Origin: Lingula anatina
Taxonomy: Eukaryota > Animalia > Brachiopoda
Direction of reading: 5' to 3'
Assembly: GCA_051362555.1 (NCBI GenBank)
Contig: CM120643.1
Span: 6,882,001 to 6,946,000, forward strand
Length of the DNA: 64,000 bases
Below the pieces are notes generated by a model. That model had not been told where the DNA came from and did not search any database. It saw nothing but the letters and a program-made list of their open reading frames with translations. Positions 1 through 64,000 of this stretch are shown here, piece by piece; the first letter of the stretch is position 1, and each line of letters opens with the position of its first letter. The position numbers and the translations under genes are program-made.

Positions 1-395
1 GAGTGAAATTTACAGATATTACTATTCTTTTACAACCTTTGGATTTATATTACTGTGAATGGAGTGTTAGTGATATGCATATACTGATATTACAATGTAC
101 TACCAGGTGCTTTGTGCTTTCTTGTTGGGAAATGTTGTATGAAAATACAACATTTCCCAACAAGAAAGCACAAAGCACAGTCCTTACTATTTAATGTTTG
201 GCACATAAGTAAATGATAAAGTAGACCCCATTTTAAAGTAACATCAAGTAAACTATTGTCCTCACTCTCTGAAATACAAGTGGTGTTTAATTCTGAATAC
301 TAAGTCCCATATTATAATATTGCCCTATTGAAATGGTCCGTATGATAATCATGTTTTTGGTTGGTTTTGATGCGGATTTCATTTTGAATTGTCAG

Positions 396-1284
396 GTGGG
401 GAGCACCAGAAAGGCTCCTTTCAGACCAAGGAAGAGAGTTTGTGGCTGAAATAAATACAGAGGTTTGCCGCTCCCTCAGCATAGAGAGGTCTGTGACAAG
501 TGCTTATCATCCTCAGACCAATGGTCTGCATGAGAGGACAAACCAGACACTGAAGACTCCATTGAGCAAGCTCATTAATGAACACCAGAACGACTGGGAT
601 TCTTATTTGGAGGATGTGGCGTATTCAATCAGGACACAAAAGCAAGCGTCCACAAAGATCACTCCTTTTTTTCTAATGTTTGGGAGGCACCCTAGGTCTC
701 TGAGAGAGGTAATTCTAGATTTAAAATTTTAATGATTGAGTAGACAACATGAATTTTGGAACATTTTTATTATTATTTTCTGACATCTCAGTAATAGGTT
801 TGTTACATCACTGAAACTGTGTTTGAAAAGCAGTCTATGTGTAACCAAAATGTGTATTAGATATGATATGCTTTGGTCTTGGCATTTATATCAAACATAT
901 TTAATCTTTTAAATCATGCAGACCTCTTTTAGATTATCAGCTTTTTCTATATACGCTTAAATGGCCGCACTACAAATATTTTATTTACCTACCTATTTTT
1001 TCATTCTTCTGATTATTTTACTTAACAGGCTGGCTGCTAGTCATGCTACTGATCTTGTCTTTACCTTAAATGAAGTAGGAAGCATGAAACATCCCGTGTT
1101 CAAGCTCCCGTGTTAAAAAAAAATAACATGATGAATTTTAAAGAGGTTTTCTAATTTCAATTGTGATTTCCATTTTTAGATGAATGCCAAAGATGGTGGA
1201 AGTATTAAAGCCATTTCTGTAAAAGATGAAGTTCTAGACGACATGGTCAACCATAGAGAGGCACTGCTAGATGTCACCAAGAAA
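396..1284 (+). mobile_element. Ginger/GIN-type (Gypsy-like) DDE integrase, intron-containing fragment
   Basis: Exon 396-708 (tcag| ... GAG|gtaatt) reads WGAPERLLSDQGREFVAEIN...TSAYHPQTNGLHERTNQTLK...WD...VAYSIRT...TPFFLMFGRHPR, the integrase core with the second D and the E. Phase-0 exon 1180-1284 plausibly continues it. Introns and absence of RT favour Ginger over an LTR element. Confidence 0.8.
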
Positions 1285-1392
1285 GTTTACAAAGTTCATC
1301 TAGTTAATTTACATTACAGCTACATGCAATCATTTAATTGAAATCATGTATGAGGGTAAGACATTTAATTATATTAAATTATGATATTTTAG

Positions 1393-2215
1393 GCACAAAG
1401 AAAAACTGCAGGACCTAACATGGAGAGAGGTGTTTGCCATGTGCAGGAAAGATTATAGTAAGGCTTTGGCAATTATTGAACTGGTCCTCAGTCTACCAGC
1501 CAGTAGTACAGAGAATGAGAGGGCATTCAACAGAATGAAGCTGATCAAAACAGCCCACAGGTCAAACTTATCCACCAGCTCGCTGGACAGTTTGATGACA
1601 GTACATCTGTTATCCAAACCTATAAGGCAGTTCAATCCTGATGCAGCAATTGATGATTGGTTTTCTGCAACCAGCAGGCATCCTACATTCAGGGATGGCT
1701 TAACTAAGAAAAGCAGAAAATTGCAGGCCATTGCTATCTCTAGTACCAGTCAGGAACATGAAATTGATGCAGTTATAGAGAATGATGAAGAAAATTTTAT
1801 TAATCCCAATGAATTGGATGATGAGGATGATGATGATGATGATGATGAAGGTTTTGTGGATGATGATGATGATGAAATGATGGATGAGGACAAAATTTAT
1901 GAAAAGCTAAAGGAACTAACTGGGGTTTAGTTTTTTTTTTTTTAATGTGAATAAACCTTGATGAATTTTAGAGAATTGGGTTGATTTCAATTCTTTTAAA
2001 TAATTTCAAAATAAAGACATGATTTTATTTGCTTTATTTTACTGGCGCATTTTAATAATAATTTTAAAAAAATGAAATTGCCAAGTATGCTTAAACCATC
2101 CACGCCTTTTTGATTCTTTTGTAATTGAACCAGTGCCCCAAGGCCTGGGACCACTACCTCCAGAGTCCACTGGTCCAAGTGGACCAGTGCTGAAAAATTC
2201 CCATTTCCCTCCCTG
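1393..2215 (+). mobile_element. 3' end of a hAT transposon: last exon with C-terminal dimerisation domain plus right terminus
   Basis: ORF to 1930 contains LVLSLPASSTENERAFNRMKLIKTAHRSNLS (hATC motif) and an acidic tail. The element ends at ...cccatttccctccctg 2215 (reverse complement CAGGGAGGG..., hAT-like) with subterminal ggaccagtg/cactggtcc repeats. Confidence 0.8.
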
Positions 2216-3173
2216 TTGTATATGATAATATGCCTTACAATGACCTTTAGTCACTGACTAAAAATACAACAAAACAGAAGTTGAAAAGGTGATTGTGTAT
2301 GTCTCTTCAAACAAATATAGTGGTTGTCTCTTCAAACAAAAAGTATTTTTAAAAAATTGAATATTAGTACATGTAGCGACCAATGTACCTTAGGGTCCAC
2401 AACTAATTTGATTAAGATTTTTGTATAACAGTTATCATCATATCAAAGTTTTATCTGGCCTTTTTCCTACTTGACACTAAATGACTACATACTAGAGCTA
2501 TATGTATTATTATTTACCATGGCTGCTCATTCAAAATCTGTCCCTTCACTGGATTTCATTTCTCTCCAATCTCTAATTCTATATGCTAGCAAGCAACCAA
2601 AAAAACAGACAGACTAAAAACTTCTTGACATGAAAATCTCATCATCAAGCAATATGCATTTCTGTATGAAACATATGGCAGCTCTTTCCACATCTAATAA
2701 GACGGAGAGGACCAATTTTACTAAAAACGTCTGCCAGAAGTGTAGATTGAACTCACAAGAACAACTGATGTGTAGAGAAAGACTCAACTATATTAAAAAC
2801 TACAAATGATTGGTTGGTTTTATTTTCTTTTAAAAAAGGAAAGCACATTGAACTATCACATGTTTAAAACTGGTGTAACATGTAAATCTGACTCCTTCCC
2901 CCAATGACATCTTGACTCCCAAAGGGGCTGATTGTTTACACTAGAAATGAAATAAGTACCATTTTGACAGGGAAGTTCACATTACACAAGTAGTAAGATG
3001 AATATTTACATAGCTTCCAACATATTTTGGGAGAAGAAAAGATGATAACCATTTTTGTATTATTTAAGCTCCCCAGCAATGGGTTGAGCACTGTTTTTCA
3101 AGTGAATGGATAATTGTACATATATTGCATTCTTACAAAAAAAATTAATAAAGTTTTATTTATCCTTTTCCAG

Positions 3174-3835
3174 CGCACCAATGTACTTGTGAAGGCACCA
3201 TCTACGCTACATCCAAGCCCACTTCCTGACCAGACCTTTGTCCAATTTGGAATGGACTTACTTGGGCCACTGAATAAAACGCCAAGAGGAAACAGGTACA
3301 TTATTGTTTTAACAGACTTCCTGACAAAGTGACCAAAATCAGAAGCAATTTCAAGTAAGAAAGGCTCAGTTATAGCTATATCTATAATGAAAGTTGTGTT
3401 CCGTTATGCTAGTGTCAAGGTGCTAATTCCTGGCCAAGGACTCAAATTCCGTAACCAAGTAAATGAGAGATTATATCAGCAACTTGGCATCAATAATCAT
3501 CATAGAACAGCCTGCCACCCTCAGGCGAATGGACAATGTGAACGCTACAACAGGACTGCCAGCAACTATCTCACAAAGTATGCAAATGCCCATCAAGACA
3601 ACTGGGATGAGTTCATTGACCCATGTCTCCTTGCATACAGAACTACAGACGCCTTTCATTTTGGCATTTGGCAAAGAGGCATCTCTTCTAAATGAAGACA
3701 AATTTCCAATTGGAAACCCCACCTCAGAGGTAACAGAACAAGAAGCCCTTGACAGCCATCAGATATGTTTTCCAAGTTGATTGAAGCCCAAGAGAATATT
3801 TCCAGAGCACAGGTCCATCAAAAGAATGGGTACAA
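3174..3835 (+). pseudogene. Second, decayed Ginger/Gypsy-like integrase fragment
   Basis: QFGMDLLGPLNKTPRGNRYIIVLTDFLTK*PKSEA...TACHPQANGQCERYNRT...QDNWDEFIDPCLLAYRT; in-frame TGA at 3330-3332 where W is expected, second catalytic D lost, frameshift near 3650. Confidence 0.85.
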
Positions 3836-5039
3836 TGCTATATTGATATCTTATATTGATATCTTATATTTTGTACACTTATATTTTATATCTTATTGAT
3901 ATCTTATATTTTGTACACTTTACCCGAATAGCAATCCAATTTCCTTAATATGTGAATTTTAATTTATATACATGTACCAATGGCTGAATAAACTATTTTC
4001 TTAGTTAATCATTAATAGCAATGTGAACTGCATAATGATAAGCTTTCTCCATGAAATGAGCTGTAGATGCAGAAAGGCAAGAGGTCTAAAATTTTGTTGT
4101 ATCAAATATTAGCAGTTAACAATTTATTTAAACATGCTCATTTTCAATGCAGCCAGACATCAACAATAGACGAAATCCAAATAAAAACAACTGTAGATAT
4201 TTATAAGAAATCAATTGTGTTAAATAGTTCATGTTTTCTTACTCTAACAAATCCTATCATTGCTATATTACACTATATACCTTTCATACTTTGGGCTTTA
4301 CAACCTTTGAACCATGAAATCTCAGGCAAGTGAACCTTCTGACTAGCAAACCTTTGTAACAGCTGGGCATTTGCATCATCAAACTATCAGACCAATGAAT
4401 CTTCTGACTACTGTCATGCACCTGACAAACTAACAAAAATTTCATAAATTCACGAAATGACAATATTAAGTAATTAAAATAAATATCAAAATCAAAAACA
4501 ATGACAGACAAAAATAAACAAACATATCTACATTGCTACTTCAAGTTGATATACTCAGGACATACAGTAACTATGGCATCATATCCCAACTACTAAAGAT
4601 AACAAGACAATATCATAAAATAGTCCAATCATGGAATTAAAATTAAAAAAAACAAAAACATGGTTTATCAGTTTTAGGATAAACAACAGATGTGTCACAA
4701 AATGCTGACTATGGCAATGACACTGGACAGACACAGTGATCAGAATATAGACAGACTGAAAGTGTCTGTATATAATAAATATGTCATAAAACTTGCAATT
4801 GCAACTTAATAACCTCACAATAACAGAGATCATCTATAACACATCATATCTGACCTGAAATATATATTCACATTTAAACATTTCACTGATGTCTTGTTCT
4901 CTTCAGTGATGGCTTATTGTCTACCACAATCTCACTGTATATGCTACCTCTACTAGTACTGTAACAGTTTCCATGCATATGGGGAAAATTATTATAACAC
5001 ATCATAAATATCAATTCACTTTTAAACATTTCCATTGTG

Positions 5040-6730
5040 TCTACTTGTCTTCAGTGATAGAGTATTGTCCAACACAATCTCCTTGCTTTATATACCCTGC
5101 CTCTATAGTTTCCATGCATATGGGGAGAAATTGATTCTTTGTGTTACCTGGAACCCACATTTGTTGTGTAATTGTACTGTTCCATATAACTGGCTCCACA
5201 GGATCTGCCATGTTTGGAAGTCTTGTTCTGGGTGGTTCTGGCAGCACTTTCTCTCACTCAGTATAAAATTGACCTCTTGGTCTGCCAGCAGCTCTTTACA
5301 CAATTCCAGAAGTGTATTTCCTAAAACATAAATGAAATGAGTGTAACTGTTTGCAATGCAACTGGATCCTCTCTGTAATATAGTGCAAACTATTGTTAGG
5401 AACCATCTACTGATACATTAGTCATATACAGGATGCTTTTGTAAGATACACAATATCATTTTTGTATCACCATGCAGGATAATCCGATATATATCTTGTC
5501 ATTACTCATATGTAATGTGATAAAATAAAAATATAAGTATTCATTTTATGTGTTTTGTGCACTTAATGACAATAAAACTTAAATTCACATAACAATTAAA
5601 GCAGTAATATATTAATTTTATTCATAATAATCCATAATATTGCTTTCTATATTGAGATCATATAATCATTTTACCTCCAACAAAAATGTAACAATTGGTA
5701 TTTGTGTCTCGATCTACATAAAGAAAAGAGGAGGAGCAAATTACCTTTCTTTACTTGTATAAAACACCAACCACAAACATTTGTAATGTATGCTATCAGC
5801 AAGTCACCTGTTTACAATGGCTGTCCTGTCTCTGGCTGTTCATTCATCCTAAAACTTGCCACATCCTGTGTCTTGCACAACTGGGAGAGATGAAGATGTT
5901 TCTGTTGCTGTCTTTTTATGTCTGCTTCATATAAAATACATTCCCCCCATGTTCAGCCAGGTAAAGTCAGTTCACCTAGAAGACACCATGCTGTATGGAG
6001 ACTGGAGCTGGAAAAAGAGACACTAATGACAACTAATGACAATACAATTGGTACATTACCATTTCTCTAGGTGGCAATTGTGTTGCCCATTTGTGAATTT
6101 AAAAAATATACTGCCAAATGTCCACCTATAATGGCGGACATCACAGTTACGGTGACTGAATTGAGACAAAGGGCAATTAAAATGTCCTTTGGAGACTACT
6201 GGGCACAATTGTGACTGGTACAACTGTCACAACCTTAAACTGATCAAAGTTAAAAAGAACTCTGCCAAATCATCTGGAATTTCGTGAAATTTGCACACAA
6301 ATTGCCTTTACACAATGCACGTAATAATCTGGGATAAGTATATCATCATTTGAATGTGCCTTGTAGAATTACATTTTGTGAGGAGTGACATGAGAGAAGT
6401 GAAAAAAATTATTTAAATTTAAAGGAAGCACAAAATATGATCGATAACTGGTTTGTTGATCTTCATGGGAAGGATAGAAGACAAATTATCTATTGTAACA
6501 CAACTTGTAAAACAAAACCAAGCAATAATTTTGTGCACTACCTGCAAGAAGGTTTTTGTGGCATGGTGATAGGTGACGGTGGGTAATGACCACTGCTCCA
6601 CCTTGGGTCAAATACATCTGTTATGACCAGGTGCCATGGGTCTCACTCACCATGTGCTTCTTTCACACTCGTTCCCATTACCACATCATCCACCAGGTGG
6701 TGGCCCCAGTCAAGATGCGCCTAATCAGCA
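5040..6730 (-). pseudogene. Probable P-element/THAP9-like transposase relic (scattered decayed exons)
   Basis: 5103-5320 reads ELLADQEVNFILSERKCCQNHPEQDF, resembling the P-transposase 'ILSERFCQDPLE.YF' motif. 5830-6005 reads ILYEADIKRQQQKHLHL, in the expected upstream position. Many stops and frameshifts. Confidence 0.4.
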
Positions 6731-6880
6731 GCCATGTATTGGATATAACATTCCTCAGAACCTTAATTTTTTTCTACAACATATTAACTTAAAAATCATT
6801 ATCCTTGAATATTTTGAATCCTGAAGAATTTTCAGTTTTCATATTGTATAAAGTCACATCTTGAGTGCTATATGCTCAAG

Positions 6881-7211
6881 CTTTTCAGGACAGCGATCCG
6901 CCTTCATCCTGATTTAATATAAATTATCTCAGATTACTTTTTTCAGGACAGCAATCCGCCTTCATCCTGATTAAATATAAATTATCTCAGATTACTTTTT
7001 TCAGGACAGCGATCCGCCTTCATCCTGATTTAATATAAATTATCTTAGATTACTTTTTTTCAGGACAGCGATCCGCCTTCATCCTGATTACATCTAGAAA
7101 TTATCTCAGATTACTTTTTTCAGGACAGCGATCCACCTTCATCCTGATTAAATATAAATTATATCAGATTACTTTTTTTCGGGACAGTGATCCGCCTTCA
7201 TTCTGATTACA
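6881..7211. repeat. Minisatellite, ~58-60 bp unit, ~5.5 copies
   Basis: Unit ttttcaggacagcgatccgccttcatcctgatt(t/a)aatataaattatctcagattac repeated in tandem. Confidence 0.95.
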
Positions 7212-7824
7212 TCTTTTTTCCTGCAATGCCACTTTTCACTGTAATAGGCCTATATCACTAAGTTGCAATTCACATGCATCATCTCGTCTTCTTATCTCAT
7301 TTGTGTTTTCTTTTAAATACGAGTCTGCTGGAATTTTCATCACATCATCTGTTGTGTTTACGACATTGTTACACAGTTTGAATTGACTTGCGTCTCTGCG
7401 GATTGTTCTTCTGTCTGTATCTCTTCTGGCAGTAACTTGAGAACCATGTATTTCCATGACGATATAGAAATCGGTTCATATGATAATGGTATGTATGAAA
7501 GTGCTATACGTTCGTATGTCTAAACTGGCAGTGGGCCTGGGCAAAGTCAAACTTGGCAGCTTCCTCATATTCACAGAAATTTGTACTTTCAAAAAATTGC
7601 TAATATGCATTTGATGTTTTGCCATGACTTCATGTAAAAAAAAATCAAACTTAAAATTGTCATCATTTTATATTGGCAATTTAAGCTAAATTTAGAGGGA
7701 CATTTGTTGTGACTTTGCAGCGACCCGACATACTTCAAAATGTGTCACAACACTATATTCAATGCAGGAATGGTGCAGTCCAGATGTAACATTGTAAATA
7801 TATAACTTAAAATGGTACAATCAA

Positions 7825-8970
7825 AGTTAAGTTCATCAAAAGGTAGGTCAAAGGTCAATTTCACAGTAAGATTGCCAGTATATGACTTCCTATTCAAGTT
7901 CAATAGTAACAATGGACCTATCTCTGCCAGGTTAGGAGTTAAAAGAGAAAGAAATTAGCAGAGTTCAGTTCATGGTGAAAAGTAGGTCAAAGGTCAATTT
8001 TAAGCTCACATTTAGATTGCTAGTATATGACTTCCTATTCAACTTCAATAGTAACTTTGGACCTATCTCTGCCAGTTTGGGAGATAAAAGGGAAGCAAAA
8101 TTTGCAAAGTTCAGTTCATGGTGAAAAGTAGGTCAAAGGACAATTTCAAGGTCACGTTAAGATTGCCAGCATATGACTTCCTATTAAAGTTCAATAGTAC
8201 CTATGGACCTATCTCTGCCAGTTTTGGAGATAAAAGGGAAGCAAAATTTGCAAAGATCAGTTCATGGTGAAAAGTAGGTCAAAGGTCAATTTCAAGGTCA
8301 CATTTAGATTGCCAGTGTATGACTTCCTATCAACGTTCAATAGTAACTATGGACCTATCTCTGCCAGATTTGGAGATAAAAGGGCAGCAAAATTTGCAAA
8401 GTTCAGTTCATGGTGAAAAGTAGGTCAAAGGTCAATTTCAAGGTCACATTTGGATTGCCAGTATATGACTTCCTATTCAAGTTCAATAGTAACTATGGAC
8501 CTATCTCTGCCAGTTTTGGAGATAAAAGGGCAGCAAAATTTGCAAAGATTAGTTCATGGTGAAAAGTAGGTCAAAGGTCAATTTCAAGGTCACATTTAGA
8601 TTGCCAGTATATGACTTCCTATTCAAGTTCAATAGTAACTATGGACCTATCTCTGCCAGTTTTGGAGATAAAAGGGAAACAAAATTTGCAAAGTTCAGTT
8701 CATGGTGAAAAGTAGGTCAAAGGTCAATTTCAAGGTCACATTCAGATTGCCAGTATATGACTTCCTATTCAACTTCAATAGTAACTATGGACCTATCTCT
8801 GCCAGTTTTGGAGATAAAAGGGACGCAAAATTTACAAAGTTCAGTTCATGGTGAAAAGTAGGCCAAAGGTCAATTTTAAGGTCACATTTAGATTGCCAGT
8901 ATATGACTTCCTTTTCAACTTCAATAGTAACTATGGACCTATCTCTGCCAGTTTTGGAGATATAAGGGAC
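7825..8970. repeat. Tandem array, 146-bp unit, ~8 copies
   Basis: gtaggtcaaagg recurs at 7982, 8128, 8274, 8420, 8566, 8712, 8858 (exact 146-bp period); diverged first copy at 7843. Confidence 0.97.
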
Positions 8971-9971
8971 TAAATGGTATAATTTTGGAGTTACCATAGT
9001 GTGCCATAAATTTCCTACAGAAAAAAATTAATTAAGATAAAGAAAAGGTCATTTTGGTCAAAATTCTTGAAATGGGAGGTGCTTTGAAGTTCCAGATGTT
9101 CAAATTTGATGAAATAATGTCATTTTTGACCACAAGTTGTCTGCTTTGCCAAGCCCGCACATTTTGCTTTCACCACCAGTATATGACTTTTTGATAAAGC
9201 GTAACTCGAAAACCGTATGGAATACAAAAAAACGGAGACCACTTCCAGTGTTGGGCTTTACATGCTCTACAAAATGCAAAAAAGAATGGGTGTCTAGCAT
9301 TAACGGTTCCCGAATTAGAGACAATTTTCAGTTTTGATATCTTATGGCCGCTACTCCCGTGAAAATGCACCGATTGACCCCAAATTCACGGAGATGAAAG
9401 ATGACCCGAAGGGTAACACTTTCCATTAATATTATTAGTTAAGTCTGTGTGGTGTCTGAATAAGAGCGCAAAAAAAATTTTTTTCGGCAAAAATTTTGTT
9501 TTTTGGAAAATTTTGGCCCGTTTGACCTTGAAATAAAGGTCAAAGGTCAAATCCAAGGGCATATTTGAAATCTACACATATGACTTTTGGAAAGCTGTCT
9601 GTAGAAATTTTTCCCATAATTCCTTCCGTAGGGGAGATAATTAGCATTTAATTTTGCCATTTTTGGACAAGGGTGCATTGCAATGAGTGCCACACCTAGA
9701 CCCCAATACCGACAAAGCCCAAATTTTACGTGGAACGAGTTGAGATTATAGGTGACCTAAATCCAAGAGATGGGTATGGAGGCCCTTACCATCTAGGAGG
9801 AGAAGCGGTAACGGTGACTTGGCGGCGGAGCCGCAGGAGCCGGCGGAGCTGCAGGAGCCGGCGGAGCTGCAGGAGCCGGCGGAGCCGCAGGAGCCGGCGG
9901 AGCCGGCGGAACATACGGGTCGGGACTAAAACCATGAGTACCGCCAGCGCCTACGCTGGTGGTACAATAAT
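7825..9971 (+). mobile_element. Non-autonomous Helentron/HINE-like element (left boundary uncertain)
   Basis: Core tandem array, then an 18-bp microsatellite (ggcggagcygcaggagcc, 9821-9910), then a terminal hairpin gtaccgccagcg-ccta-cgctggtggtac (9938-9965): the HINE layout of core repeats, microsatellite and 3' stem-loop. Confidence 0.6.
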
Positions 9972-10112
9972 GTGATGTTATACTTGGCTACATACTGGGG
10001 TATGTATGAATTCCTAACATGCAAAGCCGTTACTTCACTCCAGTTGGAGGGCTATGGCTAAATAGAGAGTTATAAAGATATCTGATAGGACAAAGTGAAC
10101 ACTGCAAAAATC

Positions 10113-13100
10113 CCCAGACAGCCTCAGTAATCTGGCCCACGTCTGGCCCAGATCTGGCAACGTCTGGCAATATCTGGGCCAGATTTTGCCAGACACTTGC
10201 CAGATCTGGGCCAAGTCTGGCAAAGTCTGGCATTTATGCCACATTTTGCCAGACACTTGCCAGATCTGGGCCAAGTCTGGCAAAGTCTGGCATTTATGCC
10301 ACATTTTGCCAGATGCTGCCCAGACTTGGGCCAGATATGGTACTTTCATTTTCAATTTTTATTTATTTGTTTTTTAATTGACCAGTGAGCTGAATGCATT
10401 GAACTGACGTCATTTGATAAATTTTGATTTAATTTATCTCTCTCTTTTTTCTTCAAAGTCCCCTCATAAGTGTGCTATTTGTTTAATTTGACTTGATATT
10501 TGAATGAATTCACTGTTCTAAAACTTTTTTGAACTACTCGTTCCGCTGTTGTAAGATTCCGCTTTTTATGCTAAGCCGGTCAAGGACCCGGATGTAGCGT
10601 TTCTTAGAGTTGTGGATATGAAAAAAGCACAGGCGTATCAAACTGATACAATTCGTTGAGTGATTTGATTCGTGATGCGATTTATTTCGAAGGCATCAAC
10701 ACTGGCGACGAGGATTAACACTAGTGCAAAACTGTGAGCCAACTTTCTTTGAAAAAATGGAGGAAATTTTCCGAAAAATGTGAAATTACGGAATTCGAAC
10801 CGTACAGAAGTCCGGAGACATTAGGGTCACGCTCGACGCGATGGCTAGACAGTTTTAACCTCTTCGCTGACGGAAAAGATTGATCTTTTCAAAACCAATG
10901 GACGGCATGAATAATGAGCAAAGATAGAAAATTAAAAATACATGACAAAGGAGACGCGCGCTTATGTTGTATTCAGCAGGGACAGGTGTACAACTTACAA
11001 AATATTTTCAGGACTCTCCCAAACACAGGTTAGAAACATGAATATACATAAGACTTTGAATGAAATTGGAACACCAGAAACTGAGTATGATGAAACTGAA
11101 GTCATTTGACAAACCAAGCCAGTCTAAACATTACGAGTTTAGACATGAAAAACGAAGTAGAAACTCCCTGACTGAGAAAACATGGAATGTTGGATCACTT
11201 TGCAAAACTCTGCAAAACTGAAACTATTATTCATGTAAATGACAGCTTTGAACATGATAATCCAGGAGTGCATATACATTTGGTGTGGGAACCAATGCAC
11301 AGAAGCCATGGAGGAAATAGAGGAGGTGTTAATCTCAGTGTATTACCAGATTCAGGTGCATATTGTAAAATCATTGATGAAAATACAAGGAGAATGCTGA
11401 AATCCAAGAAAAATAAATGTGGCTCTTGTGGAGGACCAGAAAACAAACAGTATTATTCATACACGTCTGAGAAACCTTTAAAAGTGAAGGGAACATTTGA
11501 ATGTGACGTAAAGGCAAGCAAAGGAAGAGACCAGTAGTAGTGAAAGGACATGGGATTTGATATGAGTTGATTAGTTTTGAGAATTTTCAGTGTGGTTTAA
11601 GGAATAAAAGTTGGAGTTCATATGCTATTCTGCAAATGTTTGAAAAGACATTTTAAAGACTGAACTGTCAATTAACATGTTTTGAAAGGACCGTTTCTCT
11701 CCAAGAAAGGAAGGGATGTTGTGTTTTGACTTGACATTTGAATGAACTTTTGTTAACTTGGTAGAATTACTTGTTCCATTGTTGATTCCTTTAATAATTA
11801 TAAGCTTGTCAAGGAGGCGGGTGTATCATTTCTTAGTGTTATGGATTTGAAAAAAGCGCAAGCATTGCAAACTGGTTCAATTCATTGAGTGATTTGATTC
11901 GTGATGTGATTTAATTCAAAAGCATTGATACTGGAGTTTGTTTTTGTGCACATGTAATTCTCTTTTAATTGTACATCTATATCTGTGCTGGAGTATACAT
12001 ATTTTTTTTTTCAGAATTTACATGTATGTACAGTACTGTAGCCAGCATGCAAGTTGAATTGAAACAGTTACTGCATGGTTATTTATAATTTTGTTATAAC
12101 TCTCCATCATCTAAAAAAGAATGTTTTTTCATTCATTATTCAAGATTTATTCATTACAAAACTATATTCATTAGTGATTATTATTATTAATGATATGTTT
12201 GAATTAGTTTAAAAATGACAATGTATAATATTATTTAGGTTGAGGTGTGCAAAAATATTTCCCCCTCAAATCCCTCCCCCCCCCCATGTACATGCATAAT
12301 TAATTACAATTTTTGTAATTTGTGTTAATTCAGATTCGATGAGCAGCTTTGTGTTGAAAAAAAAATTGTTGTTATAACTGTTTTCTTTACATGTATGTAA
12401 GTGACATTTCCTCCTGTTAAGTGTCTGTATATTTGCCTTTTTGCAGTGTAGTTTTTTTTTTTTTTTTCCAAACATACAAATTGTTTTGTACAAAAAGACA
12501 AGGAGTGGCCCTTAATTTGTTGCATGTTAGTTGCCAGCAAGGTTATATAATGTGTAATAATTTTGTTTAGGGTTTTAGCACAGAATAAATACTTGAATCT
12601 TGTATGTCTTTTTTTATAGTTATCTTATTGAATAATTAAAAATAATTAAAAAAAAGAAAAAAAAAAAAAAAACAATCTGGGCCATATGTGGTCCATGTCC
12701 GGCCCTAATCTGGCCCACATCCGGCATGCCATACCTTTGCCATATATTGCCAGATCTGGGCCGACATCTGGCCACATGAGCAAATGTGAAATAATAAAAA
12801 AAAACAATCTGGGCCATATGTGGTCCACGTCTGGCCCTAATCTGGCCCATTTGAATATGATCTGGCCCACATCTGGTCCACATCTGGCATGCCATACCTT
12901 TGCCAGATATTGCCAGATCTGGGCCGACATCTGGCCACATGAGCAAATGTGGACTGGGCCAGATGTGGCAATGTCTGGGCCAGATCTGGCCCAAACATTG
13001 CCACATCTGGCCCACATGTGGCAAGCCATACGTGGGCCATACCTTTTGCCAGACATTGCCAGACGTTGCCAGATCTGGGCCAGACGTGGGCCAGATCACT

Positions 13101-13113
13101 GAGGCTGTCTGGG
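10113..13113. mobile_element. Non-autonomous EnSpm/CACTA (CMC) DNA transposon
   Basis: ~60-bp TIRs CCCAGACAGCCTCAGT.ATCTGGCCCACGTCTGG... at 10113 and inverted ending 13113; 2-bp TSD TC (10111-10112 / 13114-13115); dense short subterminal repeats (10130-10340, 12675-13100). Confidence 0.9.
10480..11930 (+). mobile_element. Internally deleted Gypsy LTR retrotransposon relic nested in the EnSpm element
   Basis: 5' LTR ~10480-10701, PBS TGGCGACGAGG 10703-10713, gag remnants (PETLGSRSTRWLDSFNLFADGK; RRALMLYSAG), protease VLPDSGAYCKIIDE in ORF 11187-11537, PPT aagaaaggaaggga 11703-11716, 3' LTR 11717-11930. Confidence 0.85.
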
Positions 13114-13294
13114 TCCCCACAAATAACTTTTTAGACAACATATAGAAACCCTATATAGAAACTTTTTACGTTTTACCTCAAATATTTCCAGGAATCCAGA
13201 TCTACTGAATAACACTTATAACACTCCCTTTATCTATCCTCTAGCTCTTGTATCTGCAGCTCTCTTTCTCTCTCTCCTCTCTCTCTCTCTCTCT

Positions 13295-13620
13295 CAAAAG
13301 CCCCGCCCAACTGTCGCTTTCAATCCCAAGACTTCCGGTACCAGATCACTGCAACAAAGTACTCACCCTTTTGTCATCAAGAATGTGTTTGCATGCATTT
13401 AAAAGGATGCTGGAACCGTGGAATGTCCTACTGGTTCAGATCAAACTTTTATGGTAACCCATAAATATATCTTAGCCTTAGTATAACGTTATTTTATAAC
13501 GTGTAAAATTTTCCCGCTCCGTCCGACTAAGTAGGTCAAAGAAAACCCGCAGTGAATACTGGGTCACATCTCGGTACATCCGGTCACATGAAGCGCGCCG
13601 CTGTTTTACTCTGATCTGCT
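13295..13620. promoter_or_regulatory. CpG-rich promoter-like segment
   Basis: GC box ccccgccc ~13300, ETS-type acttccggt 13331, aagtaggtca and gtcacatga motifs, minus-strand donor gtgagt near 13365; no coding exon identified. Confidence 0.3.
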
Positions 13621-14889
13621 TCCCAGTTATTATATCTTCTGATTTTTTGTTTAGATATGATATTATTGATTGAGAATAAATTATAACAAAAAAGGTAATT
13701 AAAAATTATTTTTTATTGTTATTATTATATATTTTCTTTTTGCTTCAACTTTTGCTGGATCTCAGCACTGCTAACACAACGTTCAATTTAAAGACCTTCG
13801 CATTTAGAGCAATTAGGTCCTACCATTAAAAGTATAATAAACAAGCTTGAAAATATTCTAAAGTCAATTTTGCCTGCACATCATCTAGTACCTGTATTTT
13901 ACTTTTATAGACTGTGCTAGAGACTACGTACGCTAGTAAGCTTTATATAATTAGATGCGCGTTAATTTTTTTTTTTCAAAACGTCTAAATTTTTCCCTCA
14001 ATTCCAAGTATATTTTCTCAATGCCTGGTAACGAAGGTTATTTGCAAATGGCTTTTTAAGAGAATGCAACTTTGTCGTCTTTCGTGTAAAACATTTGACT
14101 GTGCCCTAGTAACATATCGTCCAGCTAATCATGAGGGCCCGCTGGGAAGGGGGGGGGGTAGTGATAACAGTTCAAGGCCACAGGAAATAAAATCATCAAA
14201 TCACAAATCACATAAATTAATTAAAAACTTCATTCGTACTGTATCTCATTGAAAATACTAGTCTGGCGAGCTGAAAATAACTATCATTGAGTATATTAAT
14301 GACTTCGTTCCACTATGGACGAGAGATAGGCCCCTACATGTAGAAACCCGCAATTCACGATTCACAGGAATGGGGTGCTTCACATCTCGGGGAATGATAA
14401 GTGCATGTTACGAGTAAGGAAAATACCCAACGGGGCCTTCAGTCCTTGTCTTAACTAAAATGAAGATTTAATTTATGTCTAAAATATTTTAAAACATTAA
14501 AGCAACTAAAATTAATGATCTAGAGCAAAAATACGCCACGTAGGATTTTTCAGCTTTTAAAAGTAGCTGCTAGTTATTTATTGCGTTATTTAAGATGAAC
14601 ATTCTAGACATTTTCTGAGACGTTACACATTATACTTGCTTCCAAACAGGTACCTTATATTTCTACTTTATTTAAAATAAACTTGAAATAAACTCTCTCT
14701 CTCTCTCCGGTTGTCTCTGACCGAATTCACAATCAGTTGATCCTCGGACCAGAATCAGGTAACAAACCTCTTTTATGATAATTAACTGTTATGACTGATA
14801 AATGAAACTGCATTTTTTCATTCGACAGCATCTTCCGCAACTTTACGAAAAAAATAAAAAATAAATATTTATATTGAAAACACATCTGT

Positions 14890-15240
14890 AGAGATTAACT
14901 CTGAAAGATGAAAAAAATGCCCGAGCTTTTGGCTTGTGAACCTTCTTCAGGTACCAAAACAAGAATAAACAAGCAAACTACAGGGATGTGTGACGTATGA
15001 TGCATGTAAAAGGGACACGAAGTTAGAAGTGCGTGATAAAGGTTAACGTCTTGAAGATGACATAATAATAAACCAAGAATAATATTCGTTTAGATACTCA
15101 TTGTCTCTATAAAGTCCTTTTTTGAAGTGTCTAATATTTTTATGAACTTCTTCTCGACAATCCGTCTTTGTCTTGTGTCGCGTATGTGTCCATTTAAAAT
15201 GGTGACTGTTTGTACTGTGGTGGTTCTTGATGCGAGCTTT
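14890..15240 (-). mobile_element. Penelope-like element 3' fragment (GIY-YIG C-terminus and pLTR with decayed hammerhead motif)
   Basis: Minus strand reads VTILNGHIRDTRQRRIVEKKFIKILDT / GLYRDNEYLNEY (frameshifted), followed by cctgaagaaggttcacaagccaaaagctcggg (14920-14951), a CUGAAGA...G(A)AA hammerhead-like motif. Confidence 0.7.
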
Positions 15241-15494
15241 AAGGGCGTAAGACAGCTTTTTTTTCTATCGTTTTCACTTTTAATTACTATATTAGTTCTA
15301 TTACTGTAGGCCTACATAGCTACCAATTATCTGCGCTTTAAGCTTGTACTTTTTATTACAGATACAAGCAAGGCAAGCAAAAAGTCTCTGGCAGTGAATT
15401 GTGAACTGTTGCTGCTACCACTCCTACATAAAGTAGATATTGCAAACATATATCGGCACATAAATCAATAAGAACAACAAATCAATAAGAACAA

Positions 15495-17205
15495 CAAATA
15501 CAGCTTCAAGCAAATGGAAATGAAAATAGAATATAGGCCCTACACACCCTTGACTTACGAGTTAAGCTACAATTAATTTTTAAAATAATGTCGGTACCTT
15601 GTCAATGTATGGCAGGACTACGTGAAAACGACATACACCCTCCTCTACACATACACTAAACACACACACACACACACACGCACGCGCACACACACACGCA
15701 CAGGCTCATCGTCGAAGAGGGGGAGAACCAAATCCAATCATCGAAGTTGTACATCGGTTCACTATTTGTCCTAAGTAAATCATCATAAAATAAGCGAATC
15801 AGATCAAAATTACAATAAAGCGCGGAATGTGCAGAGCAGCATAATCAACAACTGTGGGTTTGGATACAAAACTGCTCTTCCCCGTTGCCAACGCTCTCAA
15901 TTCAGTTCTATCTTTTAAAATAAAATGTTTTATTTTATATAAAAAAAACATGTATAAAACCACATACTTCGGTCGATAATCTAGCAGTGTGTAATACTGT
16001 TCATTAACCAAAATATGTTATACATGTAGCATTATCAAAATAGAAATACCATATCTTCTTGAACATGAGAAGTCACATTAGAATTCTCCCCCCCCCCCCC
16101 CGTCCCACCAATACGCCCCATTTCTATTGATACCATACAAACTCAGCGTGTGTAGAGTGTGAAAACTAAAATAGGTCAAAAGTTCACGGATAGGATATGC
16201 CGTGTAAAGATTCATAGGGGAGATAGGTAATCTCCTTTTGCTCTTTTTTTTTTTTAACCTGTCAATTTTGAGAAGAAATAGGCCTACAGTGAATCGGTGT
16301 CTCTCATTGCACTTAGGCAATATAAATTCAAATATGTAAAAAAGATCTTTCCTTTATCACGTAATTCGTCAGATGTAATCAAATACAGCATTTCCCTAGA
16401 AAACCTTTACCCCCTCTTGTGAATGCAATGTGCCGTCTGCAGAGCTCAGCGTCTGCCACCACGCTGGATGCTTCGCGGTTCCCGGGAGCTGAACAGTTAA
16501 CGCGGTCCAAAAACTTTTAGGGAGAGTCAAATGAAATAGAGAGGGACCGTGGCATCTATAAAGTTCTACATGGTGAAGCTGGAGATGTGGGCTAGTTTTA
16601 CTCTTTTCTTTAAAAGTTTGCAATATACTCTGGCTTTCAGTACCCGCATGCAACCAAAATATTTGCTGGTATCTTAATACATCTCCCACTTGTGTCTCCC
16701 CTCTAAAACGGTCCACACTAAAAAATCAATAATCGTATGGCATTTTTATACAGGCAATTGACCTACTTTTATACCCATGCAGCTATCGACGAGTTTTATG
16801 GCTGTGGAGTGAAAACGTGATACACGTCTGTGATATAAAAATTATTTCTAATTACATGATTTACAAACAGTGCATTTGGAATAAAGGTGTCCAGATTTGT
16901 GAGCAAAAGATGACATTGCTATTTGAAAATAATGAAAAAATTGGAGACAAGCCTAAATCAGAAAAAATGCATTTTTTTCTCTTATATGCAAATTAGGTTC
17001 CTTGAAGTAATATAAGACTGGCCGGAAGTGATGTTCAGAGATTTGTAACGATGATGATCTTGATGGCCTTGATGATCTTAATGGTGGTTCAAAAAATATT
17101 ATCAAAGTTTTCAGTTGTCATCTGGTGAGAAAGAAATTTTCTGCACTAACACAATCATTCCACGAGTGAAAAATAATTAGTAAACGCGCTTCAGATGCGC
17201 TGCAG
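15495..17205. repeat. Duplicated non-coding block, copy 1 (copy 2 at 46493-48047)
   Basis: Colinear direct similarity from caaataca.cttcaagcaaatg to cacaatcattccacgag; core 16714-16857 differs from 47561-47706 at about 5 positions by eye. Confidence 0.92.
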
Positions 17206-17431
17206 ACGTCTTGGCTTTTGGGCGAAAATCACACGCGACATTTCGTCATAATTATTTGATATAGGTAAAAAACTGATTGAAAATGGATATCGGCAAAGCA
17301 TTAAAATTTTGACGGCATTTCTGTTTATTTGTGTTCGACAAGGATGAATTTAATTAGAATACCCCCTCTCTCTCTTTTTAAGCGAATATAAAGGAGAAAG
17401 CCGAGCGAAAAAAATAATGCGCATAACATAA

Positions 17432-19425
17432 CAGGGGCGTAACCAGACCTTTTAAAATTGTACGCACAGAATTTCAAAATTCCCAGGTATAGCTAAATGT
17501 AGATCGACTTACGCAAAAGATGAAGGGCAGTTTAAATTATATGTGCCAAATATAATAGCTTAGTTTTCACCGTTTATAAAATCATTACTTAAAGTTTAAA
17601 ATATTCCCACAGTATAATTAAGTTCCAGTAAATTATTTCACCCAGAACCAACGCTTTTTCCGGCATTGGGGTGCAGGCCGTCCATAATTGCCATCTGACG
17701 TATCTTACTTCAAAATTTCAGGGCCTCAAACTTTTCCAAAAGCCGGGGGTGGGGGTGGGGTACAAATTAATGGATTCTTTTTTTAATAATAAATTTCATT
17801 GGGAAAGAGGGTTAAAAATAATTGATACCGATCTCCCGTCACGCTCTTCCACGAAAGACCGCCCTTGTATGAATATAAAAATTGCCTTCTCGTCTCGCTC
17901 GGATCGCGAACGATCTCTGGCTGACAATCTTCTGCGAACGAAGTCCATTGAACGAATGTGAAAATCGCTTTCTCTTTTCGCTCAGATCACGCTCGATCTC
18001 CCGCTGAAGATACGAAAATTGGCTTCTTGTCTCGCTGCGGTCGGTAACTATCTCTTGTTCCCGATCCTCGGTTAACGAAGTCTCTTGAACAAATATGAAA
18101 ATTGCCTTCTAGTCTGTTTCGGATTGCGAAGAATCTCTCGCCGAAGATATAAAAATTGCCTTTCTTATGTATTAGCTTTGTCAGATGCCATACGTACAAA
18201 GATCCGAAAGGTGTCCCCTTTCATAATTTGGCGGCAAGTTAGGTCATATTTCATTTAGGGCCTACACGTGTTTTGTACCGAATGTAGATCATTCTTGTCA
18301 CTTCTGCATTATGTATTTTAAAGTTAATGGAAACATTTTATTGTGTTTTGTAAGCTTTAGGTAGTAGTTACGTCGTGACTGAAAAACACCGTGCACTAGA
18401 AAGAAGTTTAATATTCATACGTCAAATTACTGCAATGGATTTTCATACGACGTCCACAGCTGCCCCGACAAGTTAAGTCTTTTTTAATCAGCTGCCGTCC
18501 AATTGGCAGCTGGAGGACTCGCTGAAAAAAGCCTTGCTTAGAATGGTATATTTATTGAACTAGGGGCTTACTGACACAAACTATGAAAACATATGCAAAT
18601 TATGCCCGCTTGTATCAAGCTAAATTCTAAATAACGGTGAGGCACCTTTGTTCGATGTGGTTTGTTGCGGTTATCCCGAGTTGTCAGAAAATAATCTTAA
18701 GAACAGTTGATCGTTGAAGGATTCTTACACCTTCTTGCTATATTATTCGTCATGTCCATGGTCAGCTTAAAGATGAATCTTCTAAAAGTTGAACTTATAT
18801 ATGGTATCATCCAAAATCAACCAATTATATTACAGGATAAAGTTCTGTTTGTTTGTGAAAATTGCCCATATCACCCTGTTAGTTTAGAGGGTTAAGCTGG
18901 GTCAAGTCCGTGTCAAAATTCTTTACAGTTTTGCAGGAAATATTTTTTTTTTGTTTCTCTGGCTCCTTATAAAGCCCGTTGTCCAGATTTTATCTAGTGT
19001 CCTCAGGTCTGCTGGAGCTGCTGTTTGAAAATAACACAGGTAGATTTTTATCTGAGATAAATATCGCCATCGAGTGTGCATTCGACACACTTAAGACAAA
19101 GGCTACCTGAGAGTTGAAGGGCATTCAAACTTCCAATTAAGAGGTAAAGGAAGTTCCAGCTAGATGGATGATTAAGATAGGACTTCTGGAGGTAGCTAGT
19201 ATTGTTTATTTACCTCAGTTCTGTGAAAGCAAACGAGACGGGGGGCGTCAGAACAATGGTGCGTATACGATTCATACAGAAGATTTGTACATTCAGGTGA
19301 CTCTAACTTGCAATCGAAGAGGATTTTTCGTGAAAATACACTAAATTTATAGAGAATAATATCGTGATTGTCTCAAAAAAATTGTACGCACAGTGCATCC
19401 GTGCGTATGCCTAGTTACGCCCATG
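17432..19425. mobile_element. Non-autonomous hAT-like DNA transposon
   Basis: Imperfect 15-bp TIRs caggggcgtaaccag / ctagttacgcccatg, subterminal tgtacgcacag motifs at both ends, flanks acataa / acatat (possible 6-bp TSD with one mismatch); CpG-rich internal repeats 17825-18170. Confidence 0.65.
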
Positions 19426-19969
19426 ACATATTATTAACAGTCAAAATATTCAGAAGTAAAAAAATTCAGAGTTAAAAATCTTGTTGGCCACTACAGTTCC
19501 TCTTCATAGAGGATCACAACAAGTCAACAATCTACACGCAATATGGTAACGTGCATATCGGTAACGCAGTGGTGGATTTAGAGGTTTCTGAAAAATATAT
19601 CGCACCAATATTCCCCTCTTGAAATTAGAATGTTGTCTAACCTTTGTATATTTTTAAGTGGAAAATCTTCTTATTGATATTATTCCATTTTTTCATAAAA
19701 ATTATTTGTTTTTCTTATAAAAATTAAAGTGAAAGGGAAAAGATTAGAGGGAGAAAAATTGAACATATACGCTTTTCCCCCAAAAATATCCTTTATTACA
19801 GTGAAATAATGAAGAACATACATACTATTGGCATGCATGTACCAAAAACAAAAAGACTTTCACTAGTATCTAAAAATGAAAATCAATATATCTTCATACA
19901 TAAAGAACAATACACCACCTCCAAAAGAATTAACAAAATTTTAAGTATAAGTCTAGAACCTAGAATGCT

Positions 19970-22424
19970 AACCCTGCAATGATTTTTCCTGCAAACTTTT
20001 TTTGCTGAAATGCATTTCTTAGGTTGAGAGAAGCAAAATTAGCTTGGTTGCTATTTCCGAGACATTGAGCATTTTTCAATATGGCCGTCAATTTATGAGG
20101 AAAAACGACCAGAAGTCACCGGGTAAACTTCATTGACAGCTTTTTTGAACGTGTATTCTGTCAGGAGAGCACAACAGTGCTAGTGAATACACTTAAGCCC
20201 GTTACATATAGCAGAAAAGCCAAAATGGCCGTCAAAACATATGACAGAAAGTAAAAAAAGCTTATCCTTTTTTTTTTGTAAACTTTTAAAATATTTTAAC
20301 ACCTATGGGTAAAAGGCATTTTTGTTGTTTAATAATGAATTTTATTATAAATAATCCAAGCAGGGGTATACAAACCCAGCGGTTAGGGCCCATGAGGTCA
20401 GCTATTCTTGACGTGACATAGTTCGGGGATATGCGAGGGCTACCCATCGACATCATGTATTTGAAATGTTATTTTTGCCAATATATACTTACAGATAATG
20501 GAAGCTTTGAGATAGGAATGTATGCATTTTCTACTTGTATTTTAGATATAATCAGAAACCTGGTTGAATGCCACAACATGCCAGGCTCTGTTAGCGATAT
20601 ACCGTTCACATTTGGTACAAATGATCCAAGTGTATCTGGAGTCCAAAGGGTGGATGTCCTACCCCGGCCTGTCTATTCTCCGGATATGAATCCGATTGAA
20701 CACTTATGGTACTACATATATCTTGGTCGTCCGTTGGCCAAGGCAGCAGCTGATCCAGGCACTACGACAAGGCTGGAATAGGATTCCGCACGACACCATC
20801 CCATCCAGATTGTCCGAGCATGCGCCAACAGATCGCTGCCTGCATCGAAACAAGCGGAGATCGTACCCGCTATTGACCGTTGTGACTTTGTGTTGGGCTG
20901 GTACCATTTTTGTTTTGAAACTATTCATGAAACTTAAGATTTTTGGTTCTGAATACCAATGTCCTAAGCAAATGATTTATATGAAAATAATCCAGTTTAC
21001 AGCTTCAAAATAACAATTATTTTGAAAAATATGGCCTCCAAGATTTTAATGGCTGTCAGCATATAACCAAAAGATTTGTAAGATGTTTTGTTTATTGACT
21101 CAAAAAAATGTAAAGTGAAAAAAGTGCAGTAATAAGAAAAATTAGAAATGCTGTTATATACTGATGAATTATTCTTACCCGTGCCAATCTCAATAAAAGA
21201 ATGGGAAGTTTTAAAGCTACATTTTATGTACATACTGAAAAAGTTACGATAAAGATATAAAATCAAAATATTAAGGTATGATCAATATAAAAACAAAAAC
21301 CAAAAAAATACAAGGTTAATATTTTGACAAAAGTTCAATTAAATTACATTCCCCTCCCCACCCGTCCCCACCAACAGACTTGGTTGGACTCCATGTAAAT
21401 GAGTCCCGATTTTGGACTCCCTGTGCCCAAATTCCTGCATGACCTGTTGGCCCTTGATAAACTTTTCATCAGATTGAGCCTGTATTAAAAAGAGAACTTA
21501 CGTAATGGTCAGCCCTATCAATGATCCTCTTTTATAGAGTCTTAGTATAACTGTACCTTTCAAGTACACTTTGTCAATAAATAAAATGGTTTGATATATA
21601 TTATACGCCGAATTATCAGTTTAAAACGTAATTTAACTGATTTTTTTTTACCTTTTTGGGCATGTTTTAGTGGTCATTTGAAATGCGGAATACCATGCAC
21701 TTTAAACCCGACTCTTTGCTATGTTACATAATTATCTATTTATAATAAATGATATTATATTTTTTTATATCATTGACGGCCATTTTGAATTTAGAAAATT
21801 GATCAATGTGCCATATGTAACCACTGCCAAGAAAGCCCAAATTAAATGAGCTTTTATACCCCCAAAGTATTAAATTCTTTTTAAAATATCAGGGAATAAC
21901 ATTCTAAGTATTTGACTATGGGACCGGGGAAGTAGCAAACAGACTCTTGGGTGGGGGTTATTGAACTGTCATATAATCTTATTCCAAGAGTTTAGGGTCA
22001 TGACTAACAAAATATTATAATTAACATAAATATAAAAGGGGATATGGTTTTAATAAAACTAAATATGCAAAAAAACAAACTGATTCTGCAGCTTTTATCA
22101 TTTTCTGCCTTATGTTTTGACGGCCATTTTGGTTTTTTGCTAAGTGGTACGCGATTAAGCTTATTCACTAGTACTGTTGTGCTCTCCTGATAGAATACAC
22201 GTTCAAAAAAAGCTGTCAATAAATTTTACCCGGCGACTTCTGGTCATTTTTCTATTTTTCCTCATAAATTGACGGCCATATTGAAATATGCTCAAGGTCT
22301 CAGAAATAGCAACCAAGCTTATTTTGCTTCTCTTAGCCTGAGAATGCATTTCAGCAAAAACAGTTTACAGGAAAGAACATTGCAGGGTTGGACTATTGGG
22401 CCTATGGGGGTGGCGACTCGACTA
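19970..22424. mobile_element. Foldback/MITE-like element with ~290-bp inverted repeats
   Basis: 19970-20260 is the reverse complement of 22090-22389; the right arm extends to ...gcgactcgacta 22424 while the left tip is missing. Superfamily not assigned. Confidence 0.8.
20570..20880 (+). pseudogene. Tc1/mariner transposase C-terminal relic
   Basis: VDVLPRPVYSPDMNPIEHLW (Tc1 WP..SPD.NPIE.LW motif) then, frameshifted, LIQALRQGWNRIPHDTI. Confidence 0.85.
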
Positions 22425-22680
22425 TATGGCATTACAGTATGGACAGGCCTCTATTCAAACAAATAAAAAATACATCAATTGAACAATTTTAAATATCTAA
22501 TTTCCTTGATCTGAAAACAGTAAAGGAACGAATCTGACAAACTACACTGATATCATTTTATTTCCATTTCTTATTCTTTATTTCACAATACACGCTAACA
22601 GATTTACCATCATTTTAATATAAACAACTAACAAAATTGTTAAGTTGAAAAAAAATGTCAAAAGAACATTTACATATGCA

Positions 22681-22950
22681 ACTAAAAAAGCACTCGGAGA
22701 GCGCAGACCTCTGCCACTAGTAAAGTCTCTACCCAATGCCGTTTCACTCCTAAATTTTCATTCTATAATGATTAAGTTTTTTTATTTTTGATTATTAATT
22801 GATCTGGATCACCACCAAAAACTATTCATCTGTTCTTTGGCCCACTTCTGACAGTTCCTGAAAATTTCATCAAAATCGGTCCATAGCTTTTTGAGTTACG
22901 TGGATGACAGACATACAGGGGTGAAAACATAACCTTCTGGGCGGAGGTAA
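22681..22950 (+). mobile_element. Short Helentron-associated (HINE-type) element
   Basis: Starts actaaaaaagcactcggagagcgcagacctctgcca, core gaaaatttcatcaaaatcggtccatag, ends gaaaacataaccttctgggcggaggtaa (terminal hairpin complementary to the 5' acctctgcc subTIR). Confidence 0.75.
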
Positions 22951-23954
22951 TTAGTTCAATTATGAGACGGTTAACATGCCAAAGAATTGAAAATAGCATA
23001 GGTGACAGCAATGTACAGACATGGCTGAAAATCATATTTAAGTGAATGTTGCAATGGTGTGGGACAAATTTTCTTCCAGCCTTCTTAAAGCTTTTATATT
23101 TGTGCAACATTAATAAAATTTCCATCTGAGGACGTCTATACAAATGTCACATGACCTACAGTTTAAAGCCAGAAGGAAAAAGCATTATTATGTCTTGTAT
23201 ATTGTAAAATTAAAATTTATCTTCTACCCTTTTCTGAACCAAGACAGCAGTTGTTGGAATGTTGAGTACACCAAGGAAGCCAACACAGATGTATTTCTAG
23301 GATAATGTATTAAAACAAACTGCAAAGTGCTGTTTTTGATTTTCATCTGGATTCTTAATTTCAACTCCGCTGTTACATTAACTAAGCTGTATCATTTTCC
23401 TCACATTTTTAAATACAACAAAAATATCATAATTACGGGTCAGATTATACTTGTCATGGAACTTTTTTGTTGGTTGTATTTGCCTTAGCACTTCTTTTAA
23501 TTCAGTCCCTTAATCCAGTTAATATATGTGCTAACTACTATGTAATAATACAGTCTCATGGTTACGTCTTGCAATCTGTAAAGCCTACAGGTTAATGAAG
23601 ATTTTAAAAATCTGTTAACTGATTTCTTATTGTTGAATTAGCAACAAATAAACCAAATATTGGTATGAGAGTTCTTTGAGGAATATTTTATGTGCAAGCA
23701 TGTGGGCTAAAGTTTCTGCAAACAGAACATCAGCACAAACACTATATTCAAACAGGAGGACTGACTCTTTAATAGCTTAACATTTTATCTGGAATTATTT
23801 AGTAAACAGGAATTCCAATTCTTCATCAGAGTTGGAAAGCTTCACCCATAAAAGAACAAATATATTATATGGGTTTAATATAACACTTCATAATAAAGTT
23901 CCATCATAACTACCAACATCTATTCTGCTTTGTGCGAGACATATTTCCTCTCAA

Positions 23955-26900
23955 CACATGGATAAGACAAAGTGCTGCTCTTGGTGCTGTCTTTCACTAC
24001 CTGCTTTTTCATGGTAAGGGTACTCTAAAAAAAGAACAATATAACTGAAAAAACTGAAAATTACATTGGAAGGACTAGCAAATCCAAGGACTTAAAATAG
24101 TTAAACGTTAATAATTTTGTCAAATCTTGTCTAATATTTCTGAAATTTGTACAAATGATGCTTAACAACAATAAAAATCTGTGATTAGATGATCTGTTGA
24201 CTGTATCTAATGAAAAGTATCTTCTTTGGGACAATTAATTTAGGACAACTGAAATTTACATTGAAAAGACTGGCAAATCCAAGGACTTAAAATAGTTAAA
24301 TGTTAATAATTTTGTCAAATCTAGTCCAGTGTTTCTGAAATTTGTACAAATGATGCTTAACAACAATAAAAACCTGTGATAAACTGATCAAATGACTGTG
24401 TCTAATGAAAAGTATCTTCTTTCGACAATATCCTTGAAAAAAACTGAAAATTACACTGAAAAATCTGGCAAATTCCATGGCTTAAAATAGTTAAATGTTA
24501 ATAATTTTGCAATTATAAAATAAAATAGCAAATGTGATGATTTGAGGTTGTTTGTGTAGGAGGTTGCAAATTACCTATAACTGTTATCTGAAAAACAATA
24601 TATACCCATACAAGACTTCTCCTTACTATCAATGCCAGATGCAGATTACTCCTTACAATGGGTTTCTGGAATGGGTTGCTGTTAGCACAACATTTGACAA
24701 TGTCCTAAATCTCGCCACATATCATGTATTGTACACATGGATAAGACATAGTGCTGCTCTTGGTGCTGTCTTTCACTGCCTGCCTTTTCATGGTAAGGGT
24801 ATTCTGGAAAAAGAAGAATATAACTGAAAAATCTGAAAATTACATTAAAAAGACTGACAAATGCAATGCCTTTAAATAGTTAAACGGAAATAATTTTGTC
24901 AAATCTAGTCCAATATTTCTGAAATTTGTAAAAATGATGCTTAACAACAATAAAAATCTGTGATAAGATGATCTGTTGACTGTATTTAATGAAAAGTGTT
25001 TTTGGGGACAATATATTTGGGAAAACTGAAATTTACATTGAAAAGACTGGCAAATCCCAGGACTTAAAATAGTTAAATGATAATAATTTTGTCAAATCTT
25101 GTCCAATATTTTATGAAAATTGTACAAATGATGCTTAACAACAATAAAAATCTGTGATAAGCTGATCAAATGACTGTGTCTAATGAAAAGTGTTTTTTTG
25201 GACAACATTATTTGGGACAACTGAAATTTACATTGAGAAGACTGGCAAAACACAGGAATTTAAAATAGTTAAACGTTAATAATTTTGTCAAATCTTGTCC
25301 AGTGTTTCTGAAATTTGTACAAATGATTCTTAACAACAATAAAAATCTGTGATAAGCTGATCAAATGACTGTGTTTATTGAAAAGTATCTTCTTGCGACA
25401 ATATCTTTGAAAAACTGAAAATTACATTGAAAACACTGGCAAATTTAATGGCTTAAAATAGTTAAATGTTAATAATTTTGTAATGAGATTATAAAATAAA
25501 ATAGCAAATGTGATGACTTGAGGTTGTTTGTGTAAGAGGTTGCAAATTACCTATAACTGTTATCTGGAAAACAATATAAACCCATACAAGACTTCTCCTT
25601 ACTATCAATGCCAGATGCAGATAACTCCTTACAATGGGTTTCTGGAATGGGTTGTTGTTATCACAATATTTGACAATGTCCTTATTCTTGCTACATATCA
25701 TGTATTGTACACATGGATAAGACATAGCGCTGCTCTTGGTGCTGTCTTTCAGTGCCTGCCTTTTCATGGTAATGGTACTCTGGAAAAAAGAACAATATAA
25801 CTGAAAAAACTGAAAATTATATTGTAAAGACTGGCAAATGCAATGACTTAAAATAGTTAAACGATAATAATTTTGTCAAATCTTGTCCACTATTTCTGAA
25901 ATTTGTACAAAAGATGCTTAACAACAATAGAAATCTGTTGTAAGATGATCAGTTGACTGTATCTAATGAAAAGTGATTTTTGGGACAACAAATTTGGGAC
26001 AACTGAAATTTACATTGAGAAGACTGGTAAAACACAGGACTTTAAAATAGTTAAACGTTAATAACTTTGTCAAATCTTGTCCAATATTTCCGAAATTTGT
26101 ACAAATGATGCTTAACAACAATAAAAATCTGTGATTAGATAATCTGTTGACTGTATCTAATGAAAAGTGTTTTTTGGGACAACGTATTCGGAAAAACTGA
26201 AATTTACATTGAAAAGACTGGCAAATTCCAGGACTTAAAATAGTTTTAAAAACGTTAATAATTTTGTCAAATCTCGTCCAGTGTTTCTGAAAATTATACA
26301 AATGATGCTTAACAACAACAAAAATCTGTGATAAGCTGATCAAATGACTGTGTCTAATGAAAAGTATCTTCTTGCAACAATATCTTTGAAAAAACTGAAA
26401 ATTACACTGAAAACACTGGCAAATTCCATGGCTTAAAATAGTTAAATGTTAATAATTTTGCAATGTGAATATAAAATAAAATAGCAAATGTGATGACTTG
26501 AGGTTGTGTGTGTAAGAGGTTGCAAATTACCTTTAACTGTTATCTGGAAAACAATATACAGGGTATACCCATACAAGACTTCTCCTTACTATCAATGTCA
26601 GATGCAGATTACTCCTTACAATGGGTTTCTGGAATGGGTTGTTGCTATCACAGTATTTGACAATGTCCTAAATCTTGCCACATATCATGTATTGTACACA
26701 TGGATAAGACATAGTGCTGCTCTTGATGCTGTCTTTCACTGCCTGCTTTTTCATGGTAAGGGTACTCTGGAAAAAGAACAATATAACTGAAAAAACTGAA
26801 AATTACATTGAAAAGACTGGCAAATGCAATGACTTAAAATAGTTAAAAGATAATAATTTTGTCAAATCTAGTCCAATATTTCTGAAATTTGTACAAATGA

Positions 26901-29143
26901 TGCTTAACAACAATAAAAATATGTGATAAGCTGATCAGTTGACTGTGTCTAATGAAAAGTGTATTTTGGGGACAATATATTTGGGAAAACTGAAATTTAC
27001 ATTGAAAAGACTGGCAAATCCCAGGGCTTTAAAATAGTTAAATGTTAATCATTTTGACAAAACTTGTCCAGTGTTTCTGAAAATTGTCCCGAATCTTGCC
27101 ACTTGTCATGTATTGTACACATGGATAAGACATAGAGCTGCTCTTGGTGCTGTCTTTCACTGCCTGCTTCTTCATGGTAAGGGTACTTTGGAAAAAGAAC
27201 AATATAACTGAAAAATCTAAAAAATTACATTGAAAAGACTGGCAAATCCAATAACTTAAAATAGTTGAACGTTAATAATTTTGTCAAATCTAGTCCAATG
27301 TTTCTGAAATTTGTACAAATGATCCTTAACAACAATAAAAATCTGTGATAAGCTGATCAAATGACTGTGTCTAATGGAAAGTATCTTCTTGTGACAATAT
27401 CTTTGAAAAAACTGAAAATTACACTGAAAATTAACACTGGCAAATTCCATGGCTTAAAATAGTTAAATGTTAATAATTTTGCAAAGTGATTATAAAATAA
27501 AATAGCAAATGTGATGACTTGAGGTTGTTTGTGTAGGATGTTGCAAATTACCTATAACTGTTATCTGGAAAACAATATATACCCATACAACACTTCTCCT
27601 TACTATCAATGCCAGATGAAGATTACTCCTTACAATAGGTTTCTGGAATGGGTTGTTGCTATAACAATATTTGACAATGTCCTAAATCTTGCCACATATC
27701 ATGTATTGTACACATGGATAAGACATAGTGCTGCTCCTGGTGCTGTCTTTCACTATCTGCCTTTTCATAGTAAGGGTACTCTAGAAAAAGAACAATATAA
27801 CTGAAAAAGCTGAAAATTACACTGAAAAAACTGGCAAATTCCATGGCTTATAATAGTTAAATGTTAATAATTTTGTCAAATCTAGTCCAATATTTCTGAA
27901 ATTTGTACAAATGATGCTTAACAACAATAAAAACCTGTGATAAGCTAATCAGTTGACTGTGTCAAATGAAAAGTGTCTTTTTGTGACAATATATTTGGGA
28001 AAACTGAAATTTACATTGAAAAGACTGGCAAATCCAAGGACTTCAAATAGTTAAACGTTAATAATTTTGTCAAATCTTGTCCAGTGTTTCTGAAATTTGT
28101 ACAAATGATTCTTAACAACAATAAAAATCTGTGATAAGCTGATCAAATGACTGTGTTTATTGAAAAGTATCTTCTTCCGACAATATCTTTGAAAAAACTG
28201 AAAATTACACTGAAAACACTGGCAAATTTCATGGCTTTAAATAGTTAAATGTTAATAATTTTGCAAAGTGATTATAAAATAAAATAGCAAATGTGATGAC
28301 TTGAGGTTGTTTGTGTAAGAGGTTGCAAATTACCTATAACTGTTATCTGGAAAACAATATATACCCATACAACACTTCTCCTTACTATCAATGCCAGATG
28401 CAGATTACTCCTTACAATGGGTTTCTGGAATGGGTTGTTGCTATCACAATATTTGACAATGTCCTAAATCTTGCCACATATCATGTATTGTACACATGGA
28501 TAAGACATAGTGCTGCTCCTGGTGCTGTCTTTCACTGTCTGCCTTTTCATAGTAAGGGTACTCTGGAAAAAGAACAATATAACTGAAAAGCTGAAAATTA
28601 CACTGAAAAAACTGGCAAATTCCATGGCTTATAATAGTTAAATGTTAATAATTTTGTCAAATCTAGTCCAATATTTCTGAAATTTGTACAAATGATGCTT
28701 AACAACAATAAAAATCTGTGATAAGCTGATCTAATGACTGTGTCTTATGAAAAGTATTTTTTCAGATGATATATTTGAGAAAACTGGAAATTACACTGAA
28801 AACACTGGCAAATCCCATGACTCAAAACAGTTAAACAAATATTGTCCAGGCCCGTAGCCAGAGGGGGTTCGGGGGGTTCGAAAGAACCACCCCTTTTGCT
28901 GGGAAAAGGTCCACTCTGGGTAAAATTTTGAAGTGTCAAATTTATGGGAAATTGATAATCAGAAGAATGAGAATTGACCAAAACAAATATTGCAATGTAT
29001 TATTTACTCTCTTTACTTTGAAAGAAAATAGCAAATGTAATGATTTGAGTTTGTTTGCGTAGGAGGTTGCAAATTACCTATAACTGTCATCTGGAAAACA
29101 ATATATACCCATACAAGACTTCTTCTTGCTATCAATGCCAAAT
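23955..29143. repeat. Higher-order satellite array (~390-bp A unit plus 2-3 ~195-bp B units)
   Basis: A-unit anchor aaaatagcaaatgt at 24522, 25498, 26478, 27499, 28281, 29025; B-unit anchor cttaaaatagttaaa with ~193-195 bp spacing. Confidence 0.95.
28847..28985. mobile_element. hAT-like MITE end fragment
   Basis: caggcccgtagccagagggggttcggggggttcgaaagaaccaccc terminus-like sequence at the edge of the satellite; mate terminus not found. Confidence 0.45.
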
Positions 29144-29979
29144 GTGATCCATGACAGTCAACCTGCTGAGAGTGAATGGCACCCTATGTGGACAAGTTGG
29201 GAATGCTGGAATTGATAACAGGTGACTACATACAACTTTTTCAATAGCAGTATATGAATCAGCTTTGCAACAGTTTTAGAAATGGACCAATATCTGTACT
29301 TTAAAGCTGGAACATAATTTTATATCATGTTTTCAAACAAAGAACTTGGTATTTTCTGGTCAAATGCATCCATTACTCGTCTCTAAATTCCTGAGTTTAC
29401 TAAATTGACCAGCAATCTTTACAGCTTCAGTAAGGTCGAAACCCACTACCTGACAACCCATTTCTTTGATATCCGTCTTCATTCTAAGCAATACTTACTA
29501 CACCCTTCCTCGTTGCTGTCATTGCTACAGTCACTGCTGTGGTAACATCTCCAAGTTAAGTTGATACAGCAACAATATTACCACATACAAACATATATGG
29601 CTGACATGTGTGATCCACAGGAAAACAATAAAAAATACATCTTTAAAACAATCTACTTTATTTTCAAGTGTCTTAAAACTGTTCCTTCACTTTCTTTGAC
29701 AAAGCATTAAAATACCTGGGTAATTTACATTAAAATTCTTACATCACTAGCAGCACAAATCCACCTAAATATCAGAGATTTCATTGAACAAGATGAAAAA
29801 CTTGCTGAAAGGCTGTGATTAAGCAGCATTACAGATTCAAAAATTCACTGAAATAAAGTGAAATATGTAAAGATCCAGAAGGCAATGAGATCTACTTATG
29901 AAGATTTATGAAACTCATGTTGTTATCTGACCATCTTGAAAATAAGCCTGCGGTCATTGTGTTTTATTATTTTTATTTT

Positions 29980-30330
29980 AGTATAGTCCTATGCCTCCTA
30001 GTACAGTGTAGTAGTCTGGAGTCATTGTGTTCCATTGTGGCAGTATAGTCCTGTGTCTACTAGAACAGTGTAGTAGTCTGGAGTCATTGTGTTCCATTGT
30101 GGCAGTATAGTCCTGTGCCTTCTAGTACAGTGTAGTAGTCTGAAGTCATTGTGTTCCATTGTGGCAGTATAGTCCTGTGCCTCCTAGTACAGTGTAGTAG
30201 TCTGGAGTCATTGTGTTCCATTGTGGCAGTATAGTCCTGTGCCTCCTAGTACAGTGTAGTAGTCTGGAGTCATTTTGTTCCATTGTGGCAGTATAGTCCT
30301 GTGCCTCCAAGTACAGTGTAGTGTGGAGTC
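29980..30330. repeat. Minisatellite, 62-bp unit, ~5.6 copies
   Basis: gtatagtcct recurs at 29981, 30043, 30105, 30167, 30229, 30291. Confidence 0.97.
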
Positions 30331-31871
30331 AGATGATGGACTGGAAAAGACTAAAAAAATCAACAATCAGGCTTTTCCTCAATATCAAAAATATTAGAGT
30401 ACATAATAAAAATTTTAGTAGGTTTATTACATCAAATAAACTGCAAAGAAATATATTAAAAAATAAACTTTCCAAATAAAGTATTGTTGTAAGTCAAGGC
30501 AGAAGCATACACTGTACCAGTACTGAAAATAAAGAGGTGGGTTTACAGTGCTTTCTGAAACTCAGGATGGTAGTGCTAGTTCACGTAAGTGGACACTCCA
30601 TGGGGGGTTTGTGTTACTCATAGTTCAGTTCATATATTACCATTTCGACAGATGACTCAAAAGAAACAAGAAAAAGGCCCACTTAAAAATTATATAAGAA
30701 GGAATAACGTCAGTTCTTCATTTTATTGCCTCACTTTCATAAGGCATTGGGTAATTGCAGATGAAAAGGGAATGGCAAAACTGAAGTAGATGACTGCGTG
30801 AACATTCTGAAGCATTTTGTAAAATCTTCACCAGCACATTGCATCGTGATGTGAACAGTGAACAACTGACACAGTCGATACTATATGTGTCCGTCACCTT
30901 AGATGTCTCATCCTGAATTCACCGATTAAGTTTGTCAATAGAATCTAAAACAAAACCAACTAAGAAAAGTGTCCTGAGGCTGATGTATGGTGAAACTCAG
31001 TGTGCAGAACGTTTGATGAAAATTCCGACTTTTCAGCGTCACCCTTTGCCTAGTCTACGCCATATAAAAATTGTTTAGTATAGATGGCGCTATGCAAGAG
31101 GTGAGACTTAGGATTTGTAAAGGACTGCGGGCAGTATCAGGAACAGGTTCACCGCCTGCTTTCTAAAAAACTCGTGCGAGGAACCGCAATAGATATGACC
31201 AGGGTCCAGGCACTGTGATATATATATATTACGATATATTCATATAGAAAGACTCAAGGTCGAGAGCTTCAACGAAGCGTCAATCTGATTGGCTTAAAGT
31301 TAAGGAAACAATACAGGAACCGTCCAATGAAATTCTTTTATACAATAATTATTCCTGTTTATTGTTTTAGTAAACAAAGCAAAGAGACAATGTCTACACA
31401 GCCGCTGGTAAGTTTTATTTTTTATTCAAAACTGAAATTCTGTAGCAAGTTCAATGTAAGCCCACACAGCGCCTTTTTATCCGTCGTTCATTTTTATGTG
31501 ATTAATTAATATTCTAAATGAAATTCTTAAAAATTTCTTGTCACATGACGATTTGCTGATCATTCTGGTAATGGTACAAGTCAATATCAAAGACAAAATC
31601 TGTGACAGCAGGTGTGAAGGAGAGAGGTAAGACAGTAGGACCAATAGAATAGGGATCTATTTATTATGTGATTGTGTATGTACACACATGTGCGTGCACA
31701 CACACACACACACACACACTCCTTATGTTGTGCCAACACAGTTTGTGCTTTTGGAAAGTTTAAAATGATACTTAGCAAATTTGTTCATTCCAAATACTGG
31801 TAAAAGTGTTACAATGCAGCTCCATACATGAAATATGATGTGGCACTGACTACTTATTGAATGTTATATAA

Positions 31872-31902
<31 letters not shown>

Positions 31903-32915
31903 AATAATTTATTGAGCATTAAAATGTGTACAGTTACATTTTACAAGCTCTCTAAACTACAGTTTTACATAAATTGTGCACATAAGCTTAAATAAGTCTA
32001 ACTACTTTAGATCATTCAAATACTTAAATACATATTAGCTAACTACTTCATACATATAGCTCTCAATAGTAAACATATATTATTGAATCGTAGTAAGTAA
32101 TATTGTCTTATATATTTCAGCTCCAAAGAATTGCCACCAATCTAGGTGGAGGAGGGTATTAAATCTGTTCACGTCTTGCTTCAGGCGCAGGCCAAGAACA
32201 TAAATGGTTAGTATTATCATTATCATTATTATTATAATTATTATTATTATTATTAAATAAATCAAATAACTTCAGACATTTAGAAATGAGGAAATTGCAG
32301 TAGTATTTTTGAAAAGGACAGATTCATTATGTTTTTTAAATAAGTTTTGATTGTCTCTTTGTCTTAATTGTATCATAATTAAGTAAGCTTTCAGTTTTTT
32401 ATAAGAAAACTTTGTCAAACAGCTGGTAAAACTGTACATGAAAGCAGTAATTATATGATAGCAGCCAAGAGCTGGTGGATGTAAAGTTACTGTCAACATC
32501 TTTTTACAGCTAATAGATTTTAACTGAATTATTTTTTAATATTTTCATCTTTAATTTTTCAGGGTCGTCAGTGCAGAACTATTATTGCCTCTGTAGCAGC
32601 CACTTAAAAACCTTTAAAATGTCATTCTCGTAATTTCAGAATAAAATATACATTTTGTACATTTTGTTTTCCTTTCTTTTCTTAAATGAGGATACTGTTG
32701 GGGAGGGGTGATCAAAGTTCATGGGAAATAAAATCATCAATTCAAAAATTTACGAGTCACGAGAACGAAGTGCTTCACGGATCACCCAAAATAAACGGGC
32801 AAAAAAAAACTCAAATGTTATTGACGCCGCCAGTAAAATACCCAGAGATCTCCCCTAACTGGATTATATCTTGGAAGACAGAATGGAGAAAACAACAAAA
32901 GGAATTATGGAGGGG

Positions 32916-33078
32916 TCCCACCCATTCAGCAAAATCTTTTTTTAAATTCTTACCAAGCAATAGTAGACTTTTAACACACAGGGGCAATAAATGGTTTTAA
33001 GTAGTTTTTGCCTCTCTGCAGTATCCAATATTAATTCTTCTTTATAGCCTAGTTCATAAATATTATAATGTCCAGTTC
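32916..33078. repeat. Dispersed repeat, second copy at 45931-46091
   Basis: tcccacccat.cagcaa...aaattcttacc.ag.aatagtagact...ggttttaagtagttttt...ttcataaatatt in both places. Confidence 0.8.
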
Positions 33079-33340
33079 TTTATTTAGTTTGACCTCTCAA
33101 ATGAAAACAATTTATGATATTTATATTTTGATATTCTTATTGGCTGAATAAATTTTATTTTATTTCACTTGGTGGAAAAAAAAACAAAGATCAACATAAA
33201 GCGCTCTATGCTGGACTTTTATTGGTAGACATGTCCACAGCTGCCATTAGCCCAAAATTTCTTCCTGGAAAGTAGATGATGTAAAGAATATACAAGTACA
33301 TTTCATAAGACAGAACTCGAGCTCATATGTCTCCAAACAT

Positions 33341-33395
33341 GCCAGGTGTCGATTCCTAATAGCAGGCAATCACTCTACCACTGAACCACCGAAGG
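33341..33395 (-). mobile_element. tRNA-Gly-derived SINE head or tRNA pseudogene relic
   Basis: Minus strand tcggtggttcagtggtagagtgattgcctgc matches the tRNA-Gly 5' half (A box), followed after a deletion by a degenerate B box ggaatcgacacctggc; cannot fold a cloverleaf. Confidence 0.55.
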
Positions 33396-34662
33396 ATACA
33401 CTCAAGTCATAGTTATGCCGAGACTGACCTTGACCCCTCTCCCCCCTCCTCCCACTCCCCAATAATACCACCCTGATATTCATACACTTTTCTACAAGTT
33501 TGTGTCGATGGTTTTTATTTTTAACAAGTTGCCGATACGAATTTCAAAGTGACAATCTGCAGATTTGTTTTAATTTACATATCTAGAGCTCCTGCTACTT
33601 ACAAATGACTGTGACGAGTTTAATTACTTTCCATGTTCAGCAACACATGTAGTATTCTATATTATTAAAGATATTTCAAAATAGAATTAGATGCATACAT
33701 TCTATAGGAAATTGTTTGTATATTTTCTTTAATTATACTTAGGAAATAATCATTACAATACAATACAAATCACTTCTCACACACACGTTTCTCAAAAACA
33801 TACCCAGGTATATCTTTGAATATTTGATATCTTTATTGTGAACAAGTATGGTTTCCATGTTATTCTTCAGTTGATGTCAAAGACACAAAAACTGTGACAG
33901 AGGACATGAAGGAGAGAGGTAAGACAGCAGGGTCAATATAATAGGCATCTATTTATTAAACTGATGGAATGTGATTGTGCATGTTGTGCCAACACATTTT
34001 ACACTTTTTGCAAGTTCAAAATGATACTTGGCAAATTTCTTTATTCTTAACAGTGGTTAGTGTGTCAATGCAGCTTCATACATAAAGATGATGTTGCACT
34101 AATGACTTATTGAAGGTTATGTATAATTGCATCTCATAATGCCCCCCTTTCTGGCCAATTTTAATTAATTAAATATATTCAGAAAGTGATGGCAGCATTA
34201 ACTAGAAGAGCTGTGTATCTACTTTCAAATAATAGTTTTACAATTTCATGTGCTTGATACAGTCATGTAATCCAAATTTTCTTTTTGTTCTTCAGTAATG
34301 CACATCCAAACTCTCCAAAACTCTACATTAATTTCAAGGATACAATGCCATCTCATCCCTGTTAAATACCAGTGAACTGCAAACAAATACCTGGGTTTTT
34401 GGTATCAAAAATGCAACACAAAGCAACCCAAAATGAATGTTAAAACTTTAAACAGATTAAGATACATTCTTTTCTTGTAGGCAATATTTATAAGACCTTA
34501 TTTGCATTTAAACTATAATGTACCATAAAGTCCATTTCTTTAATACTCAGGAATAAGAATTACTCAATAATAGTGTTTGTAAAAGCAGAAACTAGTAGGT
34601 AAAATACTTAATGGTTCAACATTTTAAAGACTAAAAACTGAAGGACAAAAGTAGACACCTTA

Positions 34663-37347
34663 TTATCTGTTGTTAAAATACTGAACATATGCTTCTCTTA
34701 TGGCTTTGGCATCATACTGTCTCATGTCATGTCCTGGTTGGTATCCGTTATGATTTCGATCTTCCTCCACCAAGTCCATCCACTCCTGGTCAAAGCCTTC
34801 ATTGTGAACCATGACAACATTATGCAGTGTTAAGCATGCCAGGATGAGCACTGGCACAAATTCAGTTTCAAAATCTAGCCTGTGTTGAAGTATCTGCCAT
34901 TTCCCTTTACATCTACCCAAACATCCCTCAATGCACATTCTTCCTCGCGTGTGGCAATAGTTGAAGTTCTTTTGAGCTTGAGTAAGTACATCAAAGTCTG
35001 AAAATGCTTTTAACAGCCAAGGTTTGAGGGGATAGGCAGGGTCACCTATAATCAAAATGGGCACTTCTACTCCATTTATCAGTTGACTTGACGGGGGGAA
35101 TAAAGTCCCACTTTCTGCCTTTTGAAAGATGCTTGACTGTGCTAGTACTTGTGCATCTTGCACTTGTCCTGGCCAGCCTGATACCACATGCAAGACTCTT
35201 AGTTCATGATCACATATCACCTGTAACGGAAAGTTGAAAAAATATACAAAATGTGACAAAACTAAAATAATATAATAATAAATGCTGCTTCTAAAATCTA
35301 GTGAAAAAAAAGCCACATATAAATTAGAGCTGAACTCAACCTCCCAACATTTGAACACATTCCAAGACTATGAAGTTCTAATATTATAACACAACTTAAC
35401 ACCACCAAAAAGTAATGAGGATATTTTTCATGTGTATTTGTAAGAGGGGTGGGAGTGGAATAGGTGTAACTGTACTTATTGGACAACTTTTGGCTATTAA
35501 AGGACCAAGGATCCTAGAGAGAATCATGCACGCTGTATATTTATTCTTCTTTACCTGACTAGCAATGGAATAAAAACATTTCCGGTTGTAGTAATCAGTC
35601 TTGTTTTGGCTTGGAGCAATAATGGGCACGTGTGTTCCATCAATAGCCCCTGCACATTGTGGAACAGCCCATTTGGCCTCAAATCCCTCCACAATATTTT
35701 GTAGTCTTCTCCCAGTGGGCATCTGAATGAACTTAGGAGAAAGATGGGTGGCTATGGCCTGCACAGTTTCTTGGAAAATGGTGCAGGCTAAAGATATCTC
35801 AATTCCAAACAAATGCCCAATGCTTCTGTATTCCATACCAGAGCCACATATCCACAGAGTCACTGCAACCCTGAGTTCTACTGAATAACACCTACAAAAA
35901 GCATAAATTTGAGCTGTTATTGCAAAATATTAATACATAATGGCAATTCCACAGTCTTGGTTTTGAATATAAAAATACTTTGCCTTACAATTTTCAATAA
36001 CGACAGCAATTATCCATGATATTTTCCCACATTAGTTGTATTACTGTTAAATGTAACAGACATTTTTATGAATAATCTCCAACTTGGGAATTGCAAAATT
36101 TTGTAAACAAAAAATTTGGAACTTAATTTTGCACAAATGCAAAATCGGTCATATGTTTTTCATACAACAATAACATAACATGACTGTATAATTGCATACT
36201 ACTTGTCATTAGCCTTTAGATCAACAAGAAGACACCACAGTAAATTTTTTTTTTTTGCAAACATGAGCAATCATATACATGCATTCCTGCTCTTTATATT
36301 ATCCCTCAAGAATGTGCTGCCACTTACTTTCTGCGGGGGTTTTTCTCCAGAAAAGGTCTAAGATCTAGGCAAATATACTGGAATGTTGCTCTTTTCATAC
36401 AAAAATTTTCCATCCAATCTCCATCCGTAAAAGTCCGATTCACAATATATTCCCACCAGTGGCTTGATCTAAAATGTAAATTTTGAATTTTATGTCAAGA
36501 AAAACAAACCCAGTTTTTACGATACAGACAACACCTTTAGATTTTCCTTCATCGAGGTATAGATATTTTGGCTACCTATAGAAAAATATTTTAACTGTGC
36601 AAAATAAGACCAAAGTAAATACTAATGGGATAATGTGCAAATAATAAATTAGCACAAAAATTCATGCGTTAGCTAGTTATAGTTAGTGCTAACGCATGAA
36701 TTGTCGTGTTAATAATAAATGTGAAAAGTATAAAAATCTAAAGTCTGGAAAGTGATCCACCAGGGGTATTGGCATGAAGTGATTTAAATGTACCTGTGCT
36801 AACATACAGTGGACAGTAGCAGTTATTTAAAATACACCGATTCTAGTTAATTAAAAATCTGGGTCCCGTACCTCGAAAAGCATTGCGTATTGCGAATAGC
36901 GATATCACACAGGCTACAGTATTCTGGGTCGAGCATGTAATGGGCGAATTATGGAATCGAGACTCAGACGTTTGGTTTCACTTTTTTTTATTCTAGTTTT
37001 TGAAGCAAATTTTATTCGCTCACCAAAACAAATCAAATGACGCATGTCACCTACTTTTCTTTCATCCAAACAGTTCGATCAGGCGTGGGGAACAAGGCAA
37101 ACATCAGCATAAGAACGAACTGCGCCCTCTGACGAGACTGCATACGCAAAAATTCTGCCATCCTCCTCCTCCATCTACTGGGGCTGGGTATCTCCGTGAA
37201 CATCTCCGTGAATATCTCTGGTGACATTATCTCCGTAGATAGCCGATTCATTGCTGCTCTACGGGCCAATTCATTCCTTTTTCGTCTCTGTTTTGAAAGA
37301 TAATAGAACAGAAGAGCTTTTTTCCTTCGATCGCCTCCAGCCGCCAT
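34663..37347 (-). CDS. PIF/Harbinger DDE transposase (element E1), 4 exons, ~442 aa
   Basis: Exons 37347-37055, 36468-36328, 35891-35555, 35220-34663; all GT-AG, phases match, 1329 nt with no internal stop. Motifs SSHWWE, WMENFCM, GAIDGTHVPI, YYNRK, GWPGQVQDA, IGDPAYP, RMCIEGCLGRCKGKW, CLTLHN. Confidence 0.9.
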
Positions 37348-37779
37348 GCTTTCTTCACCTCGAGTTTGTTTGATGAGCATGCGCACTTAATATTTCTCAG
37401 GTAGCTTCCGCATGGCGAATAGAGCCGAGATTTAATGACTGTACCCCCGCTGGGACGACGCTTGGGGATTCGTGTGAAAGGTGGAGAGACTATTAAAAGA
37501 TTAGTCGGTTTTTCTTTCATGTACGTCCGCCATATTTCAGCCCAGGGCCGGCTTTCACGAAACGTTTCGCAGGTTGCGCATTCGCTATGGTTTGCGCAAT
37601 TGCGCTAATTTTTTTTGCGTAGCTTTCTCGAAACAATTCGCAATTTTTTTCGCTGTTAGCGCACGACGTCGTGCCCGGAAGTAAATATTGTAATCTCAAA
37701 ACACTGCTCTTTGGGCCGCGGAGGCAAGAAATATAACAACAAATGCTCGTGCTCCGTGAACGTCTGCTCAGCTGACACA

Positions 37780-38484
37780 ATGGAGGATCCGATAGGTTTC
37801 CCGAAAAAGCGTAGTCGTTTTTCCGATGAGGAGATTGATATACTTGTTGACGAGGTGTCTTCTAATCCTGCTCTTTTCTGCCAACTCTCAAATACTGTTA
37901 CTCAAAAATCGAAGGAGGAGATTTGGAAAAAGATAACTCAAAAGTAAGTAGACACTTTCATTTTTCATACTTAAACAAAACCCCTTAATAGTGCCCCCTG
38001 CCCCTTTCAGTTAGTAATGGGGGGGGGGGGGTGTCATAGCGTTGCACCCTGTGTTGCTTGTGTAATTTCGTAACAGCAAATCCCATACTAGTAATATTAA
38101 TAATAATAATACAGCTTTAAAAGTTGAAATTTTTATTTCTGAAAATATGTGATTTTTTTCCATGAAAACAGGTGAAAGTATTAAGAAGTAAATTAAATTA
38201 AATTACATAAAATTAAATTAATTACTATGATTTATATAGGTTGAATTGTTTTGTTATTTAAATTAGGATCAACAGTGTTTCCTTGCAAGTTAGGAAGTTT
38301 TCCGAAGTACGGAAAAAATGGTATGACTACAGTAGTCGTACCAAAAGGAAAGAAGTTGAGAGAAGGAAGCAGGTGAGGAGGACTGGGGGAGGGCCAGAAC
38401 CTCCCCAGCTGACAGCTAGAGAGCAGAAAGTAAGTTTATAAAAAATTTATTTTCAAATTATTTTTTTAAAGTGTGTCCTGTTTC

Positions 38485-38526
<42 letters not shown>

Positions 38527-39822
38527 ATTTTTTTATTCTATTTTGCCTAGGTCATAGAGATCATCGGAGAAGTTGCAGTGGAAGGTGTTCAGGGGTTGGA
38601 ACACAATGATTCTCTTTGCTTTGAATCTGGTACTACTGATTATGATTTATGAGATTTATATCCACTTAACTATTAATTTGCATTTTTATGAAGTGGTACG
38701 TGTACAGTATATCATAGAGTTTGATATTAATAAAATTTGAGTAAATGTTTTAATAACTGATATATTTTTTTTTTATTCAAGATCAATGTGAGTTGAGCAC
38801 AGAAATTCCATGTGACCCAGGTAATAATAAGATAAATACCATTTATTGTTTAAAATAGCATGTTTTGAATAAAAATGATATGAAGGGAATGATTATGTCA
38901 CACTAAGGAGAAATAATGAATTTATAAGCCATATCTATTTTGTATGTTTTGTAATGTTTTTTTTTTTTTTTTTTTTTTTAATTCAGAAGAAGGTACAAGC
39001 TTTGAGACATCAAGTCCAATTTTTGGTATGTGTATAATTCTATTTCTTTTTCCTTTATGAAATGTATTTGTGTCCTTAATTAAATCTGCTTTTACTACTT
39101 GTTGCAAATAAAAACTTCTAGAAAATGTAAAAATTGTAAGGAAACTTTTCAGTAAAATGTAAAACAATTTTCAATTTTGATTTCTTTGTTTGCAGAAAGA
39201 GTTGAGGCATCAGCCAGATCGCCATGCAGACCATCCAGAAGAACAGTGCAAAGTAAGTTAATATTGTAAATATTTACTTTTTTTAAAAAAAAAGGGGTAT
39301 CCTAACTTACATTTAGCTTTCAACAATCTTTTTACATTTTAGTCAACCTTTAAATTTGTTAATTATCCCTAGGTCATAAATAGAACAAAATATAACTTAG
39401 AAAGTTCCAATACTAGTGTCACGAAAAATGTATAATGTTACATTGTATTAAATTTTTAGTTATTTTTTTACAGGCAAGAAGAGAACAAGCACAGGTAATA
39501 TTCTCAAAGTTTTAAAGTTCTTATCATAAATTTCTTCACTAATTAATGATATATTTTAACACTCATATGTTTTTAAAAGTAATTGTATTTCCTAAACAAC
39601 CATAATGTTTCAATTTTTTTAGATCCAACAACAGGCCTTTACAAAATAGAAGAAGAAAGACTGCAGATTGAAAAAAAAAGATTAAAGATTGAAGAAGAGA
39701 GATTAGAAGTGGAGAGAGAAAAAGTGATAGTTCTGAAGCAGATAATGCAGTATTATTCACTGAAAGCAGAACACCAGAAATTAAATGCATTGTTATATAG
39801 TGAAAGTTCACCTCTATTGTGA
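37780..39822 (+). CDS. Harbinger Myb/SANT-like (trihelix, NAIF1/MSANTD-like) DNA-binding protein, 8 exons, ~253 aa
   Basis: Exons 37780-37943, 38267-38429, 38551-38629, 38782-38820, 38987-39025, 39196-39252, 39474-39494, 39623-39822; 762 nt, open frame. Motifs KRSRFSDEEIDILVDEV, KEEIWKKIT.KIN, EVRKKWYD, RRTGGGP and a C-terminal coiled coil EEERLQIEKKRLKIEEERL. Confidence 0.88.
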
Positions 39823-39879
39823 ATTTTTTTTTTTACCATTCACTTAGCAATTATAATTATAATTATGCAAAATCTTTGT

Positions 39880-40135
39880 ACTATTTACTTACTTGTTCAA
39901 CATTACTGTTTAACCATTTTACTGTTTTCTTAATTGTTCAACATTACTGTTTAACCATTTTACTGTTTACTTAATTATTCAACATTACTGTTAAACCATT
40001 GTACTGTTTACTCAATTGTTCACCTTTACTGTTAAACCATTTAACTATTTACTTAATTATTCAACATTACTGTTAAACCATTGTACTGTTTACTTACTTG
40101 TTCATCATTACTGTTAAACAATTGCACTATTTACA
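39880..40135. repeat. Minisatellite, ~40-bp unit, ~6 copies, between the 3' ends of the two E3 genes
   Basis: ttacttaattrttcaacattactgttwaaccattktactgt in tandem. Confidence 0.9.
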
Positions 40136-40655
40136 TATGAAATATTCAAATAAGCATTTACCATTATTGATCTCCATGTTAAAATGTAAAAATTAATTAT
40201 TTTTTTCAATTATTATTCTATATACAGTGAATGGTTCATGTGAAAAAGCCAACTTGAACATTATTTTCCCAGAACAACAATTGTATTAAATGCATTTGAA
40301 GGTTTCAATTATAAAATATGTAAATTTTACATGAAGATTGTTTTTTCATATGTTAATGCCAAATTTGAGCAACTACAATGCACAAATTTTTACATAAATA
40401 AAATTATAAAACCATATATTTTATTGTTCTTGTCCATATATAAATTACTGACAAGGCAAAAAAAGAAGAACAAATGCAAATACATTGATACATTTTAAAA
40501 ATGTTACAACAGCATTTGTCTTACAAAGTTGTGTGTAATAAAATTGACTACATTACATGCCGTGGGGAATCAATAAATAATAATTGACCAGTAGTGGGTA
40601 ATGCATAATTCTTAACTGTCCAAGAGAGGTATAAGGTTTCTGAATGGGATGAGGT

Positions 40656-42624
40656 TCAATTGTTGAAAACATTCCTGATGAGATATTCTCTGGTCTCGTG
40701 GCCAGTTCTGAGCATTGGTCCCACAAATGCATCATTGTTCACAATATCATTCCTGTCATCATCTGCATCATCTTCCACTGGTGGCATTGGGATGTTATAC
40801 ATTTGACAGAAATTATGAAGTATACAACACACCATAATTATTTTGCCAGCCCATTCAGGATTGTACATGAGAGTCCCTCCACTTCTATGAAGACACCTAA
40901 AGGAATTGGTGTTTGCAATAGGTGAAATTATAGCAATTATAATAAAGCATACAAAGGTGTTTCAAATTGCAACAAATTTGCTGGGCTTATTCCTTAATTT
41001 AAAAGTAATATTTTTATGTCATCAGAAGTATTCTATTTATTCTGCATTCTATTTTTTTTATTTAAATATTCTTAAATCTCACTGCACATTTTATTTTTGA
41101 AATAACCATCATATATGAAAGTATATGCTCCAACCATTAACAATAAAGGTTAAAAACAAACAATTTTTAAATATTTTAAATAACCAATTTTATTAAATAT
41201 TTAGTACCTGAAACGAGATTTTGTAACACCAAAACACTGTTCTATACAGCTTCTGGTCTTCATATGGGAAGCATTGTATCTCTCCTCTGCCCTACTTGCT
41301 GGGTTGCCCTTTGGTGTCATCAAAAAGGGAGATAGGGCATAGCCACTATCCCCCAGCAAATAGCCCTGCGGCATATCTCCACTTAACAGCTTTTCAAATA
41401 GCATGCTGTTGTTGAAAACAAATGAGTCATGGGCACTCCCTGGCCATCTTGCTACAACATTGGTAAATCTGAAATAATTGGAAAAAAAATCACAACACTG
41501 AAAAGTACTTGGTATGTGCTAATGGCATGACGTGATGAAATGCTAAATTAAATAAAAAATTAATTATTTTTATAACATCCATAAATCATATTGTATTGAT
41601 CAATTTCTCAGCCTACTGTAATAAAAACAAAATTAGTAGTTAATACCACTTTGTTCTTATACGTAATGATGGTACTGTAGTGGGGGATTTAGAGGGGGGC
41701 AGGGGTCTCCCCCCCCCCCCCCGGCCCCCTATTGAAATTAAAATTTTGACTAGCTGATTCATAGTTATAAATCATATGGCATCGTTTGGCATATGAAATA
41801 CCAAACATTTTATGGCCCCTTTACTGAGCCCCGAACAGCACGCCAAGTTGGGGGGGGGGGGGGGGGGGGGTAGGGGGGTCAGCTTTGCACCCGAGGACCT
41901 CCCTAAAAATAATCTACCCCTGCATCTAAATGTTCGAGAATAATATCTAACATTCTCCTTTATTTAGCATAATTAGTCATCGTCATTATAACTAAATAAA
42001 GTGATTGCGACAGTTGTGATTGCGATAGTAGCGTATGTGTAAAATGTAAACAATATAACGAAAGTAGCGCACTTTCCTTAGTGTAGAATCACACACGGCT
42101 TGTACATTCAGAGCATGATAGCCCTTTCGGCAAACATATAAATTTTCATCTCTATGTGGCGCTGCTATGGGAACTAATGTTCCGTCTATCGCCCCAATGA
42201 CATTTGGGAATCCGTCGATTAGGTGAAAGCCACCCTTCACGGCTCTGACCTCGGCTTGTGTTGTGGGGAATCTGATGGTGAGGGCAGGGTCTCTGCTCTC
42301 TAAGATGGCTCCCACCACATTGTGGACTGAACGGGACACAGAGGCAGCAGATATCCCTAGGCTGTCGCCTATCACAGCCTGAAAACTACCGGTCGCAAGC
42401 ACGCCAAGGCAGGCAAGAACTTGTGTGGTGGGGGAGAGTGCTTGGGACCTTGCTGTTTTACGCCGCAGCTGGCCTTCAATCTTCTCCGTCAGCAACCTAA
42501 TGCCCCTCTTCGACAGCCTGTACCTCCTCAGTACTCCCCTCTCTGTCTGCTCTTCTAAGACATCACGCCGCGGCATGTAAATCCGCCTACTTTCGTTTCG
42601 CACGACAAGAAAAGCTGCAGCCAT
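40656..42624 (-). CDS. HARBI1-like Harbinger transposase of E3, 3 exons, ~349 aa, intron-1 donor GA instead of GT
   Basis: Exons 42624-42077, 41468-41208, 40896-40656 (1050 nt). Motifs RRYRLS, GFPNVIGAIDGTLVPI, YVCRKGYHALNVQAVCD, RWPGSAHDS, LLGDSGY, TRSCIEQCFGVTKSRFRCL, CCILHN. The in-frame junction requires AG|gaaagt at 42076. Confidence 0.9.
41678..41922. mobile_element. YAGTGG-type MITE in intron 1 of the E3 transposase; related fragments at 19567, 55906, 59064, 61876
   Basis: Termini tagtgggggattta / taatctacccctg; internal ttgaaatta.aattttgactagctga.tcatagtt shared with 61970-62010 and, inverted, with 56060-56085. Confidence 0.75.
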
Positions 42625-42819
42625 TGCGCTAGGTGAACGCCAAGTTACGCATGCGCAAAGACTTAGCGACAGGGTCGGAGCTGTACCAAATATCTTGCGT
42701 AAATAGCGCATTATTTTGCGCAATATTACATTGCGAAACGTTCGTGAAAGGGTCTGTTCGCAAAAAAGGACTTTGCGCAATTGCGCAAACTGCGAAACGT
42801 TTCGTGAAAGCCGGCCCAG

Positions 42820-45800
42820 GAGCCACCGGCTCATTTGACGGTTATTTTGGAAAATATTAGATTTGGCCTCGTTTTTAAAACGTGGAGTGGTAACCCAAAG
42901 AAAATTTGGCGGGAGACGAAGGCATAGAGACAGGTAAGTTGTACATGTGTTTGTGCAATGAACAGTTGATTTAAATACTAATGCATTTGACAGGACAATA
43001 CAGTATATGCTTAAGTTACATTTTATACACCGAAGAAGTGTTCGTGTATCGATTTCACTGAGTATTCTCTAAAGTTACTGGCGAATAGCAAAATGGCGGC
43101 ACACAAAACGTCATTGTAAACATTGACTTTTGAACTGTGCCAAATGCAGCTTAAGGGTTTTTTTCTTTATCTGTTCCTGTTTTTTCATAGTTTGGCAATA
43201 TTTTTTGAACATCTAAAATTTTAAAGATGTGCGATGGCCTGTAATTTGTAGAATTTCAACATTTCCAACAAGCTGTATATTCACCGTGCCGGGTACCTAT
43301 CATTTAGTTGATCGAGTGATGGCAGTGGCGTTCTGGTCTCATGTATGGAATGAATGTCACCGTATAAGTGAAATGTTTGAATCTTGGCTTCTCATGCAAT
43401 TTCTTCTTGTTTTAATGTGAAAAAGATGAAGTGGATTGCGAAATGACATTGTCATCCAACCTGCATACACGTATACGTATATATGCATATGGTGGTGTAC
43501 CAGTACTTGTTTGCAAAGCGGTGGGGAGGGGGGGGGTGCATTGGTACCAGTAGTTGTGAAAGATTCAGTATTGTACACTAACCATAGGCATGTTTTAAAA
43601 TATATGAATCTTAAATTATGTCTTTAAACATGTTTTCTTTTTTGCTGGGGGCGGGGGGTTAAATGTATTGTGTTAATTTTTTTAGAAAAAAACATGTAAA
43701 CACAAAATAAGTTTTATTGCATTGGTTGGGGGTTTTGAGGAGAAGAATGTCATAAAAATGCAAGTTTAAAAAAGGTGAATAATATATGTATGTGTGTATG
43801 TACATTAAAGGAAACAGGCTCTTCAATGATGAGGGCATATGATAGTGATGTGGTGCTCTGACTTGCATGTGTTTTCTAATATTTTCATGCCTTGAATCAA
43901 ATTGGGTTTTTAATTGATGATGGGTGTGCAACTTTGCCCAAAGTTCAGTTTCAAATGATTTTTGTTTATAACTACTATTATGAATTAAGTATAAATAGTG
44001 CAGTTTAAGGTAAAGATTGATTGTAAATACAGTGCTGTTTAAGATTGATTGTTACAGTTTACCTATTACAAAGATTGCAATAAATTATTATTAATTTCAG
44101 TGTGTATGTGTGTGAGCAATTGATAAATGTAGTTAGAATTTTTTAATGATATTCTATTGAAAACTCTATTATTTTTTCTAGGCTTGAATAGCATGAATGG
44201 GACCAGGATTATTCCTTTTGCCATGCCTTGACCTGCAATTATCATAACAAAAGCACCCATCATTTCCAAATGCTGTGTGGCAATGAACACCACAACCTCT
44301 GGGATACTTCTAAGAGATGCAAAAATATATTTTTGAGCTATGCTGTTGCTTATATTAATAGTTATTGGTTATCAGTATATAGAAATGCAGTTTGTGAAAT
44401 CATTTTAGGTTTTAACCACATGAAGTTAGTTAAAAGTGTATGTGCAACTAAGTTAACAATACATTGTTATTTTTACTGTGCAGGTTTTTTTTATATATGT
44501 GTAGCTTACAGATAATATCAACTTATCAGAATACATGTAAAACAAGTTTATTCAAATGCAAATATGGATTGGTACCTGGTATCAGTGAAAGAAAATTAAT
44601 ATGACAACTTTGGGAAAATTTATGAAATTATATTATTTGTAAAAATTGAACCGGTCCACTTTGTAAAGGGGAATTGTGTGTTAGATGGTTAAATATATAT
44701 AAATATATACCAATCAAGTAAGGTAGCATTAAATTATCACCTACTGGGTAATTAATGTACAATGTAATGTAAAATAACAATTTTGCAACGTACATGTCTC
44801 ACTGGTAAAATATTTCAGACTAGTTGAATTTTATGTAAAATTAAAATATAACAATGTGAATAAATATAAATTGTCTTTCATTTGTTATTTTTCATATTGA
44901 ATGAAAGGAATACCCTCATCAGTTGGCCTCAGGTAATAAAACGGTTTATTTACAATGAAAAAAATGTTAAAATTCATTTGTATTAGCACCGTGGTAAGTG
45001 CCAAGAAAAAAATTATTACTCAGTTGCTCTATATAAGTAATACTGTGTGAAGGAAAAACTAAAACGAGACTGAAGTCCATGAGGAAGCACTAAGTCAAAG
45101 CGAGGCTTATATGCGGATATTGTAAGTGAGCGTTTTCAGGCTGACATGGCCGTGAATTGATTTGTGCCATTCACAGCTTAAGGCAAAGTTCTTTACATGC
45201 TTACATTGACAGAAAGCTGAATAAATTTGCCACAACTTACTGGTAATTAAAAGTTGCGCGGAGGCCTCTATAGATACAAAGATCACAGTTAAAGATGAAC
45301 TTCCGTTATAGCTTTCGTAAATTTTCGATTTCAAACTGTTTTTTTAACACTAAATAGGCTCTAGATCAACTCGTGGTGCATCTCACATTATTCGAAATTT
45401 ATTTCTCAATATGTCAATGTATGTAATGTGTCCCTGAGTACGTTCATAGCCGAGATATTGCATCGTTTCTGACACCCTATAAATCTCTAAAACTTTAGCC
45501 GATTCAAAAATGTAAGACTTCCGGTTTGTTTAAAAGCCACCTAGCGGCAGACCAGTGGCTCCCGGGCTGTTTAGTTCGTGGATTTGTAGAGCTATGGCTC
45601 AACTCGTTGACTGCATTCTCAACGAATTGAGCCAGGCTTTACAAATCCTGAGAATGAATCGACTATCTACGGAGATAATATCACCAGAGATATTCACGGA
45701 TATGTTCGGAGCCGAGATTTAATTACTGTACTCCGCAGGGACGACGTGTGGGGAGGTGTGTGAGAGGCGGAGAGACTATTAAAAGATTAGGCGGTTTTTC

Positions 45801-45886
45801 TTTCATGTACGTCCGCTATTTTTAGTTCTCAGTATTTGTAAAGTCTGGCTCAATTCGTTGAGAATGCGGCCGTTGTGAATGCGGTC
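42820..45886. mobile_element. Probable non-autonomous Harbinger-related element (E2); right TIR ends 45886, left TIR remnant at 37538-37545 + 42820-42829
   Basis: Removing the MITE restores ...tttagttcgtggatttgtagagctatggctcaactcgttgtgaatgcggtc, a relative of the MITE TIR. The adjacent 18 bp (45552-45569) match the E3 empty site in inverted orientation (16/18). No ORF recognised inside. Confidence 0.55.
45609..45871. mobile_element. 263-bp Harbinger-type MITE derived from the E1 family
   Basis: 46-bp TIRs (45609-45654, 45826-45871; 4 mismatches), 3-bp TSD GTT (45606-45608 / 45872-45874); interior matches E1 37198-37251 (inverted) and 37422-37530 (direct). Confidence 0.88.
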
Positions 45887-46492
45887 ATACTCACACATAG
45901 TAGGCCTACCCTACCATACCATTATGGGGATCCCACCCATCCAGCAAGCTCTCTTTTTAAATTCTTACCCAGTAATAGTAGACTGTTGACTTTAAAGGAC
46001 AGTAAACGGTTTTAAGTAGTTTTTTTTCTCTACAGTATTAAATATTAATTCCACTTTTAGGCTTAATTCATAAATATTTTAATGGCCAGTGTTTTAGTTT
46101 AGAATATCGGCACATGAATCAATAAAATACCAAACAACTTTCATGGAAAATAAACTGAAATTAAATCTGGAGACTCCTTTATCTATTAGCATTTCGAATT
46201 TACATCTCGGCACGTTCGTCTTCATCACCATCATACTTCCGTCGCAGTCCGAAGCGCGAAATTCAAACAGTGCATATCAAAACCGTAAATAGGAGTCCTT
46301 ACGTCGCGCTAGAGGACGGGTTTTATTAAGGCATTTTTGTTAGCGGTATTGTCATTAATTTAGAGAATCGTGAACAAATCTGGATGACTCTATCTATAAA
46401 AAAGCAATTGTTACCTAAAAATCATATACAAGAAAAAATAATGAAAAAAACGAATGCAGAATAATTTTTAAATTAAAAATGGAATCTGAATA

Positions 46493-46655
46493 ACAAATAC
46501 AACTTCAAGCAAATGAAATTGAATATAGAAAATCAAACTCATGATTTTGACTTATGTATTACATTACAATTTATTTTAAAACAATATCGGTACCTTGTCA
46601 ATGCATGGAAGGACTGCGTGATAACGGCATACACCCTCCCCTACACATACACTAA

Positions 46656-46691
<36 letters not shown>

Positions 46692-48047
46692 GCGCGATAA
46701 TGGGGGGGGGGGGGGGGAGCCAATTAAATCAAATGCCTTTTCCCCGTTGCCAACGCTCTCAAATCAGGTCTTTTATCTAAAAAATGTTTTATTGTATAAA
46801 ATACAACGTATATAATTCCACAGACTTCGGTCGAATGATGTAGCTGTGGGCATGAACCCAAAATATGATATAGCACTATCAACAATGAAATGTATTTTCT
46901 TAAAAAAAGAACTGTCACATTAGGATTAACCCAGCCCCCCCCCCCCCCCCCACCACCACCACCACTACCACCACCAATACGCCCCCTTTCTATTGATACT
47001 ATACAAACTCAGCGTGTGTAGGAGTGTGAAAACTATGTGAAAGTAGGTCAAAAGTTCACGGATAGGATATGCCATGTAAAAGGTTCTTAGGGGAGTTTGG
47101 TCATCTCCTTTTGCTTTTCTTTTTTTTTCTGCCAATTTTGAGAAGAAATGTCAGTGTCTTTCATTCCACTTAGTAAATATAAATGCAGATAAGCCAATTT
47201 TCTTTCCTTTATTATTCGTCAGATGTAATAAAATACAACATTTCCTTAAAAACCTTTACCCCCTTTTGTGAATGCAATGCGTCGTCTGCAGAGCTCAGCG
47301 TCTGCCACCACGCTGGATGATTCTCGCTTCCCGGGAGCTGAACAGTTAATGCGGTCTGAAAATTTTTAGGGAGAGTCAGATGAAATAGAGAGGGACCGTG
47401 GCATTTACAAAGTTTTACATGGTGAAGCTGGAGTTTTGGGCTAGTTTTACTCGTTTATTTAAAAATTCGCAATATACTCTATCTTTCAGTAACTATATGA
47501 TACCAAAATATTTTTCTGGCATCTTGATACATTTTCCCCTTCTGCCTCCCCCTAAAATGGTCCACACTAAAAAATCAATAATCGTATGGCAATTTTATAC
47601 AGGCAATTGACCTACTTTTATACCCATGCAGCTATTGTCGAGTTTTATGGCTATGGAGTGAAAACGTGATACACGTCTGTGATATAAAAGTTATTTCTAA
47701 TTACATTATTTACAAACTGTGCGTGTGGATCAAAAACGGTCCGATTCTTTAGCAAAAGGGTAAAATCACTTTTTGAAAACAATGAAAAAATTGGAGATGG
47801 GTCAAATCAGAAAAAAAAATGCATTTTTTCTCTTATATGCAAATTAGGTCCCCTGAAGTAATATATGACTGGCCGGAAGTGATGTTCACATCAGAGATTT
47901 GTAATGGTGATTATCTTAATGGTGATTAAAAAAATCTTACCAAAGTTTTCAGCTGTCGTCTGGAGAGAAAGAAATTTTCTGCAATAACACAATCATTCCA
48001 CGAGCGAAGAATATATATAGTGCACCTGCCTCAGAGATGAGCTGCAG
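46493..48047. repeat. Duplicated non-coding block, copy 2
   Basis: Colinear with 15495-17205, same orientation. Confidence 0.92.
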
Positions 48048-49132
48048 TACAGCAAGTTGAAGGAGCTTTATGACAGATCTTTTATATTTTTTTTTACCAG
48101 TACCAACTCCATTTAAAATGGCTTTTGTAAATTATATATGAGTTACCATTGAGAAAGGAAAATGCCTTCGATAATTGTTACTAAGGTCAGATGAAAATAC
48201 CAGTACGACTTTTGATTTCCAGTTAATGTGAACAGTGATCTTGATCACTGATGTAAACATGTTAATGACATAATTTTTTTTTTAATTGAAATGCAATAAA
48301 GTACTGTATAGGACTAGAAATTGTATTGTTGTAATAAAAAATGCAGATGCTTTACAGTGGGCAACAGAAGGGATTGGGTTTTGATTATACTGTATGATAT
48401 AAAATATCTGATGAAGAAATGTTAAGATAGAACTTTCTGAATGAATGTGTAAGTTGATAATAACATAATAAGGGAAAAGCATAGAATATGTTTTAGTCTG
48501 TTTATTAAATTGTTTTACCAAGTGGTTTCATCTAGGAATTCAATAGCTTGGCTCCTTTTTTAAAAAAAGATTGGTTTTTATCAAATTCAAAATATCTTAA
48601 ACCTAAACAAGCATAATTTGCCCTGATTATCCATGAAACCATCTTCTTTTTCAAACTAGTATTCAATATTTTTAAATATTAAAAAAAAACTTGAACACAA
48701 GGGTGAGTAAAATGAAAAGGAAATTCAGAAAATACACAAGGTAGATTTATTATCACAGATCAATGAAGTTATCTAAAAATGTCTATTTAAAAGTAAATGA
48801 GATCATTAATGGCAGTATTTATTTAAAAAAAAAAGGAACGAGATTCTGGTCACGTTTTTTTTTTTTTTTGCACTGTTGCAATGTATTAAATAGTAAGGCA
48901 GTGTATATGTCTATATAAAAACACTTCTGATCCATAAGAAATTTAAAAGGACAAAGTTCAATACAAAATATTTTCCTGATTTTTAATATTTTTTCTTTAA
49001 ATCATAAAGATAGCATAGTTCTGCAATGGGGGTATGAGGCTTCTATGAGTCTGTTTGATAAAAGTTCTTGCACTATTTTTGGAATTATATCACTTAGTAA
49101 AAGGTTCCACTGGCACCAGAGCACTGAGTTTT

Positions 49133-50011
49133 TTAAAACTTAACAAGCTGTGTCTTCTCCTGCCTGTGAGCATCCTCTCCAGCCTCATTTGATGAGAAAA
49201 GTAGGCAGTGAAGATACACACAAACTGCCTTCAGTGTCTGGAACACAAACAAGTCCTCCACCAGTGCCACTCCTACCAGAGCAGCCCAGTTGTACACAGC
49301 GCTGTCACTCAGCTCTCCGCCATACACAGTGCTGAGATATACTGCCACAGCCATGGAGACGCTCAGCAAAATGAATGCTGGATAGATCAAAAAGTGGGGC
49401 AACTTTCCGTCCTGCTTTCTGTTGACCATCATCTCCAGTGACTTCAGCTCAGTGTATGGCACCTCATCTGATGGTTCTGGAACATTTTGTGTGGAAATGA
49501 ATTATTGCCAAAAGTATGTGGAAGTTTAACTAAAAAATGATGCCGGCTAATATTACCCCTGTTTAACATCACAATCACTGTTTTAATTATAATAAGGGCA
49601 AGGAAGCTTATGTTGGAATCAATGCTCTAAATATCTTCAAAATGTAAGCTGAAGCTGGATAACATGAAAATGCATTATCCTTTTTTTATATATTCATTCT
49701 TTTTTAAAATAATTTACTGAAATGACAGACATTGATGATACCAAAATGGACAATTACCTTCCCAAATATTAACTGCTACATCATGTGCATTGCCTTTCCT
49801 CTTGCTGTTGTCTAAAATTGCATTTAACAAGGGATATGTAAAAGGAAATATAAAAAGTTATTTGTTTGAGCCATATATTGCTACTGTTGAACATTAATTA
49901 GGAAACAGTAAATGAAAATTTTAGGATGTTACATCTGTTCTACGCTATCAAAAAGGATTAAAAAACATCATCATATAGACATGTCTACAGCATAATATAA
50001 TGGCATACTAT

Positions 50012-50067
<56 letters not shown>

Positions 50068-53000
50068 TACCTGGGATGAGAAAACTTGGGTTGAAGTGAG
50101 CAATGAGACTGTAAAAAGATGCAACATCTGCATTTCTGAAGCTGGAAATCTTCCCAGCATGGGATTTTGGGATTTCTGCCTGCATCTCCTTTTGCATATT
50201 TGAGTTTAGCCTAGGGTTGTTAGGAGGAGGAGCATATGTGTAGCTGGGTGTTTTCTGAAATATTGAAAATCGTCCAATAATTGATTCTGCTGACTGGTAA
50301 ATATAGTCAAAATATTCCACAGATGGGGACATTTATTCTGGTGGTGGTTTGATGTTGCACAATAATACCTCAATATGAGTATAATGTCTTTTTATGTTCT
50401 GGTATATACATGTACATATGTGCTTGTAAGTCAAGCCAAATATGTTGTCAAACATAACAGAAATGATACAAGTGTCTGTTTTTAATTACAAGAAGGCAAT
50501 ACATGTATGTCTCAAAAGCAATCCATGATATCTGAACAGGCACATAAATGCATGCACAAACTAAAAATAGAAAAAAGAGTAATAAATACCCCTTTCTTGC
50601 TGTCCACATCTCCCATGGCAACCATATCTTCCTTGACAACCAAATTTTCCTTGGCAACCATTTCTTCAATCTGTGCCATAGCCTGGTGTTCAACAGTTGC
50701 ATGTGCCAAATCATAGCCCTTCTCAAAGTCATAAACCACCTGTTTCATCATGGTCTCCACACTTCCATGCACAACTTGTTGGAACCCATCACTGATTGTG
50801 CAACTGAAAAAAATATAAATCTTTCTTCAATCAAGAAATATAGTAAAAAAAATTAGTATTATTGGTAGAATAACACTCTGACTATAATTACTAACTCCAT
50901 TTACACACTCAGAACATGTGTCACATAAACAAGAAAATGTGAAATCATTATAATACTATTAATAGTCTACAAAATGAAACAAGTGTCCAGACCAATACAA
51001 GTTGTCAGAATCAGTCATGGCTATGAGCAAGACCTGTGGTCAACTCCCAAGCTAAAGACAAATTTAATTTTATTCTTATCTAACATAACCGTGAAATGAG
51101 GAGTCTTAAAATGAACACACAAAATAATTACATGTCATCATACTGGGGCTCATCTTCCAGGTTCTGCAGCACAGTGTCACCAGTGTCCTCTCTGTCATAG
51201 CACCTGATATTGTACATTGCTACATCATATATGCCATTCACAAGGAATGTTCCTATATTGACAAGGAGGCTGGAGAGGAAGATACCTCTATCAAGCTGAA
51301 TGACACCAACAGCACTGAGAAGGGTACTGGTAAGCAGCATGTTTGCAAACATGTAGTTCAAGGTGCTGTTAAACCACAGAAGGACAGGGGCCAGCTTCAA
51401 GCTGGAACAGCGTGTCCATCCATGACAGGACCACAAATACAGAAGGCAAGTTTGCAGTCCAAACCTGAAAAATATTTTATAAATTAAAAAATTTATATCA
51501 AATATCAAAGTATGTACATTTTACATGAAAATTGCATTCCATGTTGAAGAAAAACTGAATACTGCATTAAGAAATCAGAATATGTATCATTATTATTATT
51601 ATTATCTTTCATATTTTATTTGTCTATAACTTGTAAAAGCAGACATTTCAAAGTACATCATATGCTTATTCATCAATTGTGAGAAAGTCTCTAACTTACC
51701 TGGAGTTCTTACAAGACTCCAAAGTGGTGTATCCCACTGTGAGGCATCCATTCCTGCTGAAGTGGGATTCACAGCCAGATACTGTATCATATACTGTTAT
51801 ATCCAGCACATTCCTTCAATGAAAGAAAAATGATAATAAAAATTCACTCAAATTTCTTTATACAACACATTTAACAATCAATATTTCAAATAAATCTGGG
51901 CTTCCATCCAACTAAACTGAGAAGCTAGCTAACAGTTTTTTTTTTCAAAAATACATAAGAGTATGTTAAACTGGCATTGAACTCCATCTGAATGTGTAAA
52001 AATATCTACTATAAAAAAATAACATAACAATATGAATATAACTTAAACTACAGATGCATCCAAGGTATTCATGACACAAAACATATTTCAGAACAATGAC
52101 AAAAATAATCTTCATTTGATTTGCAGAACTTTCTTTATACAGGTCCAATAGTGTAAATATGTTTGTGATGTTCCAGTTTGTATTTTTAAAATTACCATTG
52201 AGCTCCTGGTCTATCACTGATGTACACCACAACCTTCTTCAGTTTTCCCAGGGACTCTGAGTTTACAATAAAAAAGATTCACTATAATGATTAAATGTTA
52301 GTGTGTTGTTTTAGAGTACAACATGCATCAAATACAACAGAGTTGTAGTTTAATTCTAAAAATAAATTTAGTTAATGCATAACAATACCATAAGAACCTT
52401 GGTGTTTAACAAATCACCAAGAATTCTTGCACTAACTCTCTCTGAACATGCTCTGCACTTAACTTTATGATAAAAAGTCAACATAACTGAGTTAACATTA
52501 TACTTTAAGTAATAGTAATCATATATAATATAGCCACTGACTGAGATGAACAGCAAACTGCGACCTGATGTTCCAGTTAAGACTGTACATGCTGAATTGA
52601 ATGTAATAAAGTAAATGGCAGTCAGCTGCTAATAATACTGTTGAATCAATATTTGCAGGAAAAGAAATTTATATGTGCTCCAAAATATTCAAGATACTCA
52701 CCTTTTGTATACAAAAGAAACCATTTCTTCTGTCCTACCCCAAGGAAATTGTGCTTCCTCCCATGTTCATTCAGATTATATTCAGGAGATACCCCCTGGT
52801 CTCCTATCAACTGCAATCTGACTTTGGGTGTCTTTACTGCTACAAAACAACATATTTCTATAGTTTGGAAAAAATTCAGTTAAACAACAACTTTAATAAT
52901 TATATACAACTGTAAGACTCTTCATTGGCCTATATCTCTATTTATATTTTTGTCATTTCAGTATTAAAATATATTAAAATATATTATTATTATTATTATT

Positions 53001-53894
53001 CACACAATAATAACTAGTTTAAGCTTTTCAACAAGGATCAGAATCAATAACTTGAAAGATCTTAGCATCACTTTTACCTCTTTTCAGCCCATTTTGAACT
53101 GCTACCATGTATCTATAGTGATGTTCACCAGAATATTTGGGAACAACTATGATACCACTTTGCTTTCTCTGAAATGATAATGACCACTATAATTATAAGG
53201 CAAAGGAAAAGAAAGGAAGGGAAAGGAAAGAAATGTAAAAATAAAACAATAATGTTTTGAAAATGATTACAGCAGAAACTGTTTTTATACTTTCATGCAG
53301 ACTAAATTTAAAATGTAAGTGCAACACAAAATTTTGTTTCACTCTCAGTACCTTCTTCCAATTGAACCAAATGATATAACTCGTGCTGAGTGACATAATG
53401 CCCAAAAACGCAAAGATGAATGCAAATGTGAGATTCTGGTACAGCATGATCTTTTGTGGAGCTTTTTTCAAGGCAAAAGCTAGCAAAGAAAAGAAAGGAT
53501 GTAGCTTAAAAATGGAAAGCAAGGAAGCAACCAAGGGCAAAGAGAAGTATAGGAAGCACGATTAATTTAAATGAATATAAAAAAATAGAGAAAGTAGGGT
53601 CTAATGAATTAGTCTCAAACAAAACAAAACAATAACACAAAGTAAGATGCTGAATGCATGGAACTTTGACAAACCAAATTAAAAAAAAAAACAAAAAAAC
53701 ATCACAATTTGTGCTAAATGAATGGTGAAAAAACATTGGTTCCCCGTGAGTTGTTTTAATGTATATCGCCTGCTTTGTAAACAAAAAAGGTGCAAAAGAG
53801 TTACATAAGTCTAAAGTTTGATGATATACTTACCTCCATGGAGAGGTTGCATGAGTAGCAACATCAACAAAACTTTGATCTTCAAGTTCTTCAT
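49133..53894 (-). CDS. Miniature polycystin-1-like (PKD1 family) PLAT-domain membrane protein, 11 coding exons, ~573 aa
   Basis: Exons 53894-53834, 53479-53352, 53168-53078, 52839-52702, 52256-52196, 51813-51700, 51464-51132, 50803-50590, 50254-50071, 49811-49758, 49476-49133; all GT-AG, phases match, 1722 nt open. Signal-like MKNLKIKVLLMLLLMQPLHG, TM1, PLAT (YRYMVAVQNGLKR..KVRLQLIGDQGVS..WFLLYTKESLGKLKKVVV..WNVLDITVYD), TM2-3, and PKD1-type TM4-5 (LPHFLIYPAFIL..VYGGEL..W..LFVFQTLK). Confidence 0.85.
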
Positions 53895-54029
53895 ACTGGC
53901 AAATTTTTTATATGTTCTCCCTGTATCAAATAATATGAAGCCGTGTACAACAAACACGTATATTTAAAAAATAAGTCGCGATTCAGCGAATAAACGAGAA
54001 ATTATCGATATTTCAAACAATTTGGACGG

Positions 54030-54130
54030 AGTTGACTTTGACTTCCGCCCAAATCTCACAAATGTCTGTTGCTAATTGACGTCACAGACACAATCAGCTC
54101 ACGTGACCATTGTGCTGGGATGTGCGGTTG
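54030..54130 (-). promoter_or_regulatory. Likely promoter of the PKD1-like gene
   Basis: CpG-retaining segment directly upstream of the first coding exon with X-box-like GTTGCTAATTGAC (54068-54080), palindromic CRE TGACGTCA (54077-54084) and E-box TCACGTGAC (54099-54107). Confidence 0.6.
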
Positions 54131-54327
54131 TGATGTTAAAACAGCCAAATCGATAATAATAGTTATAAATAACATTCACCTTAAGGTTCACTGCACAGCC
54201 TGATTGGGGCTTTAATAAATTACTTTAAAGAGGATAAGTATGGTTTATGTTATCTTTCGTATTTGTTTGAATATATGCATATATATCTACTTAAATAGAA
54301 GACAGTGGAAGACTGGCTGCACTAATA

Positions 54328-55896
54328 GGGGAGACCGGGGCTAGTTGGACCCCGGGGTAAGTTGGCCCCCCGTCAATTTATGAAAAAGTAACTACGAGGT
54401 AAAAAAATTGGTCACATACTCTTGTAAAGTGACCGTAGCCTACAATACTAAGGAAGTGTCGGACGTTAATAAGTTTTACTTAAGCGGTGAGTCCAAATAA
54501 ACGATTTTTGCACCCAAAAGTAATTTTGTTTATCAGAATTAAAAATCTATTTTCATAGGCTTTTGATCGAATATAATATATGTATAGGGCATCAAACTGA
54601 AGCTCATTGTTTCAAGTTTCACAGAGATATATCATCGTCGCTCATTCTAGCATCATAAATGGTTGTCATGCTTTAAAATAAAAAAAGGTGCACCCGGGGC
54701 TAGTTGGCTCCCTAGAATCGGGGCAAGTTGGACCCTCATATTACCCACAATCCTTTGCGTGCAACGCTGTTTGAAATAAACAAGGTGGTGAAATTGACAA
54801 AGCTTGCCGGTGTTTACCGTCTGATTGATTTCATGTAATTGGCTCTCTGGTGTCTTTTCGATAATTTATATTAGAAATGTTCTGTTGATTGTATGTATTA
54901 AAAAGTAAATCCATTGGACTTTCCTTAGAAAAATATTTATTTTGTCTTAATTCATTTTTAGGGGATTCCCTTTGTATTTATAGTGTTATATGTGGCCCCA
55001 AGGGGATTTTCCACCCCTCCCTAGCTAGAGACCATTGTTGAAACAAACTCAATGGTTTAAAACTGAATTTGTTACTTTCTTTTAAAACGAAAATTTATTA
55101 TTCGTTTTCATTCATTAAAAACCTGCTTTATACCATTATTAATTTATTCTTAATTAAAACAAAACAAATTTTATTGATAGATATTTTGGTTCTTGCAGCA
55201 CATACCCCCCCCCCCCCCCCTACAACGTGACGTACGGAAACCTCAATAAATCTGCCTCATTTGAACTATTTATTCATCAAAGACTCAAAAATCAATTTAA
55301 TAAATAAAAAATGTATAAAAATGTATTTCGAGGCGTTTACAAGGGATATATACTTCATTTTCGTATAGAGGGGCCAACTTGCCCCGACATTACTGTCCTT
55401 AGGGCCATCTTGCCCCGTTGCGGGGCAAGTTGGCCCCCTTGACGTCAACTGCGTCTTTTGACAAATTGTGAGCCATCTGGCATTATATTTGAAAAATAAT
55501 GACGTTGTATACGTAGCTTAATTAATGGGCCTTACTTTGAAACCGGTTTTGTTACCCAAAAATCAATTTAATAAATAAAAAATGTATAAAAATGTATTTC
55601 GAGGCGTTTACAAGGGATATATACTTCATTTTCGTATAGAGGGGCCAACTTGCCCCGACATTACTGTCCTTAGGGCCATCTTGCCCCGTTGCGGGGCAAG
55701 TTGGCCCCCTTGACGTCAACTGCGTCTTTTGACAAATTGTGAGCCATCTGGCATTATATTTGAAAAATAATGACGTTGTATACGTAGCTTAATTAATGGG
55801 CCTTACTTTGAAACCGGTTTTGTTACTATAACCCATTCCTAGTTGGCTCTACAAGGCCAAAAGTGTCTAACTGGGCCAACTAGCCCCGGTCTCCCC
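54328..55896. mobile_element. Non-autonomous TA-TSD DNA transposon (Tc1/mariner-pogo-like)
   Basis: 21-bp perfect TIRs GGGGAGACCGGGGCTAGTTGG, TA on both sides (54326-54327, 55897-55898), internal ggggcaagttgg.ccc repeats. Confidence 0.9.
55286..55826. repeat. Near-identical 270-bp tandem duplication inside the TA-TSD element
   Basis: 55286-55555 repeats at 55557-55826. Confidence 0.95.
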
Positions 55897-56732
55897 TATC
55901 ATTAGCAGGGGCGGATCCAGGATTATTTAAAGAGGGTGTCCGCGGATGCGAAGTTGACCCCCACCCCCCCTTTGGCGTGGGTTCGGGGGCTGCTGAAGAT
56001 CCCCGAAAAAATGGTAGCTTTTGAGGGCGGACGGTGTCATCTGGTACTGATTAAAATTATGATTCAGCTAGTCAAAATTCTTATTTCAGGAGGGGATCAT
56101 TGGTGCGATTTTTTACAGAAATCGAAAAGGGGGGGGGGGGGGGTAGGAGCCCCCTGAATAAAGGTTAGACATGAATCTCAGCAATATTATTATTACTTAA
56201 ATACACATCTGAATCCTGCACATGTGCACACACACACACGCGTGCACTGGTATATGCACACTATATTGCAGAGCATAATTTAGCCTTTGACACAAGAGCT
56301 CCGAGAACTGGAGTAGTTTTCAATGGATGTCAACGTAAGCGACGCAGATGTGTCAACCTCATCCACCAGACCCAAAGGCGTTCCAAAATGAGCCCAACAC
56401 ACTTAAAAACATGTCATACAAAGTTTAAATACCTCTACTGAGTATGTAAAATTCAACAAGTATGTAAAAGTCAAGATTTCGTCGCTGTCAGTCACAAGCA
56501 GGTACCTCTGTCTAAACGGCCTTGACCTATTATCATATTATTTCACTAGAGTCTATGCCAATCTAAGTGTGCATATATTTAATTTTATTTCTTCACCATG
56601 ATTTTCTGTCGCAAAAGAAGTCCTAAATAAATAATTAACCACACTAGAATGACTTTATTTTATAGTTTGATATGAGTGTGGTTTGTGTGACTGCATTGAG
56701 GTGGGTAACAGTTAAGACAATTCCTTTTTGAA

Positions 56733-57110
56733 CGGTGACAAGTGGGTCGAGTCCATTCGATTTGAGGAGTTACAGTTAGGACGAGTCCATTCTATTTGAG
56801 GGGTAACAGGTAGGGCGAGTCTATTCCATTTGAGGGGTTGCAGGTGGGGCGAGTCCATTCCATCTGAGGGGTGACAGGTGGGCCAAGTCCATTCTTTTTG
56901 AGGGGTGGCAGGTTGGGTGAGTCCATTTCATCTGAGGGGTGACAGGTGAGGCGAGTCCATTCCATTTGAGGGGTGGCAGGTGAGGCGAGTCCATTCCATC
57001 TGAAGGGGTGACAGGAGGGGCGAGTTCATTTCATCTGAGGGGTGACAGGTGGGGCGATTCCATTCTTTTTGAGGGGTGACAGGTGAGGCGTGTTCGTCCG
57101 ATTTGAGGAG
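56733..57110. repeat. G-rich minisatellite, 34-bp unit, ~11 copies
   Basis: tgaggggtgacaggtggggcgagtccattccatt variants in tandem. Confidence 0.95.
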
Positions 57111-59096
57111 CGCATGCACGTGAAATCACCACAAAATTACATTATAATGTCCGTGGAATTAACTTTATAAAATATATTTTTTTAAATATTGTGTTAGCAA
57201 AGTTTTGGGGGGATATAAACTTGTATCATGCAGAATTAATCATTAAATTATTGGTCTTAAAAATTTGCTTTTCCACAATTTCATATAAATATAACCTTTT
57301 TGTCGGTACATTTGTGACTGTGTGGAAATAAATCTACGTCACAAAATTAAATTAAGGGATCAATATATTTAAAACATTTTTTTTTTTGAAGAAGCAAACT
57401 GTTGCCATTTCAAGTGTGTCTCTCAACTTTCTCATTTTTTCCGTTTAAATTTTAAATTGAAGTATTTATATGACAAGAAGATCGTGAAATTTGAACCAAT
57501 TTTCTGCAACAATAACCAGAATCCTTCAAAAATGGTCCCATATTAAAATTGAGAGAATGATATCTGGGAGGACGTACTCATTTATTCCAAGAGATATAAA
57601 AAACTGTCTAACTACAGAATAAAATACAGAATAGCTTTTCAAAAAGCAAAATCGTAAATTCACACATTGTATTTATAAATGTGGGCTGTTGGAAAATCTT
57701 GAACGTGTATTCTTAAAATGCTCAAACTCAATAATTTACAAAATACTAGGAATATTTACAAACTTAAAAAAAAATCTTTTGGTTTTAGATATCTTCTGTT
57801 ACTGCAGAAATCAACAATCCCAAACACAATATTTACAGATCAGTTTTAGCGGATTTAATTCGAAAGTGCTCAAACAGTTTTTATACCTTTATTATTACCA
57901 CTATTATCTTATCGACATTATTTCATATCAAAGTAAAAGAAACAAGCAATGACAAACTTATCTATTCAGCTTTTATTAAAATGCATGAATTTGAGTTTGG
58001 TTCCAGAAAGTGAATGAAAAACTTGGTTGCTAGCAGGCGGGTGTTGTGCAGTACTCAGTATCTCAGCTGACTTCTGAAATGAGAAAGTAATGTAAACAAT
58101 ATTTGACTAAACGGGCAGACTTGGAAAATACAACAATGCATTTTACATCAAAATGAAGAGGGCGCTGACTTGTCCGATGTTCAGGCTCAGATAGCACCCC
58201 TCAAAAAACCAATCTACATCGTGTTGACCTTACGCCAAAATTAAGATCTGAGATTATTAATAAAGATATTTGAGATATCTTGCTTTGTAAAAATAAACAT
58301 TGAAAACAATCCTTTAATTCGTGGAGGTTATTACTAAGGACGTTAATTTATTTTACCTACTATTCAATGTTGTAATATCGAAAATCGCTATGCAACACGC
58401 GTTTGTGCGTCATATTTTGACCATAAAATTGATGTACACGTTGATAGGGCACACTTGTCTTTGGACCAAAAGCTCAGAACTGTGGCAAGTACAGTATTAT
58501 CATCTAAATTAGTCCGTGATTTTTGTGGTAATATTCCCATTTACTTTTAAGCTAGCTTATATTCTGAGTGACATAAAAGAAACGACAGGCAAAACATAAC
58601 AAAGAATCGCAACATAAATCCTTTTCGTAATTTTCCTTGCATTCTTTCACGCTTTGTATATCTACTGACTAAGGTTACTAAGAAAAAATGATACTTACGG
58701 AACATGCATTTGTGTCTTCCCCTCATAAAAGTTCGACCTTGCAACTGTACCACACATGCTGTTGCGTCTTCACCCTGATGTGTCCTACTGCCTAGTGAGC
58801 ATTGGGGAAGACAGCTCGCACTATGATGAGCAACTTATTGTTATGCAAATTACAGACAGGTATGGCCCATTTTAGGTGAGGGACTGTGGCTGGAACTGTT
58901 CACGAATGTTCACTGCCAAAATCATGTAGATGAAGATTTGACTGAGGTCCACTTGTTGTTAAAATACACCATTTTATTCCACAAATATAGCGCATGCGTC
59001 TTTCATCATGCGGTTTGATTCAACACTTCCACAAAACTCAACGCCAGGGAAAGAGAATATTGATAGTGGCGGATTTAGAGGGGGCCAGGGAGGTCG

Positions 59097-59332
59097 TGAC
59101 CCCCTCTTCGGTTTCTGAAAAAATTACACTAATATTCCCCTCTTGTTTTGATTTTTTTCAATTGAGGCTTACTGTCTGGTAACTCTCAGATTTAGGTTGA
59201 TGATTTTGAGTTTCTATGACCCCCTCTTCGGTTTCTGAAAAAAATTACACTAATATTCCCCTCTTGTTTTGATTTTTTTCAATTGAGGCTTACTGTCTGG
59301 TAACTCTCAGATTTAGGTTGATGATTTTGAGT
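59097..59332. repeat. ~120-bp tandem duplication spanning a MITE fragment junction
   Basis: tgaccccctcttcggtttctg...gatgattttgagt at 59097-59212 and 59217-59332. Confidence 0.9.
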
Positions 59333-59627
59333 AACAGCAAGCTGACTTCAAGTAGTAGACCTAGTAGTTAAAATAGAATAAAGAAAAAATATAAGGTCAC
59401 AAATCGCAAAGAGATATTATAGGGAAAGATGATGACGAATTTTCCGTTTTGAAAAAGAAATTAAAAATAGGGCCTAATGCTATCGGCGATTAAGGACAAC
59501 AGTACCAAAAATGCGATCAAATTCCATTTCCGGCTATATTTTGCTTGTTATACCTTTAAAAATTAATAACTACAGGGTTACTACTTAATACTTTGTTGCT
59601 TTTGCATGGGGGCACGTACGCGCGCTC

Positions 59628-59661
<34 letters not shown>

Positions 59662-62600
59662 TTAACGTTAGAACGTGATATTAGACTACAATGTGATTTA
59701 TTTGACTTTCATTTGAAAAAATGATGTCCTTTTTGAATGTGGTAGGCATCATGTTTGTAGAATGTGGCGTCTCTTACAATGACCCGTTCGAAAGAAAGTT
59801 GAAATAACAAGATTTTGCAAATTAGATAGATAATATATAATAATTTATTAAACCAATAAAATACAAATGTATAACATCTGGAATTTTTTGCCCTGTAATA
59901 GCACCATTATTGAATAAAACTTTTTAAATGTACTAGAATGAAATTACGTATTAGTGTGAAAAAGAATTACTGCTGAAGGATAAAAGCTAGATAAAAATCA
60001 CTTACTACCCTCAAAAACTAAAAGCATCGAGATACTGGGTAAAAATTTGAATAGAATTTGAGCTGGATCAGTCATGATGGAAGCTGTTTTATTCTTAACC
60101 CTATCGAGATAAAATGAATGAATGGAAGTATTGGCAAGTGCGACCGCCCATCACATAATCCCAGCAGTTGAGTTAAAACTGGCGGCGAATAAACATGAGT
60201 AAACTGAAAAAGAAAAAAGTCTTTTCCATTCATCAGTACCTCTGGAGATGTCGCGTTGTCTTTTGGCGTAGTCACTGTATCTATTACACCTATACTAACT
60301 TATCAGTGTAATGATTGACGTGTGTTTATATAACTGTCAATTTCATTCAGGGTAGATAAAGTGAGCTGATAACTTGGTTTTAATCTCTTTTTTAAACAGC
60401 TCTCAGAAGTTTATCATTTTTCTCCAATGAACAAAGCTTAAGCTAAGTTATTTTCACCTCACCTGTGATAAAATAGATCGCACTACATGTAGTGTGTTTC
60501 ACCAGCCATAGATAATATACATATTTTAAACTACGCAAATAAAGAGTTCCTTTGTTTTCTCCCACTCAAATTTATACTTCTGAGGGCCATGACTCTCTTC
60601 GACAGCTTTAGTTATCATCTGAGTGTTAATTGAGATTGGCATTTGTTTATGGTAAAATTTGATTTGTTATGTAAATGGTATTTTTCTCTAAGTGGCCTTT
60701 GATCCTCTTTTTTTCTGACACTCGCCGCACATTTGTAAAAAAACATCTGGAAAAACTTAAAATAGACGTCTTCGTTACCCTGGCCAGTGGTGGAATCACG
60801 AACGCAGGTTTTGATAATTATACAATATATGGTGACTTGTGCCCCCCCCCCCCCCACTCCATTCAAAGTTGGGGTTTGGAAATATATGATAGTCAACATC
60901 AATTTCATACACCACTGTTAACGAACTTTAAATATTGAAGACATTTTTCGGCGTTTTCTTCTGTTAAATATTTGTGAGAGTGGGTCAAAATCGTTTTTCA
61001 AGTGGTCGCAGGCAGTGTAACAGGGACACTAGGTAGAGCTACACGAAGTGGGATTGTAGTAATTTTTCTGTGAGCCGTCGTCCTCTACAGCTGGGCATGA
61101 CGTACCGTCTGGCCACACGGGGCGCTAGTAGTCTTATCTGGTACAAAAATACTGAAAAGTGATTTTTTAAAAATACTATATGTAAGGGCCCCTGATATTA
61201 GAGGGTAGGCACGCCACTGCTCGTCATCTGTTAAAGGAGAAACTAAAATGATTTTCACTATCAATAAGTACTAGTGTGATAGGGACCATTCCCAGACCCT
61301 ATCGTACTAACTGTGGATCGATCTATCTCCGAGTGGATTCTCGCTAAATTACAGTTAACTTAAGCGGCTTAGATGTCTGTCACGCCTACTGAAACTGCTA
61401 GGGGGTAATTATCGTTAAGCAGCTTCTGTAGGCCTATCGTTCGCATCCACGTACTCAGTGGGAGATCAAATGCCTTGAACATGTTCTAAACAATTCCACG
61501 CGCTGCTTATATCTTCATTTTATTACGCAGGAATCAGGGTGTTGGGAGATCGATTATAGAAATAAGAACGGTTGAGAGAACAGAAAATATTTGATCAATC
61601 TTTAACTAGAGAGGGGATTTAAATGATACTATTAGGCTCCATAGAGGCGTTCAAAAATTGTGCTGCTGTCGGTATTTCACGAAGTCAGCAAGGGGTATTG
61701 GACATAGTTTTCACTCAGCAATAACCACGCCTCGGTGTATGGGAGTTGTAGATCCCACACTGAAAATGCCAATAAAAAATGAAAATTTACCCCCAAAAAT
61801 TCATTACAAAAAAAAAAAAAAAAAAAGAAAAAAAAAGAAATAAAATAAAAATAATCCAATGAGACTAGTATTCTGCAGTGGTGGATTTGGGGGGGGGGGG
61901 GGGGGGGGTCAGGAGGTCCTGACCCCCCTCCTTCGGTTTCTGAAAAATATATCACAACCAATATTCCCCTCTTGAAATTAGAATTTTGACTAGCTGAATC
62001 ATAGTTCTAAACCATACCAAGTGGTGCCATTCACCCTCTAAAATACCAATTTTTTTCTGGCCCTTTACCACACGCCACTGGGGGGTTGGGGGGGGAAGGG
62101 GGGTAAATGGTCAGCTTCACATCCGCGGACACCCCCCCCCCCAGTGGCAGTAATAGGGTTTTTGTCAATTTTAATGTAATATTACATAATGCTTAATCAC
62201 CACCAATTTTAATCATGCACAGCAGGTAACATAGATATTCAGGAAATGTGACAAGCAAAAGGTCTTCAGGAAGATGGAAGTTGAAGATCACACCTTAAAT
62301 TAGTGAAAAATGAAAATTTCACAAAAATTGTCCAACTTTATGAAGAATGTTTAATTTAGTAATATACATCATTCCTTTAGTTTGAAGAGAATAGTAGGTC
62401 AAATTGTTTTTCCTCAAAGGGTGATATCTGCAGACATGAACCTAGGTTTCAAAAAAAAAAAAATTAATAATAATAAAAAAATAAAATAAAAAAAAAACCT
62501 CTGAACATTTATCATGGGACCCTACACCTAACCAGCCAGGGGTCCGGGGGCCACCTTAGGAATTGAATTAAAAAACACAGAAATTCCGCGGTTCCATGGA

Positions 62601-64000
62601 AAAAGCTCATGTCCGTATCTGTATTGCATTTATACTGAAGTAAATACAGAAACCAACAACTTTTGAAAAAAATGGTACAACCAAGTGGATTTTCTACCTC
62701 CACCTGTACTTAATGAATACTTATCAGTTGTATAAGTTTGAAAAAATAAGTTTACATAGTTTTCTTATAATAATATTTTAGTTAAACCATCACTTGAAAT
62801 GCACTGCCACTTTTTGTTGAAGATCTTAGGGTGCATTCCTATAGATTTAAGATCCATCTATCCCAATGGGGAGTCTCACTAGATTAGATAGATTAGATGT
62901 CAGATAATCTGGCTTAAATGTCCTTCCTGCCTACTACAAGCTGTAAGGGGGTAATTATCTTCCGTCCGTGGTCAGCTGACTGCAATTTAGCATGAACCCC
63001 CAGGGAGTTAGGTCGATCTAGTGAGATCGTTCTAATTCTCTGGGAATGCCCTCTTACATTTCCTCTGTAGCTGCTGCTTAAATTGCAATACCTCATGTGA
63101 ATTGGCTTCAGAATAGATGGTTATTTACTATGTAAGAGAGCAAGAAAGTTTTATATGTATTTTGTTTCATTTAGTTTTTAGGGACTTCTTTAAATACAAT
63201 TTTTTAAAAATTATCCTAGTATTTGAAGTAAAGTTCTTAGCTTTTAAATCTTCAGAGTTAAGACAATAACCCATTTCACGCGTTCAAGTTGGATAATTTT
63301 ATTTTGTTAGTACATCTTTAGGTTTACTATTTAGAAAATGATTTCCCATCATATTTGATCTGTTTCTACCTGTAGTGAAACAAAGAAAGCTGAGACGCAG
63401 TTTTTTGGTGCACAGAGAATTTTGAGTGTAAAAGGTAAAAGAGACGAAATGTTAACAACTACTTAGTTTACCTTTTCAATATACTTTTAGCTTGAAAATG
63501 GCTTTTATATTGTTATTTTTGCTGAATTTGAGCAACTTTATACAACTCTAATGAATATGCATTATAGGGCAGTCATCACCTACTTTGATGGAATGAAATA
63601 TTTCTAATAATACTTTTAAACATCTTTTATTTCCAGACAACATGAAAGGTGTACAATGCTTTACACCTCTAACAATTCAATTAGTGAGATAACAAATCTA
63701 ACATCAGAACATTCAACATAACTCACCATAAACATTTCCCTTCTGCAAGCATTTGCCTCATTTTCAATTTCCATATTACTGTGATTACAGGACCAACCTG
63801 GAAGGGGGTGATTAAGACACCCCTGCACACCCCTTAAACAATCAGAGTGTACCCCAATACTGTAACTTTAACACTGTCTTCACACCAAATGTCAGTCACT
63901 ATGTCAGTGCTCAAAGACAATATAAGAAAACAGAATTCATTATTTTTTAAAGTCACTTGTGAAGATTCTCAACCATGAATATGCACTATTATGATATGGC

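What the first reader, a model, noticed from the sequence alone, without database searches (positions are those of the whole stretch)
49133..53894. A 'half-polycystin': intact gene for signal peptide + TM1-PLAT-TM2-5 only
Seen: eleven phase-compatible GT-AG exons give an uninterrupted ~573-aa frame in a region where nearly everything else is decayed. Only ~15 residues separate the signal-like N-terminus from TM1, and the stop comes ~20 residues after TM5. Established: PKD1-family proteins have a large REJ/GAIN-GPS ectodomain and 11 TMs, the last six forming the channel half that assembles with PKD2/TRPP. Inference: this is a stand-alone version of the 5-TM/PLAT module with no sensor and no pore, possibly a split subunit, trafficking adaptor or dominant-negative regulator of polycystin channels. 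I do not know of a described family with this architecture.
Basis: partly seen in the sequence, partly recalled or inferred. Interest (0 to 1): 0.85.

Follow-up and report, generated by a model that had tools for sequence, protein, structure and literature searches.

The report
Channel-less polycystin gene family in brachiopod
This is a real, spliced gene, likely from the lamp shell Lingula, that keeps only the middle of a polycystin-1-like protein (no sensor, no pore) and has seven look-alike copies, but the RNA seen lacks the first membrane helix and shows no sign of strong constraint, so it is likely a fast-changing, partly decaying offshoot rather than a proven new channel regulator.

Summary
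The frame is real: 11 GT-AG exons give 573 aa without a stop, with a PLAT fold and PKD1-like look-alikes. The only relatives found are seven 'uncharacterized' Lingula anatina proteins. The channel half is truly missing: reads run past the stop into a 3' UTR, and 4 of 5 copies that reach the last exon stop at the same residue. No ectodomain exon was found. The TM1 exon has no reads in 8 of 8 runs (4 informative), and both long annotated copies skip it and start at another ATG, giving PLAT plus four helices without signal peptide. Read differences in the 3' half are 3 silent to 18 replacement, and 5 of 7 annotated copies are partial. Best reading: an old channel-less PKD1-like offshoot, recently multiplied, fast-evolving and partly decaying; this copy is intact. 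Channel-less PKD1-like genes are in print (fish pkd1l3); this architecture was not found in my searches. The scan noted two other channel-less polycystin-like genes (without PLAT) in other genomes.

The parts
56433..56500 (-). Putative non-coding upstream exon 0; donor GT follows 56433; 5' end not known; in-frame stop 18 codons before the donor and no ATG after it
   Evidence: A 30-nt loose end of 4 reads at the exon 8 acceptor fits best here, starting at the donor; score 35 against a maximum of 32 in 60 shuffles. Reads are from a paralogue-like sequence; a join to exon 1 was not seen.
54326..55898 (.). Non-autonomous DNA transposon with perfect 23-bp terminal inverted repeats, between exon 0 and exon 1
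   Evidence: reads from other copies break off at 54325
53921..54160 (-). Unspliced 5' leader / promoter-like CpG-rich stretch; in-frame stop 22 codons before the ATG
   Evidence: Read depth in bins 53975-54221 (X1) and 53976-54162 (X3); CpG o/e rises from 0-0.34 in the gene body to 0.8-1.0 from 53750
53834..53920 (-). Exon 1. ATG 53894 opens the signal-peptide-like frame; a second ATG at 53839, in another frame, starts the 512-aa form when exon 1 joins exon 3
   Evidence: paralogues P0002 and P0006 start at the second ATG
53352..53479 (-). Exon 2: end of signal-like peptide, about 12-residue outside stub, TM1 followed by a basic cluster; intact splice sites, no reads
   Evidence: zero depth
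51700..53168 (-). Exons 3-6: PLAT/LH2 domain (about residues 64-200)
   Evidence: Pfam PLAT E 4.5e-4, 21.3 bits, under the 23-bit cut-off, on paralogue P0002; Foldseek and VIA top hits all PLAT proteins, Z 9.3, 101 residues, rmsd 3.4; exon 3-4 joint in 6 reads
51132..51464 (-). Exon 7: TM2 and TM3 region, the least variable part among copies
   Evidence: hydropathy; 7 variable positions of 85
49758..50803 (-). Exons 8-10: long cytosolic loop; shorter than in P0002/P0006 by in-frame deletions (34 codons in exon 9; about 30 around exon 10)
   Evidence: joints; long form seen as loose ends at 50590
49133..49476 (-). Exon 11 coding part: TM4, TM5, 21-residue tail, stop
   Evidence: same stop position in 4 of 5 paralogues that reach this exon
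48740..49132 (-). 3' UTR continuous with exon 11; AATAAA at 48823 and 48751
   Evidence: read depth; hexamers

Best explanation
A spliced, weakly transcribed gene with seven annotated look-alike loci in Lingula encodes only the PLAT domain and the first membrane helices of a PKD1-like protein; it is likely an old channel-less offshoot now turning over by gene birth and death, and is predicted to work, where it works, as a PLAT-bearing membrane scaffold and not as a channel subunit. Steps: (shown) the unit ends after TM5 and has no coding exon seen upstream; (inferred) an internal piece of a PKD1-like gene gained its own 5' end long ago, since no close longer parent was found and the sequence has drifted below Pfam and PDB detection while keeping frame and splice sites; (shown) copies are now 85-96% alike and several are partial; (inferred) two products are possible with the same topology: exon 2 in gives signal peptide + TM1 + PLAT + TM2-5, exon 2 out gives PLAT at a cytosolic N-terminus + TM2-5 from a second ATG that lies behind three upstream ATGs; the sampled RNA fits the second; (from established knowledge) PLAT binds phosphatidylserine, PI4P and beta-arrestin and steers PC1 trafficking, whereas assembly with TRPP needs helices 6-11, so the product would tether PLAT to a membrane and compete for or recruit PLAT partners without forming a pore.
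For: Intact 573-aa frame and splice sites. Shared stop in 4 of 5 copies and reads through the stop. No close longer relative among proteins of 199-2000 aa or 1011-2885 aa (weak by the tool's own warning). No PDB sequence hit to PKD1 chains. All indels between the window and the intact copies keep the frame, and 47-52 replacements separate the window from P0002/P0006 with no stop, where about 3 are expected if neutral (P 0.04-0.06; biased because only annotated proteins are seen). PLAT + TM2-3 differ less than loop + TM4-5 (Fisher P 0.013 and 2e-4). Birth and death: 5 of 7 annotated copies partial, P0007 ends in the shifted frame of exon 8. Exon 2 skipping: zero reads (P about 0.001-0.03 if always included, assuming 5-7 fragments on exon 3 inferred from bin depth) and two RefSeq models.
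Against: 3 silent to 18 replacement read differences: no sign of purifying selection in residues 258-555. Expression is low (0.2-3.4 reads per million for the whole family). Many reads come from paralogues, so expression of this very copy is not shown. No protein evidence. No orthologue outside Lingula was found, and the deep HMMER search never ran, so age is inferred, not measured. Exons 5 and 6 are also thinly covered, so patchy depth alone lowers the weight of the exon 2 gap. The scaffold role is borrowed from mammalian PC1 and the PLAT here is very divergent.
Confidence: 0.5

Rival explanations
1. Transcribed pseudogene cluster: the family (or an unseen divergent full-length parent) once worked, but the present copies are neutral segmental duplicates in repeat-rich DNA and this copy is intact by luck and youth.
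For: 3 silent of 21 differences fits dN/dS 1 (P 0.13-0.32); 5 of 7 annotated copies partial; low expression; in the exon 2-less RNA the first three ATGs open a 34-codon upstream frame that ends in exon 3; transposon-rich setting; parents longer than 2885 aa were not searched.
Against: Three copies keep the frame from PLAT to the stop with only in-frame indels; uneven conservation along the protein; exon 2 keeps splice sites and GC3 0.56; read differences come only from the variable 3' half.
Confidence: 0.3
2. Split polycystin: this gene is the N-terminal half and a separate TOP + six-helix gene supplies the channel half, the two assembling in the membrane.
For: The end falls right at the TM5-S1 boundary, where PC1 is also cut by proteases (PMC9672506, passage), and the last six helices of PKD1L3 assemble with TRPP3 without the first five (PMC12799467, section 80).
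Against: No channel exon detected in 88 downstream frames (30000-49130) by Pfam (weak, the gene's own exons also fail Pfam); strong divergence of the helices; no sensor domain would be restored by such a pairing. The genome could not be searched.
Confidence: 0.07
3. Dominant-negative or decoy regulator of PKD1/PKD2 channels.
For: Keeps PLAT, which controls PC1 trafficking (PMC9672506, passage); multicopy and variable.
Against: Lacks helices 6-11, TOP and the C-terminal tail through which PKD1 proteins join TRPP subunits (PMC12799467, section 80; PMC1934368); low expression.
Confidence: 0.06
4. A fragment of a longer polycystin gene whose ectodomain or channel exons lie outside the window.
For: A good acceptor at 53921 in open phase; only 10 kb upstream is visible; an acceptor-like AG inside exon 0 would leave a short open exon.
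Against: Reads cross 53921 unspliced and run through the stop; the only upstream exon hinted at carries an in-frame stop; 0 of 7 annotated copies extend either way; no REJ/GPS/channel Pfam hit in 48 upstream and 88 downstream frames.
Confidence: 0.05

Closest known systems
PKD1-like proteins (PKD1L2/PKD1L3 type, polycystin-1 family)
   Same: PLAT after the first helix, then four more helices with a long loop between 3 and 4; ESM Atlas best feature hit 'PKD1-like 2' 0.92 (212 of 256 shared) and best structure hit 'PKD1-like 3' TM 0.48 over residues 4-562 of P0002; the PLAT-less copy P0001 also scores 0.90 with a PKD1L2 cluster.
   Different: No REJ, GAIN/GPS, TOP, channel helices or C-terminal tail; far more divergent than usual (PLAT under the Pfam cut-off, no PDB sequence hit); multicopy; TM1 exon apparently skipped.
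Partial pkd1l3 of ray-finned fishes (England et al. 2017, PMC5318412; passages read)
   Same: [quoted passage not shown]
   Different: Those keep a GPS motif (zebrafish also a lectin domain), are single syntenic loci; helix number and expression were not seen in the passages read.
Sea-urchin SpREJ proteins (Gunaratne et al. 2007, PMC1934368; parts 1-2 of 4 read)
   Same: PKD1-family members with reduced membrane parts (0, 1, 2 or 6 predicted helices) that are transcribed; shows that loss of the channel half recurs in marine invertebrates.
   Different: All keep a large REJ ectodomain, which defines them; this gene has none.
GPS-cleaved C-terminal fragment of PC1 (PMC9672506; passages read)
   Same: After signal cleavage the exon 2 form would also start with a short outside stub before TM1.
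   Different: The PC1 stalk acts on the TOP domain, which is absent here; the stub is basic and shows no stalk likeness that I could test.

Membership tests
PKD1-like (polycystin-1) family | PLAT/LH2 domain | tested here: met
   Pfam E 4.5e-4 but under cut-off; fold hits all PLAT proteins, Z 9.3 on a low-confidence model of paralogue P0002
PKD1-like (polycystin-1) family | PLAT directly after a first membrane helix | tested here: inconclusive
   Met in the DNA model; exon 2 has no reads and is absent from 7 of 7 annotated copies
PKD1-like (polycystin-1) family | Helices 2-5 homologous to those of PKD1 proteins | tested here: inconclusive
   Atlas features 0.92 and 0.90, structure TM 0.48 under the tool's bar; no PDB sequence hit; AlphaFold models too poor; motif likeness is recalled, not tested
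PKD1-like (polycystin-1) family | 11 helices with TOP and cation-channel domain (helices 6-11) | tested here: not met
   Stop 21 residues after TM5, read through into 3' UTR, shared by 4 of 5 copies
PKD1-like (polycystin-1) family | Large ectodomain with REJ and GAIN/GPS | tested here: not met
   In-frame stops upstream in both 5' forms; no Pfam hit in 48 upstream frames; only 10 kb upstream visible
PKD1-like (polycystin-1) family | 1:3 assembly with TRPP/PKD2 subunits | not tested
   No Lingula PKD2 sequence was in hand; the interface helices are absent
SpREJ subfamily | [quoted passage not shown] | tested here: not met
   No room for it in a 573-aa frame; no Pfam hit
Transcribed pseudogene | Neutral evolution (dN/dS near 1) | tested here: inconclusive
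   3 silent of 21 in the 3' half fits neutrality or positive selection; PLAT and TM2-3 less variable; no genomic DNA of paralogues
Transcribed pseudogene | Disabled reading frame in this copy | tested here: not met
   Frame and splice sites intact

The most novel reading that the evidence does not exclude
A working, lineage-specific family of sensor-less, pore-less polycystins under diversifying selection (TM4 changes at 11 of 19 residues against P0002), with a one-exon switch: keeping exon 2 makes a signal-peptide five-helix protein, skipping it moves the start codon to another frame and makes a four-helix protein of the same topology, both holding PLAT at the membrane. It would show that the first five helices of polycystin-1 have a job apart from the channel.
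Probability: 0.25. Interest if true: 0.75.

Novelty: new variant of a known kind. Interest (0 to 1): 0.45.

Why it matters
What the first five helices and PLAT of polycystin-1 do apart from the channel half is an open question (own knowledge; solved PKD1L3 complexes leave them out, PMC12799467 section 80). A natural gene made of just this part would be a ready test object. Its worth depends on whether the protein is made and constrained, which is open; if the copies are neutral it is a brachiopod parallel of the fading fish pkd1l3.

Tried and rejected
No genome is held for the window, so paralogue DNA, dN/dS and a complementary channel-only gene could not be sought. The all-lengths HMMER search never ran (queue full, 9 tries), so distant orthologues and parents over 2885 aa are untested. 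Run search: no RNA holder listed; raw-read runs of the same species label were laid instead. Word search near length found only the three Lingula clusters among 7992 candidates scored; longer lengths none of 6105. Metagenome contigs: 459 pattern matches, none a relative. Pfam on 9 single exons: no polycystin family. PDB sequence searches: nothing significant. AlphaFold: mean pLDDT 30 and 36; only the PLAT strands were usable; PKD1 chains were not among the fold rows shown. Rfam on 44000-64000: 0. A short GPS-like motif scan (motif recalled) on 345 minus-strand frames: 0. My first exon 2 border (53460) was wrong and was replaced by the stronger in-phase acceptor at 53479. No complex prediction was sent: no partner sequence was in hand. 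Paper searches for this architecture or for Lingula polycystins gave no description of it; the library lacks most subscription papers, and supplements (for example the expanded-family tables of the Lingula genome paper PMC4595640) were not read.
Full report
Observation. The minus strand holds eleven exons from 53894 to 49133 with ten GT-AG introns of 183-445 nt; joined, they give 573 aa with no internal stop. Coding GC is 0.44 and GC3 0.50 against 0.28 in introns. Hydropathy shows a signal-like N-terminus (basic start, 8-9 hydrophobic residues, small residues before position 24; judged by simple rules, no SignalP), a helix at about 37-59 followed by five basic residues, two helices at about 235-281 and two at about 489-548, then a 21-residue tail.

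Identity. The last exon finds three clusters, all Lingula anatina 'uncharacterized' proteins, 84-94% identical; the clusters hold seven loci. The window's own protein was not among them, so the window is likely from another Lingula assembly or a close relative (inference); it could be an allele of one of the seven, though 4-6% protein difference to the nearest is above the 1.6% heterozygosity reported (PMC4595640, passage). P0002 has a weak PLAT match; a low-confidence model of it matches only PLAT proteins. The ESM Atlas places P0002, and the PLAT-less P0001, next to PKD1-like clusters. No PKD1 chain in PDB is reached by sequence, so the family is far diverged.

The 3' end is real. In stranded runs all reads on the gene fit minus-strand RNA and lie on exons. 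Joints were listed for introns 3, 8 and 10 (3 of 10; listing needs 3 reads). Reads cover 49079, 54 nt past the stop, and go on to about 48740, near two AATAAA. No joint or loose end leaves exon 11. Four of the five annotated copies that reach this exon stop at the same residue; the fifth stops 14 residues earlier.

The 5' end has no ectodomain in sight. Reads lie upstream of the 53921 acceptor, where an in-frame stop stands 22 codons before the ATG. A loose end of four reads at the exon 8 acceptor fits a stretch at 56433, exactly at a GT donor, 2.5 kb upstream beyond a transposon; that putative exon has an in-frame stop 18 codons before the donor and no ATG. The fit is modest (35 against a shuffled maximum of 32) and only 30 nt were visible. 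Pfam finds no polycystin piece in 48 upstream and 88 downstream frames of 40 aa or more, a weak negative because the gene's own single exons fail too.

Exon 2 (TM1) has zero depth in 8 of 8 runs; four of them have reads on exon 3 (739 nt laid) and three on exon 1. If exon 2 were always kept, the chance of this is about 0.001-0.03 for 5-7 fragments, a number I inferred from bin depths. The two 577-aa RefSeq models begin with two codons from the end of exon 1, in another frame, joined to exon 3; in the window this form gives 512 aa from ATG 53839, behind three ATGs that open a 34-codon frame ending in exon 3. No exon 1-3 joint was listed in the reads, and many reads are from paralogues (they carry the long exon 9), so either the exon is skipped or the expressed copies have lost it. 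Exons 5 and 6 are also thin. Exon 2 of this copy keeps a strong acceptor, a weaker donor and GC3 0.56, so the five-helix form is likely the ancestral one and may be used in tissues not sampled.

Selection. Of 21 coding differences listed between reads and window (all in residues 258-555; one search hid 21 further rows, place unknown), 3 are silent and 18 replace a residue; 4.5-5.8 silent are expected if neutral; dN/dS of 0.3 or less is rejected (P under 0.002), 0.5 is unlikely (P 0.005-0.03), 1 fits. Five of seven annotated copies are partial; P0007 ends in the shifted frame of exon 8. On the other side, the window, P0002 and P0006 keep the frame from PLAT to the stop across 47-52 replacements (about 3 stops expected if neutral) and across several indels, all in frame, though only annotated proteins are seen. 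PLAT and TM2-3 vary less than loop and TM4-5; TM4 varies most. No close longer parent was found up to 2885 aa. Family expression is 0.2-3.4 reads per million in the four runs.

Mechanism. PKD1 proteins join TRPP subunits 1:3 through helices 6-11 and TOP (PMC12799467, section 80 read); none of this is present, so the product cannot be a pore subunit in the known way. PLAT binds phosphatidylserine, PI4P and beta-arrestin and steers PC1 trafficking (PMC9672506, passage). Both possible products would place PLAT and the long loop in the cytosol. The most likely working mode is therefore a PLAT-bearing membrane scaffold or trafficking adaptor (inferred, untested). I give 0.5 to an old functional offshoot in birth-and-death turnover, 0.3 to a neutral transcribed pseudogene cluster, and little to split-subunit, dominant-negative or longer-gene readings.

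Comparison and novelty. It fails two defining features of the PKD1 family (ectodomain, channel half), so it is filed as PKD1-derived, not as a member. Channel-less PKD1-like loci are known in ray-finned fishes, one model being 397 aa of GPS + PLAT (PMC5318412, passages), and sea-urchin REJ proteins have 0-11 helices (PMC1934368, parts 1-2 of 4). A planarian survey found the full domain set in its PKD1-like genes (bioRxiv 10.1101/2024.07.17.603829, passages). Eight searches (listings only, apart from the papers named) gave no account of a form lacking both ends or of this Lingula family. Two earlier notes of this scan concern channel-less polycystin-like receptors without PLAT in other genomes (not checked). 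Verdict: new variant of a known kind, interest 0.45.

Noticed in passing
window 54326-55898: Non-autonomous DNA transposon with perfect 23-bp terminal inverted repeats and an exact 271-bp internal tandem duplication (55283-55824), 400 bp upstream of exon 1; other copies are transcribed.
   Followed up: partly
window 49330-49400 (TM4): TM4 is the most variable part among copies (11 changes in residues 494-512 against P0002, mostly hydrophobic swaps), while the TM2-3 exon is nearly fixed.
   Followed up: partly
window 50803 and 56433: Four reads join a sequence like the upstream non-coding exon straight to exon 8, skipping exons 1-7; either a paralogue with a deletion or long-range skipping.
   Followed up: partly
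window 34666-35929 and 40659-43068 (-): Two broken Harbinger/PIF-type transposase genes (Pfam DDE_Tnp_4); a short opposite-strand frame at 37660-37947 looks, from recall, like the Myb/SANT partner of such elements (not tested).
   Followed up: partly
window 388-729, 1385-1927, 20422-20778 (+): Remnants of a retroelement integrase (rve), a hAT transposase and a Tc1-type DDE transposase.
   Followed up: partly
window 7855-8981, 23822-29144, 29918-30384, 39829-40156, 56695-57137: Tandem arrays with units of about 146, 195/980 (nested), 62, 41 and 34 bp.
   Followed up: no
window 16392-16909 and 47241-47758: Two copies, about 89% alike, of a dispersed repeat; the second lies 1.4 kb downstream of the gene's stop.
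   Followed up: no
ESM Atlas hits of P0002: Two clusters with 513-aa representatives named PKD1-like (70 and 96 members; chordates, rotifers) list PLAT alone as common family; they may be fragments or further channel-less forms.
   Followed up: no
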